In this document: one piece after another, positions 1 through 64,000 of the stretch | How positions within the stretch are numbered: the first letter of the stretch is position 1 | How the letters are laid out: the number at the start of each line of letters is the position of its first letter | Assembly: GCA_008632985.1 (NCBI GenBank) | Contig: QPGO01000030.1 | Coordinates: 557,135-621,134 of the forward strand | From: Psammoneis japonica | Lineage: Eukaryota | Direction: 5' to 3' | Length of the DNA: 64,000 nt | The notes under the pieces: model-generated | Told to the model about the DNA's origin: nothing | The model's input: the letters and a program-made list of their open reading frames with translations, nothing else | Database searches by the model: none | Translations under genes and position numbers: made by a program

Positions 1-255
1 GTCATTGGTGCTGCCGTAGCTATGATTGGGTCGCATTTTTTATTTTTCTGATGGAATAATTAGAAAACATTTCATTGGCTTGGTCTATGACATTTGGTTC
101 TGTTCTCATGCATTAGACTACCGTACACGACACGAATAGCTGTTGAGAGGCAGCGTTGTTTTAAAACGAAGGAAGCTGCGGCTCATTTTAGGAAGAAAAC
201 GAAAGTGCTTGCGAGGAAACGAGATGATCTCCTCTGCTAGAGAGCCAAAGAACTG

Positions 256-1356
256 TTACAGTTTAGACGAAAGATATGACTGTGGTTTGAACGGGCGAGG
301 GGCTTTGCTTTCAAGATGATGAGGGTCCTTTCTCTCAAGGAGAATAACAGCACGGCCTCGATCAAGAACAATTTCGTCACTTAGCAGGATGGATACAGTA
401 AAAAGTAATTCAACTTTCGACAACCCCCGTTGTCTAGGCGTTCCCTCCCAGACTCGTATTCGTAATGCGTCGCCAACAAAGACAGGCTTCGTGAAGTTCC
501 CAGAAAGATGGTGAATGAAACACTCCTCTGGAATATCAACATACTGAATGATGGCACGTGTAGCGATTCCCATGGTGCAAAGACCATGAAGTATCGGTCG
601 CGACCCATCGCCTAAGAGCTTCGTCGCTGCTGATGGATCCACGTGAATAGAATTTGAATCACCGCTTGCGATTCGGTACAGAAGAGCCTGGGAAGGAGTT
701 GTAGTGTATGTCCACTCAAAGTCAGGTTGACCGTCCGTCACATCAACATGTATTTGGTTTCGTTGATACCTGTCTGATTTCATCGCTTGGAAAGGAATAA
801 CATCATCAGGTGAAACACCCATAACAAGTGCTGTTGACTTCATTGTGCATAATCGGGTTTGAGCTTCACTAACAACTTCAGTCTCCGTTGTGACAAAGGT
901 TCCTAGCTTCTTAGGCAACACGGAACAAAAATGCGAACGCAGTATCGTCGAAACCGGGAGTTCGATCATCTTGCCATCACTGCTTGTGCGCGCCGTTGGC
1001 AGTGGTCTATGCCACGTAATGGACTGATGCACATGGATAACAGGGAGGTTGCTCGACAATTCACCTTTTAGAAGACTCTTCGGAATGACACCCATTTTGC
1101 GCATTAAAACTGGTGGAAAAGGCTTGATTCGATCAGACGCGCCTTTCTCTTCATCGGCCCAAAACGAGAGCGCGAGACAGAATGTAGGAACAGCTTCGAA
1201 CGAGGGATGGCGTTCATACAAGAAGCAAAGCTCATGATGCTTATCAGGATCGGAACCAAAACCAACTGCCAATGCATAAAGTATCAAGTCCTTTGTTGTG
1301 TAGGTTGCCTTCAACTCGACCGAACGTCTCAAATCTGAATCGACCGCGTCCATCAC
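256..1356 (-). CDS. Peroxisomal enoyl-CoA hydratase 2 (MaoC/MFE-2 hydratase-2 family)
   Basis: N-terminal 'DLILYALAVG', hydratase-2 motif 'LYRIASGDSNSIHVDP', 'PILHGLCTMG', 'FTKPVFVGD'; ends in SKL (PTS1). Exact start Met uncertain. Confidence 0.9.
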   Translation of the reverse strand: MMDAVDSDLRRSVELKATYTTKDLILYALAVGFGSDPDKHHELCFLYERHPSFEAVPTFCLALSFWADEEKGASDRIKPFPPVLMRKMGVIPKSLLKGELSSNLPVIHVHQSITWHRPLPTARTSSDGKMIELPVSTILRSHFCSVLPKKLGTFVTTETEVVSEAQTRLCTMKSTALVMGVSPDDVIPFQAMKSDRYQRNQIHVDVTDGQPDFEWTYTTTPSQALLYRIASGDSNSIHVDPSAATKLLGDGSRPILHGLCTMGIATRAIIQYVDIPEECFIHHLSGNFTKPVFVGDALRIRVWEGTPRQRGLSKVELLFTVSILLSDEIVLDRGRAVILLERKDPHHLESKAPRPFKPQSYLSSKL

Positions 1357-1669
1357 TAACTATCTCAAGAACGCGCTTCTCTCTCTTCTTTGCTTGTCTG
1401 TACGAGAAACGAGAATCGCGATATGACAAAATGACAAACCTTGTTAATCTTGCTGCGATACCTTAGTGGCTCACCTATCCACAATCTCATGTCACAGCGA
1501 ACGAGGCACTAACGACAACTTCCCTCCACCCTAACAAGAAATAACAGCAAGGAGGCGGGATGATCCCTGGACAACACACAACACAACACTCCCCTCCCCC
1601 CAGCTCAGGGATGCTTCTCGCAAAAGCGATCAACGCCTTAAGTGGAGTCTTGAACCACGACTACCCCAG

Positions 1670-1693
1670 AAAATACCAGGTTTACCCCAGAAA
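1670..1693 (+). repeat. Left target-site duplication AAAATACCAGGTTTACCCCAGAAA
   Basis: Identical to 4922-4945; preceded by partial unit TACCCCAG (1662-1669). Confidence 0.9.
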
Positions 1694-4600
1694 GCTGCTC
1701 TTACTCTTTGAAGCTCTCATTCTTGCTCCTGTCCCGCCACGCTCCAAGTTTGGCCCTACCATTGCCTCCCGCTTGTCCCTCTTCCGCCGTGGCTGCATTC
1801 GCCAACTCTACCACGAAGCCTGCTCCCATGCGCCGCGCCTCTCCTCATCTTCCCCCGACTTTTCTGCTTCCGCCTGTTGCTGCTCCGCTCAAGTCTGCGC
1901 CGACGAAGATGACTTTCACTCGGCCTGCTCCAAGCTCACCTCTGCGCTTCCTGTTGCTGCCGTTACTCCTGAGCGCCTTCCTGCCATCCTCAAGCTCTAC
2001 CCTCCTCGCCTGCACCCCTCCGACCCACCTGATCCTCCTTCAACTCGCTCGGCCTCCTCCCTTCACAATGAGCCTGTTGAGCTCTCCTCCGATGCTCTTC
2101 TTTCCGCTCTCTCCAAATGTAAGCCTGGGACTGCTGCCGGTGTCTTTGCTGATTCTACCGACCTTTTCAAGTCCTGCGCCCTCCATTCTGCCAAAACCCC
2201 AACAGGTGTTGCTCAACGCCCCTGCTTGTCATCCTTTCGTGAGCTTGTCCTTCTTCTGCTCCATGGCTCCATTCCTTCCTCAGTCCATTCCTTATTTGCT
2301 TCGAACTACTTTGTCGCTCTGCATAAAGATGCCAGCGACCTCAACAAACTTCGCCCCATTGGCGTCGGCACTGCTCTTCGTCGCATTGCCGGCTCCGTCG
2401 TCATGACTCTCTTTGGTTCTGCATTTGCCGAATGCCTCCTCCCAGATGGCCAATTTGGCATTGGTGTCAAAGGTGGCCTCGATTATCTCATTCACTCTGC
2501 TCTTGCCAACATTGAACGACATCTTTCTTCTGCCGACTCTGCCAAGGCTCTTCTTCTTCTTGACCTCGTCAACATGTTCAACGAAGCATCCCGAGATGCC
2601 TGTCGACACGTTCTCACCTCCACCCCTGCCTTCCATCCTCTGCTTCCTTTTTTTGACCTTCTGTGTCAAAGTTCCAATGCATGTTGGCATCGCCGACCCG
2701 ATTCTTCCTGGGGCTCCTTTCTTCAAGAAGAGGGATTTGCCCAAGGATGCCCTCTCGGCCCTGTCTTCGCCAGCCTGGTCCTCTCTCTGGTTCTTCGTCC
2801 GATTAACCAAGAGCTTCAAGAACGTATCCCTGGCCGTTCCTCTGTCTCAGTTGGCTCCTACATTGACGATGCTCACGCTTTCCTTCCCCATTCTGTGGCT
2901 CCCATGGTTCCTTGAACGCTTCTCCGCCCTCGGTGCCCCCTGCGGAATCTCCCTCAACCTCCGTAAAACCAAGATCCTCACCTCCATTGCTGGTGTTAGC
3001 CCCATCCCTGCTCTTCCCCCTTCCCGCGCCGATTCTCTCCGTGCTGCACTTTCCTTCTTAAACCCCACCAATGACCCCTCTTACAACCCCGAACTCACCT
3101 CTGGTGTTCGCTTCCTTGGACAGCCCCTCGGCTCCCACGACTTCGCCACCTCTTTCCTTTCCGACACTTCCTCCACTCTCTCCGACAAAGTTGACATGCT
3201 TCTCACCCGTCTCCATGACAAACAAACCCAGGCTCAACTCTTCAAGCACTGTTTTGTTCCATCCTCTGCTCACCTCCTTGGAGCTGACTTCCACTGCAAC
3301 TTCGACCCCGACAATCCTCCCGACCCCTTTCTCTGGACCTCTCCGTTTCAAGATTTCCTCCTCACCGTTGCTCACCGCTTTCTACACTACGTCACTTCCT
3401 TCGCCGCTCCTTTTCCCGACCATTCTATTGCCATCGCCTTCCTTCCTGCCTCCTCAGGCGGGTTTGGTCTCCGGGACCCAACAGCTGCCGCCATTCCTTC
3501 CTTCTTGGTGTCGCTTCTCCGCTCGTTCCGCTTTGCTTCGCACGGTGTCAGCCTGCCATCTGGCGCTTCTGTTTCCCTTCCGCGCTGCTTTCGGCTCTCC
3601 CTGTCTTCCTGGTCCAACCCTCGCTCTTCCCTGCGACTCCACACGCTCTTCCACCGTTGTGCTCCCGTTCTGGCTTCCGCCTCTGCCCTTTCCTCTTCTT
3701 CCTTGGCCACCCTGGTTAAATCGGCCACTCTCCCCGGCCTGGCCCGTCGTCTCCACCATGAACATCAGCAACAAGCAGTGACCTCCATCCTTGCTAACTC
3801 ATCTTACGACGTGCAATCTTCACTCCCCTCATTGCTGTCTCCGCTTACAAGCCTCCCTCTTCATTCCTTCTCTCGTCGCTTTCCAAGCTCCCGCCTTTCT
3901 TCGGACGCCTGCGCTGTTGCCGCCCTTCGTAAGCTTCGTCTCCCCATCCTTCCTCCGTCCCTTGTCAACACTCCCTGTCCCTGTGGCCATGCCATTCTGG
4001 ATGCCTGTGGTGATCATGCCTTTTCTTGCCGCCGTGCTCACAAGTCCAAGCTTTCCAATGGTCTCCGTGACGCTGTTTTCATCCTTGCCCAAACTTTGGG
4101 TCCTCTTGCAGAGTTCTGTCGATCCCCCAATGACGTTCATCTTGAACCCACCAACCTGCTCCCCACCCGCCTGCTTCTCCGTCCCGCCAATGTCGGCATT
4201 TCAATCCCCCCTCCCGCCTCCCTTTCTGCTCCCTCCCGCCATCACTGCATTGCAGTGGACGTCACCGTCCCTCAAGCTTCCTCTCGCCCTCCTCCAGGTC
4301 TGCCTGCCCCCTCTTCTCCTGTCTCAACTGAGGCACACCACTCGAGCGCGAGATTGAAGTTTCTTGGCCCCTCCACTTCCTCTGCCGATGGATCCCTTGT
4401 TGTTTCTTCGCTTGACAACAATGGCATCTTCCTGCTCCCCTTCACTGTAGATCACCTTGGTGGTCTCGGCTGCTTTGCCCACCGCTTGCTCTTTGGTTCT
4501 GCATCCCCCTCCGTCTGCTCTCAGCCCAAGCCACCCTGGTCCTCTTCCTCTGACCTTCGTCACTCCGATGCCTCCTGCTCCGCCTTCCTCTGCGCTTTGT

Positions 4601-4921
4601 CGTCTCCGTCTGCAGTCCTTCCCTCTGCTGACTCCGCATGGCGTCGCCTGTCCGCCGATCGCTTTGGAAGCACCCCACCGCACAGCCACCCCATCCCAGT
4701 GGGCCACCCAAACTCTTGGCTGCAACGTTGTTCTTCACCTTTCTACGCACATCCTCCGATTCACCTCCTCTCTCCCTGCCCCCTCCTCACCCATGCCTTC
4801 CACAAAACGCCCTTCGTCTTGCGTCCTTCGACCCTTTTACTCTGCCGTCTCTACAGCCACCTCCGTGCCTCCCTCTGCTGTTACCTTCCGCTCTACATAG
4901 GCTTCCTTAATCTTCTATTTT
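1694..4921 (+). mobile_element. 5'-truncated non-LTR retrotransposon, RLE type (CRE-like clade), frameshifted
   Basis: RT motifs LRPIGVGTALRR, QFGIGVKGG, LDLVNMFN, GFAQGCPLGP, SYIDD, GISLNLRKTK, GVRFLGQPLG, LPASSGGFGL. Zn knuckle CPC..DACGDHAFSC. RLE motifs RPAN(D)..AVDVTV..LLPFTVDHLGGLG. Frame switches near 2900 and 4675. Flanked by a 24-bp direct repeat. Sense strand is strongly C/T-rich. Confidence 0.9.
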
Positions 4922-4970
4922 AAAATACCAGGTTTACCCCAGAAAATGCCAGGTTTTACCCCAGAAAATG
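4922..4970 (+). repeat. Right TSD (4922-4945) within a ~21-bp minisatellite AAAATRCCAGGTTT(T)ACCCCAG
   Basis: aaaataccaggtttaccccag-aaaatgccaggttttaccccag-aaaatg. Confidence 0.9.
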
Positions 4971-5690
4971 CTAGCTAGGTGCAAACGTTCGCAACACCGT
5001 TCGCGTCATCGCAACGTTACCCCCTTGCAGCGACAATAGACAATATCGCGCTTTCGCACGCCCTCTGTTGGACGTATTATTGTTAGGCGCTCGAACTGTG
5101 AAAACAAGACAATCTTTCATTCATTCGCTCGTTCGCTCGTTTTCATTCGCATGAATACCGTGTATGGAAATACCCCCCGATCCCCGTGAAGTGTTCCATA
5201 CGACGTAGAATTCACATAGTTGTTGGAATACCTCTTACAATTAGGGGAAGTCTTCTGGATGTGACTGAGTCCCTACCGGTACTCTGAGGCCCTACCGGCA
5301 AAGAAACGCATCACGTGACCAGAACTAAACTGTCGCCCTGCTTCGGACGGTACCGGTATGGAAGGCGTCTCTAGCTAGTAGAGCCTAGCTACACGGTTCG
5401 TGCAACATACAGTTCCTAGTTCTACGTTGCTCGAGCAAAGAGCAGAAACCGCTAGCTCTAGTAGAGGGCCCTCTCTAGAGGTAAGCTACCTACTCCAGGG
5501 AGGTGCATTCTCTTTCTAGCTATGCTTTGAATACGAGTAGTCGTACTAGCCTGCCATCTTTTCTACTAGTAGCTACCGGAGGAGGAGCAACCGTCCATTG
5601 GCTATTTTTTAACACGTGATTACGAATACCGGTATGTCATCCTGTGGGTGGCATTTTGTTCCTTGCAGCGAAGTCTCAAGAACACTCCTG

Positions 5691-7058
5691 TTATGATCGA
5701 TATGAATGCAACTGAATTCTATTCTTCAGCATGGAAGTTACCATCCATGTGATACCCATTCCGACAACAGAGCCTGCCACTTCGAGAGCTACAGTTCGAA
5801 CTCGCCGCCAGTAAAGCTCCCGTTCGATTTGTAATCTCTTTTCTTTTAGCATTTCGTGCGTTCGAATGGCGGCTTCTGCACCCGACAAATGCGAAGATTC
5901 ACCATTCCAGTGATTTGAGATGTAGTCGAAGTGCTTCTCCACCACAAATCCGACGAGATTATCCTCCAAGGCGTCAACTCCAACGCTAGACTCCGGTTTT
6001 GTCACCTCATGCAGCGGCCAATTGGATACTTCTGCATGCACTGTATCTCCGTGAGGTGGGTGCAGAATCCATACTTTCTTGTGTCTACTTTTCAATAAGT
6101 TCCCAATCACCATGTGGACCCCGTATCGTTCAACAGCCCGTTCAGCTTTGCGACGCAAAATCGTCTTGTCGGTTTCGAGCTTGAAGCTAACCACGAATGC
6201 ATCTGGAGCCCAAGACTGGCGCAACAACCCAATGGCTTTTGGAACAGGATAAAGCTTCAATACAAGCCCTGGCTCTTTCTCCCCGCTATCACTTTGGATC
6301 TTGTGTTGGCTTTTTAATGAGTCGGGAATATAAAAGTCGCTCACTGCTGCTGCCAAGTAAATAATAGCTAAAGCTTGGCTGTCTCGCAACGATTCTGCGC
6401 ATAGTTGTAACTTCCCTAGGTATTCCTCAACGGAACGAAAGCTGACAGTCATCAGAAGGCCCTCACGTAGCGCTGAAGATTGTGAACGAAGGGCCCACAG
6501 CAACTTCGAGGAATGGACTAAACGTCGATGGAGGGACAGTCCAGTGTCAGAAGAGACTGGTTGTTGCCGTTCATTTGACTTTGAAGCTGATGCTTCGGTA
6601 AGCCACGGATCTTTATCATCCTCCAATACGGCCTTGACCATCTCATCCTCGTGGTCCTCAGGTTGATCAGGATCTCCTGCAAATAAAAGTCCTATGCTGT
6701 CAACGTTCAATCCGTGATTCGGTTGAGAGACACCTAAACATTCGCTAAGGACACGAGAGTACGGAGCGGCGCTCCCAATACGACGCAAATGAATCACAGC
6801 ATAGCCTCGTTTCAAAAACTCTTCCACAGATACCGCTCCACGAAGCCCAGTTGAAAAATTGTCAAGGCATCGCACCGAATTCACCTCCAAATCAGCCGCG
6901 GTCCCTCCTGAAGTTACGAGGGCGACTGGACGGTGATGCGAAGCGTGCCTCACAACGAACGACTGCAAAGAAAACTTCAATTCGTCCTTTTCTTTAGTAT
7001 TCAAGTGTCTTGTGAAAGAAGCCTGCTCGCTTGACGACTCAGCTGTGTCACTCGCCAT
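5691..7058 (-). CDS. PPCS: Phosphopantothenate--cysteine ligase (PPCS/CAB2)
   Basis: VALVTSGGT..LEVNSVRCLDNFSTGLRGA, YLAAAVSDFYIP, HKIQS, FVVSFKLETD, VIGNLL; first likely ATG at 7058. Confidence 0.92.
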   Translation of the reverse strand: MASDTAESSSEQASFTRHLNTKEKDELKFSLQSFVVRHASHHRPVALVTSGGTAADLEVNSVRCLDNFSTGLRGAVSVEEFLKRGYAVIHLRRIGSAAPYSRVLSECLGVSQPNHGLNVDSIGLLFAGDPDQPEDHEDEMVKAVLEDDKDPWLTEASASKSNERQQPVSSDTGLSLHRRLVHSSKLLWALRSQSSALREGLLMTVSFRSVEEYLGKLQLCAESLRDSQALAIIYLAAAVSDFYIPDSLKSQHKIQSDSGEKEPGLVLKLYPVPKAIGLLRQSWAPDAFVVSFKLETDKTILRRKAERAVERYGVHMVIGNLLKSRHKKVWILHPPHGDTVHAEVSNWPLHEVTKPESSVGVDALEDNLVGFVVEKHFDYISNHWNGESSHLSGAEAAIRTHEMLKEKRLQIERELYWRRVRTVALEVAGSVVGMGITWMVTSMLKNRIQLHSYRS

Positions 7059-8454
7059 GACCAAAACCCAAAACAAGCTCGAAGAGTTCGGTTCGAGATG
7101 TGCGATGGCTCCAACAATCAACAAATCAAAACAGACGCCAAAAGCCAACAAGAAACCCGGAAAGCTATGACCCTACTTGCCGCCTCCCGCGCGCAGCCCG
7201 CAGCCCGCGCTCTGCCAACACAGAACACCCCCAACACCATGACGACGGTTGTGTGGCAATTCTCAACACCGAGCGAAACGAAGACTTGTTTTGCAACGGA
7301 ACGGGTCTTTACAAATTACCATGGCATTACAAGAATCGGACATCATTTTTAAAGTGAGTGCACTACTCTACTATTGAGAGCATGACTCTTTTGGATGGAA
7401 GCCCCAAGCCCCATATGATTGTTCATCGCGTACTCATTTCTCTCTGTGTTCCTGCGTTCGCACCACATTACTCTCGATAACGCACGTCCCAACCGTTGCG
7501 GTGGTTCGAAACAAGACGGGACAAAAGATGATGGATTTAGGAATGCGTGCGATTGAATGAATTGAAATGGAAAACAATTGGTGGACCAGTGGCGAACAAA
7601 CAAATCGGGCCTGACAATCTACAACGTAGCGGTTGTGTCACTACTTGAATCCAAAACTGCGAAAAAGAAAATGTTCAATCATGCCACTGGAATCACTGCT
7701 TGCCTGCGACTGCGGCTAGTACGATATCGCAGCTACTGTGCAGATAGTGGCTCAAGCAGCTTTGAATCATTTTATACGCTTAAATGAAATGGAGGAATCC
7801 AACTTTTTCTGGCCCAACGACTGGTAAGTGTACGATCGTACCTTGTTGCACAGCCTCAAACCAGGAGAAGGCTTTGGCGTGGCAACGGTTATTCTTCTGG
7901 GCCGCCGTCGCAAGGGCTTTCCGCGTACTGGCGATTCCCACGCGACGCCAAACGGCAGACACGTATCCACCGAACGTGCACGTTTTGAACCTGCATCGAA
8001 TTTTGTACCATCCCAACTGTGACAAAGAAACTGCAGCATTGTACAGTGTAATCAAAGCAGCGAAAGATTTGTGGTTCTAGTTGAACACCGGCAGAAAAAC
8101 TGTTCGAAACGCGTGCCTTATCTCGAAGCATGGACGACATGGCGGGGTCTGATCGTTTCGAGGGACTGGGCCACAGACACGTCTCGGTCGACGCAGCTCT
8201 TTCCCTTTTCCTTGTTGCTCCCACTGCATTGGTCTTGTGATGGGCACATTGCTGGATTGTAGATTTGTGACAAGAATGCCAAGAGAGTACGCTACTACAA
8301 ACAACAACACGGCAAGACCGCATTGGCCGGCTCAAAAAATCCACACCGAACGCTTTGTCCGCTCTTAACCACCGACATTTCTCCGACAGGTCTCATTGCC
8401 CCGCACCAGCATGGGATGACCCAAGACCATCTCCAGTCCTCCAGTATCACCCAC

Positions 8455-8732
8455 CACCTCCACAGGTTGCATCTAAAAGATTACGCTCTGCTCCACAATG
8501 AACCGTAAAGCCAGCTTTTCTTGAAGCACCGTGCGACGGTTTCAAGATTGGAAGCAGCGACATTCAAAGTGCCGGTGGAGTAGCGATTTATCTTGCGTTT
8601 GCTTCATTCTGTGCGCAACTGATTGCAATGGCGTCTGTAGAATGCTTACTTCCACCTATGTTTCTTTCCAGTATCTGAAGACTCGGGTCTCACTCGTCTC
8701 GCTAGAGAGCCATCTCTTGGAACCTGTGCTGA
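8455..8732 (+). repeat. Dispersed repeat copy A (unclassified non-autonomous element)
   Basis: About 280 bp colinear with 12265-12542; both end in TCTCTTGGAACCTGTGCTGA. Confidence 0.85.
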
Positions 8733-9056
8733 AAAACGCATCTCGATCGGTGGCAAGGGTACGCGGTATTATAGTTTTTATCATTCGATGGAGCACCCCG
8801 CAAATTCAGCGGCCGGTCGTCACCAAAAGTATACCGGTCCAAAGTCTACGTGATCTCGGTGCCATGGAATAATAGTGTCTGTTTCGTGGTAATCGTTGTG
8901 CTTTCACTAATGCTGTCCTTTCGGCTTTTGGCAAGAATGAAATCGATGTTGTCATTAACGTGGCTGGGGGGCATGGTGCTATTTCTGCACTCATGCTTGT
9001 TACTACATCCGCGAACGATGCTGTCGTCATAGATCCAGCAAAGGTTGGAAACGGAG

Positions 9057-9176
9057 GCGTTTGGACCATACTATATCGGAAAAATTCTCCGCTACCGGCA
9101 AGAGTGCTTGCGGAAAAAAAGCGTTTGGACCATACTATCGGAAAAATTCTCCGCTACCGGCAAGAGTGCTTGCGGA
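9057..9176 (+). repeat. Direct duplication (58 bp + A6 spacer + 56 bp)
   Basis: gcgtttggaccatacta(ta)tcggaaaaattctccgctaccggcaagagtgcttgcgga occurs twice, separated by aaaaaa. Confidence 0.9.
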
Positions 9177-10951
9177 CAGGACTTCCGGAGGAGTTGAAGT
9201 TGCAACTAGGAAAGACTAGCAGAAGGCGCATCTTAGTGATCGCGTGTCATGCATGTCAACACCTTTCAGATGAAACTGTTCGCATTGCAATCGCTTTTGG
9301 CGTCCGTGTCGCAGTCATGCCTTGTTGTCAGAAGGACCAATCGCCGGGGCTTCCTGGAAGGCTGCGAGCAAGAATCTTTCGATTCCTGTTGAAACTGTCA
9401 TGGACATTTTACTCGCTGGTAAAGCCATGTCATGGGATATTGGTGCCTCATACGATATACAGAACAGAATCATTGTTTGCCGCGCAAAGGATGATGGTAT
9501 AGCTTCGACAACTACCCTGTCAGTTGAAAAGGCACACGAGAAGCTGCAGCAAGTGTATAAGAAGGCACACAGCAACAGCCAGAGGGAGAAGAGTCAATAT
9601 GGTACAAAAGTGACACGTGTTTCATACCAATGCCTTGCGAGTGGCGCTCTAGGATTCGCAAGTTGTTTCTTGGTGATGTGTTTGTATCGAAGAAAATAAG
9701 TCTCCAATTTGGATGCCCGAAACCGCGTCGTCCTACAGTGCAAAGAGGCAGGAGGATAGCGTGCCTTTCCGGCACCCTTAGGAGTAGGCAAAATGTTTTT
9801 CTGAAAGAGGTTGTTCGTAATCTAGTTGCTCGCGAGTCAACCCGTTTGAGCATCACGACCTCTGCTTGATGAATCATCGTCACTGGAGCAGCAAGGGTCC
9901 GACATATGAATCGATTTCTCGTCTGAACCAAGGTTTAAGATACCTGCAATTCTCTTGTCCCCTACATAAAGGACTAATCATGCTGGAGTCTTGCGGGGGG
10001 GATCGTAGGAGAGGACGACGGTACCTGGGTATGGGAACTTCACGGATTCTCATCGCCGAGCTTATCATCTGCTGTGCTACAGCAAACGGACAGTAAGGAA
10101 GCAAACCAGGACAGAAGTTACCAGCTCTCCCCAAGGGAATGTATCGAAATGTGATGGTGTTTGGTATTGGAGAGGACGGTCGAAATGCGCCTCGAGAAGG
10201 TAGAGTACACACGCGAAAAGTCCAGGCTACTGTATTGCCGCCACTGTTACAACAACCGAATTGGATCCGAGATTTAGTTCCAACAATGGTAAACATTTGT
10301 CTCGTTTCTACTTTTGTAACGCGTTAGGGCTGCTCTAGCAGAATGTCTCGTACCGTGGCCTATAACATGTCGGCAAATCGGATTGCGCACAATTACATTT
10401 CCAGTAGATGCCTTTTCAAGCTACAAGTCAACTAATGGTGCGCACCAAATACGCAAGGCAGTACCCGTTAACCAATGTTGGTGATTGCAAATAAAAGGGC
10501 AAGCGACGTCGGTTCTAGCTAGAGGAGCCATAGCAAAAGAAAGAATGGTGATTTTGATGTTGAGTAGGATTGCTCTATATTATATTTCCTTTTTTTGTTC
10601 TAAATTGCTGGATAGAGTAGAATTCTTCCCTTGATTACCAGTACTTCCCAACAACGATACAAATCGCATATTGAACTCTATGATCCGATGAGCTGGTCAC
10701 CACCGACTGATTCTTTTCAGTTGCTTCACCAAAATGGATCACGGTATCAGAGATACCTCTTCTTAAGAAGTAGAATTCTTCCGCAGTTTCGTCACGTTGC
10801 TACGAGTCGGTAAACCAGAAACTCAGAAACTCCATTCAATCCCATTGTAAGTTGCAATCCTTCCCTCGAGAACCCCTCTTGAAAACGTAGTGATGCCATA
10901 ACACAAATAGACTCTGCCGCAGGATGAATATTGACTGACCCCTGTTTGTCC

Positions 10952-11557
10952 TTAGGCGGCTTTTTTACGATTAGCCCAGACCCTTTCCTTGCGCTTGGCG
11001 GCTTGCACCTCTTGACGCATGCGGTGTAGAAGCGGAACATCTTCGTCCGGTCGACGTCGGCGGAGCTTCGTCTGAGTTGCGGGCTTTTCGCCTTTTTCGC
11101 TTGTGCCAAAGCGACGTTCGTTGATGATTTTTTGACGTGCCAATGCTTGTATCTTTCGACGGTCGAAGGGTGATTCACGTTTCTTGTCCTTCGAACGTTT
11201 TTTAGTCTTGCGGACTTTACGGATGGTGCGTTTGTAAGTGGTCATGGCGGTTTTGGGCACTTTCGTTTCACGTGAAGAGTCGTCAAGATCGTCAGAATAG
11301 CTGGCAGTGCTCGATCGCTTCCTCTTTTTTTTGTTCGACCGCTCGGCATGAATCTGGATAGGAATCGTCTTGGATGGCTTGGTCTCAGGGACTTGGAAAG
11401 TCGCGACGCACGTCTTGTCGACGTTCGAAAGTTGAACGGCTTGCTTCAACGCGATGAAGACGGCAAAGGCAAAGAGCGCATGTTCGATGGGGAATGGAAT
11501 AGCGCCGCCGAAGATGGTAGAGAGCGTCATGGTGAAGAGAAGAAGAGAGGTCTGCAT
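10952..11557 (-). CDS. Hypothetical protein, hydrophobic N-terminus and Lys/Arg-rich C-terminus
   Basis: About 200-codon ORF with two hydrophobic segments then a basic tract; no family recognised. Confidence 0.4.
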   Translation of the reverse strand: MQTSLLLFTMTLSTIFGGAIPFPIEHALFAFAVFIALKQAVQLSNVDKTCVATFQVPETKPSKTIPIQIHAERSNKKKRKRSSTASYSDDLDDSSRETKVPKTAMTTYKRTIRKVRKTKKRSKDKKRESPFDRRKIQALARQKIINERRFGTSEKGEKPATQTKLRRRRPDEDVPLLHRMRQEVQAAKRKERVWANRKKAA

Positions 11558-12264
11558 GATGATTGATAGTAGTAAGACGTAAGTCGATGCTTGATCAGTG
11601 GTCAACTTCGGAATTGTGAGAGGTTCAGCGTGATTGCGGTTTCGACGGCTTGCTCGGATGTGATTGCTTCGACATACTAGACTTTACGTAGATTCTACGG
11701 ACGAACGATGTATCGTCAAAGCCATCCCGCCTCCAATCACACGAATCAAAAGCGGGCGGGCAGGTTTTGTACACAAAATATGATAGTAAATTGACCGTAC
11801 CATGTCCTACACTACTTTTTGCGTAAGGCAAAAAAATACTCTTCAAACTTCATAAACACGCATTTTCGTCCATTGCATATTCAACATTGAATAAGAATAT
11901 ATAAAATTGAATAGGGCATGGGAATTGAGCGGAGGAACTTGGAATGTCATGGGAATGAACGACAGCAACAAGAAATGGGCATTTCATTACATAGCAGGCA
12001 TTGTTGCATCAAAATCCTTCCTGTTGACGCATCCCCCCAAACAAAACTCAATGCCGAGCCCGTCCCCAACGTTTCCGATGTCTCGACTGAATCTTCCCCA
12101 TTCACCACCACCACCTCCTTGCACCCAAAGAGACTGCAGTTCATCAAGTTTCCACCTGCTGCCTCGTCCATTGCCATGCTTGGCAATGCTTCCTCCACTT
12201 TATTTTGAGTTTCACATGGACTTGAGCACCCGATCCACACCAGCAGCCGCTCTGATTGAACGTC

Positions 12265-12542
12265 CCACCACCACAGGTGGCTTCTAAAAGATTGTGCTCT
12301 GCTCCACAATGAACCGTAATGCCAGGTTCTTTGAAGCACCGAGTGAATTTTCAAAATTGGAAGTGGCGACATTAAAAGCACCGGAGTGGTGCCTGTTGGT
12401 TTTGCGTTTGCTCTTTGTTCCGTGCGCAACTGATTGCAATGGCGGCTGTAGAATGATTCTCTCCACCCATGTACTCTACCAGCATTTGAAACTAGGGTCC
12501 CATTCCTCTCGCTACAGAGCGATCTCTTGGAACCTGTGCTGA
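12265..12542 (+). repeat. Dispersed repeat copy B (TpA-poor; may extend 5' to ~11920)
   Basis: Homologous to 8455-8732. Confidence 0.85.
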
Positions 12543-12899
12543 GCTTTCAGTGGAGCAGCGAGGGCCCGTGCAACGGTAGCGTCTACGTCTAGAGAGAAGC
12601 GTTGCTCTCGACAAGAAACGTTCTGTCATTCCACTAAGAATATATCGTCACCTCTTCTATGTCACCTCTTCTATTCTCCTGTTAGAGACTACTCATGAGA
12701 CGAAGAATCGCGACCCATTATGCAACGCCATGGCCCTCTAGGCCTTGGAAGTATGAAACGCCTAACACTGTTGTTGATAGGTGTTGTTATGATGAGACAG
12801 TTGACAAGCTTGAAGGGCAGATCAAAAAGGTTAGGTAACTATTTGAATGCTTGGATCGTTTATCGTAGCAACGTAGCAAATTTTTCATGACGCGTTGTG

Positions 12900-14466
12900 T
12901 TAGCCAATCAAGCCACCAAATGTTCGTCTTTCTTTCCCTCTTGTCAGCGCCACACACCCTCGGCAATCACATCGCAATGTTCCTTGAGCTTTCGCTTCCG
13001 AACTCCACGGAATAGTTTGATGAAGACGGAGCTTCCATGCATTGTCCTCCTTTGCCCATTCTGCACTGCCAACAATGTCGCATCGTCAATGCCAGTGTCA
13101 GCAGGAAACTCAACGCAAGTTGAGAATGCTTCATTCTCATTTACAATGACTGCGTCACATCCAGACGTTCTCATTCCGTTCGGGCGAGCTCCTTCCGCCA
13201 GACATGCATTCCAGTCATCAACACGTCCTCCAGACTCAATGACCTACGGATGAAAGAAAACATTCACCAAGTGAGAACTGTCCAAAACAAACAGTACTCA
13301 TATGGCAGTTTACAGAACAAAGCTTTGCTCACCTCCGATACCTGAGAGGACGACAGACTCGACAAGATCTTCCCCATGTCGTCTACTTCACCACCCGTTA
13401 AAGCTCGGTAAAAACTCCTTTGCGCATCCAATACACCAACAACATCGTCATTGGAGGTAGGTAAACCTTTGTCGTCGACGTCAAGGAAGTCCGTTGGACG
13501 CAAATGCTGCCCCATGACCTCCAGCCATTGAGGGACTTCCCCGCTTCCGCTACCAAAAGAACGTCCATTGGAATTCAAACCGAACCAACGAAAATCACCC
13601 CGGTTGGCATTAGCCGAAAGGTCGTCAAAGTAAGACTGCCAAGAACTTAAGTCTCTAGAGGGTTCTGCCAACCACTGGCTTTTTGTGGAGTCTAATTTCC
13701 AGTCAGCAGCGGTTGATCCATCTGTTGGAACAGGCACGACAAATGTGCTCGACTGCAGTAAGCGTCTCCTCAGCACATTCAGTAGGACCATTGCCTTCTG
13801 GAGCTGCGAAGCATTTCCGCACAATGCTAAAATTCTAGGTGGCGTCGACGTCTTCCTGAGTTCTCCCAGTGAGACTGCTTTGGTAAATGGCATATCAGCA
13901 AGAGCGTTCGTCGGAAGACGAACCTCCAGGTATTCGGCATTCAGCTCTTTTTCAAATCGATTCAATTGCTGCGAACGCCTCTGGCATTCACGGAGAAATA
14001 GACCAAGACTTGCTGCGCTAAACAACGCAGAAACAACAATGCCGATTAAACCCATTTCGTCACCACCGAGAGCCTCGTTCAGTGACGGCGCGGCGAGAAA
14101 CACCAATGTCATTATTCCGAAAATGTTGATCCGCAAAGGTTCGCTCTGGTTTAATGAATCATACCGAACTATCGCATCGCCCCGGACCGATTTCAAAGAG
14201 AGTATATCAAAAACTGGTTTCGAAATATCAAACTGGTTCGACGAGAGTTGCAGCTTCACATTTTGTCGGCCAGGCCGTGAGTGACTATTAATTGTTCTTG
14301 TGGGCCAATTAGTAGCATGATGGGAACCTCGCGTTGTTACACTACAAATAGAGTGAGAAGCAAACGCTTCACTCCCGACGAAAAATGATGAGATGCAAAC
14401 TACCGCAAGAAGCACAATGACTGCGCCAAAACTGCCTGGTTGGCGACGAGAGCTGCTTTCATCCAT
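12900..14466 (-). CDS. Plastid-targeted LPA1/DUF3493-like protein with C-terminal SnoaL-like domain; 2 exons
   Basis: Signal peptide + SEA|FAS; 'SEPLRINIFG' followed by two TMs; intron 13332-13244 (GT..AG). A 1-bp frameshift at ~13059 restores 'WAKEDNAWKLRLHQTIPW..CDCRGC..TFGGLIG*'. Family call is tentative. Confidence 0.65.
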
Positions 14467-14903
14467 GGCGTGATTGATCTAGTCTGTGTAAGTGGCGCAG
14501 AAAAACGTCGTCAAATGCGTTCCTTAGTTTCTCAAAGATTCAGTGGATGAATTAAGGTGGCGGTGAGTCAGTATTTCAATATTGTGACAATGAACGTGGT
14601 AAATGGCTGAATGCATGTTGCATGTTTCTTGGCGGGCAAAGGGCAAAAACAAAAATCAATTTTGGAATGAAAAGGTCTGTAGGTTGTACGGAAGGCGCCA
14701 AAGGTGGTAGAAAAATTGCGTAGACATCGTCGTACAGACAGACCGCAACTGCGAATTTCAGATCGATCGAGCGATCCGATCGCAATTCTCACACCACACA
14801 CCACACACCACTCAATCATCAACAACACAAGCAAGAGGCAAGCTTCAAACTACTCCTAGCCATCGGCGTTCTTGTTGTTTGAGAAGATCGAAAAAAATCC
14901 ACA

Positions 14904-15355
14904 ATGTCCGAGAAAGCATACCCTCTTGCTGATGCTGATCTGACGATTGCACTGTTGGATCTCGTGCAACAGGCTACAAACTACAAGCAAGCAAAGAAGG
15001 GTGCAAACGAAGCCACCAAGACTCTCAATCGAGGAATTAGCGAAATGATTGTCATGGCTGCCGATGCTGAACCCATCGAAATTTTATTGCATCTTCCCTT
15101 GCTGTGCGAGGATAAGAACGTCCCATATGTATTTGTTCCCAGGTATGTGCTACTCTTTTGTATGGCATACCTACCATCGTTTCAACTTGAAGCCTAACAC
15201 CATTCGTTCCTGTGTCTCCCAGCAAAATATCTCTTGGTCGTGCTTGTGGAGTTTCTCGACCTGTCATTGCCTGTTCGATTACGACGAATGAAGCGTCGCA
15301 GCTTAAAACGTCGATTGAGGGCATGAAGTTAAAGATTGAACAGCTCTTGATTTAG
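14904..15355 (+). CDS. SNU13: U4/box C/D snoRNP 15.5K protein (Snu13/NHP2L1); exons 14904-15142, 15223-15355
   Basis: [59 protein letters not shown]. Confidence 0.97.
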
Positions 15356-15739
15356 ATAGCGTTCGTCGTTGGATGGAGGAAGGGGGATACGTGAGAATGA
15401 GCAGGGGCGTTGCTTTTTCGGGGATGATGACTGATTCTTTATTATTTGCTTTCGTGGAACTCGATATTTCAATTTAGAGTTTTTCGGAAGGGTTGATGAA
15501 TCTCAGTGATCTACTCTGATGTATGAGGAGTTTGGATGGTCAGAGTTGTGAGGGAGGAGACGTTGCTATAGAGTAGCCGAAACGCTATTCTTATAAACTA
15601 GGTTTACTGTGGAACCACTGTTATTTTCTTCTTTAAGTCTCTGCGTCGACTAGTTGAATTCGTGTTCAGACGTGACGAGCATGAAATTGAAGAAGAATCC
15701 CATTCAACTACTCCCCTTATAATAATGACGAATAATGAT

Positions 15740-16542
15740 CTAAAGCAAATCATCGTCGCTATCTTCCTCGTCAAGAAGAAAGTCCTGATGATTTTCACAA
15801 GCGTCGAGATCGGCCTCAATGGCTTGATCGCCAGTGAGAATACCAACAGAGCTGACGGGTGTGTCATCACGGACTTGGATGGCGACGAAGAGCTCGTGGA
15901 TGGAGTGCATGGATTGAAATCGACAGGAAGCCCCTTTGTGGTCGCCTCTGCAATCTGACGTCCTTGAACCGTCAAGGTCTCGTCGGGCGGTGTGTCCTCG
16001 CTTTCCATCGACTCCTCCGCAAAGGAATCCACCAAATCTTTGGGGTCGTACTGGTGGAGCGCTTTCCTCCTGAAACGTAAAAGAACAACAAGAACAACGC
16101 GGTAAGTGATCCCGTGTTCTCCTATGTTCTTGGTATAGTTCATAATCAAAGTCTCGTGTTCTTACCAGGCGCGAACAAGCCCCTGCCAGCGTTTCGTGGG
16201 AATGTTGAGAGTGTGATCTGGTGTGGTTGGATGTTTCATAGATCGCGGACGACGCTTATGCTTGGGTACCTTTTTGATGTACTCATCATATCCTACCGTG
16301 TTCTTGCCAAAAGCCACCATTCGTCGCCGTTGTTGAATGCGGCGGGCCTGCACGGGGTCGCTTTGATCGAGCTTGTCAAAGTCGCTGTCTGCTGGCTGTT
16401 CGAGCTTGGCACGTTTGTAGTTGTTGTTATTCATCTGTTTCTTCCTCTGTCCATGATGATAATTACGGACATCGTCGCTTGCTGGAGAGACAGAAGAGCT
16501 GCCGTTGCTTTGGCGACTGGAGTGGCTGCTGCTGCGCTTCAT
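15740..16542 (-). CDS. SLBP: Histone mRNA stem-loop binding protein; intron 16165-16070
   Basis: RRIQQRRRMVAFGKNTVGYDEY..HPTTPD..KRWQGLVRAW|RKALHQYDP. The acidic C-terminus (..LLDEEDSDDDLL*) is reached through an apparent 1-bp frameshift at ~15870. Confidence 0.88.
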
Positions 16543-16863
16543 GGTGAAAGTATTCGCAATGCTATGCCAGCATTACCGGTGCAAAAGAAGAAAGAGTGAG
16601 CGTCGTCGCGGCGGAGCTTCCCACCACGAGAAATGGCGCGCCAACACGAAATGTCGTAGAAATCTACGTTGAAGAGTACTGTGGTATTTTGCTTCGTGGA
16701 TTTCTACGCATGACGTTTCATGGGCTTCCCACGAAAAAATGTATGAAGAAAAGACGTGGCTTCTACACTGGTACAAAAACACGTTAGATCTACGCACGCG
16801 TTGTGTGTGCGTGCTACGCTTGTGCGATCTTCGCAATCTTCAGCCGCCGCTGTTGCTCTTCTC

Positions 16864-19800
16864 ATGTCCATCGGCACAATGACAATGTCGAGGCGGTGGC
16901 AAGCACTGCTTCTGTTGCTCCCGTGGTTTGTGGGAGCCGTTAATGCCGATAATTGTGAATTGCTGAAAACTGCCTTGACTTACAGACAGGAGAAGGCACC
17001 GCGCGATTTTTCGGGATTGGTGAGTGGTGGTGGTCCCTCTACCTGTAGTACCGTATGTGCATAGCCAGAGACTGCTTTTACTTACACCTATGCGTTTTCC
17101 TCCTCTCCGCTTGACGTGCTTAGCTTCTCGTTGTAGTCGAACGGGTTAATCGGGTATTGGATGGAGTCGTGGACGTGGAAGTGGAATGGGACGGAGGCGA
17201 TCTTCAGGGACGAGTCGGAGAGCACATTGTCCAGTGTAAGGTGACTCGTCTTGCTTCTGCCGTGCATCCTGATTCGTTAAACGCACAAGAGACATTGACG
17301 GACGAAGAAGGTCGATCTGTAGTGATTCAGTGCTTCCACGTTCCCTTTACTATTCTTGACACGAACGAATGTACACTTCCGGCTGGGCATCCAATGTATC
17401 ATCAATGTCATGAACCTGCCCTCTGCGTCAATACCGTTGGATCGTATGAATGCATTTGTCCTCTACTCAATGGAAGTACACTCACGAAAGATACAGCCGA
17501 TGATGCCTTTTGGAAATCTGTCGAGGCAAAAGAAAGGACACCATGGGAACTATCGTATGGTTCGGTCACGGAGTCTTCGTGCCCCTCCAAAGCTACGACA
17601 CACGGCTGCTGTTCTCCGCGTGCTCACGAGTCGGAGGGAGCCGCCTGCAGGGCTGCCTTTCGCTGTGCCGTGGATCCTTGTCGCTCCAGTAAGAATAATG
17701 ATTGTGCCTCCAATGCTCGTTGCCATAGCAAGGACTCTCCTCAGGAACGTCCCAATTATGAATGCAAGTGTCCGCAGGGACTCATGGGCAACGGACGCAA
17801 GTGTCGGGCGGGGATTGATCCAAAACCTGAACCGAAGCTCATGTTTGATGGAGTGACGCCCACGGAGAAACGGTAAAGAACAACTTCTACTGTGGCTGCC
17901 ACAAACCGGTGATTGACGCCTGCAGCGGCTTTCCTCCGTGTAAAGGTGAGACACCTGTTTGACACCTCAACTTGTAGTTTTCTTATTGTACTTATTCTCG
18001 GTTCTATGTGACGGAAACAACAGGAAAGCACGAAGTTTGCACCGTCACGGGAAGTAACACTCCTATTTGTGCATGCAAACCGGGATATGTCAACGTGGAG
18101 GGATACGGCTGCGTCGATGAGTCGCCCCCTGTCTTGCGTCTCAAAAACGATCCCAATGGTGATTCCACGACTCGCTTGAAGCAAGGGGATGTATACAAGG
18201 AACACGCTGTCGAAATCGTCGATGTGAATGCAGAAGACTATCAGCGATCATTAAAGATCACATATAGCCAGCCGCTCCCTCCGGGATGTCTCACAAAGAT
18301 TGGTGAATTTCATGTTAATTACACAGTGGCAACGCCTTGGACTTCCACAAAACTTGTTCGAGTCACCAGGCGGGTCGTAATTGAGGACATTGATGAATGC
18401 TCTCTGGATGTGTCTAAATACGAAAGCTCCTGCCCCGAGCTTGTGCCACAGTGTGACGTTGAAGCGGGGGCAACATGTGTCAACACGAAAGGGAGCTACT
18501 ACTGCAAGTGTCCCAAGTTTACAACTGGAGATGGCTTTAGGACACTAAACACTGATGAGTTTGTGCCACAGGGATATAATGGAGGTACCGGATGCCGGGA
18601 TACCAGCAAGCCTGTAATTGAACTGTACGGACCGAATCCCAAGATTTTTAAGGCAGGAAAGTTTGCCGGTCTGGTTGGGATCATGGGCAGGCCCAAGGGT
18701 TCCGGAGAAAATAGTGAATTGCTCTTGGAACAGCGAAAAAGATATGAAAGTGACATTCAGGTAAGTTTGGTTTTGGCGTTTGCGTATTTGAGATTCTAAT
18801 GTGACGTGAGCTCATATTTCCGTTGTGAACGTTTATTGCTACCGGTCCTTCGATAGGAACTGGTCCAGTTCACATCTGGAGCAGAGCTTTGTGCGACGCA
18901 CCGCAACGCGAATCCGTCTCCCAATGACTGCGTTAAAGCAACTGATCACACCTATCGTGGTCCTGTGGACTTAACACCCCGAGTGAAAATTGGCGATCCC
19001 GTGAAAAAGTCGAGTCTCCGTTGGAGCATCCCATACAACGTTGTCGACGACGCGGGAAACGAAGCTGCCACCGTATGGAGAGACATTGTAGTGGAAGAAA
19101 TGGATCTTTACGACTTAGAGAGTAGGATTCGAATGGAGGTATTGCAGGAGCATGAAGAACACACCCGACAAGCGGTAGCGAAAGCTGTGGAAAAGGAACG
19201 GAAAAAGGCAGAACAGCTTCTTGCGTCAAATGCAAGGAACAAAAACAGGCGTACCATTCCTGAGCAACCGATTCAGGAATGCCCTGCATGTCCGGAATGC
19301 GTCTGTCCAGACGGCACTCCGCTAGATGAATCTCACTGCCGGCCTTTCTGCAAAAACGAGGCGACAAGCAGTGTAGGAAGTTGTCCTTCGCGTGATAACT
19401 CTCTGCTTCTGCGGTTTCTGCTTCCTATTTCGGACTGGATTGAGGCTGTTTTGCCAGAAATGTTTGTTCGTGTTCTGTATATAGCCGCTGGCTTTGTTCT
19501 TGCAGTTTATGCCTTGAGATGGATTTCGACACTCATATTCAATCGTGATCGCCACCGCACCGAGTACTACAACTCCTCGATTGGTATGGAAAGGCATGAG
19601 ATACAAGACACTATGACTTATCATCGAACACCTGGGGGTCCTGGTGGTACACCTCCAGGAATGGATCCCCGTGGCACGCCTGGATCTGCACCTCCAACAG
19701 GATCCTTTGCAGGCAGAGCCGCCGCTAATGGTAACGGGTTGTTCTCCCCACAAGAAAACAGACTGTACGGGCAAGACAGGAATCCCATGTCACCATTTTT

Positions 19801-19930
19801 GTCTCCGCCAGGCTCGGCGCGATCAGCAGCGCAAGCTACTCCCGGGACAGGAAATCGAAGCGTACGATTTGACGACTCCATTTATCAGACATCTGTTATC
19901 ACGCCAAATCGCAAGGGCGGCCAGTTTTAA
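16864..19930 (+). CDS. Type I membrane protein with Ca-binding EGF domains and Ig-like (DUF5011-type) repeats; about 4 exons
   Basis: Signal peptide; DTNEC..CVNTVGSYEC; DIDEC..CVNTKGSYYCKC; PPVLRL/KPVIELYG and YNVVDDAGNEA Ig-like motifs; TM; Pro/Gly-rich tail. Introns ~17020-17123, 17946-18022, 18761-18856; 1-bp frameshift ~17868. Confidence 0.85.
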
Positions 19931-20515
19931 GTGTACTCTTTAGGGAAGGCTGGACACTGCCAATGGGTGGCTTGTCCTTTTTGTAACTGCTAAGTGAACG
20001 TGTGGTATTTGATTCACAAATCATTGAGGCGAGTTGTTCCCATTTCTGTTCTTTGTCTGCTATTCGCTCGCCCTCTTCGACTGCAGCATCGTCAATGAGA
20101 TACAGCGTTGGTTGAAAGTGAAGGTGCGGTTGAGTTGCATTTTCCATCTGACCATGCAATCTTGGACGAAATAGGGATTCTCCGCCGGTCTGTGTTGCCT
20201 AGTTGAGATACTGCGTTGTCTCGCTTGACCTAGCCTGAAACGATTGAGAACTTGGGGAATTGATCCATGCAGAAACAGTAAAAAGGGCGACAAACAATTA
20301 TGTCTTTCGAACTACCAATCCCGCACAGCGTCCTTCGCCTCTTATGATAAAAGTGAATCACAACGCTACGGTTCCATTCTTTAACGTTATATCAAACTAG
20401 TACCGTAGAAGGCATTGCGTACTCACAGAAACGTTGAAAGACGCGAGCCAAGAATAAGGTTTCAGGCAAGATTCGATCGCCGTGAGCCGTAGTATCAGTT
20501 TTGAGCATCGGAGCA

Positions 20516-21610
20516 TCAGGCGTCGGTAGCCTTATTCCTCTGAGCTAGAAGAACAAGATCTTTCTTGTCAAGCGCTCCGGAACCATCAGCGTCTAGAGAG
20601 TCAAAAAGAGCATTCAACTCATCGAGCGATTGTTGTTCCACTTTCTGCATCGCCACAAGCATAAAGGAGAGAAACTCCCCCCGAGTTACGACATTATCGA
20701 GGTTTCGATCCATAGCGTTCAAATCGCTAAGAGTGAATTCTCGAGACATGAATTCTTGTTCGTACTTCCTGGCTGTACGACCAATGAAAATACTTGCAAT
20801 TCGCCCAAGCAATTCCCCAAATACGGCCACCATCACTGGGAGGAAGAAGATACAAAAGAGTCGCATGTTCTGAGTCTGAGGATGGAGGTCGCCAAATCCT
20901 ACCGTCGAGAGTGAAATGGTTCCGTAATATAGAGAGTCAATGAAAGTCCATTCTTGATTCTTGCCGATAGTCACAGCAATGAGAATGATAATAATGAACA
21001 CGGGAGTTTCCAACACAATCACTTCTCGTATCTGAGCCCAAGCAGTCCGTTCCTTCGGTTCGCGTCCTCCAGAAGATTGTTCTTCTTGCTCCTCCCCTTC
21101 CTCTTTGGAAAACATAAATAGAACGCGAGCCTCAGAATCTTGTTTCACAGCTTCAATATAAGATGTTTCAGCCTCCACAAGATAGCTTCCAATGATACCG
21201 AGAAAGCACCCAAGAATGGCGACGCCAAACAAGGTAAAAAAGACAGTAAAGAGACGTCCTGTCTGGGTGGCTGGCGCGAAGTCACCGTATCCAACGGTTG
21301 TGAAAGTTACAACGCTGAAGTAGGCTGAAGTTGTAACACTCCACTGCTCGAAGACGTAGCTGAACGCAACGACGCCAATTGCCATGTAGCAGACTACTAG
21401 AAAAAGGCAAAGTTTGAGAGCATAGGAAGACTGGTCGAAAGAGCGGAATTCAGATGATAGAGAGGCTCGGCTATTATTGGCGTTGGGCCCACCCAAAGCG
21501 TCGCGTCCTCGTGCGTCAATTAGCGGAGTCGACTCTTCGGATGACTCTCGGCGACGACAGGCACTGAACAAAGAACCAAGTGCGCTTATAAAGCTTCTGA
21601 TGAGATACAT
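20516..21610 (-). CDS. Two-pore (TPK/KCO-like) K+ channel with C-terminal EF-hands
   Basis: Two pore loops TTVGYGD and STVGFGD, four TMs, EF-hands DRNLDNVVTRGEF and DADGSGALDKKDL. Confidence 0.92.
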   Translation of the reverse strand: MYLIRSFISALGSLFSACRRRESSEESTPLIDARGRDALGGPNANNSRASLSSEFRSFDQSSYALKLCLFLVVCYMAIGVVAFSYVFEQWSVTTSAYFSVVTFTTVGYGDFAPATQTGRLFTVFFTLFGVAILGCFLGIIGSYLVEAETSYIEAVKQDSEARVLFMFSKEEGEEQEEQSSGGREPKERTAWAQIREVIVLETPVFIIIILIAVTIGKNQEWTFIDSLYYGTISLSTVGFGDLHPQTQNMRLFCIFFLPVMVAVFGELLGRIASIFIGRTARKYEQEFMSREFTLSDLNAMDRNLDNVVTRGEFLSFMLVAMQKVEQQSLDELNALFDSLDADGSGALDKKDLVLLAQRNKATDA

Positions 21611-22139
21611 CTTTTGGTTGCATGCAGACCTCCCAGTTGGGAGTTGGGGGTGGTTGATGTGGCAAATGTCGAAAGCGGAAATAAATCTTCCGGTGTCGGT
21701 GTCAAGCGGACCGCTGACAGAGTTCAAACATTCAAACATACATGGAAGGAGTAAGAACATTCCCTGCGAGAAATCGTCAAAAAATCAAAAAAAATCGCAC
21801 GCGCACGATTGAATTCGCCGTTTGACTCCACGCACAGTGCAGTACTGAGACTGTAGAGTGACCAGGAATGTTAAAAAACAGACCTGTTTTAACGGGATTG
21901 ATTCACTCGATTACAAGACCCATAATTTCATTAATGAATATAAAATATAAAGCCTCTCACGTGACTACAGCAACACGAAGTGGGCGGTCCTTCGAAAATT
22001 TTCTTTGTCGAAGAGGCATTTCCCCCTCTACCTGCAGTAAAGGCACCGTATTATGTTTAATTTCCGTTGACTGTGATTCTTTCATAACTGTTATTTTAAA
22101 TATTTTTTAAGGGTGGTCGGTTGCTACTTTTTTTAGCTC

Positions 22140-23020
22140 GAATTCGGCCGAACAGCTCGTGTTTTGCATGATTTTTCCTGAATTTCACCGTGCTTCACCG
22201 TGGTGAAAACAACAAGCCATAAGTCTGTGACGGAGGTGGTCCGTCTGCCAACTCTCATTTATTTTATGTTTGTTGTGTGTCAAAGATTGTGTGTGCATGA
22301 AAAGTTGGCAGACGGCAAACTGCGTTTTTGAGAAACATCGATGATTGTCATCATCGTCGTGCTTCGATCGCGGTGCTGATGGTTCTCGTTTTCATGCATG
22401 ATCGGGTGTGACTGTGAACAATTCTTGCATTCAAAAATAAACACCACAAAAAACCTCATTCAAATGCAACGGCAATTTTGGGACAAACGCGGGGATGACC
22501 CCCCTTGAAGATGTCCAAACCAAAATTCTAAAAACAGAATGAACGAGTTCATTGCTTGCATTGCCGACATGCATCGTTGCACATGTGTTTCAAAGTTGCA
22601 CGCAAGAAGCAAGAAACTGCAGCAGCACAATGATGCATGCCACCGGTGTCCCACTTTATGACGTGATGTCTCAATGATGCTTGCACCGATTTCTCCGTTT
22701 CTTTTTTCGATGTTGGGAGCAATTGCACAATGCACCCTGCTGGGTTGGTCTCGTTGTGTGTTGTCGAGAATTGTGGATTTCTGTTTTGTCCAAAAATCAC
22801 TCTCAGAACTGGCAAGTTAGACAGGTGCATTGACAACAGAATGAACGATCAAAGCATTTTTGACAACACTGAACACTTTTGACCAAACTGGCACAATGTG
22901 GCACCTTCAGTTGGGAGGTCAGTGGTTCAGCGGCGCCAACACATGACACATCATCTTCACCGAGATGATTGGGCGTGGGCAAATGCGTCTCAATCGTGTC
23001 TTCTCAGTCGGGCTCGCGAC
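22140..23020. repeat. TpA-depleted degenerate repeat/TE relic
   Basis: Only ~7 TpA seen, all in TAA/TTA; rich in TG/CA; no intact ORF. Confidence 0.55.
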
Positions 23021-23035
23021 CTCTAGCTGCTAGAG

Positions 23036-23773
23036 TGCAAGCAAAAAACCGGTCTGTCCTCTTCCGACCGGTCTGTCCTCTTGCAAGAGCAAACTGTGTA
23101 AAACCACTCTAAGAAAGGCTTCCCGTTGTTACACATGCAAACCCTGTCTGCTGGCATCGGTCAGAAGGTCAACAGAGATCTTTGCGAAAACAGCGGGCTA
23201 AAAGAGTGTTGCATCATGGCACATTGGGGGCCAAAAGCGGCACATCGCCATTTTCTAAGAAAAATCTACCGTTTGAGAATTTACACAGATTTTCTATCAT
23301 TAATTATCCTCATTGATGTATGTTTTTTAGATGTCCATTTCCAATTCGTGACAAATGCCTGCATACGAAATGCGAGTAATAAGGCAAAACAACAACGAAT
23401 GAGAGCTTATGGACCCGCATTATTCGATACGAGTGTGTATTATGGACTTGCCATTCTGCCCTTGCGAGAGATAATGGCTAAGCGATTGACGAAGGATGCA
23501 AAAAAAAACTGTGTAAATTTCTCGGTATGTTGCCACGTAGAAATCTACTGACGACCGGTCTGTCCTCTTGGAACGAAAAAAGGCCCTTCTTGCGATAGTA
23601 ACAATGGTGTTCAGAACCGTGAACCTGGCAAATACAGGCATAGGAGCACGTCAATTGACAATGTTAGAAGACGTAAGAAGCATTGCACAGTGAAAAGCGA
23701 ATCGATTTTGGAAACAAAATCGACTTTTACACAGATGCCAAAAGGCAGAGGACAGACCGGTTTTTTACTTGTA
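23036..23773. mobile_element. Non-autonomous TIR element (MITE), 27-bp TIRs, sub-terminal repeats
   Basis: Left TGCAAGCAAAAAACCGGTCTGTCCTCT (23036-23062); right, reverse-complemented, TACAAGTAAAAAACCGGTCTGTCCTCT (23747-23773). Internal GACCGGTCTGTCCTCTT at 23066 and 23553. TAGAG on both flanks (23031-35, 23775-79). Confidence 0.85.
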
Positions 23774-23914
23774 GTAGAGAGAGCGTATGACAACTACCAC
23801 TGCATTCATCAGAACCCTCCCGTCTGACACGATCAAAGTCCGCGAATTGTTGTTCGCTTTCTACTTGTGTAAGAGCACATGCTTCTCAACAACAATGACA
23901 ACAACAAAAACAAA

Positions 23915-24695
23915 ATGAGGATTGCTTTTTCCTTTCTTACTTTTATGATTGATGCTGCTACAGGTGTGGGAGTTAGTGCATGTGATCCCAACCCATGCAT
24001 GAACGGAGGGACGTGCTCGGATACACTTGGCGGGTTTTCTTGCGTTTGCTCCGAAGGGTTCACAGGCAGGAGATGCGGAGCATTGATGCCAGGCATGCGC
24101 AGCCTCCTACTAGATACGTGCGAACCAAACCCATGCCACAACGAAGGGACATGCGAGCACACCCTTGGCGGATATCACTGCCATTGTGCCGAGGTGAGTG
24201 ACACAGTTGCGGGTCGTACATGACAGGGACAATTCTTTTTCTAATTGCTGTTTTCTTTCTTTTTAGGGATGGGAGGGGACGAATTGTACGGACGAGTCAA
24301 CCCAATTCCCTTACGACACGTGCGAACCCAATCCATGCCACAACGAAGGGAACTGCTCGCACACCCTCGGTGGCTACCGTTGCTCTTGTGCAGAGGGATG
24401 GGAGGGGACGAATTGCACGGACGAGTCAACCCAACTCCCTCATGACACGTGTAGACCCAATCCATGCCACAACGAAGGGAACTGCTCGCACACTCTCGGT
24501 GGCTATCGTTGCGCTTGCGCAGAGGGATGGGAGGGGACGAATTGCACGGACGAGTCAACCCAACTCCCTTATGACACGTGCAGACCCAATCCATGCCACA
24601 ACGAAGGGAACTGCTCGCACACCCTCGGTGGACATCATTGCTCTTGTGCAGATGGATGGGAAGGAATAAATTGTACGGAGAACAGGAGCAACTAA
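23915..24695 (+). CDS. Small secreted protein of five tandem EGF-like domains; exons 23915-24193, 24267-24695
   Basis: Signal-like N-terminus; CDPNPCMNGGTC..FSCVCSEGFTGRRC. After the GT-AG intron the frame reads (GWEGTNCTDESTQxPYDTCxPNPCHNEGNCSHTLGGYRCSCAE)x3 and ends at TAA 24693. Exon 2 is absent from the ORF track. Confidence 0.88.
24267..24680 (+). repeat. 129-bp coding tandem repeat, about 3.2 units
   Basis: Units start at 24267, 24396, 24525, 24654 and are near-identical. Confidence 0.92.
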
Positions 24696-25302
24696 ATGGC
24701 GGACGTGGGGGCACCATTCTTCAAATTGCATGCTTTTCATTGCAGCGTGGCGTTAGAGAAATTGACCAAAGATACAACGAGCACCCGGTGAGTGAACTCC
24801 GGATTAGAATACATGCTGAATCCACAGCGCTATCTACTCGCCATAATCGACATCATCTGGGCACGACGATGCTGGATAATTGTTGATTATGGCTGGACTC
24901 TACTTCCATTTCATACCGTTACCATCGTCATAAACAAACAATATTTAGCTACTTCCATTATCATCTATTTTCCTCTAATAGCAATAACTGCTCTAGTGAG
25001 CCTAAAACAGAGGTATCTTGCGATTTGCTGCAGTTTTGCTTACCTATCGTTTATTGAGTAGCAAGTCCTTGCCTCCCTCATCATGTCCATGCATCGATCA
25101 CGATAATGACAGAGGTCATCGTCATGTCTATCTGGTCTGGCACTTTAATGGCAGTCTAACAATACACCTGTACTCTTCCCAAAGTGGTGAATGCAGTAGA
25201 AGGCTAGCATGTAAACTAGTACAAAAGAAACAAGCTTATGAAATCACGCAATCTATATAACTGTCGATGCCGTGCACGACAAAAGGAAGCCATTCAACTA
25301 GT

Positions 25303-26916
25303 TCAGCGACCAAAGTTAGGAGAGCGCATTGTTGAAGCACCTTGAGACATCATAATGGCGTACTGCCATCCATCTCTGTTCAGCTCACTTTCATCGCGCT
25401 CCCCCACTCGTCGGTAAAAGTCATGCTGGTCAAAGTCTTCTCCCGAGAAGTTTGGGCTTGCCGGCGGGCTTCCCGGGCGGCTACTCCCGAACGATGAAGC
25501 AGTTGATCTGATGCTTTCTTGTATGAAGAATTGAGACATTTCGAGTTTCTCTGCTTCGTCAATGGAGTTGCAAGGAGTAAAGCTCCATACCTCCAAATTG
25601 ACAATCTCGAACGTCTCTCCTTGTGAGGAAGGATTGACAAGGCATGGACTCCAAAATGTTGCACACCGACTTGACGTACCACGGAGTAAGTCGTCGTCCA
25701 AGGCAATTCCAAATCCAACATTGAAGCGTCCTCCTTCGCTGAGAGAATCACTGAGCGATGTTTCGTCATCAAAGCCCTCCGCAATATGTCCACCTCCGAC
25801 TGCCAGCATGTCCCTGGTGCACAGCTGCACATGCTCGTTCAGACTAGAATACCAATATACGTCCATCTCTGTTTCCTTATGCGCCTGCTCGAAGAGAGAG
25901 TGACATGGAGTCAGTCGATTACTTCTCATTTTCCATAGGAACGTGTCCCGATCGTTTCCGAAATATCGTGTATGCCTTGCCCACCGAGACGTTGTAAAAG
26001 CTCCAAATACATCGCCTTTGGTTGTTTCAATCGCTAATATCGTGTTTGGCGCTGCTCGCACATAGCGCAGTAACGTCGCCAACGAAGCGCCATCACGTAC
26101 AAGCGAAAACCTTAGCCAGAAGTTATCATTCGATACCGATTCGGGTACAAAACTCAGCAGAGATTCCATCAGCGGTGGGCTGAGTACATGCGGTTGAGCT
26201 CGTGTATCGTCTGCAGATGTTCCAAGGATCTGGAACGTCCCCGTCGGGTTTTCGTAGTCGGTTGCTCGCTTCCTTCCGCCGTAGTCAAATCCAAAGTCAC
26301 CAGCGTACTCATCCTTAAGAACTTCCCATGCATCGTAGTGGTCGAAACCACCTTCTTCCAGTTCCCAGGAGGATGCACTTGAAAGATCACCAGCGCTCTT
26401 CTCGTTCTTTTCGACTCTAACTTCCTCGTCGGATCGAATGCTGACGTAGTCGCTTTCGTCTTCGTCTGATTCTTCTTTTCGACTCTCGCTCAATTCCAAT
26501 TTCCCACTGCTTGGTTTTGATTGCGCCTTTTCTAGTTTGGCCGCCGAGTGCAGTCGTGCGAGCTCAGAAGGTGTCACGCCGTCCTGGTGCGCTCGCCAGA
26601 GACCGATGGAGAACGAGAGCGATTTACCTTTTCGACTCGTTCGATGCGGTTTTTTAGTAGGAACTCCATCTTTGGGGATACTAAAGAGCATTTCATCGTT
26701 CAGTAGTTTTGAAGCACGTTCTTGCTGTTCAGTCTCTTCACCTGCGGGTTGAGATGATCCGATTGAGTTGACATCGTGTCTGGACACTTTCTTCGGGTGG
26801 TCAACGAGCAGCGCGTGAAGGAAAGCTTCTTCGTTCGGTGTCAGCGAAGCCTTTCTTCGATGCATAGTCTCTTCTAATCTAGTTCCTCTGGCCTGGCTTA
26901 CTTTTGTCATCGTCAT
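25303..26916 (-). CDS. TLDc-domain protein (OXR1/NCOA7-like)
   Basis: WLRFSLVRDGASLATL, ETTKGDVFGAF, YFGND.DTFLW, LAVGGG, FGIALDDDLLRGTSSRCATF, FEIVNLEVW. Confidence 0.92.
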   Translation of the reverse strand: MTMTKVSQARGTRLEETMHRRKASLTPNEEAFLHALLVDHPKKVSRHDVNSIGSSQPAGEETEQQERASKLLNDEMLFSIPKDGVPTKKPHRTSRKGKSLSFSIGLWRAHQDGVTPSELARLHSAAKLEKAQSKPSSGKLELSESRKEESDEDESDYVSIRSDEEVRVEKNEKSAGDLSSASSWELEEGGFDHYDAWEVLKDEYAGDFGFDYGGRKRATDYENPTGTFQILGTSADDTRAQPHVLSPPLMESLLSFVPESVSNDNFWLRFSLVRDGASLATLLRYVRAAPNTILAIETTKGDVFGAFTTSRWARHTRYFGNDRDTFLWKMRSNRLTPCHSLFEQAHKETEMDVYWYSSLNEHVQLCTRDMLAVGGGHIAEGFDDETSLSDSLSEGGRFNVGFGIALDDDLLRGTSSRCATFWSPCLVNPSSQGETFEIVNLEVWSFTPCNSIDEAEKLEMSQFFIQESIRSTASSFGSSRPGSPPASPNFSGEDFDQHDFYRRVGERDESELNRDGWQYAIMMSQGASTMRSPNFGR

Positions 26917-27334
26917 TTGTTTTTGTTCTCTTGTTGTTTGGTTCTTTTTGTTTGTTCTGTTGTGTCACGCTGTTGATGGCAACGCCTCCGAATGCATTCT
27001 TAGAGGGCGGGGTTCGCGAAGATTCCAAATTATTTAACGATGCGAACCCAAGAAGATTCTTCCGCGACGAACTCCGAGCACGACTAAGTAGGGAATCAGG
27101 AATCTACATAATCACATCTTTTTCTTTTTTGTGTGTACATCGCTCGGCTGCGCAATGCGATGGGCAACGCTACGCAATGGGCAGGCAGAAAAAGCTGGAA
27201 CCGTCGCGATCGCCATCCAGTAGTGCAATTACCAAACCTATTATTTGATCAGTTCAGAGTGCAGAGTGTTGTGTTCTTTAAAGAGAGATTGGGAGAATAT
27301 AAAGCAGAGCTATAGGCAAAGAAGATTAGGCAAA

Positions 27335-29668
27335 ATGAAAAGTATATCATCCATGATTGGTATTTCCCTGTCGCTGATACTCCTTCACTCGGTGTCTGGG
27401 AGTACAGAGACGACACCAACTCTGACTGAGCCGTTTCAATCGTCATTTGAGCGGTTATCGCACCATCCATGTGTCACACTGTACCACCGCAACGGGAGAT
27501 TCGGTTGTGGTACGGTCGATCGAGAGACGCAGACAGGGATGTTGGTTTACTACGATGAATCTTCTTCTCCGGGAAGTGATCCATATGTGTTTGTACTCGA
27601 GGAGTTCCAAATGACAGCAGACGTAATTGACAGCATAGTTTCAAACAACAAAGAGGGAAAGTTACAGGGAATACTGGTGCTCAACTCAACGAGCGAAGAC
27701 AGCGAGAAGTACCTTTCACCAGAGGCACAAGCTCCTCAGGGCGACGGCACTCCGTCTTCAGCATTGACTGGAGACAGTGCTTATCCTTGGAATGGAAATG
27801 GGGACGGACTAGTGTACAAGGATCTTTATGGTGTACCGATGGCCTACGTGCATTCTGCTGATGTGTCCTCAACGATTCGATCCGTTTCGCAAGACTCGGA
27901 TCAGGCAACTCATTCCATTGTTGCGGAATTCAACTACTACATGGGACCAGCCGACAAAGATAGTAAGGCATGTCTCGGTTGGAAGGACGTAAGCAATGAT
28001 GAGTGGGCCCCGAAGTGTCTTCCTATTGGCGGAACCAGTGTGTGGGCAGTGGCAGGATCGCCCGAAGTTGCTGAAAATGGGAGCCAACGTCCAGTAGTCC
28101 TCTTGGGTACTTCGATTGACGCCACATCCATGTTTCACGATGCGTCACCTGGCGCGAATTCGGCTGCATCCAACACGCTTGCTCTCCTCATGGCAGCAAA
28201 GCTAATTGGAGGGAATGTAAAGGATGAAACGCTGGATGGCCTGACGAGTCGTATCGCTTTTGGATTCTTCCAAGCCGAGGCTTATGGATTTGTAGGTTCT
28301 CGTGCATTTCTCCGCGATGTTGCGTATCCAGGCTTTCAATGTGATGAAGGATTGACAGTGCCGGCCGTCGCAAAAAACAAGGACGATGACAACCTTGCAT
28401 GTCTTCATCCGATGCGACCCAGTCTTGCGTTCCAGAATTTGGGTGAGATTTCTGGAATGATTGCGGTGGATCAAGTTGGACTCCTTGCTACCGACAAGAC
28501 TTTGTATGCCCACAATGATGGTAACGATGGTACATTTGGAGCATTTGTTTCAGAGATTCTTCAAGCCTCAAGCACCGATAGCTTTTCCGTCTCCGCTTCG
28601 TCGGCAGCCGGAGACAATGATGACGGCGATTATTCGCTCCCACCCACACCGTTGACAAGTCTCCTTCAACTCAGTGAAGGAGCCGTCGGCGGTGCAGTCC
28701 TTGCTGGCTACGATGACGCTTACGTCCAGAAGGGTCTATATCATTCTCACTTGGACTCGGAACAGACTCGGTCAATGAATCTCGAGGCTGTTGCTGCAGC
28801 GGCAACTCTCCTTGCACGAGCTGCCGTTGCGGCGGCGTACGACGACGGAAGCATGGACTCTGACACCTCAGCACAGTACGCAGCCAACATAGTTCCTGAG
28901 CTCAGTTCCAATGATGAGACGCTGCTAGAACTTGCCGATTGTCTTTACGCGAACGGACTGTGCGAGCTCATTCAGAAGTACGCGACGGTGGAGAGCGCCA
29001 ATGACTACGAAACGACGAACATCAATTTAGGGCTTGGAACCATTCTCGGCGCACCACCGAGCTACTACGCCAGTGTCTACGACATCAACAATGGACAGCC
29101 TTTTGTACAAGTTGGCTCAAGTTGGTATGGATCGTACACAAAGGACGATTACGGCAAAAAGGATTCGGACACATTTGCCATGAGACCAACGTCGTTCGAA
29201 ATGAGCATTCGTGGCATGCTTAATGATTTTCTCGGCAGAGGATCAATATCCAAATCGAATGACGAGAACGATAGAGTCTTACAAGATGATTCGTCCTTGG
29301 TGTCGTGTAAATCTACATCTGACTGTTCCGACGTTTCGTATTGTAATCAAGATGGAGATGGTGCTGTATGCACGGGTGGGGGCGTCTGCGTTTGTTCGCG
29401 GGCACACTATCACGCCGCCTTGGATGAAGCTATTGAAGCAGCTCCAAACAATGGAACGAGCCGCTTTATATTCAGAGATGACGACGAAGGGATTACCCCG
29501 GTATACACTGAACCTTATTGGTCGAACAGCGTCGGAGTGGGAGTATATCGTAGGGGGAGCGATAGTGCAGGTTGGGCGGCTCTCGCAAGCGGGCTTATGG
29601 TGTTTTGTGCAAGTTTAGTGACGACGCTTCTCTTCAAGCGCAGCATGAAGAAAGAGAAGCTTTATTGA
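27335..29668 (+). CDS. NCSTN: Nicastrin (gamma-secretase subunit)
   Basis: Signal peptide; HPCVTL..GRFGC, WNGNGDG, CLPIGGTSVW, IDATSMF, FFQAEAYGFVGSRAFL, LPPTPLTSLL, YHSHLD, YTEPYWS; C-terminal TM. Confidence 0.92.
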   Translation: MKSISSMIGISLSLILLHSVSGSTETTPTLTEPFQSSFERLSHHPCVTLYHRNGRFGCGTVDRETQTGMLVYYDESSSPGSDPYVFVLEEFQMTADVIDSIVSNNKEGKLQGILVLNSTSEDSEKYLSPEAQAPQGDGTPSSALTGDSAYPWNGNGDGLVYKDLYGVPMAYVHSADVSSTIRSVSQDSDQATHSIVAEFNYYMGPADKDSKACLGWKDVSNDEWAPKCLPIGGTSVWAVAGSPEVAENGSQRPVVLLGTSIDATSMFHDASPGANSAASNTLALLMAAKLIGGNVKDETLDGLTSRIAFGFFQAEAYGFVGSRAFLRDVAYPGFQCDEGLTVPAVAKNKDDDNLACLHPMRPSLAFQNLGEISGMIAVDQVGLLATDKTLYAHNDGNDGTFGAFVSEILQASSTDSFSVSASSAAGDNDDGDYSLPPTPLTSLLQLSEGAVGGAVLAGYDDAYVQKGLYHSHLDSEQTRSMNLEAVAAAATLLARAAVAAAYDDGSMDSDTSAQYAANIVPELSSNDETLLELADCLYANGLCELIQKYATVESANDYETTNINLGLGTILGAPPSYYASVYDINNGQPFVQVGSSWYGSYTKDDYGKKDSDTFAMRPTSFEMSIRGMLNDFLGRGSISKSNDENDRVLQDDSSLVSCKSTSDCSDVSYCNQDGDGAVCTGGGVCVCSRAHYHAALDEAIEAAPNNGTSRFIFRDDDEGITPVYTEPYWSNSVGVGVYRRGSDSAGWAALASGLMVFCASLVTTLLFKRSMKKEKLY

Positions 29669-29829
29669 TCGTTGATGGCTCTACTGGTATGATGAAGGTA
29701 TCGGAATTCGAAACTAGCGACATGATGCTCAATAATGAAATACTGTAGGTATCCTTTATCGTTATCATCTTTTGCTACTCTTCTGTTCAAATTGTTGAAT
29801 ATTTCCCTCGTTGACAGAACCGACGCCTT

Positions 29830-30480
29830 CTATTTTTTGGAACTTGCGGGTTTGTACTTCTTCTTGTGTCTTCCGCTGTTAATGCGGACGGACCCCATGA
29901 AGATTCCGATGTGAACGTGACGCAAAAAACCGTAGCGGGGAACGGGTTTGTTATCTTGTAAGATTGGATAAAGCAAGGCGTCGAGCTGTATCCGTGCCAA
30001 ACCTGATTGAATTGTTCCCACATATTTATAAGAGAGTAACGTCGAAGGGTCAACAAAAATCCTCTCCAGTCCAACGGGAATAAGGACAAACTTCATGATG
30101 ATTACGTTGTTGTCTTTTGCAAAGCGACAGGAGACGTGGTACAGATCCCAACTTTCGTGGCATGTTTCCATCAAGTGCGACTCTTTGATTTCAATGACTC
30201 GTCTTCCTTCATCCTTGCAACACCCACACCATGAACCTTGATGGTTTCTGTGCATTGCTTGTACCCAAATTGCTGGTGTTTGAACTTCGTTCTCTTTGTC
30301 GGGAAATGGACTGACGAGGTTACCCCAGTAATTCGTTCGATGATAGAGCTTCATGGGCTGGTTTCCTTTCGTTCTCAAGGCCAATTGAAGCAAAAGAACA
30401 AGAAGTCTTTGCCTTGCAGCGACGACGACTCTCTCTTTCGTATGAGTGGCCTGCCGTTTCAAAATTTGCCAGTTTTTCAT
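29830..30480 (-). CDS. Hypothetical protein
   Basis: 216-codon ATG ORF filling the nicastrin-DDX52 gap; no family recognised. Confidence 0.3.
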   Translation of the reverse strand: MKNWQILKRQATHTKERVVVAARQRLLVLLLQLALRTKGNQPMKLYHRTNYWGNLVSPFPDKENEVQTPAIWVQAMHRNHQGSWCGCCKDEGRRVIEIKESHLMETCHESWDLYHVSCRFAKDNNVIIMKFVLIPVGLERIFVDPSTLLSYKYVGTIQSGLARIQLDALLYPILQDNKPVPRYGFLRHVHIGIFMGSVRINSGRHKKKYKPASSKK

Positions 30481-30777
30481 TTTCCCGCAATTTTGTTTTC
30501 GATTCTGTCCGACTATTTCGACTGAACAAGTCTATTTCAGTATGTGAGTTGTCGTATGTACAAATTGTAGGGAGTCATACGTGGGTGGCGCTTCACCACT
30601 CATTTTATTTTCAATTTTTTATTCCCTCCAACCTCCAGGATCCATCACGAACACAATCAACAAAACGCGACACTGCTTGACCTATTCCTATCCTCTACTT
30701 TGCCGCCCTTTTCAACTTTCGGTTTATGCTGTTCGAATTTTTTGCGTCTCGGTTGTAGAAACGAAAGCGCCTTGATC

Positions 30778-32649
30778 ATGGACGACTTGTTCAATCTTCT
30801 GTCGTCGTCTGCTCGCATTGATAAATCGAAACGTTCCAAGAAGCGTAGTCGCCCAGTACCTGTAGCGGCATCTTCAACTTCTTCAGTCGCTAGAAAACCT
30901 CAAAGCAATAGCAGTGATGATGAAAGTGACGATAGCTCTGTAGCAAGGAGTCCGCAGAAGATCGCATCTCGAGATCGTACTGGAAAGCGAGATTCATCGG
31001 AAGCCAAGCAACAACAGATTCATCGCGAGCAAATGGCTGCGTTCCGAAAGTCCATGTCGATCCGATTAGCGAACAAGCACGATCCAAATGTGCCTGACCC
31101 CGTGTCGTCCTTTGCTGAACTTGCGGCTCCGTCGTGGTGGTCCACTACTCGTGAATTTGAAACCATCCGACGAGCCATTGTGAACAACGTGGAACAGGGG
31201 AAATGGAAGGAGCCGACGCCCATTCAGATGCAAGCCATGCCCTCGCTTTTGGAGCGGCGGGACTTGATTGGAGCCGCACCAACAGGATCCGGAAAATCTG
31301 GAGCTTTCATCATTCCTTCACTATTAATCAGTAGCGTTTCTCACGACGTGTTTTACGCAACTCGAGCAACGTCGAAAACGAAATCAAAGAAACGCCCGGC
31401 CAAAAAGTTTTCTCGTGATGGAGAGATACGATGCCTCTTGTTGGCTCCTTCGCGCGAACTCGCTGCTCAGTTGTATCGAGAAGTGGAACGGCTTGGGATG
31501 GGGAAGCCAGGTGGACTTACCTCTCTGTTGCTCTCGAAATCGAACGCATCCCACGTCATTTCTGGTAGTGCCGGTGGGAAGAGCGGATTAGATGTACTTG
31601 TGACTACGCCGCTGAGGCTGGTTGATTGCGTCGAAAAAGGCCTTGATCTCCATTCCGTCAGGCTTGTTGTATTGGATGAGGCCGACCGGCTTCTAGATGC
31701 AGCTGACGGTAATCGTAACAAGCAAGCCATTGGAAACTCCGCCGACGAAGTTGCAACAGACGAAAACAATTCCGAAAAGAAACGAAAAGCAGATATAAAA
31801 GGAGGCGAGAAAGAGTCGGGATCATCACAATCGCAGTCATTTTTGGCGCAAATGGACACGATATTCAACGCCTTGCCCGCTACAGCTACTCGCTCTCTAT
31901 TCTCCGCCACGGTCACTCCGACTGTCAGGTCGCTTGCAGAATCAATATTGCGCAACCCCGTCGATGTTACAATCGCCGCCCCTGGAACCATTGGCGGGGC
32001 GAACAAAGATATTGATCAGGAATTGACGTTCGTGGGACGGGAGGAAGGTAAACTCCTGGCGATCCGGCAGCTCGTACTGAGAGGACAGCTCAAGCCACCA
32101 GCCATTGTGTTTGTTCAGAGCCAGGAACGAGCACAGGCGCTTTTCAGCGAACTCTTGTACGATGGCATACATGTAGATGTGATTCATGCTGGTCGATCGC
32201 GGTCTGCTCGTGACAATGCCGTCGCCAAGTTTAGACGTGGTGACACGTGGCTTCTCATTTGCACTGACCTTGTAGCTCGTGGCGTTGACTTTCGAGCGGT
32301 GAATATGGTTATCAACTATGACCTTCCTGCATCGGGAGTGACTTACGTTCACCGCATCGGCAGGACCGGACGAGCGGGTCGCAAGGGAAAGGCGATTACG
32401 CTTTTTACAGAAGCTGACTTTGAAAACTTACGAACCATCGCAAATGTCATGAAGTTGAGTGGTTGCGAAGTACCGAGTTGGATGCTCAACATGCGCCGGA
32501 GCAAGAAGAAAGGCAGCAACCCTCACAGAATGAAGATTGACACCACCCCATCGTATGACAGGAGGAAACGTTCCCATAAACAGCAAAGCATTCAAAACAG
32601 CAAGAAGAGGAAGCGAGAAATGGAGGGAAAGAGCCGGGTGGAAGAATGA
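30778..32649 (+). CDS. DDX52: DEAD-box RNA helicase DDX52/Rok1
   Basis: EPTPIQMQA, APTGSGKS, PSRELA, TTPLRL, DEAD, SAT, PPAIVFVQSQERA, ARGVDF, HRIGRTGRAG, IANVMKLSGCEVP. Confidence 0.93.
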   Translation: MDDLFNLLSSSARIDKSKRSKKRSRPVPVAASSTSSVARKPQSNSSDDESDDSSVARSPQKIASRDRTGKRDSSEAKQQQIHREQMAAFRKSMSIRLANKHDPNVPDPVSSFAELAAPSWWSTTREFETIRRAIVNNVEQGKWKEPTPIQMQAMPSLLERRDLIGAAPTGSGKSGAFIIPSLLISSVSHDVFYATRATSKTKSKKRPAKKFSRDGEIRCLLLAPSRELAAQLYREVERLGMGKPGGLTSLLLSKSNASHVISGSAGGKSGLDVLVTTPLRLVDCVEKGLDLHSVRLVVLDEADRLLDAADGNRNKQAIGNSADEVATDENNSEKKRKADIKGGEKESGSSQSQSFLAQMDTIFNALPATATRSLFSATVTPTVRSLAESILRNPVDVTIAAPGTIGGANKDIDQELTFVGREEGKLLAIRQLVLRGQLKPPAIVFVQSQERAQALFSELLYDGIHVDVIHAGRSRSARDNAVAKFRRGDTWLLICTDLVARGVDFRAVNMVINYDLPASGVTYVHRIGRTGRAGRKGKAITLFTEADFENLRTIANVMKLSGCEVPSWMLNMRRSKKKGSNPHRMKIDTTPSYDRRKRSHKQQSIQNSKKRKREMEGKSRVEE

Positions 32650-32747
32650 GCACGGCTGATCTACGAAGTTAGTCGTACAAAAACTTCGCAGCTAAGTTAG
32701 CTAGATTACCTTACCCCAAGCACAAACCTATGATTTATTCGAAGTTT

Positions 32748-35700
32748 TCAACGAAACGAATTACGGAAGTCGTCCACTTTCTGCCTCATCTGGCTTAAAT
32801 CTGAGTTGACCCTTGCAGCGACGTTCTTTTGTCGATCCTGTAGCGCCTGGACATGCTCATTAACAATGGCTGAACCCGACACTCCAGCCGTCGCACCTTT
32901 AAGGGCGGTAGCCGGGTCTAGTCCTATTTTCTCCAGCATCACGGCCTGTTCTGTCCGCTTCATTCCTTTCAAGGTCATAACTGTTTGTAAATCTAACGCC
33001 GACCCTCCGACCCATTGAACCTTGAAGACATCGATCAGGAGGTCATGGGGTGTACCGACTAGTTTCAAGAGAGTTTCAATCCTTTTGAATTGCTTCGACA
33101 CCATTTTCGTGTACATGGCCGGGGCAATCGTCGAAGCCACTGAGCCCGACTTTTTGGATGGAGTACTACTCGATGTAGCTGGCGCCGCTGCTTCCATGAC
33201 AGGCAATCTGAGAAGCAAAGTCTTCAAGTTGTACACATCAAGGAGGAGCTGCTGTGTGCCTGGTTCGCTAATGCGTTTCAACCGAATAAGATTGTCATAG
33301 TAGGCGGAGGTGAATGCGGTTGCAAACTTATCACAGAAATTGCGAAAGTATGAAGAAGGAACAATTCCCCTGATCGCAACGACGAATGGCTCAATCTCGT
33401 TACTAATGGATCGGACATAGGTGCTCTCTTCTCCAACCATGTCAAAAGATGCCCAATTTATACTGGTCATCATCTTGAACCCACTTTCGAGTCTATTTTC
33501 TAACCCAGAAACCAGGACGCGTAGGCTCTTCGCCGTCACATCGTGAAAGCTTTCTTGTTGAGTTGTCATGTCAATCTTGGCCTTGTAGTCGCTGTCAATC
33601 GTATCACGGATCAGGTCCTCCAATGCTTCGACCGTGTCTGCGCAATACTCGCACGTACTAATGACGTGACAAATAGTCACTTCTCCTCCCTGGGGAATCT
33701 TATACGTGGCATTCGCTCCAGATGCTACGTCTTGCTTCGCAAAAGATGAACTTACTCCAGCAATGCTGATTCCACCAGTCGTAGGATTTGGAAGTTTGCT
33801 CGAAAGCACCGTCGCGTACTTCTCCAAGGAGTCTTGGAAAGCGCGGAATAGCAAGAAGAAGGCATTTCCTTTGGTAAGCGCAGTGCACCGAGTGATGCTG
33901 CCCTTGATGTACACAAAGAGGCTTGTAGACGAAGTAAACACGGGGAGGTCTCCACGCGTGTCCACGTCTGTGCTTGAACTGGACTCTACAAGTTGCTCGT
34001 CCATGCTCTGCTCCTCTAGGGCAATGTAAGGAGTCATGTAGTTGTCAAAAGAGGAAGATGCCAATCCCATTAATGGTTGAACAGGTGCATCTTTCTTCGG
34101 AGCTCTACTTTCATCGGCGGCAGTGCCTGAAGAGCCAGCAAGTCTTTCCTGTTGCTCCTTTTCTTGTCTCTTATACTTCATACGAATACCTTCTGAGCTG
34201 ACGGCATCGATAGCTCTCCCTGATTCGTCAAACTCTAGAACCTCTCCTTGGTCTCCCCGGACAGGGGTGGACGCGTCACTTACAGAAGGCTTTCCTTCTT
34301 CGCTCGAGTCAACAAAAAATATCGTACCGTGCTCACGTTGGAGCCAAACTGTCATTTCTTTCTCAAACAAGATGGTTTTCTGCAACGCTTTGAGTAAAAT
34401 GGTTGCATTCCCGCTATCAGAATCCTTGTACGGGCCATCGAGCAACGCCAAGATATGTGCTCCAGTCTAAAAAAAGGAAACGGAAGAGACGATTGTTTCA
34501 TGTGAAAAACTGAAAGACCAGGAGAAAAAGATTGATGGATTCACTATACCTCTTCTAGAAAATGACATGTGATGGTATACTGCAGATTCCAGTACTGCGG
34601 GAAAACCTTAGGGAACTTCTCTTCCACATCTCTCAAGACTCTTCGAAACCATGCAAACCTTCTTTCGATTTGGTCAAGAGCATACGCTGGCTTGTCGTGA
34701 GCGCTGTTCTCTACGGAAGAGTCGCTTCGCTTGAAACTATTCGCCTTGACCGCCTTTGGTTTGGAGGATGCCGGAGCAAAAAGAGCACTGTAGGCTCTCA
34801 AATGGTCCTCACAAAAGTCAGACACAAACTTTTTCCGTGTATCTATGCCTAATGCGTCTAACAACAACGTGGCATCAGACATCACCTCGGGTGACATGGC
34901 CGGTGGGACAGCTTCCGCTTCATCTGGTTTATCATGAGTCGGTTTAGGGAGGAGAGAGCCAATGTCGTCTGGGTCGCTTCGTTCTCCCTGTTTCGAAGTC
35001 TTGGTACCGTTATTTTCCATCTCAAGAGCCTTGGAAAAACCAAAGCCTACCACACGAAAGCCCCGTACCAAACCCTTTCGCAGTTCTAATTGGAGATCCT
35101 TCACCTTTTGCCCCATAAGACGCATAGGCTCAACCTTGTGAGTGTAGGCATCAAAATGCTTGAGAAGTAGATGAATCGCGTCAACCAAATGAGATGCTGC
35201 TTTGTAATCAGGAAATGGCTTGTTAAGACAGGCTAATCTCAGCTGCTCCACAGCATGAACTAGCATGTGCAGTCGCTTCAGCGTCGTGATGGTCCTCTGA
35301 AGGTGCCGTTTGGCGCAATCCAGTCGCTTCATCTCCTTTGTAATTTCGAGAACGGCTCGTTCGCTCTGTGATGCCTTGTCTTGGACCAATCTTATGCGCT
35401 TTTCGAGCGACGCAACTGACGCCTTTGCTTCCTGCACGTGCCGACGCGTTGAATCTGCGGTCTCCGATTGACGTTGAAGAGCATTGGAGATGCGTTCGTC
35501 CAACAATTCCATCCTATCAGAAACAGCCGTTCTCACAGAAGGAAGCTGAGTCACCAATGCAGACTCAGTCGTATAATGCCTATTAAGAAAGTCAATAGGA
35601 TCTAGTGATACAGAAGACGGGGCGACTGCGGTGTCGGCATCTTCTGAGGAAGCGGCGACATTGGCAGCCGCAGCAACTGCCGCAGCGGCGGTTTCTCGAC

Positions 35701-35818
35701 TTGAAGTATACGCATCCAGTGAATCCAACAAAGAATCGGAATTTAGAGAAGGAACTCCGGGGCCTGTACCCGTGACTGAGTGGGCTGACGCCGCTGCGGC
35801 ATCAGCCGGTGGCGCCAT
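32748..35818 (-). CDS. VPS53: GARP complex subunit Vps53; intron 34549-34467
   Basis: DPIDFLN, ITKEMKRLDCAKRHLQRTITTLKRLHMLV, LDQIERRFAWFRR, ALQKTILFEKE, YFRNFCDKF, QQLLLDVYNLK. Confidence 0.93.
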
Positions 35819-36069
35819 CGTCGGGGTCTTTGTCTTCTTTCGCTCGCTTGCCTGAGAACTGAGAACGCGCGGGAGCGCGCGAGCGAGGCGAGCTATGCGT
35901 TCTGCCTGCCCTACCTGTACGTACCTATGTCCACAGAAACGTCTGTGCGTGGGGCCGTGGAAAAAGATGCGTCAAAGCAAAATAACAAAACTCACAATGA
36001 TGAGTGAGCAATGACGTTCAGTTGCGGCTCGGCACCTCATCACATGATTTGGTATGAACACCGCTATCA

Positions 36070-37517
36070 ATGAAAACCCTTACGCGGCGCAATCGGTCGC
36101 CTTTAGTCGGGGAGAGAACGGATCAGGGTGAAATGAGACTCCCAAAGAAAAGAATGAGGTGGCCGTGTACTCGCACCGGAAGGTGGCCTCGGCATGTTAG
36201 ACGTCTCCTTATTTTCTTGTTCATTTTTGTTTTATGGACACGTTGGGTAGGATACGGCTTGAAAACGAATAGCGATATGAAATCAGTGACTATATCAATC
36301 GGAAACACTGCAGCGTTAAAGATGGATTTCGTTCGAAACGCCGGTGGTGGCGACGACAACGAGATTGACGTCACCTTGGGTCCGCACAGCGTCTCGCTAA
36401 CTGTGAACCCTAGATGCAAGTCCCCTAGAATTATGCTACGCCTGGTGGGTGAAGCACTTGTAGCTATACCTCTGCGTCGCGATAGCTCTGGTTACGGTTA
36501 CTACAGCGCGAAGTTTGCAATTCCTCTCGAAGGAAGATACGCCAACGATGCACATTGGTATGGTTGCGATGAGGCAGCAGCTCACGAGTTCTTTTCAAAC
36601 ACATCTCAACCACTTGAATTGATAGCGAGAAATGTGTCCATTGATCCAAATAACGAGAAAGTCGTCTCTGTCCCCGCTGTTTGGATAAATTCCAACAAGT
36701 TGAAGGCTGACGGTGGAGGTGATTCGGCCACTCCATTTGTTTGGATGTCAACTAAATCTTCAACGAACTCGGGATCAAACACTATCCTCACTGCAACCTC
36801 TTCATTCGGAAATTCTCTTGTAGTAAAAGAGACCACCCCAGTACCCCAAAGCTTTGCTGACCTTAGCAACTACGAAATTGTCTGCTTTATGGGTAGCGAA
36901 TCTGCCGCCGCCATTCGGGAAGCCTTCCTCTCGCTTCGTCCGCACATCGCAGCGCACCAACGCCCTTTTAAGTTTCACTACAAAAACGTTACTGATCTAA
37001 GCGACCCAGATAAGCACTGGTCCAACGAGGAAGCAGAACGATTCAGGAAATGCAAAATCGTTGTTGTTTCTCTCGATCAACTCGAGACGCCACTGTCGCA
37101 GAGCCAATACAAAACTCAAGTCAGGACGTTTTTGGGCCACTTTTAAATGACACCACCTTTCCAATTTGGGTGGCGACGGTCAACACTGACGCCAAGCCAT
37201 CTAGTTCCATGTGTCATTCACCAGAAGAATCACCGCTAACGGGAAATCACCCGTGCAATGAGGCGCTGAGGCAAATCTTTCGCGACGATAACTTGCCGGA
37301 TCACGTGCACCTCATGGACAATACTGATCTGAGCGACCCAATGGCCGGGGAGCACATCAAAGACGTTGTTGCGGTCATTGCGCTTCGCGTTTTCGCGATT
37401 GTCGGGAATCAGGTGGAGGAATGGAGGAAAAATCATCAAAAGGGAGTCGTAAATGGACTCCAGCGGGGAGATAAGCTCGAACCAAACAAGAAGCTTGTAA
37501 GATACGAGTGGAAGTAG
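36070..37517 (+). CDS. Type II membrane protein of unknown function (apparent 1-bp frameshift ~37140)
   Basis: Basic N-terminus, single TM, long luminal region; ORF 36070-37146 continues in the next frame as LLNDTTFPIW..YEWK*. Confidence 0.6.
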
Positions 37518-37847
37518 ACTAGGTAGACGAATGTATTTGCATTGCCGATTGTTGAAAAAGAGCAAAAGCTGCGGAGCTACAGCAAAGCACGGTAAAAAAA
37601 GAATCGTCGAGTTCGTCCCAATGACGAGCTTCGGAAGAGCCGAAAGAGACTAAGCTGGTTGTGGTTTCAAAATCTACATCATAGTTATATTCTCTAACAT
37701 CATTTATTCAGATTAGCATTCTATGTGTTTCTCGATCACAAACGCTCCAAGCAAATCAAAACGATGAAGGATTTCGCCGTGTTGTCGTTGAGGGAATCTT
37801 GGTTGTTTTCAAAAGAACCAAGGGGTGGGACCTCAACTAGGCGATGC

Positions 37848-40800
37848 TTAGGGTAATAATGAATCGCTCCCAAAAAGAGTCTTTCGCCTTTCTTGAAGTG
37901 AAAGGCTTTGTAGCGGTGTGAACTTATTCAGTTCCACAAGGCCAGTGATGAAGTCTGAAGCTGACGTGGATTTTTCCAAAAGCACCATATCAGCTTTTTC
38001 ATCTGTATTTCCTGCACGCAGGATAGTTTCGACTGAGGGCGACGCGAGTAACTTGGCATGGAGAAGCTTGTAAAACTCTTCCGAATCGTCCAAGATAACG
38101 TTCGCCGCCGAGTCAGGTTGTTTCTGTTTGTAAATTTCGGTTTTCAGGGCCTCGATCACCCCTGTTCGCCGAATGATTGCAGCGATGTAAAGGTGGGCAT
38201 CTCTACTCATTTCTTCCACAACTTTCTGCTTCGCACGAGCAAGTACAACTCTTGCAGTGTCCGTTGGACTCTTGCGACAATGAAACCAAAGTAGCCCGTA
38301 ATTTGGATCTGCATTTGCGCAGCGAAGCTCCACCTCTGACAAATCTATTGTTTCGAGGCAGGTGTTTACACCCAGCAACTCTCGACACGAGGCGATAAGG
38401 TTCGGATCAATGATTGGTGTTTCCGAAGAAGTGTCGGTTGCCGAGCCCTGTGAACTTTCTTTCCTCCGTTCGTCTAGAGTTGCAGCCATCACTGCAATCC
38501 GCACGCATTTTTCCACGAAGATTATGATGTCGTCCGCTCCCATCTCATCGAAAGGTTTCTGAGCTATCGCGGATCCCCTCAGAGCTTTCCAAAGCTTCGC
38601 AGCAACTGGCGTGATCCATTTTTCAATCAACTCGAGTCGCAAGGTTTCCAAGAAGCTGTCGCCATACTGGGGAGTAAACTTGGTGGCGAAGAGAAGGTGC
38701 TGGCGAGCCTTATCGACGTTGAACACACGGGAAAAGGGGTTTAGGTGAATGCGTGCACCTTCGCACCACACTTCGCCGCTCTTTGGAACAGCTTTGAGAG
38801 CACTACGGAGCGACGAGATCTGGATTTCTTCTCCATCAACATGCCGGAGTTGTACAAGAGCGGCCCACAAACGGCCAGTGCCAGAGTGGATTTCCAGCGC
38901 ATGACGTGCCAGCTCCGCGGCACGACGATTTTCTCCGCTGCGAATCTCTATGAGTACGCTCTCCAGCCAGACTTTCCAGTCCGATCCACCTTCAGCACGA
39001 GTTTTCAACAAAATGGATCTAGCAACATCAGCGTTGTCGACAAATTCTTCCAATCGAGAACATTCCAAGAGTGCCGAAGTGCGGCCTTTATCAGGGACGA
39101 CTTCGTTGGCACGAAGGAAAAGCCTCCTTGCCGCCTCCGTGTTTCCAGCGGCGAGCTCCATTCGTCCACCGGCGAGCCACACTTTCCAGCACAGGTTTGG
39201 CGGGCAAGTAAGAACTGTTTTCGCGAACCTCTGCCGCGACAGAGCAAGAGCGTCTGAAAGCTTGGTCGTCGGATTCTCGTTCACCACTCGAATGGCGGCT
39301 CGCTCGAGTATTTGCGCGGCGTCCAGATGAACCTTCCACACGAGTTCCCGACTTATTGAATCGATGGCGCGGTCAAACATGCTCAAAGTGCGAGGTAGCT
39401 GGTACAGCTTCTCTGACATATCGAGAGTTTCGCAAAGTCTGAAAGCCCCGAACCACAGAGGACCATAGCGCGGGATCGCTTTCAAGCCACGCTCAACGAT
39501 TTGAAGCGCCTCGCTTGGTCTTCCTAGATCTCGCTCGAGTCGGTACGCCTCGAGGTAAAGAGGGCCATACCATGGGACGTGATGCATCAGATACTTCAGA
39601 ACCCTTCGAGCCATGACATCATTACCGGCTCTTGCTTCTAGTAGGGCGCCCTCCAGCACAGTACGCCATACCTTCTCGATATTAACATGCTTCAGTCTCG
39701 CCAGCAACTGTCGGGCGCTGTCGAGATTTCCAATCTTCTCTTCATGCTTAATCGCACGGGTGAAAAGACTTTCACTGAACTCACAGTGTTCGAGTCCGCT
39801 GTGAAGGATTTTCGTGCATCTATTCAAATGTCCGCATTCTTCTTCAAGCTTGCTGTACTCCAACCATCCCTGGCTTGCGTACGGCTGCAACTCACACACC
39901 TGCTTGTAAAGTTTTCGCGCTTCATCAAACTTGTTCGCCCTCTTGGCCAAGTCAGCAAGTTCCAGGTACACCCGCCATCGCACGTTCTCAGGGAGAGTAT
40001 CGCCCTTTAGAATCTCGACGGCGAACTCTTCTGCCTCTTGGAAAGATGCGCGCTCTTTGGTGCGGAAAGTTCGATAAAATGTTTTGAACGCGGAACGAGT
40101 TTCAGGGCTTTCAACGAGCTCAGCTCGTTTCAGATCGGCTGGATCGTCCAAAGTAGGAGTCTCCCTGTCGACATCAACTGGGAAATCCTCCTTTTTCGAT
40201 CCGATTGACTGACTCCTTTGCCTCGAGCCTCCTTCGGTGTCTGGGACAGGGCTTTTTGTCGATTTCTTCTTCTTTGGACTCGAAGGTGCATTTTTCTTAC
40301 GACCATCGGAAGATCTTTGCTTGTCGTCTCCGGAGGTGTTCTTTTTGCCTTTGCCTTGCCCTTTCGGCTTTGATACCCAATCTGACTGCCGTTGCCGCCT
40401 CTGGGAAGACTTTCGTTGCTGCACTTCCTTCTTTGATTGGACAGCGGTGTCATGATCCCAGCTAGACATGCGGCCTCGTGATGGAAGCGGAATCGTTTCA
40501 GGGGAGAGAGCGTCCACGGATCTTACTCTCGGCCGCTGCAAATCAACGTCTGGTGTTTCGCCCATAACAACCATGTTGTGCGCATAGCTGGGAGGAAATG
40601 GCTCCATGGTGGGAGACAGCATACGGTGCTGATTCTCCATTCCCATTGGAGCCATGCCGTACATACCATAGTCACCGTGCGGGCAGCTCCAACCAGGTGA
40701 GATCCATCCCGGGTTTCTATGGGCTGGTAACGCACCGGCATCATAGGGCATTGGCATCACATGGCCCCATTGTGGTGGTGGAGGGTATTGCTGCGATGGC

Positions 40801-42521
40801 GGCTGGTTCTGCATATTGTACATATACTCCTGTCCGTATGAGTGGCTAACAGGTGGATTCATCTGGAATGGGCTGATCGACGGTGTACCCAGTGAAGAGT
40901 TTGGCGACATTGCCGTACTCTGCGGGACAAAGCCGTGACCGGGAAACTCCATTCCAGGAGCATGTGCCTGAAAAGTGAAACCTGAAGCTGGGCCTTGAGA
41001 AGGATCCATCGGTCCGGCGTAGGGATTTGGGATAAAAGCCTGTGGATTTGCTGGCAATGGAGGCACCCTCTGTACACCGGCAAACTGAGGCTGATGAACT
41101 GTCAAAGGAACAAAATGTTGAGCCCCTTGATATTCGCTTGTCCCGTGAGCGTCAGCGCTATGACTAGGAGCAGGGGCATCTTGAGGAGGTTGCGACGCCG
41201 CAGCTACCGACGCTTCGAAACCTGGTCCACGGGGGGCTGAAGCTACAGGACGCTTGAAGATCTTCAGGTTGGCTTGTGAAGGAGGCACGAAAGCACCACC
41301 AAAGTTGAGAGGGGTCGGGGAAGCCCGTTCTTCGTCATCACCCGCAAAGATATTCTTTTCTCCTGTCGACGGTGGCTGAAAGAGTGAAGTCTCGCTGAAA
41401 CTATTGTTGTCCCCAGAAGCCTGTGCCTGGGGAATCTGTTTCTGCTCATGAACAGAGAAGAGAGCGGTACTTTCTCCCTGACCACCTGAGAATCCCTTGT
41501 TGCCTCGTTGGTTCCTTCCTCGTCTGCTTCTTGAGCTCCTCTTCGAAGCCGTTGATCTTCCCACTTCGTTATCGATACTGAACGAGTGGGCCCAACTTTC
41601 ACTCGATACCTTTGACTGGAACACACCAGGTGAAGCCGAAGTTGAGCTTTCCTCGTCATCGAGAAGGAGGTTGTCTAGTGTCTCCGTCAATCTAATTGTA
41701 TTCGGAGAAAAGGCCCCTCTAGATAGCTCCAAATCCGGATTCTTTGACAACGTCATACCAGCCGAAGTGTATGAAAAAACATCACTTCCCTGCCCCCCTG
41801 CGCTTGCATCCCCAGGCGTCTCGTCGTGGTCCTTCGAAGCCGCTCTCTCTTCCATCAATACAGCAGAAACAGATGACGAAGAGGCCGACGACTCATCGTC
41901 AGCCCGTTTACCGGCAGCAGCTCGCCCCTCGGCGGTAATTGGCGTTGACAGAGTTAATCCAAATCCCAGTATCCCGTCGCTCGTTCCCTTTGACGCAGCA
42001 GGTTTGGCTAGGGCTGAAGCAACAGCAGATCGATGCATTGAGCTCGCCCCAGGAGTGCGTCTATGTGCAGCTGAACGTTCAAAAGTAGATGCGTACATGC
42101 TCGCCCCGGGCGTTCGTCGCAACAGTGAAGAGCTGTCCTTTTCTGCAAGACCGGCATTCATCCGCATAAGCCTTTGCTGCTCCAGTGATACCATTTCTGC
42201 CTCTTCCTCCTCGTCCAACTCATCAACTAGTGTCGGCGTACTGACGTCAACATAGCGGAGACGATCCTTGTTTGATGCTCGCGATGGCGTCTCGTGTCCT
42301 TCGCCTGCGGTTCTGTCTGCCTCAGAGGTAAAGGAGGGCAGCTCGGAGAAGCTGTCATCATTTCCCGCCATGGTTTTGTCCTGTGATGGCTCGGTACCGC
42401 GGGACACGTCGACGTCAGTAGCTTCACTACTAATTCTACTGCCTCTCCGACTGTCCGCCGCCATTGCGGATGTTTTCCCAAGTTCTTTAGCACCAGGACT
42501 ACCAAACAGTTGGTGGTCCAT
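37848..42521 (-). CDS. Large HAT/TPR-repeat protein (Prp6-like repeats) with disordered N-terminal half
   Basis: Repeats such as GWLEYSKLEE, VWRTVLEGALLE, YGPLWFGAFRL, VWLAGGRME, GRLWAALVQL, VPKSGEVW, ADPNYGLLW. Confidence 0.85.
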   Translation of the reverse strand: MDHQLFGSPGAKELGKTSAMAADSRRGSRISSEATDVDVSRGTEPSQDKTMAGNDDSFSELPSFTSEADRTAGEGHETPSRASNKDRLRYVDVSTPTLVDELDEEEEAEMVSLEQQRLMRMNAGLAEKDSSSLLRRTPGASMYASTFERSAAHRRTPGASSMHRSAVASALAKPAASKGTSDGILGFGLTLSTPITAEGRAAAGKRADDESSASSSSVSAVLMEERAASKDHDETPGDASAGGQGSDVFSYTSAGMTLSKNPDLELSRGAFSPNTIRLTETLDNLLLDDEESSTSASPGVFQSKVSSESWAHSFSIDNEVGRSTASKRSSRSRRGRNQRGNKGFSGGQGESTALFSVHEQKQIPQAQASGDNNSFSETSLFQPPSTGEKNIFAGDDEERASPTPLNFGGAFVPPSQANLKIFKRPVASAPRGPGFEASVAAASQPPQDAPAPSHSADAHGTSEYQGAQHFVPLTVHQPQFAGVQRVPPLPANPQAFIPNPYAGPMDPSQGPASGFTFQAHAPGMEFPGHGFVPQSTAMSPNSSLGTPSISPFQMNPPVSHSYGQEYMYNMQNQPPSQQYPPPPQWGHVMPMPYDAGALPAHRNPGWISPGWSCPHGDYGMYGMAPMGMENQHRMLSPTMEPFPPSYAHNMVVMGETPDVDLQRPRVRSVDALSPETIPLPSRGRMSSWDHDTAVQSKKEVQQRKSSQRRQRQSDWVSKPKGQGKGKKNTSGDDKQRSSDGRKKNAPSSPKKKKSTKSPVPDTEGGSRQRSQSIGSKKEDFPVDVDRETPTLDDPADLKRAELVESPETRSAFKTFYRTFRTKERASFQEAEEFAVEILKGDTLPENVRWRVYLELADLAKRANKFDEARKLYKQVCELQPYASQGWLEYSKLEEECGHLNRCTKILHSGLEHCEFSESLFTRAIKHEEKIGNLDSARQLLARLKHVNIEKVWRTVLEGALLEARAGNDVMARRVLKYLMHHVPWYGPLYLEAYRLERDLGRPSEALQIVERGLKAIPRYGPLWFGAFRLCETLDMSEKLYQLPRTLSMFDRAIDSISRELVWKVHLDAAQILERAAIRVVNENPTTKLSDALALSRQRFAKTVLTCPPNLCWKVWLAGGRMELAAGNTEAARRLFLRANEVVPDKGRTSALLECSRLEEFVDNADVARSILLKTRAEGGSDWKVWLESVLIEIRSGENRRAAELARHALEIHSGTGRLWAALVQLRHVDGEEIQISSLRSALKAVPKSGEVWCEGARIHLNPFSRVFNVDKARQHLLFATKFTPQYGDSFLETLRLELIEKWITPVAAKLWKALRGSAIAQKPFDEMGADDIIIFVEKCVRIAVMAATLDERRKESSQGSATDTSSETPIIDPNLIASCRELLGVNTCLETIDLSEVELRCANADPNYGLLWFHCRKSPTDTARVVLARAKQKVVEEMSRDAHLYIAAIIRRTGVIEALKTEIYKQKQPDSAANVILDDSEEFYKLLHAKLLASPSVETILRAGNTDEKADMVLLEKSTSASDFITGLVELNKFTPLQSLSLQERRKTLFGSDSLLP

Positions 42522-43380
42522 GGTGGGACTACCAATGGCGAATAAAACCCTCTTATCACCGACAGGTCGATTCGCTCAATGGCTTTCAAAGACACAACCT
42601 CAGTTTCGTCGTCGCCTGCAATGGAGGACACCCTCCGGCGGCATGTGTTCCCCCGGCGTTGCGCCGCACCTCAACAAAACCCAAGCAGCTGAGGGCATGC
42701 TCCGCAAATTCGTGGAATTCGTACAATTTACGTACAAATGTCACGTAGATAGACCGCATGTTGTGATCTGTGAGACATGCCCGCGACATCAATTGAAATT
42801 TTCTATTCAATTGCGATAAACTTTCAATACATAAATGGTAATCATTACTAAATGAATAATCGTAATCACTACAGAGACAACCTTCAATCTTTCCATCCGA
42901 CACAAGCGCGCCAAAACTTGCGATTATAATTTTTAACAATTGATGTAAATGATAAAAACATAGAAATATTGATCGGAGTGTGCTGTATTATTTATGTTCT
43001 GCTGGAAGAATAGTTATCCAACGCTTAAGCTGACTATTATCTAATTAACTAACTGTTGATGTATACAATCAATACATAATGAGTCCCGTAAAAGAAGGAA
43101 AGAGCCACTCCGAATGACTGTCGTCTGTCATGTATACGTCTTCATATCGCCGTCGTTCGTTCGTCCGTCGCGCGGGTGGTCACCAACCAGTCGTCGTCAG
43201 CTAGGGCCCTATAGCTGAACTTGCGGGAGCAGGAAGATTTCAGAAGATTGATGAGTGAACCAGAACTGAACAGGAGACAAGAACAAAGAAGTACAGCAAA
43301 CAAACAACAAGCCTACGCCGCCTTCACAAGATCAGGAAAGAGCGCTGAGTGAGGAGACGAACCAAGTCAGTTATCGCATC

Positions 43381-45671
43381 ATGGCGTTGCTGGATCCAGA
43401 TCTGACGTTTGCTAGTTTGGCAGATTCAGTAGGACTTGATGTTCGATTACGCAAATCTGTATCGAGGTTGGGGCACGTCCGTCCAACTCTTGTGCAGTCC
43501 AAGTGTCTTCCCCTGGCCATCTCGTCGGGACGCGACTTGCTTGTTCGTGCCCGAACCGGCACAGGCAAGACCTTGGCTTATTGTTTGCCTCTTTTGAACA
43601 AAATCTTGCAAGATACTAACACCCAATCGAGGTCGTCGGAACAATTCGTCCGTGCTATTGTGCTTGTACCGACTAGAGAACTCTGCAATCAGGTGTTCAG
43701 AACTTTGGAGGGCTTGACTTATTACTGCAACGAAGTCGTTGCCCTGGCAGTCTTGTCCGGTGGTGGTCGGGGGCAAAGTGAAAAAGTGCAGGAAGATATT
43801 GCAAGACAAGAAGCCTTTCTGCGCGATCGACCTGATGTAATTGTCGCAACACCTGCAGGGTTACTTTCGCATATTAGGAGCGGAGTGCTGAATCTAAAGT
43901 CATCGGTGGAGACTCTGGTTGTCGACGAGGCTGATCTTGTACTTTCTTTCGGTATGCATCCTCCTCTTTCATGCTGTAGGGCCTATGTTGTTCATTAATA
44001 CGTCGACTGACCATCGCTTATTCAATCTCTCTTGTTCACGTCAATTGATATAAAGGCTATGCGGACGATATTGCTGAAATTATGAAGTCGCTCCCAAAGA
44101 TCTGTCAGGGCTTCCTAATGTCAGCTACATTATCACCAGAACTGAACTCTCTGAAAAAAGTGGTCCTGCATTCTCCCGCCGTACTGAAACTTGAGGAGGA
44201 GGAGACAGACGTAAATCGTAAGGATGGGCAGCTTTCGCAGTTCTATTTACAGCTACCAAAGAAGGATAAGAACTTGGTTCTTTACGTCTTTTTAAAGGTG
44301 TGTATCTGAAGTCGCCGTATCGTTTGAAATGAAGAGTGGCCCCGTTAATTCTTTACCTGATCCCTTTTCGTCATGTACTCAGCTTGGACTTCTCAGAGGC
44401 AAGGGTTTGTTCTTTGTCAACTCTACTGATGCTGGCTACCGTCTCAAGCTCTTTCTTGAACAGTTTCATATACGATCAGCGGTATTGAACGCAGAATTAC
44501 CATTTCACAGTCGATTGAATATTCAAGAACAGTTCAATGTTGGGAATTTCGACTATTTGATTGCCACGGATGAGAGTGCTGATGTGGGTAGATCCTCGGA
44601 GGAACTTGACGATCAGGAAGGGAAGAAAAAGAGGAGGAAGAAGGACTCAGAATATGGTGTTTCGAGAGGTCTTGATTTTCGGAACGTCTCGTTTGTTGTT
44701 AACGTCGATTTTCCTTCGACTATTTCGTCTTACACCCATCGAATAGGACGTACGGCCCGTGGAGGTGCAAAAGGTGTCGCACTTAGTTTGATCGAAGCTG
44801 AATCCTATGATCAGAACGAGCTACTCAAGAAGGTGCAGGAAGATCAACCATCTATCGCTCTCTCTTCTGTTAGCAATGATACCTTGCACGCTCAAACTAT
44901 GACGGAGGATGCCGTTTCTGCTGCGCCACAACCTGACCGTCAGCCTCAGCCGTCACCGTTGGACTTTGATCTTCGCGAAATAGAGGGATTTCGCTATCGC
45001 GTAGAGGACGTTTCGAGAGCAGTCACCCGAGTAGCTGTGCGAGAGACCCGTGCTGCGGAGCTTCGCGCCGAAGTGTTAAACTCAGACCGATTGCAAAGCC
45101 ATTTTGAAGAAAACCCAGAAGATCTGCAGATTTTACAGCACGACCGAGTTGCGACACATGTGGCAAAGATCCAAGACCACCTAAAGTGAGTAGACGTATG
45201 AGCAGGTTGTGAATCAACGAAATACCGGCTTGGGCAGCTGTGCTAAACCTTATGTGCTTCTCCTTTCACCTACCTGTGCATAGGCACGTTCCAAAATACA
45301 TGCTACCTCGTGGCATGCAAGTTGCAGAATTAAATCGGAAAAGAAAAAAGCGGCGCGTGCGCAAACATGGGGCTTTAGGTCAGCGTCGAACAGACAACGA
45401 CCCACTCCAATCATATGGTGGTGTCGATGCTAATCTTGACGGTGTCGAAGGAACAGGTGACGAATTTTCTGAGTTCTTTCACGACGACAGTAGCGATGCC
45501 AACAAAGGACGAGACAGCGATAAGGAAAAGGAGAGCAAGGTGTTCGTCAATACTGCTGATGGAACTGGTAGTAGTACCGCGGGCCGAAACGCGTGGAAGG
45601 AAAAGCACAAGAAGGGGAAGTTTAGTAGAAAGAAACGTAAAAGAGATCGCGGAGAGACGCTTGGCTTGTAG
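43381..45671 (+). CDS. DDX56: DEAD-box RNA helicase DDX56/Dbp9; 4 exons
   Basis: PTLVQSK, ARTGTGKT, PTREL, DEADLVLSFG|Y, LMSAT, YRLKLFLEQF, LNAELP, EYGVSRGLDF, HRIGRTARG, EGFRYR; introns near 43952, 44298, 45187. Confidence 0.95.
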
Positions 45672-45815
45672 ATGTGTGGTACTGATAGAGAACTGGGCCA
45701 TGGTATCCTTCCTTCGAACGCTTTTAACTAGTCCTTAGAACACTACTTTGCTCGTCTCACCATTCACTGTATGCACGATGCACCTTCTGCTGTCCGCTCT
45801 GTTGACAACGCCAGT

Positions 45816-48800
45816 CTAAGCCACCCCATCGAGTATCTCGCCCACAAGCGCTCCCAAGTCGGTTTCATATCTGTCAGCATCTAGAAGCTGAATTTCATTC
45901 CGAAGCTCTTTTGCGGCACGACCAGAAAGACGTTCGCATAACATCCAAATGCACTTTGCCTCAAAGAACGCTGCACGTGATTTGTCATCCTTGCTCCGCT
46001 TTCCTAGACTTTGCAGAAGCTTCGTTCCCATTACCACAGATGCTTGCTGATTAGCACTGATGGCCGAAAGAGAAGCTTTGATGCTACCCTCCTCTTCCGA
46101 AAACAGTACGTCAAATGTGTCGGGAAGATGGTGCTCTTCATTCGAATCTGGCGGAGTCCCTTCGACGATTTCATAGACCGATTCCAGAATAGCATCAACT
46201 GATCTTTCCATCATTTTCACACCATCCCCGTCATTCCCTGACAAGATAGACGTTACGGTTCTTCTAACAATTCCAAAATCGTAGTCTACTTCCAATTCTT
46301 TGGCATTGAGGACAATATCCTTCAACAATTGAAAATTGCTACCTTGCCTGCATAGCTGCACTGCGAGACGGCAGAGAGCCGGTAGTACCTCATTCTGCAA
46401 AACAAAAGATTCCGATGAAAGCGACAGCACCCGGCACCACTTGGACGCGTTAAATGAGATTTCCTGAACACCTTCACCCCCAATGGCAAGCCACTCTGAG
46501 AAAATGAAACAGGAAGACTTGATCAACGAAAACGTCGCCGCCAGCGAAAGGTAGTTCGAGTTTCCCTCCGAGCCGATAGACATCCTGTCGTGATCCGCAA
46601 GGGACTCAAAGCTCGTATTGAACTTTATAGGGGTGCTGTTTCGGTTGGCCCTCCGTCGAGGAGGCTCCATTGGTGTGGGGGAGCCTGGTGGCATCGGCGA
46701 ATCGGCAGAGGACGAAATCCGTGAGATGTTTAGATCTTGCAGGGAATGATTTCTACCGTCAACAGCAGCGAAGATGATAGGGACCACTTTTTCTGTTGTC
46801 CAAGAGAGCAGAGTTCTGGCCTGTGGGTCGAGCCTGAGGGGGGCATCTCCCACAGCCTGTTTGTGCATGATAAGCCTCCCGTAGGCTTCGCATGCCTTGA
46901 GAACAAAACAGACGTCTGATTCTTCTACCACCCGACCGAGGACCTTAATAATGTAAAAAAATGACAAAAAGCGATAGGGATGAGCGTCATTCGGAGAAAA
47001 GGGAACAAAACTCTAGATACACTATACTTACTGGATCGGCCATTAGGATCCTTTCTGCATGGACCGTGGCAAGCTCAAGAGCACGTTCAAAGGCACTACA
47101 TGCCGACGTGCTCTGAAGAAGAGACGTTCTCGCTGCAATACTACTTGGATCATGGCCACAGAGTATATTTTCCAGCGTGTCGAGAGCAACGTTTGGCGGA
47201 AGACGAGGAACTACGTCGAAAGACTCTTTATCAGTACCACTGCCTCTTGAAGCTTTCCTTTTGTTCGAGTTCCCCACGCGCTCAAACGACATGGCGTTCT
47301 CGTTTCCAAAAGCTGACTCAATTGACGAAGAAAGAGACCTTGCAACATCTTCGGTCAAGCCCCAGAGGCAAAGAAGAGCCACATGCGGGGAAAGATTTTC
47401 AAGGGTGGAATCGGAATCTCCGGAAGACTGGAAGGCGGCTAGTTTCATACGAGTAGTCAAATGAGAAGATAGGCCTTCTACAGACTCCGGCGGGAGTCTT
47501 CCGGCGCAGCGAAGAATAGCCGCACAAGCACGAAAGCATTCCTGCCGTACGAGAGCGCCTCTTTCTTCCGAGACGTCTTGTTCGTTGGCTTTCTGCTCAA
47601 AATGAGCGTGTACCTCTGTAAGAACTACCCCGGAGAACGCATCCCTGAGAAAGTCGTTGCATGGCTCGTTTTGTGGCTCGTCCAATTCATTCTCGATCTA
47701 AAAATCAGCATAAGAGCGAAAAAAGAAAATAGAAACATCAGACGACTCGGGGTACTTTGCGTAGGAGAAGCGATCCACAACGACACAGCTTCATGCAATT
47801 TCCTTACCGAATCCCATAGAGTACAAATTGTCTCCGCAACAGTCGCCATCATTGCTGTGTTTGACGCCGTCAGCGTTCCCTGGGCATTAGTACCGGTAGC
47901 ATTGTCTTCCTCCGACTGCCGAGATCCGTATCTCCTCCTTTTCTTGCTTCCCTGGTTCTTCCGTGCTTGCGTCTTATCAGCTTCGACTGCGGCGCTAAGA
48001 CACCGAAGAAGCATTGCTGCCAGTTTTGACACGGAGTTAACGTTGAGGTGGAGTGCAACATTGCAATAAAATACAGCAGCAGCTTGCCGATGTGTAGCCA
48101 GAAAGGAAAGAGTGCGGTTGATCTGGTCAGAGCCTGAAACGTTCTCTCCCTGAGGGAAATACGAATTAAGCATCAACGACGTCAAAGCCGACGTGACAGG
48201 ACCTTGTGGGTTCCTAGGAGAGCGACCTTCTTCAGCTAATCTTGCAAGGAGGTGATCTACAGGCACGACATGGTAGTATTTGATACCACGGATAGTTTTG
48301 ATGCGAAGAAGCATTCGAATGACAGCAAGACGAACTCGCTCCACCTTGTCGTGGATCATATTTCCTAGTGCCGGAAGCAGAGGTCGAAGAACGGCATGGG
48401 ACTGAGGAGCATCAAGAAGCGTCGTGACTGAATTCACAGCTGCAGCGCGAACCGCCGAAGATGACGAATCGGAGGCGAGCTCCGTCACGATGTCTATCGA
48501 AAGTCGAACGGAAATGGGGGAAAATGATAGTTGAAAATACATGGAATTGAAATAATCTGCATGGACAGAGAAGAATGTTGACCAAGCACTTACGATTCAT
48601 AAGAGTGCGAATATCGGTCGTTGAGAGCACATCCCAAAATCTGGTCAGAATTTTAGCGGTGGCTGCAGCGCCTGCGATCCGTATTTTCGGGTCCAAATCG
48701 ACAAGCAAACTCTCAAGAGCTGTTGTTGCCTTCTTCACCGATTGTTCAAGCTTCACATGATCAGAAGATGGGTCTTGTAGAGGAAATACTTCAGCAAGAA

Positions 48801-50148
48801 TATGAGCAGCATTGCTACGAACAGCTGAATTCGCTGCTTTTAATGAACGCCAGAGGATGGGGCCGTACATTCTGTGCAAGAGTTTTTCGACGTCCTGGGT
48901 CTTCTGTGCATCGTGGAACGGCTTGAGCACGATGTGTAGAGATTTGCTCATGGAAGGGCCCGCAATATGGAGGACTGCATACATCAAATCTTGCAGGGCG
49001 AATTCTTCGATTGACGACCTTGTGATTGATCCTGGCTCAGATTCCATCCAGGCTCTGAAGTAGATATCTCCGTATGATTCAAGGATGGTCTTCTTTGCCT
49101 CGGGGATTTGCACTCTGATCGCTGTATGGAGGTCACGCACAAGAGATTCATGCAGGGAGAAGAAGTAGGCAATAAGCCTTTTTCCTTCGGTCATCCGCAG
49201 ATAAAGGGGACTGGAGACGGTCCTTAGTACAAGCGAAAGCAAATACGCAATCGATTCCTCTTCAAAATCCAATAACTTAAACGCTTCTTTGACCGTGAAC
49301 AGGCGCTTGATATCGCTCTTCTGAGCCGATCCATCCAGGCTTTTTACAACCAAGAATGGGATCAGCTGAACGACCATGTAGTCCTTGTCGACGAAGTTGT
49401 TCTGCCACCACTTTTCGCAAAGAGAGGCGACTACACCTTGTACTTGCAGGCCCTCTGCCCCACAGTAGGATTGCAGAGAGAAAAGCACATCGTGCAACAT
49501 CTCACCGACCACAAAAACCTCATCAACGACACTATATGTTTTCCCAGGAGGATCGTTCTCAGATCGACGGTCGACGAGTCCATCAAGGTATGCGGAGACG
49601 CAGAACGCACATGCTTTCATGAACAAGAGTGCCTCTGTAGACTCGGCGTCCGGAATGATATCTTTGGTGTCGCTGATGGAACTCGAGGATTTTCTTTTGG
49701 AATTTTCGTTGCTGAAGCCTTCGTTTTCTTCTTCATCCTCGTCGTCGCTCTCATACGCCGATACCGGTACGTAGTCTTCTTCGTCGACAATCCTCTTGAG
49801 AATACCGCTCATAGCTGCGAAGAACCGACGAGCGTAGCCCTTGTGAAACTTGTGCGACCGGATGGCACCGAGAAGCGTCTCTTTCTGGTCTTGAGCTGAC
49901 ATGGTGACACGATCTTGTAGTGTGTTTGCTTCGGGGGAAAAAAAGAGCTTCACCAGCGGACTGCATGACAGAAGTCGTTCGGTGCCATCAGCTCCGCCTT
50001 CAACAGCCGCGAAAAGCGCGGCTCGAACGACTGTTTCGTCAATGTCAAGGCTTTCATCTCCTACAGATACTACTTCGTGTTTGCTGCCGTCGTTGCTGAT
50101 CTCCGCTTGAGATGCACCGTTGCCTTTCATCTTAACGCCGCCGCCCAT
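45816..50148 (-). CDS. NCAPG2: Condensin II HEAT subunit CAP-G2; 4 exons
   Basis: LCEKWW, EGKRLIAYFF, YGDIYFRAW, IEEFALQDLM, PILWRSLKAANSAVRSNA, EVFPLQDP, HDKVERVR, IKYYHVVPVDHLLARL. Confidence 0.9.
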
Positions 50149-50576
50149 TGTCGAGGGAAAATCTGACAATCAGACTTCGGCACAAACGGTCAAAACTGGA
50201 ATTCAAAATGCGCTACTGTACGTAGCTTTTCTAACGGATCGTACGGTACATTCGAATGACGATCTAACGGTCGGTTCATTCCATTTATTAAAAGTTTTGA
50301 ATATGATCATAATGAGTTTCGCGTGAGATGAGCGACGCAGGTGCGGCAGGGCCAGACGAGCTCGTTGTCTATCTGGTCGAGTTAGTCGAAAATCCTCGCA
50401 CCGCACACTCACACCCATCACGCACGATGCACGCACCACGCACCATGAACCATGATGGAGACCTCATGACAACGCCGCGATGCATTGAGCCAATTTACTG
50501 TACATGATGTGTCGACATCAATGACACCATTTAAGCATTGCACACTCTTGCGCTTGTTATTTTAATCCCAGCCATC

Positions 50577-52126
50577 ATGGAAGAAGAGTTTTACACGCTG
50601 AACATTGACGACGATTCAGCAGCGAAAGAGCATGACGTTTCCGCCGGTGCACTAGGGAGGGCCGTGTGTCTTAGACTGCCGTCATCTCTCCTCGAAACCG
50701 TGGACGAATCTACTGAAATTGTCTTTGAAGTGCCCGAAACACAAGCTGTTGAGGGCGCATTGGCGGGCGCACTCCGAAGAAACGTAGATGGAACCCCGAG
50801 CGCAGCGGAAAGAGAGATAAGCCTACGGGTTGAACCGACAAGCGAAACCGACGTGTATTGCAGTTTGTCTTCATCGCGGAATCGTCTGGAATTTATTGGG
50901 AGAGTGTCGACACGCGGTACAATTCAAGTTGCCTCTGACACAATAGTACGAGACCTTGGACGAAAAGCAAGAGAGCGACTGGCTGAAGAACGGCAAAAGC
51001 GAAGGGAAATCGTGCGCCTCGAAACAGATGCTGATGTTAGGGAAGAGCAGCGTACTTCCGACAGAGGTAGACTTGGAATCGCATTTACAGAAAACAAGCG
51101 TCGAAAGAGCGCAGGACCGGTGACAAAGAAGCGGCGAATTACAACTCCAAAATCGCAACGAAACAGTTCTGACCAGAGTGTAGATACGTGGATCCCAGAT
51201 ACCTCAGATATCCCAGAGTTAACAAAAGAAGAGTCTTCCAACATTGTCCGACTCCACGGGTTACCTTTGGGGGTCTGCCCAGAGCACATTTCAAAATTCT
51301 TTTTGGGGCTACAACCGGAATATGTCTTCGTTTTGCCATGCTTCTCAGCAAGGATCGCCACTTGGGACTCAAAAGTGCAAGGCGGAAGGCCATCGCAGCC
51401 AATCATGAAGAGACATGGTCCAGATTTCAGGGTCTTTGTCAAATTCCATTCTGCTCCGTTGGCGGAAATGGCAACATCTAGATCTGGTGAAATTATGTAT
51501 TTTGAGACCAACGGCGAGAAAGAAGGAGCAGCAGTGTCTGTAACTCCGGTAGCACGACCGCACGCAGCTCATCTTTTACGCAATATGGTGAGCGCACTTC
51601 GCTTAGGATCAACAACATAGCTTACTATTTACACTTTCTCACAAATAATTGTTACTTGACATTGCCATCAAACCAGGCAATCAAAACACCAGCTGGAATA
51701 CCAATCGATGACACGCTGGCTCAAACTGAGGCGAAGCTCGCCCCGTGTGTCACGAGTATTCTTTGGGCCTCCACTTCTCATAAATTTGACCTTTCTCCCG
51801 GAGGAAATGGGTTTGTCGACAAGCAGTACCCTTGGCAAAAGGATCTCAATGTGTGGAATGCCGAAAAACTTGTTGGCTACCAACAGCTCGCGAGTCACCA
51901 CAACGATTTGATCCGTGAGTACGAGAAGCTCGAGTCATCCGCAACGTGTCTTTTGATGCATGTCTATGACCCCGAGCTATCTCAGGATTCGATCGTTCGT
52001 CTAACAAGCGCTGCATCAAGTATCCTTTCCGAAAGTGTTGAGGAAGCAAGGAACAAGCTTCGACAGGCCTTTCTCAAGCTTCGATGCGGCGGCGGTGGCC
52101 CGCCCTCGGCACCAGCCTCATTTTGA
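50577..52126 (+). CDS. RRM-like domain protein; intron ~51588-51676
   Basis: IVRLHGLPLGVCPEHISKFFLGL ... VFVKFHS (quasi-RRM); NLS-like KRRK/KKRR. Confidence 0.65.
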
Positions 52127-52912
52127 CTTTGCTGCTTTCTTTTGCTTCTTCAATACAGACTTGGAAGGAGGTTTGTCATTTTCTATCGCCTTCTGGGCGC
52201 TGTTTTTCCACTTTTGAATGGCGCAGGATTGTTTTTCGGTGAAACCGATAATTCCCATTCTTTCATCCGCGCACGTACAATCCAGGAAGGTCAACGCTTG
52301 GCGAGCAACGTCGGCTCCACATCTTTTGAAATACCCAGGCTTGGCTCCGCTGAGAGGGCCACTCTGTAAGGCGAGCTGTACAAGCTGAAAGACTGCAAGC
52401 GACATCGCACGACATTCTTCTGGGTCAAGCTCATCCTTCGTGTAGTGCGAGAATATTGCGACACACTCATTGGCACAATTGTGCACCGCATGCAACACAT
52501 TTTGCTGCCACGTGCTTGGATTAGATATAGAAACCGTAGAAAGCTGAATTGATTCTTGTACGTTTCTCATTCGACGGTTCAAGTGCTGTATCTCCCGATG
52601 GGAAGGAAATTCAACTGCAGAGTCGTCGTCATTTGATGCATCAGCAGTACGTGTACTACCGTTTACACCTTCGTTTACAGTATTCTGCATTATTTTCAGG
52701 TCTCCGTGCAAATGCATAGATTTCTTCTCGTCTGCAATAGCTTCGACTTCTTGCTGTTGGTCATCAATTTGTTGACGAGACGGTCCAGTTTTCTTTCGTC
52801 GGCGTGCTTGATGCTTGTTTATGTTACTATCTGTAGGACCTGCGCGACCCCGAAACGTTCGACGCGACCCATCGATAACTGATGCAGATCTCATACCGGA
52901 ACGAGACGCCAT
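52118..52912 (-). CDS. Hypothetical protein
   Basis: About 264-codon ORF with an ordered-looking core (LALQSGPLSGAKPGYFKRCG) and a basic tail. Confidence 0.6.
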   Translation of the reverse strand: MASRSGMRSASVIDGSRRTFRGRAGPTDSNINKHQARRRKKTGPSRQQIDDQQQEVEAIADEKKSMHLHGDLKIMQNTVNEGVNGSTRTADASNDDDSAVEFPSHREIQHLNRRMRNVQESIQLSTVSISNPSTWQQNVLHAVHNCANECVAIFSHYTKDELDPEECRAMSLAVFQLVQLALQSGPLSGAKPGYFKRCGADVARQALTFLDCTCADERMGIIGFTEKQSCAIQKWKNSAQKAIENDKPPSKSVLKKQKKAAKSK

Positions 52913-53295
52913 TCTGCCAAACAAAACCAACTCCGCAACAACAATAATTGAAGTATCTAATGCAAGGACGACACTACTCATCAACACAAGACACAAGCAC
53001 CACGACGATCACGTCAGACGTGAGGGACGTTGTGCGAGAGGGCAGGACGACGGACGATACAGTATGAAAGCGCGGGAAAGGAATGCCAGCGTGACGCCGG
53101 CAATGCAATGCCTGATTCGATCAATTTGAAATATTCATGACGCACCATGGGAATGACAGAGGCCTTCGCGCCATTTTCAACACGCATCAACGAAAATGAC
53201 AGCAACCAGCTTCCATCCAGTGTGGAGAAACAAAACTTCGCCAGAAGGAGCGATTGCTGCATCCTGAAACCGTCAACGCTTTATCGAGATCAATC

Positions 53296-54314
53296 ATGCA
53301 ACCCATCACATCCTTCCTTACACCCAAGCCAGAGAATTCAGGGGAACAGCCAAATTCAATCCGGAAGCGCGGATCTTTGAGCGACGGAGACGAAGACACG
53401 AAACGTCAGAAAAATGACAAACACGACGAAGTCAAATCTACGGACGTGCTAAAGAACGAGAAAGAGTTGCTTCCAGAAACTTTGGAACTAATTTCTCATC
53501 TACAGCAAGACGAGTCTGAGCCGGTGACATGGCGTAAGAAGCTCGACAAGCATGTTTCCTCGGCAGCCTTTGCCAAGCTTGCAGTTTTTGTATCCAACGC
53601 AAGGTACTACCGTATGCTTTGGAAGCTTGATAGTTTCCCCAGCGGTTTCCAATAATCTGACGTCTTCGCTGCCTCTAACGTTGTTTTCACAGGAAGAACT
53701 ACACTGTGTATCCGCCGCCGCAGGATACGTTCTCTGCTCTCAATCTCACTCCGTTGAACAAGGTGAAAGTTGTGATTGTAGGTCAAGATCCCTATCATGC
53801 GCCTATGCAGGCTCATGGTTTGTCCTTTTCGGTTCGAAAGGGGGTCGCGATCCCCCCATCATTGAGAAACATCTACAAAGAGCTTCAAAGCGACGATAAT
53901 GTGGATTTTCCTTCCAAAAACAGAAGTATGCCAACTCACGGAAATCTAGAGAGATGGGCACAGCAAGGTGTCCTGCTTCTCAATACAGTCCTAACCGTGA
54001 AGCGATCCGAGGCGAACAGTCACAAAAGCAAGGGTTGGGAGAAGTTTACAGATGACATTATTCGAATCGCGAACCGCGAGTGTCGCACCAACGGAAAGGG
54101 TGTCGTCTTCCTTCTCTGGGGCAAGCCAGCAGCCAAGAAAGCGCAGTCAGTTATTGGAGCGGGAAGAAAAACCTCCATTATTTGCACCTCTCACCCCAGT
54201 CCCTTGGGAGCAATGAAAACCAAGGCACCTTTTCTTGGAAGCAAATGTTTCAGTCGATGCAACGAAGCACTAGTAAACATGGGGCATGAACCAATTGATT
54301 GGAATGTAGACTAG
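53296..54314 (+). CDS. UNG: Uracil-DNA glycosylase, family 1; intron 53604-53692
   Basis: VKVVIVGQDPYH, QAHGLSFSV, PPSLRNIYKEL, WAQQGVLLLN, VFLLWG, HPSPL; N-terminal PIP-box-like QPITSFL. Confidence 0.96.
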
Positions 54315-55182
54315 ATTGAGAGTTGTAAGCAACCAACACGTGCCTACAGAACTATTCTTTTAAGGTTTTTCTAAAACTGCTCGATTTCATCCGAGCAAGG
54401 AGTTGCTCGTGAGCATTGAGTGTTGCTTCTTAGACCTAGGAGAGAAATGTTACTGCTTGACGTTTCTCAAGGCACGCTTTGAAGACCTGATGATTCATAC
54501 CTCCCTTCTCTATAGATCCCCAAAAGAGTTCGAAAACAATCTTTGCAAAGCCTTCGTGGTCGCGGTTTACTCGAGACTTGCAGGACAGGACTGAACCAAG
54601 CTGGTCGGCCGGTACCTACTCTCGGCTTCCGTCACCAAGACAATACTGTGTGTACCGGCAGCCAGCTCCTGATGCCAATGCCCCCAGGCATATCCGGAAA
54701 CTAAAACGTGATGATGCGTAGTACCAAATTCAAGATGGCAAAACTCCCAACGACTAGCTCTATTAGAGGTGGGGTTGTATTCTAGCTACTAGAGAGAGCA
54801 ACTGCCGCGCTCCTTGTCCTGATTTCGTTTTTTTTCTTTTTTGTTTCGTTCAAACTTCCCGGCAAAAACTCGAAAATGTGCAGAAATGGGCTATTATAGA
54901 AATTTCCGCTTGCGCACGGCACAGATTTTTTTTCAATTTTGGATAGAGACCATGATCGCGGGGACGTTGCAGACAGATCCTCGTTCGGGTGGTATCAAGA
55001 GGAATAGCGATGTAAATGTCCTCCCAATCGTATCAGAAAGTGAGTTTAGCTCATGACTTTCGGTAGCTTTCCATGGCATCCTGGGAGATTTCCAGCCAGG
55101 TTCAATGTGCAGATGTGCAGGCGTGGCGGCGTGACTAAGCCTATTATCACGAGCACTGAAACGAAGTGATTTTGCACTTGAT

Positions 55183-56101
55183 ATGGTTGATCGATCGAAG
55201 GTGTTTGTTCTTTTGCGGTATCTGGCGAGCTTCTCCTTACTTACGTTATCTTTTCCATTCCATCTAAAACTCGGTAGCATGGTCACAGGTGAGGGATGAC
55301 ACTGATCCGTCGATAGACTGGTTAATTGCTGGATATGAGGGAAATAGCAAAACCGACATTACAGTATTGGGTCGAGGAGTCGGCGGAATTGATTCTTGTT
55401 CGCGATCGCTTCCAGATCGTGTCGCCGTCTTTGGTGGATGCAGGCTCCAACAAAATGGGAGATTTGTTAGCTTTTTTTATGTGGATGATGGAACTCCAGT
55501 TATGCAACGTGGACGAGCGTCAATGCATAAGAATGGTGAGTGTCGGTTGATTTTGAGTTCACCTCCGCGAGTATGAGGGACTGATGGTTGAGCTACAACA
55601 TTGCGCATGTCCGTAGGAGTTTTGAACGTTCTAGAAGGATGCGACGGAGAGATAGAAATGAAACGTGGTCTCTTGGAAAAAGAAACTGTTCTGCCTGTTT
55701 CAGGTGGTGGTAATGTCAATACGAGTAAGCAAATGCAGTCAACACCAAAACCGGCGTCCGTACCTTCAATATCAAACAAGCCGGCATCAACTGTGGCGCC
55801 GCCCACGAGTAAGAAGGAGATTGGTGCGCCACCAGCGGTAGTTGATGATGCACCATCTCCAAATGACACAAGAGGAGCCAGGTCGTTGAATGCCAGTGTC
55901 GGCACAACAGCGGTGCCTTATTCTCAGCTGAAAGACGTGAATGACCCTGCACTCCTTCCGGCAGGTGTAGACCCACTGAATCGAGAACAGTCACTATCTG
56001 ACACAGAGTTCCTCGTTGTTTTTGGAATGGATAGAAATACTTTCAAGCAGCAGCCAGCCTGGAAACGCACCAACCTGAAAAAGAGTAAAGGGTTATTCTG
56101 A
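55183..56101 (+). CDS. Actin-binding protein: ADF-H/coactosin-like domain + villin headpiece (5' end uncertain)
   Basis: [34 protein letters not shown]; intron ~55537-55616; headpiece [29 protein letters not shown]. Confidence 0.85.
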
Positions 56102-56187
56102 TGCTGCATGGACAGGCAAGCCCAGAAAGTTGCAAAAAATTGATAGAAGTACTATGACAGTTAAAACAATAGCATTCGCATCTTGTA

Positions 56188-57618
56188 TCACTCTATATCC
56201 ATGGGTTCGTCAGCATGACGGAACCACGGGTGGTTGGCAACCTCATCTAGCGAAAGTCGCAATCTGGGGTCAACTTGGAGCATACCCTGCAACAAGTCTA
56301 AAGCTTCGTCCGATAGCGTCACGCCCCAATCGTCAAGCAGCATTGTGAGTCCTTTTGTCATCCAATAGAACTGCGGGTCTGACTCGTGTGGTCGTTCATA
56401 GGATCGATTTCCACTGAGCATACAAAAGAAAATCGTTCCAATTGTCCAAATGTCCACTGCCTCAGCATCAAAGCTGTCCCTGTTTACGTAAATCTCTGGC
56501 GACATGTACGGCAATTTCCCGCAAGCACCCTGTGGCTTGAGCAGCCGGCGTGCGGTTCCTTTCGATATGTCAGTCACCGCGTTTGCCGGGCCATCCTTTC
56601 TAGAGTATGGTATTCGCAAACACATTCCCATGTCAATAATGAGACATTTCTTCTGTTTGTCAATCATGATGTTCTCCGGAGACAAGTCACGATGGCAAAT
56701 ACCAACACCGCGTTGTAGATGGCATAATCCAGCAACCATTTGCCGAAACCAATAGCGTGCCTTTGGTTCTGGCAGCTTTGGCGTTCTTTGCAAAAAGGCA
56801 AACAAGTCACCCGATCCACAGTAAGGCATAACAACATTGAGCTGGTTATTCTTGCCATCGAAAAGTACTTCCAAGCATCCCAACACATTTGGGTGATCGT
56901 TACCAATGAGTTGCATTGCAGCTATTTCTTTCAGGGGGTCCTCGGCGTGCCTGTTCTTCATTCGTTTCATTCTATCGCCATAATTGACTTTTACTGCAAC
57001 ATACTCTGTTGTTAGCTGGAAAACAATGTCTTCTTCTTCGTCGTCTTCATCTTCGCTGTCGGTGCTGTCATTATCGTCATTCTCGGCATCCGATTCGTTG
57101 TCCTTCACGCAGCGCTTCAGTACGTGGCATATTTCAACATGCCCCATGATTGTCTTCATGGTTGCGTGCTGAGGTATGGGAAAGTAAGCCCGCTCAACTC
57201 TATTCAGTCCGCCTTCCTCGCTTCCGTATTCGCGTGAAAAGTCGTGAAACAACACCCGCTCAGCTTGGTAAACTCGTTGGGTGAGATCGTTGCAATAGCA
57301 TACAGTAGCTCGCTGCCCTCTTTGAAACACCGGAGAAGGAAAAGCAATGGGATCTGCGGGTCTCCCAGCCTCACATACATCATCCCAAGGACGACGATCT
57401 GCCCGTGCTGTAGCAGACGGTTCCGCGGCATTTGCAGCCTCCTCTTTGCCGCGACTGCTGTCTAACGATGTGCTGGAGAGGGTCAGTGTTTCGAGCTGCA
57501 TGTTCATGTCACCGTTGCTGCTGCCGTATCTTTCTTCAGATTCAAAACGCATCATGTGAGGGACCCCACCCTGTCCATCCGATGACTCTTCCCGGGCATA
57601 ACCGTCGTCGCGAGCCAT
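56188..57618 (-). CDS. Ser/Thr protein kinase (CAMK-like group)
   Basis: VAVK, EDPLKEIAAM, HRDLSPEN, IIDMGM, GKLPYMSPE, DIWTIG, DPRLR. Confidence 0.93.
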   Translation of the reverse strand: MARDDGYAREESSDGQGGVPHMMRFESEERYGSSNGDMNMQLETLTLSSTSLDSSRGKEEAANAAEPSATARADRRPWDDVCEAGRPADPIAFPSPVFQRGQRATVCYCNDLTQRVYQAERVLFHDFSREYGSEEGGLNRVERAYFPIPQHATMKTIMGHVEICHVLKRCVKDNESDAENDDNDSTDSEDEDDEEEDIVFQLTTEYVAVKVNYGDRMKRMKNRHAEDPLKEIAAMQLIGNDHPNVLGCLEVLFDGKNNQLNVVMPYCGSGDLFAFLQRTPKLPEPKARYWFRQMVAGLCHLQRGVGICHRDLSPENIMIDKQKKCLIIDMGMCLRIPYSRKDGPANAVTDISKGTARRLLKPQGACGKLPYMSPEIYVNRDSFDAEAVDIWTIGTIFFCMLSGNRSYERPHESDPQFYWMTKGLTMLLDDWGVTLSDEALDLLQGMLQVDPRLRLSLDEVANHPWFRHADEPMDIE

Positions 57619-57734
57619 GTTCAGTGAAAGTGCCTTTTTGTGTCCGTCTCACACCGACCGTATCTCTCTGCTCTCAACGCGTTTGCTGATCGGACGGGTC
57701 TAACGTATGATATCACGTATTCTCAAAGCATAAA

Positions 57735-60700
57735 CGAAAACAGAGGCGTCTTGCGGCCACCCTCTCGGTGAATCCAATGTCTTTGTTTGAATGCTGCCCA
57801 AGCTTCGTGGTTGCGCAGTGTTCTGATCTTGCGGTCTTGCGGCGCGGGTTGCAATGCGCAATGCGATGAACCGTGCATGTGCCTCCGAGGCATTTTGTTG
57901 CCGTTTGCCACGGAGGCAGGCAGACTAACTGTGGGTAAACAAACTCAACGCGGCAACGCTGGCGGAGCGAGAACCAATGTCCCTAAAACAGACAAAAGCA
58001 CAATCCCACATTTTCGCATCGCACTTCAAAGCCGCGAAACCTCAACACTCCCCAGCTCCAACACACGACAACAAGAAACCAGAAGCAGGGAGTTAGAAAT
58101 TGGACTCTGTTGTTGTCTCAGGAGCTCAGCTTTTGGCAGTGAAAAATGTGGTGTGAAAAAAGAGCCATGATCAGTCCACAAAAAGACCACTGGCGGGGCA
58201 CTCTTGCACAAGGAGCTCCTCACAAGCTGACAGAAAGCAAGACAAACGACCAGAACGGAAAGGCACCATGCAAGAAATCAACATTGCCACAAACACTGTT
58301 GCAAGTGCATCAACTTGCCTGTCAGAAAAGTGGGTGCTCCTCACTTGCAATGAAAGCACCGCGGACCAAGCTGCTGCTCTGTGGAGCTTTTGTGCTCTCT
58401 CTGCTGACATGAATGCTTTTTTTAACAGAGTCATTTGTGGCAAATGGAAACATGGGCAAAGGCCTCGAAAATGCAGGTTTTGCATTGAGTGTGGATGATC
58501 CACACATTGTGGCTCCACAAGAAGATGTGGTGAGATGGGAAGACGGAGAAGGAGCAGCGCCGCTCTCACTTCTTTGTTGAGTGCTGCTGGCAATGGTCAA
58601 GAGCATGGCTTGGGGCTCTGTGCATTTGCCTGCACCATCACAAGCACAACACTCTCCCCTTTTTCCTTTGCTGCCTGGAGGCATTTTCAGTTTGCTGTGA
58701 CATGTGGCCAATTTGTGCCAACAGCACAGGGCGTGTGCAGAGGGGAAAGCACCCTCCCTGAGGGGGCACCGCTCTGGCACTGCAATGTGGTCTTTTGCAA
58801 ATGCACTTCTGCAATGAATTGAGTGACCCCCAGCAACAAAACCACCACAACTCCACACAACCCATTTGATGAGCACCATCTGAGCTGCTGGCTGCTGCTG
58901 TTCTTCCAGAAGAGGTCAAGGGGACATCAAGACAGGTGAGGGGGTGGCTGCTGCAGAGGAGCCATGAGAGATGGAGCAACTCATTGTTGAGATGCACCTG
59001 CTGGCAAAAGTTTGTTGGGAAGCCCCAGGTGCAAAGCTGGACATGCAATGCCTCAAACTTTCTGGGCAGGGCTGCCAGCACACCTGCTTGTGTGGCATTC
59101 TTCAAACATCCCGGGACCACCAGCTAACCTGTTGCTGCTCTGATGGAGCATCACATTTGTGGTGACAGACCAAGAGTTGAGCAGGGTTCTTGGTCAGAGA
59201 AACTTTGCTCCAGCCCAGCACCAAATGTGCAAAGATTGGTTTGGAGCCTTGGCCATGCAGACACCAGGGGGGCACCCACCTTCAGGAAGCTTTGGCAACT
59301 CAACAGGTGGATCATTCAGCCCTGAAAGTTGTGCAGGAAAATTGTTCAGGCCAGCTGCAAAGCCATTGATCACCAATCTGTTTGTCCATCTGTGCTTGAA
59401 TTTCAACTTCTTGGGAAACCAGTTGAAATGACATCTGAACAAAAATGTTGTTCTTTGCCGTGCAAAGTGAAATGCATTTGATCAGGCCACATTTCAACTG
59501 ATGCCTTCCTGCAAAGTCACTTGGCTCCTGTCACCCTCTTGCATGGCATTGTGCACATTTCTGCACAATTGTGTTTTTTTTCACACAACAAAACAGCCAT
59601 GGCTGTTGAGATGTTTTGGAACGACTCCCATTGAAATGGTCAGCAGGTTTGTTCTGACAAGCAGGAACCTCTGAAACTGGAAAATCCTGAACATGCCAGC
59701 AGCATGGTGCCCCCCACGACAATGTGGAAAACCTGACAACACAGCACAGGCCATGCACTCAGAGATGTCTGCCACAAAAAGCCACGAGAGGTGTGTGGGA
59801 AAAGATGCCAGAATCACTGGTGATGTGGTTGGGGGAGAAGAGCAAGTCTCCACACAACTGGAGAGCTGCATTGTGGCATTGTGAGAGCCATCTCAAAAGT
59901 TGGCACCAACAAGATGAGGGTTGTTGCCTGTCCTCCTCAGACAACTCACAAGCACAAAAAGTTTTTGATTTGCAAGAAACTCTGGGTGGAAATGCACTGG
60001 CTTGAAAATTCTTCACATTGAGCTGGAAGGAAGTGCAGCAGGAGCAGCAATGTTGCTGGCACCTGGAGAGAGAGGGAGTGCAGGACTTGGGTGGCTCTCC
60101 AGCCCAGCTCAGCAACTGTGGTCTGGGAAATGGTGCACGAGAAGCATCGCGCTTTTGGGGGCATCAAATGTTGGTCACTGACTTGCCATCTTCAGAGCGA
60201 ACACTTAAAAAGCAAGAGCTCTTGCACGTTGTCATCCAGGTGGCCAAGTTGAAGGGACGCATCCACATGCCCATCAACACAACCACTCAACCCCTCATTT
60301 TCCCTGCCTTGCAAGCAAGGTGGTCGACACAAAATCTTGAGTCAGCCCAAGAGAACAAGACACATGACAGGCTTCAAGAGGCAGCAGCTCGGCCAGAGCA
60401 GCTTCAGCCTTCAGCGGTGAAAACAGCATGATGGGAAAGAGGGCAGGTTGATTCAAAGGACAACTGTCACCACATTGAAGCTGTCCCACACAGCTTCTTG
60501 TGCCACGTGCTGTGTTGTGAGAGATTGTGGCGGTGGTGTGCCATGGTGGCGGCGCTCTTTGACGATGCTCCATGCACCCCCACCCACCAGCAGGGTTGTG
60601 GATTCCTGGGACAAGCAGGCATGGCTGAGCTTAGAACACGAATTGATTTGGTTGCTTGCTTCTTGCTTGGGTGATTCCAGATGTTTTGTTTTTGATTTTT

Positions 60701-60760
60701 GGATCGGCAAGCTTTGCCAGTTAGCACAGCCATCAGTTGTGTGTAAGCAGGGAAGTCGGT
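57735..60760. repeat. Hypermutated (TpA- and CpG-depleted) tract containing gene-derived fragments
   Basis: About 3 TpA in 58100-60620 by manual count; contains an inverted copy of 62703-62906. Confidence 0.8.
58083..58307 (+). pseudogene. Inverted, mutated partial copy of the 5' end of the 62075-62869 methyltransferase gene
   Basis: Aligns to the reverse complement of 62703-62906 (LEIGLCCCLRSSAFGSEKCG vs LEIGLYYCLMSSAFGSEVCG). Confidence 0.85.
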
Positions 60761-61076
60761 TTGACCATCCGCCCGCCCAAGCGAAATAAACATCAATGCA
60801 GTTGAACATCGTTGATCTCTACATACGTCTGCGTGCACGTAAAATTCAGTAATGGGGGATTCCATTTGTAGCGCACGGTACATTTTCTACGCTTGCCAGG
60901 TGAAATTCTGAAGAATGTGAGAAAGCATGCTGAACTCGTGTGAAGGCACGACGCAACATCAAAAGATCAGTGCAAGATCTCATCGTTCCCGGTAATGTTC
61001 AGTGTGGAACACATTAAATCACAATTCTCGTTGCTATCTTTGGCTTCAATCTCAGGAGAAGGATTTGAGTGACAGC

Positions 61077-61952
61077 ATGCGTGCTGAGGTTTTTTCTTTT
61101 GCATTTCTGGTCCTTGTTTCTTCAAGGTGCGACGCTTTTGTTTCCCCCGCGATGACACGATGCTCTCGTGTCAAGGAGTCGTCTTATTTATTTGGAATGA
61201 AGAAAGATGATAGCGAAGGCCAATTTGATCTCGAGGCAGCTCGTCGACGCTTGGAGGCCATGATGGGAGGAGATGAGACATCGAGCGGTCAGGCAGTTCA
61301 GGAGCGTACAAAATCTCATGCTGTTCAGAGCAAACAGACAGCGCCCCCTCCGTTGACGGCGATTGCGCGAGAACGGCGACTTGCAGAAATGCAGCTACTA
61401 TCACAGCTTAATGATAGTGACGATAGCCTTTCTGATCTATGGTCGCTTTGGTTTGGCGAGCGCGGTGCTGAGGCAGCGGTCGAGTTGATGCGTTGCGAAG
61501 AACTCGCTGCAGAGGGTCCGCGCGGATACGACGAAGTAGAAGACCGTTTGAGAAAGCTCATCAACGAACATGGTGTGCACTGGGCCGAACCCGTAAATCG
61601 ACTTGCCACTCTCTTGTACCTACAGGGACGTCTAGAGGAAAGCAAGGCTCTTTGCAAAACTGTCCTGGATGTCAAACCGTGGCACTTTGGAGCGCTATCA
61701 GGAATTGTCCTGGTCTGTGCCGCAATGGGTGACGCCGCTGCTGCTCGACAATGGGCTGCCCGTAGACTTCCTCCTATTCAACCCGCCGGAAACAATCGCA
61801 GACGAAAGGATTGGGTTCAGCACTCACTGGAGGAAGCTCGTGAGTCGCTTGCCGAAGCAGAAGAGCAGTTGCGGGAAGACTTTGGAGCACCTGACGTGTT
61901 GCCGTCATCAAAAGACACTTCCGACGAAAAAGACGAGGATTCATGGCAGTGA
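61077..61952 (+). CDS. Plastid-targeted TPR-containing protein
   Basis: Signal peptide + CDA|FVSP; WAEPVNRLATLLYLQG..VKPWHFGALSG TPR motif. Confidence 0.85.
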   Translation: MRAEVFSFAFLVLVSSRCDAFVSPAMTRCSRVKESSYLFGMKKDDSEGQFDLEAARRRLEAMMGGDETSSGQAVQERTKSHAVQSKQTAPPPLTAIARERRLAEMQLLSQLNDSDDSLSDLWSLWFGERGAEAAVELMRCEELAAEGPRGYDEVEDRLRKLINEHGVHWAEPVNRLATLLYLQGRLEESKALCKTVLDVKPWHFGALSGIVLVCAAMGDAAAARQWAARRLPPIQPAGNNRRRKDWVQHSLEEARESLAEAEEQLREDFGAPDVLPSSKDTSDEKDEDSWQ

Positions 61953-62074
61953 CAGTGGGCCGGAATCTGGTCAGTAGATCCCGATCACTATGTTGGGCCT
62001 CCCCGTACTGGGTTCTATATGCCTAAAAAGCCAACAGTCCTCTGCAGTCTTTTGTTAATATTGTTAAAATTTCG

Positions 62075-62869
62075 TCAAGATATATCTGAATGCGTGTTCA
62101 GCCAAATAGCAGTATTTCGTCCTTCAAATGGCAAAGTCTCGACAACGATTCGGCTATTCTTCTTGGCTAGATATTGGCAGAATTGTTCGTGCGTTCTCAC
62201 CGGTACTAGTTTCCCATTTTGTTCGATTCGTCGTTGAGAAAACAAATTTGGAAACACGCAACAGGGGACCACCACAAAAGGTTTATCGTGCTTCAGGGCC
62301 GCGTCGACGATGGCTTCAGTAGCCCCATCAGCATGCATTCCAACCAGCAGCGAGGCGTCTTGTATCGCTTGCTTCAGTTCAACAGAATTCTCTACCGTGT
62401 GTTCATCAAAGGTCATAACGAGTTGACGAAATCGTTCATTCACCACCTCTTGACAAAAATCGGAATTGTTGCGAGTCTGTCGTTCGAATCGATCTTGCCA
62501 CTTATTTGGGAGTTTGGGCAAGACGAGAGTTTCAAAACAGCGCGCAACATCTGCTTCTCGTGGGTCCACCATGACGACACTTAGACGATGGCACAAGGAC
62601 AATCGTGCCGCGAGCTCCCCCTTGCCACCCGCCACATCTAAAACATGCTTCGGAACAGTGCCGCTCTTGACCTCTGTCAAGTGAGGAAACGTCCTCAACA
62701 ACCACTTGCAAAAGTGTTTGTGGCGATGTTGATTTCTCGCACCGTGCCTTTTCCGTTCCGGTCGTTTGTTCTGCTTTCTATCGGTTCGTGAGCCCTCTGA
62801 AGGAGAAGCCGTATCCTTGATCTTTGGTTCTTTTGCGCCACATACTTCACTGCCAAAAGCTGAACTCAT
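62075..62869 (-). CDS. SAM-dependent methyltransferase-like protein
   Basis: VLDVAGGKGELA, VMVDPR, LVGMHADGATEAIVD, FVVVPCCVFP, LPFEGRN. Confidence 0.85.
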   Translation of the reverse strand: MSSAFGSEVCGAKEPKIKDTASPSEGSRTDRKQNKRPERKRHGARNQHRHKHFCKWLLRTFPHLTEVKSGTVPKHVLDVAGGKGELAARLSLCHRLSVVMVDPREADVARCFETLVLPKLPNKWQDRFERQTRNNSDFCQEVVNERFRQLVMTFDEHTVENSVELKQAIQDASLLVGMHADGATEAIVDAALKHDKPFVVVPCCVFPNLFSQRRIEQNGKLVPVRTHEQFCQYLAKKNSRIVVETLPFEGRNTAIWLNTHSDIS

Positions 62870-63059
62870 GAGACAATAGTAGAGTCCTATTTCCAACTCC
62901 CTGCTTGGCTACTTGACGTCCGGTGGTCGGTGGATGTTATTCTACCTTGGCATTCCGCACTCCAAAACCCCAAATTGCGGTACAATTCTACGTGTCTCTA
63001 GTAATGGACGACGGCAAGACGCAATTTCAAAGAGGAGCTAGCTGCCTGAAGGTGTACAA

Positions 63060-64000
63060 GGAGAAGACTGATGAAACAGATGATGACCATTGGACTGCTC
63101 TTGAAGGAGTGGACGAGTGTGACACCACGCTTGCATTGAAAAAGCAGGAAGAAGCTGGAGAGGAGCGCGATCCAAGCAGCCTTGAAGAACACATGGGCGG
63201 ACTGGCTCGGAAAGAAGACAATGCAGGGGGGTTGCGATGAGGGTTTGGGAATGGTGGCGTGTTCACCATGAGATGCATTTGTCCATGTCTGAAGCTGCAC
63301 ATCCAGCTGGTGGTCCTCGTGCAACTTTCCAGTGCTTCAGTCAAGCAAGTGAGTTTTTTCTAAGCTCAACAAGCACGTTGTTGAGACAGCCCAGTGCAAC
63401 ACGTTGCACGATGCCACTTTGTTGTGCATCATCTTTTTTCTCATTTGCACAAGGGATGTGATGTCAATCAAGACCATTGGCGGTGCTGCAAGAGAAGCCC
63501 AGAGTCAAGAGAGCTCTTTCTCAGCTCGAGTGGGCTCGCACGATGCAATTTTGTTGTGTTGTTTTTTCTCATTGGCAGAAGGGGCATGATGCAGTGGCAA
63601 CACACAGTGCAGCAGCAATGTGATTGACATGGTGCAGCAGCAATGTGATGTGCCGGCAATGCAATGCAGCAAAATGCAATCAGGAAACAATGAACGGTGT
63701 CATTGCTGTGCCACTGGTGATGAAGCACCACTGCACCAAACCTGGCACTGCACCACGTGCACTCTACGCAGTGCGCACTCTGCGCAATGCATTGCCCACT
63801 CAGCTCACAGAAATTCCTGTTTTGCACACTGCGCAATGAGCCTGTGCCTGTGTGCACCACATGTGCAGCATGTGCCATTTGTGCAATGGTGTGGCGATGC
63901 AAAAAAATGTTCATTGCACGTGGGTTGTTTGAAGCTTCACTGGACGGCTGTGTCTCTTTGTCTGTGTGACCATGGAGAGAGCAGTGATGAGGTGTTTGGA
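63060..64000. repeat. Second hypermutated TpA-depleted tract (runs off the window end)
   Basis: 2 TpA seen in ~940 bp (63361, 63765); TG/CA-rich; internal ~55-bp degenerate direct repeat 63405-63463 / 63538-63591. Confidence 0.75.

Follow-up and report, generated by a model that had tools for sequence, protein, structure and literature searches.

TpA-directed hypermutation has been described in the chlorarachniophyte Bigelowiella natans, in which integrated viral DNA is mutated at TpA only (Mettrop et al., bioRxiv 10.64898/2026.01.13.699255). In the mutation-accumulation lines of that preprint, 231 of the 302 nuclear point mutations were located in giant-virus and virophage regions; all but one of these 231 were A>G or T>C changes, all of the latter on TpA, and the rate, ∼1000 times the genomic one, was observed in some lines only. 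Its authors propose that an ADAT2-like adenine deaminase acts on DNA, and they report that RT and DDE Pfam families are enriched in coding sequences poor in TpA. The main text of the paper does not treat the flanking bases and does not mention diatoms. When the full-text literature was searched, no report of TpA-directed hypermutation beyond B. natans was found, and nothing for diatoms.

The window analyzed here (the whole stretch of Psammoneis japonica DNA, 64 kb in length) has a G+C content of 49% and contains many long open reading frames (ORFs) for ordinary eukaryotic proteins, including nicastrin, a condensin-II subunit, Vps53, two DEAD-box helicases, a protein kinase, a TLDc protein, a two-pore potassium channel and EGF-repeat proteins. 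The contigs of a public run with spliced joints (X2) skip stretches of 81-238 nt with the ends GT..AG or CT..AC at eight places; short spliceosomal introns are therefore present. The closest named relatives of the helicase ORF at 30700-32649 all belong to raphid pennate diatoms (Cylindrotheca, Nitzschia, Amphora, Seminavis and Fistulifera, 58-65% identity), with environmental sequences reaching 75% identity, and the sole named match of the condensin subunit was from Cyclotella. These homologs suggest a diatom, probably a pennate one. No deaminase or TET/JBP-like gene was found among the ORFs of the 64-kb window, and a UDG-superfamily ORF at 53706-54314 is regarded as an ordinary repair gene. 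The Rfam search of the whole window gave no matches. A repeat pair (8454-8732 and 12265-12542) is 80% identical. The observed/expected ratio (O/E) of TpA was 0.52 over the whole window and 0.70-0.74 in its non-coding part.

Three tracts of the window are nearly devoid of TpA. Tract 1 (22140-23020, intergenic) holds 7 TpA where ∼65 are expected (O/E 0.11). Tract 2 (57900-60750, intergenic and CpG-poor) holds 10 TpA in its full span, and its core (57930-60630) holds 6 where ∼162 are expected (O/E 0.04). Tract 3 (63056-64000, likewise intergenic), which reaches the end of the window, holds 2 where ∼57 are expected (O/E 0.03). The borders were also determined with a two-state HMM, which uses only whether a T is followed by A or not and is blind to the flanks; it placed the tracts at 22267-23022, 58100-60721 and 63069-63997, and it added a fourth tract (1821-4837) corresponding to a reverse-transcriptase element. 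The O/E values of TG and CA were 1.62 and 1.67 in tract 1, 1.81 and 1.70 in tract 2 (57930-60630), and 1.89 and 1.99 in tract 3, with those of CG being 0.89 (normal), 0.23 and 0.44, respectively. The TG+CA surplus (∼70 in tract 1 and ∼254 in tract 2) is close to the number of missing TpA and, in tract 2, to that of missing TpA and missing CpG together. Moreover, TG and CA were roughly equal in number (95/85, 281/309 and 124/104 in tracts 1-3) and interleaved without strand blocks, as indicated by runs-test z values of +1.2, -2.3 and +1.1 for tracts 1-3 and of -0.4 to -2.0 for three coding controls.

When the six frames of each tract were compared with Pfam (stops as X, E ≤ 0.1), none of the 18 frames gave a match, and a tblastn search of the window ORFs against the tracts returned, among the matches listed, only self-matches and matches at chance level. 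ORFs of the length found in the tracts are estimated to be expected by chance where TGA is the only stop codon. No convincing terminal inverted repeats were found around tracts 1 and 2; the word TAGCT, which occurs at each edge of tract 1, is no more than chance would give.

Judged by the available text of the B. natans preprint, the two systems resemble each other in that TpA appears to be the only dinucleotide hit, that TpG or CpA is produced according to the strand, and that the changes are confined to regions. They also share the long-term trace, namely TpA depletion combined with CpA+TpG enrichment in 1-kb windows. With Rho computed here in the usual observed/expected form for 1-kb windows, and with the thresholds as given for B. 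natans in that text, 58001-59000, 59001-60000 and 60001-61000 pass as a cluster (0.03/1.74, 0.02/1.83 and 0.21/1.59), and 22001-23000 and 63001-64000 pass as single windows. Unlike in the chlorarachniophyte, the nearest named homologs here are those of raphid pennate diatoms, and the depletion (O/E 0.03-0.11) is far deeper than that reported for B. natans in its NCLDV region (Rho 0.45). In addition, the B. natans target is viral DNA in which de novo mutations were counted, whereas here a footprint is read in the sequence of tracts without a Pfam match. With regard to a foreign target, the 18 frames gave no Pfam match, one piece of tract 2 comes from the 5′ end of a host-type gene, the reverse-transcriptase element is TpA-poor but stays below the CA+TG threshold, and raised contig depth with loose ends hints at multi-copy DNA. 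It is most apt to class the tracts as a considerably more advanced instance of a process known in just one lineage besides this.

Three other known processes were compared with the tracts. Fungal RIP, as far as the descriptions used here go, is similarly a regional process of dinucleotide-directed transitions that leaves a skewed dinucleotide index, but it runs in the opposite direction (CpA/TpG to TpA), unlike the tracts, in which TpA is at 0.03-0.11 and CpA/TpG at 1.6-2.0. RIP hits repeats, whereas only one copy of a duplicated segment (58083-58307 and 62703-62906) is affected here, and, according to the genetic code, a change of TpA to CpA/TpG would never make a stop codon, as RIP does. RIP was rejected given its opposite direction and the lack of any TpA excess. 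Methyl-CpG decay yields the same two product dinucleotides, and tracts 2 and 3 are CpG-poor (0.23 and 0.44), a loss that is probably ordinary decay of methylated CpG. As the sole process it was rejected, given that CG is at 0.89 and TA at 0.11 in tract 1; TpA is lost there although CpG is normal, and the loss of TpA is therefore separate from CpG decay. Editing of an RNA intermediate (ADAR-like, followed by reverse transcription) was also rejected, with TG and CA being equal and interleaved and showing no strand asymmetry.

The preliminary description had stated that the surviving TpA sit almost only in TAA or TTA, and this was borne out by a recount. All seven survivors of tract 1 do so (22220 ATAA, 22260 TTAT, 22265 TTAT, 22438 ATAA, 22529 CTAA, 22657 TTAT and 22818 TTAG), with one position being 22529 rather than 22528 as first given. 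The ten survivors of 57900-60750 are likewise three CTAA, two GTAA, three TTAG and two TTAA. Of the two survivors of tract 3, 63361 (CTAA) fits the rule and 63765 (CTAC) is the exception, both as described before. Within the borders of the preliminary description, TAA/TTA accounts for 18 of the 19 survivors (7/7, 10/10 and 1/2), which agrees with its statement that survival depends on context; the NTAN contexts were tabulated for this window only. Grouped into strand-symmetric classes, the survivors comprise CTAA/TTAG (9), ATAA/TTAT (5), GTAA/TTAC (2), TTAA (2) and CTAC/GTAG (1); the other VTAB classes have no survivor in the three tracts. The sole VTAB survivor, 63765, is located in copy 1 of a tandem duplicate of 16 nt (63759-63790, plus strand, 2.0 copies, 87% matches), and copy 2 reads CTGC at this place.

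Outside the tracts, TAA/TTA makes up 806 of the 2132 TpA of the window (Fisher p = 3.4e-7). As a non-coding proxy, DNA was used from which stop-to-stop ORFs of at least 100 aa, the tracts and the reverse-transcriptase element had been excluded; here the count was 185 of 480 (Fisher p = 7.1e-7), and with a 150-aa mask it was 290 of 726 (p = 1.1e-6). Against an upper-bound expectation of 0.53, derived from the TT and AA frequencies of the tracts themselves, p was 1.1e-4. With the HMM-defined borders, 9 of 10 survivors were TAA/TTA (p = 1.2e-3 against 0.385 and ∼0.02 against 0.53), and when only those TpA that recur in the contigs of X1, a deep DNA run, were pooled with tract 1, the count was 15 of 16 (p = 6e-6). 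The flank rule was noticed and tested on the same 19 sites of one window; after correction for 14 possible strand-symmetric flank rules, p was still ∼1e-5 (with the borders of the preliminary description). The sites 22260 and 22265 are only 5 bases apart and may not be independent. At the immediate neighbor, T (on either strand) was found at 20 of 38 half-sites, the control value being 22% (p = 4e-5). For the second flank base the effect was weak (16 of 38 half-sites, p = 0.04), and the third and fourth showed none. Of the palindromic VTAB preference proposed earlier, the symmetry stands, the rule being its own reverse complement; the preference itself is relative, as most TAA/TTA are gone too. 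Set beside the main text of the B. natans paper, the flank rule is a new property of TpA hypermutation.

From composition, the three tracts should contain about 210-284 TpA in all, made up of ∼81-109 TAA/TTA and 129-175 VTAB sites; 18 and 1 remain, respectively. About four fifths of the TAA/TTA in the tracts have also been converted, in keeping with the earlier remark that protection is not absolute. The change of GTAA to GCAA on which that remark relied was found again in the MITE at 23038-23771 (left arm GCAA, right arm GTAA), and also in X1 at 57936. This MITE adjoins tract 1, and its TpA content is normal. Under a model of first-order decay that starts from the context shares of present-day non-coding DNA, a conversion of VTAB that is ∼3 times faster (rough range 1.5-8) would give the observed survivors. 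Fresh TpA arising from CA, TG, AA or TT would be TAA/TTA in just 36-45% of cases (the compatible sources in the tracts being 218/510 CA, 230/516 TG, 142/392 AA and 132/354 TT), and context-dependent removal is therefore needed in any case. Exactly one protective flank is present in 16 of the 19 survivors, with only 2 being TTAA (p = 0.002 against independent flanks), so that a simple multiplicative two-flank model fits poorly; a rule of VTAB or not describes the survivors better, in numbers that are small.

The assembly was compared over 44001-64000 with the contigs of public runs. X1, with a word depth of ∼60, may be the source of the assembly and is thus not fully independent of it. Of the words sampled from 56500-62500, 98% are present in X1, in which the tracts are again seen and contain even less TpA. 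At three residual TpA of tract 2, X1 differs from the assembly: it reads CpA for the GTAA at 57936-57937 (57936 T>C, giving GCAA; depth 64.7/64.7), TpG for the CTAA at 59125-59126 (59126 A>G, giving CTGA; 62.4/62.4) and TpG for the TTAA at 60206-60207 (60207 A>G, giving TTGA; 62.4/62.4). A fourth difference in the tract (59116 A>G) lies outside TpA, so that three of the four are TA versus CA/TG, all unpolarised. Over the 20 kb compared, X1 read TpA as CA/TG at 3 of 10 sites in tract 2 and at 0 of the 572 sites that lie beyond the tracts (Fisher p = 3.7e-6); counted by base within tract 2, differences were found at 3 of 20 TpA bases and at 1 of the 2831 others. These TA versus CA/TG differences could be collapsed alleles, drift in culture or preparation, or assembly errors. 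Their restriction to TpA inside the tract is as the hypermutation model predicts, which argues for a process that is recent or ongoing. The summed contig depth was 209 at 59342-60008 and 189-318 at 62677-64000, compared with ∼60 elsewhere, and loose contig ends were observed at 58659, 59403, 62980 and 63020. Both are a hint of additional, similar copies of parts of tracts 2 and 3, summed depth not being equal to copy number. For X2, the summed depth over 58008-60675 was 0, 12, 12 and 0, with loose ends at 59042 and 59668.

One piece of tract 2 has a normal counterpart within the window. The segment 58083-58307 (minus strand), listed as TpA-free and diverged, is a copy of the 5′ end of a methyltransferase gene with its upstream DNA; the normal copy, 62703-62906 (plus strand), covers the 5′ end of the Methyltransf_32 ORF at 62075-62896 (minus strand) and its upstream DNA. 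The two form an inverted pair and are 73.6% identical. In purine/pyrimidine coding, the identity rose to 85% with a score of 182 bits, compared with at most 70 bits for 20 simulated queries coded in the same way, and in a self-BLAST with this coding only this pair was above noise. The normal copy contains 9 TpA, 8 of them in a VTAB context, and the tract copy is without all nine. Two of these now read TG, two CA, three TT and one AA, and one is poorly aligned; thus, in a pair that is 26% diverged, only 4 of the 9 lost TpA are now TG or CA. The tract copy retains 2 of the 17 CpG of its normal counterpart without change, and 40 of the 56 substitutions in the well-aligned core are transitions.

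The decayed reverse-transcriptase element (1560-4923, plus strand, with an RVT_1 match) is also TpA-poor. Its HMM tract (1821-4837) contains 25 TpA compared with 122 expected, and 15 of the 25 are TAA/TTA (p = 0.024), a weaker shift in the same direction as in the tracts. CA+TG reaches only 1.15-1.37, which is below the second threshold of the preprint. Tyr is low and Cys+His are high in the element, and YIDD retains TAC. The element is coding, and past selection probably preserved its Tyr codons, of which seven are CTAC. It is uncertain whether the same process acted on this element. When its ORF was compared with viral contigs, no relative was found. Five metagenome loci (33,150 bases) obtained with the DDX52-like helicase ORF as the query contained no tract that was both TpA-poor and CA+TG-rich; the HMM marked one 224-base segment each in L004 and L005, with identical figures (TG+CA 35 versus 28), and 33,150 bases are too little to say that relatives lack the process.

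Several other explanations for the residual TpA were weighed. According to one, the flank bias reflects DNA shape: a TpA abutting an A-run or a T-run would be stiffer or less accessible, and any TpA chemistry would be slower there. Several survivors are indeed located at T-run/A-run junctions, and the weak T enrichment at the second flank base (16/38, p = 0.04) would also fit; however, the effect is found essentially at the first neighbor and is absent at the third and fourth, and many survivors lie outside runs, as in GCTAACC and AGTTAGC. Shape is an unlikely explanation, and it would account for the flank bias only, not for the regional and dinucleotide-specific erasure. It is somewhat less probable again that the residual TpA are new mutations that followed a complete, context-blind erasure, with their context reflecting how they were created. 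The normal paralog has CA opposite the survivor at 58094 (which reads TTAG on the plus strand and CTAA on the strand that was aligned), and the CTAC at 63765 has CTGC as its tandem twin; each of these sites might have newly arisen by G>A or C>T, but context-blind creation and removal would give ∼40% TAA/TTA and not 18 of 19. Such newcomers would become the main explanation if new VTAB sites were quickly re-erased.

Chance in a small sample is a very improbable source of the pattern: 19 sites and a post hoc rule give p ∼0.02 under the strictest choices, but p ranges from 1e-4 to 7e-7 under the other controls, and the direction is the same in each tract (7/7, 10/10 and 1/2) and in the reverse-transcriptase element (15/25). 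Errors of assembly or base calling, for example at modified bases, are scarcely credible as the origin of the TpA-poor state or of the residual TpA. Although 3 of the 12 TpA in the compared stretch are without support from X1, the other nine agree with X1, eight of them being TAA/TTA, and the tracts themselves recur in that run (98% of the sampled words of 56500-62500), with fewer TpA still. The same very low weight is given to selection, by which TA would have been purged against transposons or nucleases targeting TA or TTAA, or TAA/TTA kept within motifs. The survivor at 22438 sits in an AATAAA-like word, but searches of the tracts gave neither a coding nor an RNA family, and TTAA, the piggyBac-type target, is itself among the survivors. 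Furthermore, it is precisely TG and CA, the transition products, that have increased, as would be expected of a mutational process, and the same signature is neutral de novo mutation in B. natans, as reported in the preprint.

Targeted erasure of TpA from silent-looking non-coding DNA, with TAA/TTA as slow substrates, is considered the best explanation, with a probability of about 0.65. According to this explanation, a locally targeted mutational process would turn T:A into C:G at TpA steps on both strands, in silent-looking and non-coding tracts of a diatom-like genome that are perhaps partly multi-copy. A T directly 5′ or an A directly 3′ of the TpA would slow the conversion about three-fold; after near-complete erasure, almost only TAA/TTA would be left, and the conversion of these would continue. 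The survivors would then reflect differences in rate.

The agent would be a candidate DNA-modifying enzyme directed to particular chromatin, and the process would serve as a defence against repeated or foreign DNA. For an enzyme as the agent, the preliminary description had relied on context specificity, in preference to compositional drift. This does not follow from the flank bias alone, but it is a reasonable inference from the sequence and is supported more by other facts, because the loss is sharply bounded, specific to one dinucleotide and strand-symmetric, because X1 differs at 3 of 10 TpA within tract 2 and at none of the 572 beyond the tracts, and because the same signature arose de novo in B. 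natans, as the preprint describes.

Two chemistries are equally possible candidates. The first would be adenine deamination in a 5′-T-A context (A to inosine, which is copied as G), and the second would be thymine oxidation. Oxidised thymine can mispair with G, and 5-hydroxymethyluracil of dinoflagellates may favor TpA; a literature search combining 5-hydroxymethyluracil, dinoflagellate and TpA found nothing. The sequence cannot separate the two chemistries, since a change of A>G appears as T>C when the opposite strand is read. The self-complementary four-base preference would be explained in one model by an enzyme that reads double-stranded DNA symmetrically, and in an alternative model by an enzyme acting on single strands for which T at -2 and A at +1 are unfavorable. 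In the tRNA anticodon loop (U33-A34), a 5′ U precedes the A edited by ADAT2/3 or TadA, and base editors derived from TadA prefer YAC. To our knowledge, avoiding A on the 3′ side or T at -2 is not among the known preferences of A-to-I deaminases. The tracts would also resemble ADAR targets, in which a 5′ U/T before the edited A is preferred or required, according to the Discussion of the B. natans paper (bioRxiv 10.64898/2026.01.13.699255).

A broader reading, which we hold tentatively and at less than even odds, is that diatoms possess an active, chromatin-targeted DNA-editing defence that erases TpA (T:A to C:G) from selected repeated or foreign DNA, of the B. natans type and possibly ancient in SAR, with a catalyst that reads VTAB. 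If this were true, the catalyst would either recognize double-stranded DNA or be a deaminase or oxidase with preferences at -2 and +1, which would be unlike those of any characterised ADAR, ADAT or TadA. The differences between assembly and reads would then represent ongoing editing, or a modified intermediate base that is read differently depending on the chemistry.

For annotators, the loss of TpA, the gain of CA+TG and the residual TAA/TTA together provide an index with which such tracts could be found. A change of TpA to CpA/TpG makes no stop codon and removes TAA and TAG, and long ORFs are therefore no evidence of function there. APOBEC enzymes and RIP have been told apart and assigned by their neighbor preferences; the flank rule would be the first handle on the catalyst in the present case. 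The erasure is far more complete here than in B. natans as described in the preprint, and it bears signs of continuing action. A footprint of this kind in a diatom-like genome would make TpA hypermutation a wider eukaryotic phenomenon.

A decayed reverse-transcriptase element with a match to RVT_1 is located on the forward strand at 1560-4923, and it is flanked by a word common to 1668-1690 and 4922-4945. YIDD is intact within the RVT_1 match; a stop near 2915 terminates this match, with continuation of the protein in a different frame (2413-4923). Both C and T are strongly over-represented on the sense strand, as shown by a GC skew of -0.39 and an AT skew of -0.36, and the TpA observed/expected ratio is 0.20. 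When the amino acid composition was analyzed, Tyr made up 0.8-1.8%, Cys 2.9-3.3% and His 4.2-4.4%, the last two being 0.9-2.1% and 1.5-2.8%, respectively, in the comparison set of five host ORFs. The levels in the element are as expected from what changes of Tyr (TAY) to Cys or His (TGY/CAY) would give. Under the genetic code, a stop codon is never produced by the change of TpA to CpA or TpG; the long open frames of this element are therefore no proof of activity.

A MITE-like unit of 734 bp (23038-23771) directly adjoins the TpA-depleted non-coding tract at 22140-23020. Its terminal inverted repeats measure 28 nt, with 93% complementarity, and 37 nt; GCAA in the left arm corresponds to GTAA in the complement of the right arm. 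The TpA density of the unit is normal (24 vs. 38 expected, counted in 23001-23500), so the proposed localized hypermutation of TpA is not common to all mobile elements here. Adjoining the unit and the tract, tandemly repeated units of ∼129 bp (23987-24679), with 90-91% identity between copies, overlap EGF-domain ORFs (23873-24220); this is a repeat-built gene for an extracellular protein.

The Methyltransf_32 domain was found in at least two ORFs of the window, at 8960-9502 (+) and 62075-62896 (-), and a pair of 280 bp sequences (8454-8732 and 12265-12542, 80% identical) lies close to the former. A third copy, partial (5' end) and TpA-erased, is held by the depleted tract at 57900-60750. Together, these copies have the look of a small gene family undergoing recent duplication.

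The contigs of a second public run (listed as 'DNA?') showed eight joints of 81-238 nt over 44001-64000, with ends GT..AG or CT..AC. This run thus behaves like a transcript assembly and yields intron positions, for example 44295/44381, 45185/45284, 51586/51676 and 55039/55278. Differences between the assembly and the contigs of the deep DNA run were clustered at 54319-54383 and 53601-53691; one cluster was supported by half of the depth (29.8 of 62.1), the pattern expected for two alleles, and the other was intronic, with small insertions among its differences. These clusters suggest a moderately heterozygous diploid genome.

The ORF at 53706-54314 (+) belongs to the uracil-DNA-glycosylase superfamily (match to PF03167 with E 3e-19), and its presence in the window that contains the TpA tracts is regarded as a coincidence. 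Hypoxanthine is excised from DNA by some members of this superfamily, and such removal would bear on an adenine-deamination process.

What the first reader, a model, noticed from the sequence alone, without database searches (positions are those of the whole stretch)
57735..60760. Repeat-targeted hypermutation that erases TpA (TA->TG/CA), opposite in direction to fungal RIP
Seen: between 58100 and 60620 I count only 3 TpA (58423, 59125, 60206); on the order of 150 would be expected at ~50% GC. CpG is also scarce and TG/CA is abundant. Neighbouring genes and intergenic DNA use TpA normally. The same signature occurs at 22140-23020, ~11920-12450 and 63060-64000, and more weakly in the retrotransposon, so it tracks repeated or mobile DNA. 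Established: 5mC deamination explains CG->TG/CA but not TA loss, and fungal RIP (CpA->TpA) creates TpA. Inference: a genome-defence or heterochromatin-linked A:T->G:C mutator acts at TpA. Candidates are DNA adenine deamination or polymerase-eta-type error-prone repair (WA->WG, as in somatic hypermutation). I do not know a characterised system of this kind in diatoms, but I cannot check the literature.
Basis: partly seen in the sequence, partly recalled or inferred. Interest (0 to 1): 0.92.

Follow-up and report, generated by a model that had tools for sequence, protein, structure and literature searches.

The report
TpA-erasing hypermutation island in a diatom
A 2.5-kb stretch of non-coding diatom DNA has had almost every TA and most CG dinucleotides turned into TG or CA, the footprint of a targeted mutation process that has so far been measured in only one other, unrelated alga.

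Summary
Between 58095 and 60632 there are 3 TpA where about 94 to 152 are expected, and 30 CpG where about 152 to 162 are expected. TG and CA are 1.8-fold enriched. The excess TG/CA almost equals the missing TA plus CG.

The island is non-coding, not tandem and mostly single-copy. It lies between two gene starts at a rearrangement breakpoint in a raphid pennate diatom.

- Two paralogue pairs show TA/CG in one copy and TG/CA in the depleted copy.
- Repeat copies elsewhere in the genome differ by adjacent CA<->TG double changes.
- A reverse-transcriptase ORF has Cys or His at 5 of 9 conserved Tyr columns.
- Of 4 differences between the assembly and read contigs in 8 kb of unique DNA, 3 are TpA->TpG/CpA, in or beside the island.

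The signature (A:T->G:C at TpA only, on both strands, in local clusters) was measured de novo in Bigelowiella natans in a 2026 preprint, so the kind is known. It is unreported in diatoms in the library searched. CpG loss is a separable second process, probably 5mC deamination.

"Repeat-targeted" is not supported for the main island. A silent domain bounded by promoters fits better. Polymerase eta is disfavoured. Verdict: new member of a known kind.

The parts
58095..60632 (.). TpA/CpG-erased island. Non-coding, mostly single-copy DNA between the 5' ends of two divergent genes.
   Evidence: 3 TpA and 30 CpG in 2537 bp, with TG/CA 1.8-fold enriched. No Pfam hit in 6 read-through frames at E<=1. 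No Rfam hit. No tandem array. Period-3 signal 0.2-2.8, against 3-10 in most tiles of coding sequence. Covered by single contigs at depth 62-65.
58050..58307 (+). Mutated leftover copy of the 5' region of the methyltransferase gene. It sits in the ancestral position and orientation next to the kinase gene start.
   Evidence: 73.6% identical to 62906-62703(-), rising to 85.4% in a purine/pyrimidine alphabet. Alignments. Synteny in L002 and L003.
62703..62906 (-). Unmutated partner copy, forming the 5' UTR and N-terminal extension of the Methyltransf_32 gene (ORF 62075-62908).
   Evidence: Keeps 6 TpA and 10 CpG in 204 bp. Covered by contig 60972-62923 of X2, a run that behaves like RNA. Pfam PF13679 hit.
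59214..59815 (.). Short multi-copy segment inside the island.
   Evidence: X1 summed depth of 199-565 against about 62 in neighbouring bins. Loose ends at 59377-59580.
57936..57936 (.). TpA that reads CpA in the X1 contig.
   Evidence: T>C, in context GGTAA.
59126..59126 (.). Residual island TpA that reads TpG in the X1 contig.
   Evidence: A>G, in context CTAAC.
60207..60207 (.). Residual island TpA that reads TpG in the X1 contig.
   Evidence: A>G, in context TTAAA.
63056..64000 (.). Multi-copy TpA/CpG-depleted repeat that runs off the window end.
   Evidence: TA o/e 0.03, CG 0.44, TG/CA 1.9-2.0. X1 depth 234-669 from many contigs at 80-95% likeness. Differences between copies in X1 are 130 transitions and 42 transversions.
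22140..23020 (.). Non-coding region that has lost TpA but not CpG.
   Evidence: TA o/e 0.11, CG 0.89, CA 1.67, TG 1.62. No long ORF. Copy number not tested.
11920..12450 (.). Weaker TpA-depleted region with a paralogue at 8454-8689.
   Evidence: TA o/e 0.21. The pair is 79% identical. Of 10 TpA in the 8-kb copy, 4 read TG/CA in the 12-kb copy. In the reverse direction it is 0 of 8.
1545..2915 (+). Reverse-transcriptase ORF carrying the same signature at protein level.
   Evidence: RVT_1 hit at E 7.6e-8. At 9 Tyr-majority columns the window has Y3, C3, H2, R1. C or H was gained at only 4 of 218 other columns, P = 3e-6.
56188..57648 (-). Left flanking gene, a protein kinase, with ordinary dinucleotide use.
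   Evidence: Pkinase hit at E 4e-39. X2 contig covers 55616-57813.
61077..61952 (+). Right flanking gene, a conserved diatom TPR-like protein, with ordinary dinucleotide use.
   Evidence: 307 homologues at E<=1e-5, the best 57% identical. X2 contig starts at 60972.

Best explanation
The island is ordinary non-coding DNA that has been driven to saturation by two dinucleotide-specific transition processes. They act in a transcriptionally inactive interval that stops about 280 to 340 bp short of the starts of the two neighbouring transcripts.

**Process 1.** This one defines the island. It is an A:T->G:C transition confined to 5'-TpA-3', hitting both strands equally (TpA->TpG or CpA). It is the same signature that was measured de novo in integrated viral DNA of Bigelowiella natans. 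I infer that it is enzymatic: deamination of adenine to hypoxanthine in DNA by an ADAT2/TadA-like or other nucleic-acid deaminase recruited to silenced chromatin, with the lesion fixed as G at replication.

**Process 2.** C->T at CpG, most simply deamination of 5-methylcytosine in methylated silent DNA. It is slower and graded, strongest in the island core.

**What is shown.** The composition, the mass balance, the direction in paralogue pairs, independence from CpG loss, action on a retroelement and a multi-copy repeat, and 3 TpA-specific differences between assembly and reads.

**What is inferred.** The enzyme, the chromatin targeting, the methylation, and homology of the mechanism with that of B. 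natans.
For: 1. **Size of the effect.** 3 TpA against 94 to 152 expected, P about 1e-36, with sharp edges at 58094 and 60632.
2. **Mass balance.** TG+CA is 222 per 1000 trinucleotide positions in the island, against 139 in background. Converting all TA and CG predicts 237. RMSE over 8 trinucleotide classes is 5.9 for the conversion model and 11.5 for no conversion. GC content is almost unchanged (0.507 against 0.494).
3. **Paralogue pair 58083-58307 vs 62906-62703.**
   - 202 aligned bases: 166 identical, 24 transitions, 12 transversions.
   - Of 6 TpA in the normal copy, 3 read TG/CA. Of 10 CpG, 6 read TG/CA.
   - By contrast 8 of 10 TG and 16 of 17 CA are kept.
   - Identity rises from 73.6% to 85.4% when transitions are ignored.
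4. **Second pair.** 4 of 10 TpA become TG/CA in the depleted copy, against 0 of 8 in the reverse direction.
5. **Multi-copy repeat at 63056-64000.** X1 copies differ from the window by 130 transitions and 42 transversions. Among the 36 rows shown for that region there are 4 adjacent CA->TG double changes (63219/20, 63475/6, 63662/3, 63737/8). This is expected if an ancestral TA or CG was resolved independently in each copy.
6. **RT ORF.** 5 of 9 conserved Tyr (TAY) columns read Cys (TGY) or His (CAY), against 4 of 218 other columns (P = 3e-6). A control helicase keeps 5 of 5 Tyr.
7. **Assembly versus reads.**
   - All 4 differences between the assembly and the X1 contigs over 55000-63075 are A>G or T>C.
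   - 3 of the 4 are at TpA, and all 4 lie within 57936-60207.
   - 2 of the island's 3 residual TpA read TpG.
8. **Separability.** 22140-23020 has TpA o/e 0.11 with CpG 0.89. L017 1251-2500 shows the converse. CpG per 250 bp is 0 to 3 in the core and 6 to 7 near the edges, while TpA is 0 to 1 throughout.
9. **Control DNA.** In 281,818 bp of related diatom-like contigs, 1 of 1047 500-bp windows passes rho TpA <= 0.2 and rho CA+TG >= 1.5, against 15 of 255 in this window. The longest TA-free run there is 285 bp, against 1081 bp here.
10. **Precedent.** In B. natans, 230 of 231 mutations in two hypermutable regions were A>G or T>C, and the text states that all of them fall on TpA. The large region is single-copy and transcriptionally silent. 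There are 124 TpA-poor, CpA+TpG-rich clusters genome-wide. An ADAT2-like candidate is proposed.
11. **Methylation in diatoms.** Diatom DNA is methylated, and loss of DNMT5a de-represses young transposable elements in Phaeodactylum (abstract).
Against: - For about 90% of the island there is no ancestral or sister sequence. There the direction rests on mass balance alone.
- The paralogue counts are small. Half of the 6 TpA in the first pair changed in other ways, and there are 12 transversions, so ordinary divergence is mixed in.
- X1 may be the sample the assembly came from, and only contigs were available, not reads. The 4 differences could therefore be alleles, culture drift or consensus errors, and their direction is not polarised.
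- Nothing shows that the island is foreign, mobile, methylated or silent.
- No comparable island appeared in 282 kb of other diatom-like contigs. Generality within diatoms is therefore unshown. Those contigs are mostly genic.
- CpG loss was not part of the B. natans signature (0 occurrences of 'CpG' in that text).
- No deaminase gene lies in this window, and the genome could not be searched.
Confidence: 0.68

Rival explanations
1. Homology-dependent, RIP-like targeting. Duplicated DNA is recognised as such and mutated at TpA. The island is, or was, a member of a repeat family.
For: - The 63056-64000 region is multi-copy and depleted.
- 59214-59815 inside the island is multi-copy.
- The left edge of the depletion (58095) lies within about 45 bp of the start of the duplicated segment (58050-58083).
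- A retroelement shows the signature.
- Heavily mutated copies could have drifted below the 80% likeness used.
Against: - Most of the island is covered by single contigs at unit depth.
- It has no second copy in the window, even in a transition-blind search.
- Only one of the two 225-bp copies is mutated. RIP, as I recall it, mutates both.
- In B. natans the main target is single-copy.
Confidence: 0.12
2. One enzyme or pathway removes both TpA and CpG. An example would be a dual A/C DNA deaminase of the ADAT2 type acting at both self-complementary pyrimidine-purine steps.
For: - The two largest islands have lost both dinucleotides.
- The B. natans preprint states that amphioxus ADAT2 edits both A and C in DNA, and that trypanosome ADAT2 deaminates C in DNA (the paper's own citations, not checked by me).
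Against: - 22140-23020 and the retroelement region have lost TpA with CpG near normal (o/e 0.89, and rho 0.72-0.91).
- L017 shows CpG loss without TpA loss.
- CpG loss is graded while TpA loss is flat.
- 210 of 211 mutations in the B. natans NCLDV region were A>G or T>C.
Confidence: 0.08
3. The primary lesion is on thymine, not adenine. For example, thymine in TpA is oxidised to 5-hydroxymethyluracil by a TET/JBP-type dioxygenase and then mispairs or is misrepaired to C. Because TpA is its own complement, the outcome is identical.
For: Sequence cannot tell A>G on one strand from T>C on the other: TG 275 and CA 285, with no strand-coordinated runs (z = -1.8, within the range of controls). From recall, not from any call: in dinoflagellates 5-hydroxymethyluracil replaces thymine preferentially in TpA and TpC.
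Against: - There is no evidence for such a base in diatoms in anything I read.
- TpC is not enriched for change, but neither is it interpretable: TC is 0.67 times background and its complement GA 0.90.
- The preprint's authors favour adenine deamination.
Confidence: 0.07
4. The composition was there before or is selected. The island could be an insertion from a source that already avoided UpA and CpG, as many RNA and small DNA viruses do, or it could be kept TA/CG-free for a structural reason.
For: - The origin of 58307-60632 is unknown.
- Joint CpG and UpA suppression with UpG/CpA excess is described for viruses and cytoplasmic RNA (search listing of PMC3829696; abstract start only).
Against: - An o/e of 0.02 is far beyond such suppression.
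- The host-derived 225-bp fragment inside the island is depleted, while its partner is not.
- The residual TpA are still changing.
- Independent CA/TG resolution is seen among repeat copies.
- There is no coding periodicity.
Confidence: 0.04
5. Sequencing, base-calling or polishing artefact in the assembly.
For: The window differs from read contigs at 4 A/G or T/C sites.
Against: Contigs built from accurate reads (longest 315 kb, depth about 63) reproduce the island base for base apart from those 4 sites, and they make it even poorer in TpA. The caveat is that X1 may not be an independent sample.
Confidence: 0.01

Closest known systems
TpA-specific hypermutation of integrated viral DNA in Bigelowiella natans (Mettrop et al., bioRxiv 10.64898/2026.01.13.699255, 2026). 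I read the abstract, the Results, the Discussion and a term search.
   Same: - A:T->G:C transitions at TpA only, giving TpG and CpA on the two strands.
- Local clusters poor in TpA and rich in CpA+TpG.
- The main target is single-copy.
- Reverse transcriptase is among the affected sequences.
- Excess A/T->G/C differences between two samplings of the same organism.
   Different: - A different supergroup branch: a stramenopile diatom, not a rhizarian.
- Here the erasure is saturated (TpA frequency 0.12% in the island, against 3.3% in their NCLDV region).
- The islands are 0.5 to 2.5 kb of non-coding DNA with no recognisable viral gene.
- CpG is co-depleted in some islands.
- No de novo rate is measured here.
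[quoted passage not shown] Features recalled; also summarised.
   Same: Dinucleotide-specific transitions that degrade non-genic or mobile DNA in situ and leave a skewed TpA/CpA ratio.
   Different: - Opposite direction: RIP makes TpA from CpA, whereas here TpA is destroyed and CpA/TpG made.
- RIP needs duplicated sequence and hits both copies. Here the main island is single-copy and only one of two copies is hit.
CpG decay by deamination of 5-methylcytosine in methylated DNA. General knowledge. Diatom DNA methylation, its loss in a DNMT5a knock-out and the overexpression of young TEs are from PMC9998398 (abstract and passages).
   Same: CpG->TpG/CpA with matching TG/CA excess. The loss is graded and incomplete (30 CpG remain).
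   Different: It cannot explain the loss of TpA, which is the stronger and sharper effect and occurs without CpG loss at 22140-23020.
ADAR hyper-editing of double-stranded RNA (recalled; discussed).
   Same: A->G with a preference for U/T 5' of the edited A, acting on both strands of a duplex.
   Different: ADAR acts on RNA and, as I recall, is confined to animals. It would reach DNA only through reverse transcription. Here the target is single-copy non-coding DNA that still appears to be changing in place.
Polymerase-eta WA->WG mutagenesis in somatic hypermutation
   Same: A->G at A preceded by T.
   Different: The WA motif includes AA, which is not depleted here (1.10 times background). The polymerase-eta pattern is strand-biased, as I recall, whereas this signature is symmetric (TG 275, CA 285).

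Membership tests
B. natans-type TpA hypermutation | Substitutions are almost only A>G and T>C. | tested here: inconclusive
   All 4 assembly-versus-read differences in unique DNA are A>G or T>C. In the older paralogue pairs transitions dominate (24:12 and 28:22), but C>T/G>A changes and transversions are also present.
B. natans-type TpA hypermutation | Mutations fall on TpA and yield TpG or CpA. | tested here: met
   - 3 of the 4 differences are at TpA.
- Of 16 TpA in the two normal copies, 7 read TG/CA in the depleted copies. In the reverse direction it is 1 of 9.
- Tyr->Cys/His at 5 of 9 columns.
B. natans-type TpA hypermutation | [quoted passage not shown] | tested here: met
   Windows 58001, 59001 and 60001 all pass: rho TpA 0.03, 0.02, 0.21 and rho CpA+TpG 1.74, 1.83, 1.59.
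B. natans-type TpA hypermutation | The target is foreign (viral or transposon) DNA. | tested here: inconclusive
   An RT ORF and a multi-copy repeat carry the signature. The main island has no Pfam hit, no coding periodicity and no known origin, and part of it is host-derived.
B. natans-type TpA hypermutation | A de novo rate about 1000-fold above background in mutation-accumulation lines. | not testable with these tools
   The only hint is 4 differences in 2.3 kb (57936-60207), against 0 in the other roughly 5.8 kb of unique DNA laid.
B. natans-type TpA hypermutation | Caused by an ADAT2-like DNA adenine deaminase. This is a hypothesis even in the source paper. | not testable with these tools
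   No genome is held for this window. No deaminase domain was found among the 19 large ORFs scanned.
Fungal RIP | C->T at CpA, creating TpA and depleting CpA/TpG. | tested here: not met
   TpA o/e 0.02, CpA 1.75, TpG 1.82.
Fungal RIP | Acts on both copies of a duplicated sequence. | tested here: not met
   Only the island copy of the 225-bp duplicate is depleted. The island is mostly single-copy.
5mC-driven CpG decay | CpG deficit with matching TpG/CpA excess. | tested here: met
   CpG o/e 0.18. 6 of 10 CpG in the normal copy read TG/CA in the island copy.
5mC-driven CpG decay | The region is cytosine-methylated. | not testable with these tools
   No methylation data are available. Diatom DNA methylation, and TE de-repression when it is lost, are taken from PMC9998398.
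Polymerase-eta WA->WG | Both TA and AA are targets. | tested here: not met
   AA is 85.1 per 1000 in the island against 77.4 in background.

The most novel reading that the evidence does not exclude
Diatoms carry an active, chromatin-targeted enzyme that deaminates adenine in double-stranded genomic DNA at TpA. It is homologous to whatever drives TpA hypermutation in the rhizarian Bigelowiella natans. If so, the pathway is an ancient genome defence shared at least by Stramenopila and Rhizaria. It works beside CpG methylation to erase both self-complementary pyrimidine-purine steps from silenced DNA. It would also be a natural A:T->G:C DNA editor.
Probability: 0.3. Interest if true: 0.85.

Novelty: new member of a known kind. 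Interest (0 to 1): 0.64.

Why it matters
TpA-specific hypermutation of genomic DNA has, in the library I searched, been described once, in a 2026 preprint on a chlorarachniophyte. Its enzyme, its targeting rule and its taxonomic range are all unknown.

A saturated footprint in a pennate diatom, possibly still active, would have three consequences.
- **Range.** The process is not a peculiarity of one lineage.
- **Candidate genes.** Only genes shared by diatoms and chlorarachniophytes remain candidates.
- **Tractability.** The question moves into a group that includes genetically tractable species.

This locus also adds three points:
- The process can run to completion.
- It is separable from CpG decay.
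- It stops short of the neighbouring gene starts rather than following sequence homology.

No natural enzyme that deaminates adenine in DNA was known when adenine base editors were evolved in the laboratory (recalled). Finding one would therefore have practical value.

Tried and rejected
- **Whole genome.** Not held.
- **Tandem repeats.** No array in the island.
- **Rfam.** 0 matches in 57000-64000 at E<=0.1.
- **Pfam.** On six read-through frames of 57735-60763: 0 families at E<=1. A first try failed because stops remained.
- **Is the island a dead inverted copy of the methyltransferase and TPR genes?**
  - tblastn finds only the first 70 residues of the methyltransferase ORF.
  - A profile of the TPR protein scores E = 1.2.
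  - Rejected beyond 58307.
- **Purine/pyrimidine-alphabet BLAST of the window against itself.** Only the known 225-bp pair stands out. The E-values are miscalibrated and everything else is noise.
- **LTR-like direct repeat at the island's right end (60403-60469 vs 58125-58192).** Score 55, against 58 for a chance hit elsewhere. Not above noise.
- **Homology between the island and the 62950-64000 repeat.** Scores 30.5-41, within the null range whose maximum is 48.
- **Strand-coordinated TG versus CA patches.** z = -1.8 for the island, while control genes range from -3.1 to +2.5. Uninformative.
- **GC-biased gene conversion.** GC is 0.507 against 0.494 in the flanks, and AA/TT are not depleted. 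Rejected.
- **Polymerase eta.** Rejected.
- **Expression.**
  - No RNA holder was listed.
  - X2 behaves like RNA (GT..AG skips). Its contigs do not cover 58010-60718 except for scraps with loose ends.
  - This is not evidence of silence.
- **Literature.** Searches for a diatom report found none. They cover only the held library.
Full report
**Observation**

A dinucleotide profile of the window shows one outstanding anomaly.
- In 58100-60620 (2521 bp, 51% G+C) TpA occurs 3 times (o/e 0.02) and CpG 30 times (o/e 0.18).
- CpA and TpG are 1.75-fold and 1.82-fold over expectation.
The bounding TpA are at 58094 and 60632.
- Using the window's own background rates, 94 TpA and 152 CpG would be expected in 2537 bp. 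The Poisson probabilities of the observed counts are about 1e-36 and 1e-33.
- The four longest TA-free runs involving this island are 1081, 702, 426 and 329 bp. The mean TpA spacing in the window is 30 bp.
- The flanks are ordinary, with 4 to 7 TpA and 10 to 22 CpG per 250 bp.

- 63060-64000 is as extreme for TpA (o/e 0.03), with CpG at 0.44.
- 22140-23020 has TpA 0.11 but normal CpG (0.89).
- 11920-12450 and the retroelement region are weaker (0.21).

**What the island is**

- It is not a tandem array.
- It has no Rfam match.
- It has no Pfam match in any of six frames read through stops.
- Its three-base periodicity is no higher than in other non-coding parts of the window: 0.2-2.8, against 3-10 in most tiles of coding sequence.

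The window is gene-dense eukaryotic DNA. A DDX52/ROK1 helicase encoded in it has its best named relatives in raphid pennate diatoms: Cylindrotheca 65%, then Nitzschia, Amphora, Seminavis and Fistulifera.

The island lies between a protein-kinase gene (56188-57648, minus strand) and a conserved diatom TPR-like gene (61077-61952, plus strand). A Methyltransf_32 gene follows at 62075-62908 on the minus strand.

Contigs of run X2 show GT..AG skips and so behave like RNA. They end at 57813 and begin at 60972. The depletion therefore stops about 280 and 340 bp short of the two transcribed blocks.

**A rearrangement breakpoint**

The only sequence in the window related to the island is 62906-62703 on the minus strand. 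It matches 58083-58307 at 73.6% identity.

In two related metagenome contigs (L002, L003) the gene order is TPR(+), methyltransferase(-), kinase(+). There the methyltransferase and kinase starts face each other a few hundred bases apart.

In the window the TPR-methyltransferase block is inverted relative to the kinase. The island's left end is thus a leftover copy of the methyltransferase 5' region, in the ancestral place and orientation.

The remaining 2.3 kb is not a decayed copy of either gene. It is not related to the repeat at 62950-64000. Its origin is unknown.

**Direction of change**

Four lines of evidence agree.

1. **Mass balance.** TG+CA make up 222 per 1000 positions in the island, against 139 in background. 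Converting every background TA and CG to TG or CA predicts 237. That model fits the eight trinucleotide classes twice as well as no conversion (RMSE 5.9 against 11.5). G+C content barely moves.

2. **Paralogue pairs.**
   - In the 225-bp pair the differences are 24 transitions and 12 transversions.
   - Identity rises to 85.4% when transitions are ignored.
   - Of the normal copy's 6 TpA, 3 read TG/CA in the island. Of its 10 CpG, 6 do.
   - By contrast 8 of 10 TG and 16 of 17 CA are unchanged.
   - A second pair (12265-12499 and 8454-8689) shows 4 of 10 TpA going to TG/CA in the depleted copy and 0 of 8 the other way.

3. **The multi-copy repeat.**
   - The 63056-64000 region is multi-copy in the genome, with summed contig depth of 234-669 against about 62.
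   - The copies differ from the window by 130 transitions and 42 transversions.
   - I saw 40 of the 172 difference rows. Of the 36 rows in this region, four adjacent pairs are CA->TG double changes.
   - Such doublets are what independent resolution of an ancestral TA or CG in different copies would leave.

4. **The reverse-transcriptase ORF at 1545-2915.**
   - I aligned it with its six database relatives.
   - At the nine columns where most relatives have Tyr (codon TAY), the window has Tyr 3, Cys (TGY) 3, His (CAY) 2 and Arg 1.
   - Cys or His was gained at only 4 of 218 other columns (P = 3e-6).
   - The helicase control keeps 5 of 5 Tyr.

**Possibly still active**

Two long X1 contigs at unit depth cover 55000-63075. 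They differ from the window at four bases only: 57936 T>C, 59116 A>G, 59126 A>G and 60207 A>G.
- Three of the four are TpA->CpA or TpG.
- Two of them remove two of the island's three remaining TpA.
- All four lie within 57936-60207. The roughly 5.8 kb of flanking unique DNA has none.

X1 may come from the sample that was assembled, and I had contigs, not reads. I cannot say whether these differences are alleles, culture drift or consensus errors. Their type and place are what an ongoing TpA process predicts.

**Two processes, not one**

- TpA loss occurs without CpG loss at 22140-23020 and in the retroelement region.
- CpG loss occurs without TpA loss in another diatom-like contig, L017 1251-2500.
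- Within the island TpA is flat at 0 to 1 per 250 bp up to sharp edges. CpG is graded, 0 to 3 in the core and 6 to 7 near the edges.
- CpG decay by deamination of 5-methylcytosine is the ordinary explanation for the second process.

**Targeting**

It does not fit the main island, for three reasons.
- The island is single-copy at 80% likeness, except for about 59214-59815.
- It has no partner in the window, even in a transition-blind search.
- Of the one clear duplicate, only the copy inside the island is mutated.

A domain model fits the anatomy better: silent chromatin, bounded by the two neighbouring gene starts, is exposed to the mutator. Nothing here shows silence, methylation or chromatin state directly.

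**Controls**

In 281,818 bp of related diatom-like contigs fetched through the TPR protein, 1 of 1047 500-bp windows reaches rho TpA <= 0.2 with rho CA+TG >= 1.5. In this window 15 of 255 do. The longest TA-free run in those contigs is 285 bp.

The signature is therefore not a general property of diatom DNA. Equally, I have not shown it in a second diatom. Those contigs are mostly genic.

**Comparison with what is known**

A full-text search for "TpA depletion" with "transposable elements" returned a 2026 preprint on Bigelowiella natans. I read its abstract, Results and Discussion.

What it reports:
- In mutation-accumulation lines, 231 of 302 nuclear point mutations fell in two integrated viral regions.
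- 230 of those 231 were A>G or T>C, and the text states that all of them fall on TpA.
- The rate was about 6e-7 per site per generation, and the mutations appeared in only some lines.
- The large target is single-copy and transcriptionally silent.
- The genome holds 124 clusters of TpA-poor, CpA+TpG-rich windows.
- Reverse transcriptase and DDE domains are enriched among TpA-poor coding sequences.
- The authors propose an ADAT2-like DNA adenine deaminase.
- The text does not mention diatoms, stramenopiles or CpG.

By that paper's own cluster criterion, 58001-61000 qualifies. This window is not B. natans, for three reasons:
- Its proteins are diatom proteins.
- Its overall TpA frequency is 3.4%, against the 6.0% reported for B. 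natans.
- It has long uninterrupted ORFs.

Further searches found no report in diatoms, within the held library only.

Other comparisons:
- Fungal RIP is the mirror image and fails two defining tests.
- Polymerase eta fails because AA is not depleted.
- ADAR is an RNA enzyme of animals (recalled).

**Verdict**

Its mutational reading is well supported. The kind of process is now known from one other lineage. I file it as a new member of a known kind.

What is new here:
- The lineage.
- Saturation of the signature.
- Separation from CpG decay.
- Edges that stop short of the neighbouring gene starts.
- A hint of current activity.

The enzyme remains unknown in both organisms.

Noticed in passing
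window 56188-62908; L002 8369-12123; L003 6045-9792: Relatives have the order TPR(+), methyltransferase(-), kinase(+), with the last two as a close divergent pair. In the window the TPR-methyltransferase block is inverted relative to the kinase. A 225-bp piece of the methyltransferase 5' region is left at the old junction.
   Followed up: partly
window 2001-4923: The plus strand is 69% pyrimidine (C 969, T 750, G 430, A 351 in 2001-4500). The 838-aa ORF at 2407-4923 has no Pfam hit. It may be open only because stop codons need purines. A 41-bp direct repeat at 1654-1693 and 4927-4967 brackets the element.
   Followed up: no
window 24265-24679: A 129-bp unit repeated 3.2 times at 91% identity. 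It encodes Cys-rich modules that look EGF-like to me; no domain search was run on them.
   Followed up: no
L017 1251-2500 and 9251-10000: A diatom-like contig from a microbial-mat metagenome. One stretch has CpG rho 0.32-0.59 with normal TpA. Another is mildly TpA-poor (rho 0.15, with CA+TG 1.57). This was the only window of 1047 to pass the cut-off.
   Followed up: partly
window 58423, 59125, 60206; 58094, 60632: All three residual island TpA are in TAA. Both bounding TpA sit in the hexamer TTAGAA. The numbers are too small to call this a context preference or a target-site duplication.
   Followed up: no
window 55039-55278 and 55534-55616: X2 contigs skip these stretches, with GT..AG ends. 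They are two introns of a gene left of the kinase, and they show that X2 is probably RNA-derived although it is labelled 'DNA?'.
   Followed up: no
window 61077-61949 (alignment A3): The single Tyr-majority column of the TPR-like protein next to the island reads His in the window. This is one column only, so no weight can be put on it.
   Followed up: no
whole window: TpA o/e is 0.52 across the whole window, genes included. This is at the low end of the 0.44-0.92 range seen in 57 related contigs. A weak genome-wide action of the same process is possible but untested.
   Followed up: no
window 9057-9176: A 62-bp unit repeated 1.9 times at 96% identity in intergenic DNA.
   Followed up: no

Follow-up and report, generated by a model that had tools for sequence, protein, structure and literature searches.

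Targeted mutation of an organism's own genome is known mainly as C→T change, as in RIP, AID/APOBEC and CpG decay. RIP in Neurospora crassa needs a duplication of at least 400 bp at 80% identity, mutates both copies and makes TpA from CpA (PMC3017866); in a DIM-2-dependent RIP route described for Neurospora, the mutations fall on the single-copy linker that separates close repeats (10.1101/344036). A process that changes A/T to G/C at TpA was found, within the literature searched, in only one 2026 preprint, which concerns a rhizarian alga and reads the process as an anti-viral defence. According to that preprint, integrated NCLDV and virophage DNA in the alga, Bigelowiella natans, undergoes TpA hypermutation (TA→TG/CA), the same spectrum was seen live in a mutation-accumulation study with the rate raised ∼1000-fold per generation in a subset of lines, and an ADAT2-like deaminase is proposed as the enzyme (Mettrop et al., 10.64898/2026.01.13.699255). 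No paper on TpA erosion in diatoms was found in a search that had most subscription journals outside its range; in the diatom Phaeodactylum tricornutum, DNMT5-dependent CG methylation of transposons is described (PMC9998398). Among rearrangements, the staggered-break inversions of Drosophila have inverted duplications at their breakpoints, at one breakpoint only in 12 of 18 cases (PMC1885836).

Here we describe a diatom locus at which a host gene stands close to an eroded piece of itself. The explanation that we regard as quite probable joins an inversion, of which the eroded piece is the stub, with an erasure of TpA that is targeted to blocks of DNA.

Results

The window is a stretch of 64,000 nucleotides from Psammoneis japonica (C30:557135–621134), in which an intact gene and an inverted, eroded fragment of it had been noticed from the letters of the DNA only. 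This pair was borne out (Table 1). The stub (58083–58307, +) aligns with the gene segment (62906–62703, −), 4.4 kb away in inverted orientation, at 73.6% identity over 227 columns (E 1.1e-31), and all six substitutions quoted in the sequence-only reading are present in the alignment. The reported loss of all five aligned TpA, three of them as TG or CA, was likewise confirmed; in two well-aligned blocks the stub keeps 0/5 of the gene's TpA (two read TG, one CA, one TT and one AA), compared with 115/143 of the other dinucleotides in the same blocks (Fisher p=4e-4). Seven of nine CpG are lost, six of these by transition, and 10/132 other sites are changed, which gives the background. The bases of a site that had been read as a codon change (YY→CC) are present, but the site is probably 5′ UTR or promoter: Met at 62869 is the alignment start for 22/24 aligned homologues (the alignments drew on 24/724 and 15/31 homologues), and the first 37 aligned bases, which contain three of the five lost TpA, lie upstream of it and are probably untranslated. 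The stub differs from the gene by a 1-bp deletion and by 22 extra bases in its middle, and it is altered at residues that are invariant or nearly so among homologues (G56, F66 and W69). At conserved residues in the motif region the stub is the derived member of the pair; one of its changes there affects a CpG within a codon for Arg. A TpA at 58094, in the resistant TTA context, is present in the stub only, where the gene has TG; the sequence-only reading had passed over it, and it either has survived or may have arisen anew.

Transition-tolerant alignments found no homology of the stub beyond ∼58062–58307 (5′ score 18 against a null mean of 17.7; 3′ score 34 against a null mean of 36) and no further homology between stub-side sequence and the neighbouring genes. 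Weak similarity of the stub perhaps reaches to 58062. The faint resemblance between 58013–58038 and the transposon end was no stronger than expected by chance and was discarded.

Table 1. Positions of the features discussed, in window coordinates.
Feature	Position	Strand	Remarks
Protein kinase gene, apparent ancestral head-to-head neighbour of the methyltransferase	56188–57618	−	Relatives' synteny
Domain 1, TpA-erased block at left breakpoint	57719–60820		TpA o/e 0.06, CpG 0.32
Apparent former upstream region of the methyltransferase	57735–58060		3 TpA left, all in TAA; 25 CpG remain
Surviving TpA, CA in X1 contigs	57936–57937
Eroded methyltransferase 5′ stub	58083–58307	+	∼37 bp upstream plus codons 1 to ∼56; apparently at the ancestral site (alignment and synteny)
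Start-codon position in stub	58120–58122	+	Reads AGG
Surviving TpA, TG in X1 contigs	59125–59126		Further A>G 10 bp off at 59116, not in TpA
Dispersed repeat in domain 1	59330–59640		At least 44 other genome matches
Surviving TpA, TG in X1 contigs	60206–60207
TPR-like gene, second gene of the apparently inverted block	61077–61952	+	Tail-to-tail with methyltransferase; TPR_19 below its cut-off
Intact Methyltransf_32 (PF13679) gene, 264 aa	62075–62869	−	Apparently moved by inversion; normal TpA and CpG
Live-gene segment common to stub	62703–62906	−	6 TpA (3 upstream of ATG, 3 silently changeable), 10 CpG
End of multi-copy transposon-like element (family unclassified)	62945–63500	+	76 bp upstream of live ATG; right breakpoint marker
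Domain 2 start, 20-kb TpA-erased block	63056–64000, running to window-equivalent 83044		TpA o/e 0.04; proteasome-subunit gene next

The stub lies in a block from which TpA has nearly vanished. In its core (58060–60700) the observed/expected ratios are 0.03 for TpA, 0.19 for CpG and 1.76 for CpA/TpG, whereas TpA stands at 0.56 and CpG at 1.02 elsewhere in the window. With an erased block defined as a run without TpA other than in TTA or TAA, the whole of contig C30 contains 44 such blocks, which cover 210 of its 670 kb. TpA loss stops sharply at the domain edges and CpG thins over ∼500 bp; the few TpA and many CpG that remain in the former upstream region place the TpA front ahead of CpG loss. 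All 29 fetched matches of the dispersed repeat in domain 1 lie in TpA-poor DNA (40/69 candidates were scored), and the interval 58300–59320 is erased though no second match to it was found in a genome search of limited sensitivity, which missed the gene. The first ∼110 bp of the transposon-like element at the right retain TpA. An ORF-like stretch within it (63004–63240) was rejected as a host gene, being part of the multi-copy element. In the relatives' syntenic loci of at least 5 kb the longest run without vulnerable TpA is at most 259 bp, a figure that says little, as these are short gene-centred contigs.

The sequence-only reading had also taken the focal pair to reveal the direction of change. 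For TpA the pair alone cannot do so: comparison with the relatives' orthologues, which had been suggested as a check, is limited to the conserved motif region, outside which 0/80 related loci align and which has no TpA. A second gene pair gave no polarity either at its residue Y24, which is not conserved among homologues. The direction is instead fixed, as TA→CA/TG, by comparison of LTR pairs. Six within-element pairs differ at 48 positions, of which 47 are TA transitions and one is AA→AG, with no transversion. Polarity comes from a Copia element at C30:285461–291636 with a 5-bp target duplication. Its right LTR is identical to both of those that flank an element on C199, while the left one, which lies 175 bp away from an erased block, shows 9 differences, 8 of them TA→CA/TG, and keeps 11/11 CpG. 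Among the 13 closest of 24 LTR matches, 10/20 TpA sites show both products, some copies having CA and others TG, and 4 such CA-versus-TG sites were found in a three-way comparison of a host gene with two eroded copies.

Gene order in relatives bears on which member of the focal pair has moved. A scan of metagenome contigs for relatives of the gene yielded 157 loci, of which 80 were kept. An orthologue of the kinase stands head-to-head with the methyltransferase in 5/28 loci that have at least 1.5 kb upstream (L173, L175, L180, L217 and L223) and was not seen there in the other 23. The five kinases are 64–71% alike as DNA, so the loci come from different organisms. Measured from residue 74 of the kinase, the RHGARN motif is 608, 612, 784, 863 and 2432 bp away in these relatives, and the corresponding spacing from kinase to stub in the window is 862 bp. 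The TPR-like gene is tail-to-tail with the methyltransferase in 6 related loci. L175 contains a villin-headpiece gene region, the kinase, the methyltransferase, the TPR-like gene and a proteasome subunit, in the order and orientation of the window apart from the methyltransferase-TPR block, which is the other way round; the proteasome subunit as the right flank is confirmed by L172. This arrangement indicates that the block was inverted in the window's lineage and that the stub is the gene's 5′ end at its ancestral address, an order that is based on the five loci together with the matching place and orientation of the stub. The eroded piece had previously been regarded as a derived copy of a donor; the relatives' gene order reverses these roles, with the stub at the ancestral site and the live gene as the one that moved. 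The shared segment forms the right end of the reversed block, 20–40 bp short of the transposon-like end at 62945. A search of the right breakpoint for a second stub, from the TPR end, gave none, and neither domain 1 nor domain 2 yielded a partner for the element end at 62945, although erosion could hide one. Short-read contigs run across both stub ends and from domain 1 into the transposon end, which gives no obvious sign that the arrangement is an error of assembly.

The live gene, whose named homologues are from pennate diatoms, retains its TpA and CpG, as had been noted at the outset. All six TpA are kept in the 204 bp of its shared segment (o/e 0.46, and 0.40 in the rest of the coding sequence). 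Six vulnerable TpA per 204 bp is ordinary outside the domains (median 5) and occurs in 0/974 windows inside them. Synonymous TpA had been named as the place where erosion of the live gene should be sought, and none was evident: 3/3 coding TpA of the shared segment and 14/17 TpA in the rest of the gene could change silently and are still present. The gene is untouched although the front of the 20-kb erased block is ∼150 bp away, which argues that nearness to repeats does not decide what is spared.

Nor does duplication decide it. That only one copy is hit is true of the focal pair, but it is no rule, since among six LTR pairs both LTRs were hit in three, one in two and neither in one. In 25 duplicate pairs of at least 1 kb and at least 80% identity (four independent groups, drawn from outside the domains by construction) TpA is retained in both copies; they include two intact ORFs, inverted and 4.3 kb apart, at 95% identity. 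Homology alone, as these long intact duplicates show, does not trigger erosion. A second host gene on contig C30 has an eroded inverted 5′ piece 600 bp away in which 5/5 aligned TpA are changed by transition and 7/8 CpG are lost, and further host-sequence pairs on the contig behave like the focal pair. Together the comparisons indicate that erosion can be predicted from whether, and for how long, a sequence has lain in a block, and not from its copy number. The proposal that the process, unlike RIP, marks one copy or one chromatin domain stands in that the target behaves as a domain of DNA; the focal pair (∼204–225 bp) is shorter than the 400-bp RIP limit and a weak test of it.

Surviving TpA of domain 1 include those at 57926, 57936, 57984, 58094, 58423, 59125, 60206 and 60632. 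Between 56000 and 63075, 4 positions have another base in the short-read contigs of run X1 than in the window, and 3 of them are at surviving TpA. These make up 3/12 of the surviving TpA of domain 1, against 0/133 TpA outside (p=4e-4). All three are in TAA, where survivors collect (for fresh reversions the share there is 43% each). The sites are unpolarised, X1 is perhaps the assembly's own sample, and the differences could be heterozygous sites or assembly errors; they give a hint that the TpA process may still be running in domain 1.

Discussion

We propose that the ancestral order was kinase (leftward), methyltransferase (rightward), TPR-like gene (leftward) and proteasome subunit (rightward), as the relatives' gene order suggests, and that the 2.2-kb methyltransferase-TPR block was turned round by a local inversion, which left a duplicate of ∼200–225 bp from the 5′ end of the gene at the left breakpoint. 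The breaks would have been staggered, as in staggered-break inversions; the repeat debris in both breakpoints means that a transposon-driven origin is also possible. Such debris now fills both breakpoints, and the dead stub lies inside a block in which TpA has gone to TpG or CpA on both strands and CpG, more slowly, to the same products. The TpA process would act on presumably silenced blocks of whatever origin, spread to the edge of a presumably active gene and stop there, and would depend on neither foreign origin nor pairing with a homologue. The loss of CpG probably reflects the usual decay of methylated CpG within these blocks; it would be expected if they are CG-methylated as the transposons of Phaeodactylum are (PMC9998398).

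Three other accounts of the pair and of the boundary of erasure have to be weighed against this one. If the stub came from a paralogue or a lost donor, an origin that the sequence-only reading had considered, its differences would not all postdate the duplication. The middle ∼50–70 bp of the pair gives a poor alignment in which the stub has 22 extra bases, which would fit such a donor, but this is the N-terminal region, the length of which varies freely among homologues. DNA queries with the gene and with the stub each match only these two places in the 91.4-Mb genome, with no third copy or closer donor, in a search that can miss diverged matches (one run missed a known eroded copy and another the gene itself); a closer donor would be easier to find than a diverged match. 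With the paralogues at most 42% identical in amino acids, and in the catalytic part only, and the stub in the place that the orthologue occupies in relatives, a paralogous donor is scarcely credible. A RIP-like process, in which pairing recognises the duplication and mutation then strikes either one arm or the intervening linker, would suit the closeness and inverted orientation of the copies and the position of domain 1 between them, and DIM-2-dependent linker mutation is known in Neurospora (10.1101/344036). Half of the linker (the TPR-like gene and the rest of the methyltransferase) is untouched, however, and in duplicates of greater length and similarity both copies retain TpA, by which this reading is already largely refuted. 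The pair is also shorter than the 400-bp limit of RIP, which makes TpA from CpA in both copies (PMC3017866), and the hypermutable region described in Bigelowiella is single-copy (10.64898/2026.01.13.699255). We consider a RIP-like process highly improbable.

The third account keeps the mutator and lets it act everywhere near repeats, the live gene included, with selection purging lineages in which the gene was hit or silenced and so setting the boundary. The live gene is untouched although the transposon-like end is 76 bp away and the 20-kb block begins at ∼150 bp, three of its six shared TpA are in the short upstream region, which may be functional, and selection against silencing that reaches a needed gene is compatible with the sequence. 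At the level of the protein, selection on the gene, put forward earlier as the alternative to targeting, is not the explanation for the spared TpA, as three of them precede the start codon and three could change silently; these three, and the 14 of 17 TpA in the rest of the gene that could likewise change silently, are still there. Selection on the short upstream region, or against the spread of silencing, is possible. Young, non-functional repeat copies outside the domains also retain TpA, and in the Bigelowiella preprint the confinement is seen in mutation-accumulation lines under minimal selection (10.64898/2026.01.13.699255). A boundary set by selection is therefore improbable in our judgement, and block-targeted erasure of an inversion stub is the explanation that we prefer.

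For the chemistry of this erasure, deamination of A in 5′-TA-3′ to inosine is the most likely candidate, ranked first for the very narrow spectrum and given about an even chance; an error-prone polymerase is distinctly less likely, modification of thymine is unlikely, and some other route is unlikelier again. Polymerase eta has an A>G bias at WA that is strongest at TA. A polymerase of this type, drawn by mismatch repair to methylated blocks, could place G opposite T at TA during repair synthesis, or T could be modified and read as C, with targeting as proposed above. Besides the bias of polymerase eta, a tandem TAA→TGG change in 3/4 of the close LTR copies with TG at a given site (two of the three belong to a single element), the two X1 A>G changes 10 bp apart, one of which is not in TpA, and the occupation of the same blocks by TpA and CpG losses would favour such a chemistry. 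The spectrum is narrower than expected of such a polymerase, with 47 of the 48 LTR differences being TA transitions, no transversion and one AA→AG, and we regard the alternative chemistries, taken together, as less likely though serious. Also to be set against the proposed process are the 2/5 lost stub TpA that went by transversion and the one stub TpA that is absent from the gene. A Tet_JBP search gave no match, but its controls were silent too and it says little. A search with PF00383 for deaminases gave 9 matches, all in ordinary families, including genes that are TadA-like and ADAT2-like as judged by eye and with Pfam; these are common tRNA enzymes, the presence of which is uninformative. 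We tentatively suggest, at somewhat short of an even chance, that a chromatin-guided adenine editor of double-stranded DNA may be at work, which would be a general eraser of silenced DNA rather than an anti-foreign device, taking a native stub behind a native promoter, creeping ahead of CpG decay, halting at active genes and still running.

The locus amounts to a natural experiment, in that two sequences identical at the time of the inversion have since been kept apart, the dead one at the native site and the live one elsewhere. A sequence is evidently not protected from TpA erasure by being of host origin and in its native position, which would move the question from how foreign DNA is recognised to which chromatin state is edited. 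Erosion of this kind also makes old duplications and transposons invisible to annotation, and ages estimated from LTR divergence are distorted by it. What the locus adds is synteny that identifies native erased DNA at a native site, the exclusion of protein-level selection, and differences at surviving TpA.

The rearrangement resembles the staggered-break inversions of Drosophila (PMC1885836) in that a unique piece of a gene is inversely duplicated at a breakpoint and the spare piece decays; here the block is reversed relative to L175 and L172, and the duplicated segment is the right end of that block, with the stub at the left breakpoint. Unlike those inversions, which are of chromosome scale, it concerns a block of 2.2 kb with repeat debris in both breakpoints. 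With RIP the TpA process shares transitions at particular dinucleotides, by which repeats and dead copies of genes are destroyed, and RIP too can reach neighbouring single-copy DNA (PMC3017866, 10.1101/344036). The polarity is opposite, TpA being lost here whereas RIP turns CpA/TpG into TpA, and RIP mutates both copies of duplications of at least 400 bp at 80%, whereas here long duplicates are intact and erosion follows position (PMC3017866). The DNMT5 methylation described in P. tricornutum may, by analogy, be a candidate diatom route to methylated, repressed repeat blocks with CpG decay, and would account for the CpG loss only (PMC9998398).

The closest likeness is to Bigelowiella as described in the preprint (10.64898/2026.01.13.699255). 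In both, A/T→G/C change occurs almost only at TpA with TG and CA as products (here 47/48 LTR differences and 3/5 lost stub TpA), it is confined to regions beside normal DNA (here 44 domains, with the gene spared), no second copy is needed (here long duplicates are intact in both copies), and long-term TpA depletion goes with an excess of CpA/TpG, as in the Bigelowiella clusters. The process in Bigelowiella is framed as an anti-foreign defence, whereas here host DNA at what appears to be its ancestral site is hit, though the surrounding block holds repeats. The live NCLDV region of Bigelowiella is partly depleted (Rho 0.45), whereas loss here is near-complete over 210/670 kb of contig C30. Bigelowiella is a rhizarian and P. 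japonica a diatom, a stramenopile, in which CpG decay follows in the same blocks.

Eroded pieces of host genes

A second example of the anatomy found at the methyltransferase gene, where an eroded 5′ stub (its TpA lost, mostly to TG or CA) was left at the ancestral site by inversion, is provided by an uncharacterised but conserved diatom gene on C30, the contig that holds the window. An inverted piece of its 5′ end is eroded and the intact gene lies 600 bp away; the piece may be another inversion stub. Part of a further host gene, together with its upstream region, has two eroded copies, and four donor TpA are CA in one of them and TG in the other. The donor and one of the two eroded copies each adjoin a repeat from a family of ∼2 kb, a pattern that suggests capture of this piece by the repeat element. 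The intergenic DNA flanked by a SnoaL-like and an RSN1_TM gene has an inverted, eroded copy that keeps 2 of 14 TpA.

Positions of eroded copies, repeats and elements (window-equivalent, window numbering carried past its end; C17, C30, C41 and C317, contigs of the assembly)
Feature	Position	Compared with
Diatom gene, inverted 5′ piece (L128)	C30:90199-90343	C30:90942-91076
Host gene part with upstream region	C30:223617-224318; C17:136141-136556	C30:385977-386537
SnoaL-like/RSN1_TM intergenic stretch	C30:230913-231149	C30:295265-295032
1.4–2.8-kb repeat family	C30 near 60400, 210700, 224700, 272000, 350000, 386800, 567000	
Copia element	C30:285461-291636	
LTR-like direct repeats	within C30:65645-68811	
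MITE-like element	window 23038-23771	C30:528163-528852
Transposon-like end	window 62945-63060	
Inverted arms of domain 2 (L003, L004)	window-equivalent 64027-65900	window-equivalent 81249-82461
dCMP-deaminase-like gene	C41:505477-506590	C317:55748-56795

Repeats and elements with uneven TpA loss

The repeat family of about 1.4–2.8 kb is an old repeat escaping erosion: its seven copies on C30 share 82–94% identity and TpA is normal in all. In a full-length Copia element with a 5-bp target duplication, one of the LTRs alone is hit, the one adjoining an erased block, and a tandem TAA to TGG change in this LTR also occurs in an element on contig C69. Of the LTR-like direct repeats of about 240–300 bp, the left one has eroded TpA and intact CpG; at this locus a 2.1-kb TpA-rich stretch persists with an erased block on each side. 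The MITE-like element, which has 28-bp inverted ends and normal TpA, adjoins an erased stretch (window 22126-23024), and its eroded copy keeps 3 of 31 TpA. Elsewhere, window 2308-4448 is GC-rich and strongly skewed, with a TpA observed/expected ratio of 0.19 and nearly normal CpG; instead of an erased block it may represent a coding region of low complexity. The tandem two-domain dCMP-deaminase-like gene is found with equal scores on two contigs, which are duplicate or allelic.

Surroundings of the live methyltransferase gene

The transposon-like end beside the live gene has internal deletions relative to kin copies; its first 110 bp retain 6 TpA, and several further copies likewise retain TpA at a terminus that borders normal DNA. 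Since only 76 bp separate it from the methyltransferase ATG, the element may contribute promoter sequence. Domain 2, the 20-kb erased block, has long inverted arms ∼70% alike, contains LTR retroelement fragments and is possibly a single large element with terminal inverted repeats. In four metagenome loci carrying relatives of the methyltransferase (L172, L178, L179 and L180), the neighbours of the gene and its tail-to-tail TPR-like partner have their counterparts at window 30778-35806 and at window-equivalent 90734-94584, an indication of several additional local rearrangements in this region.
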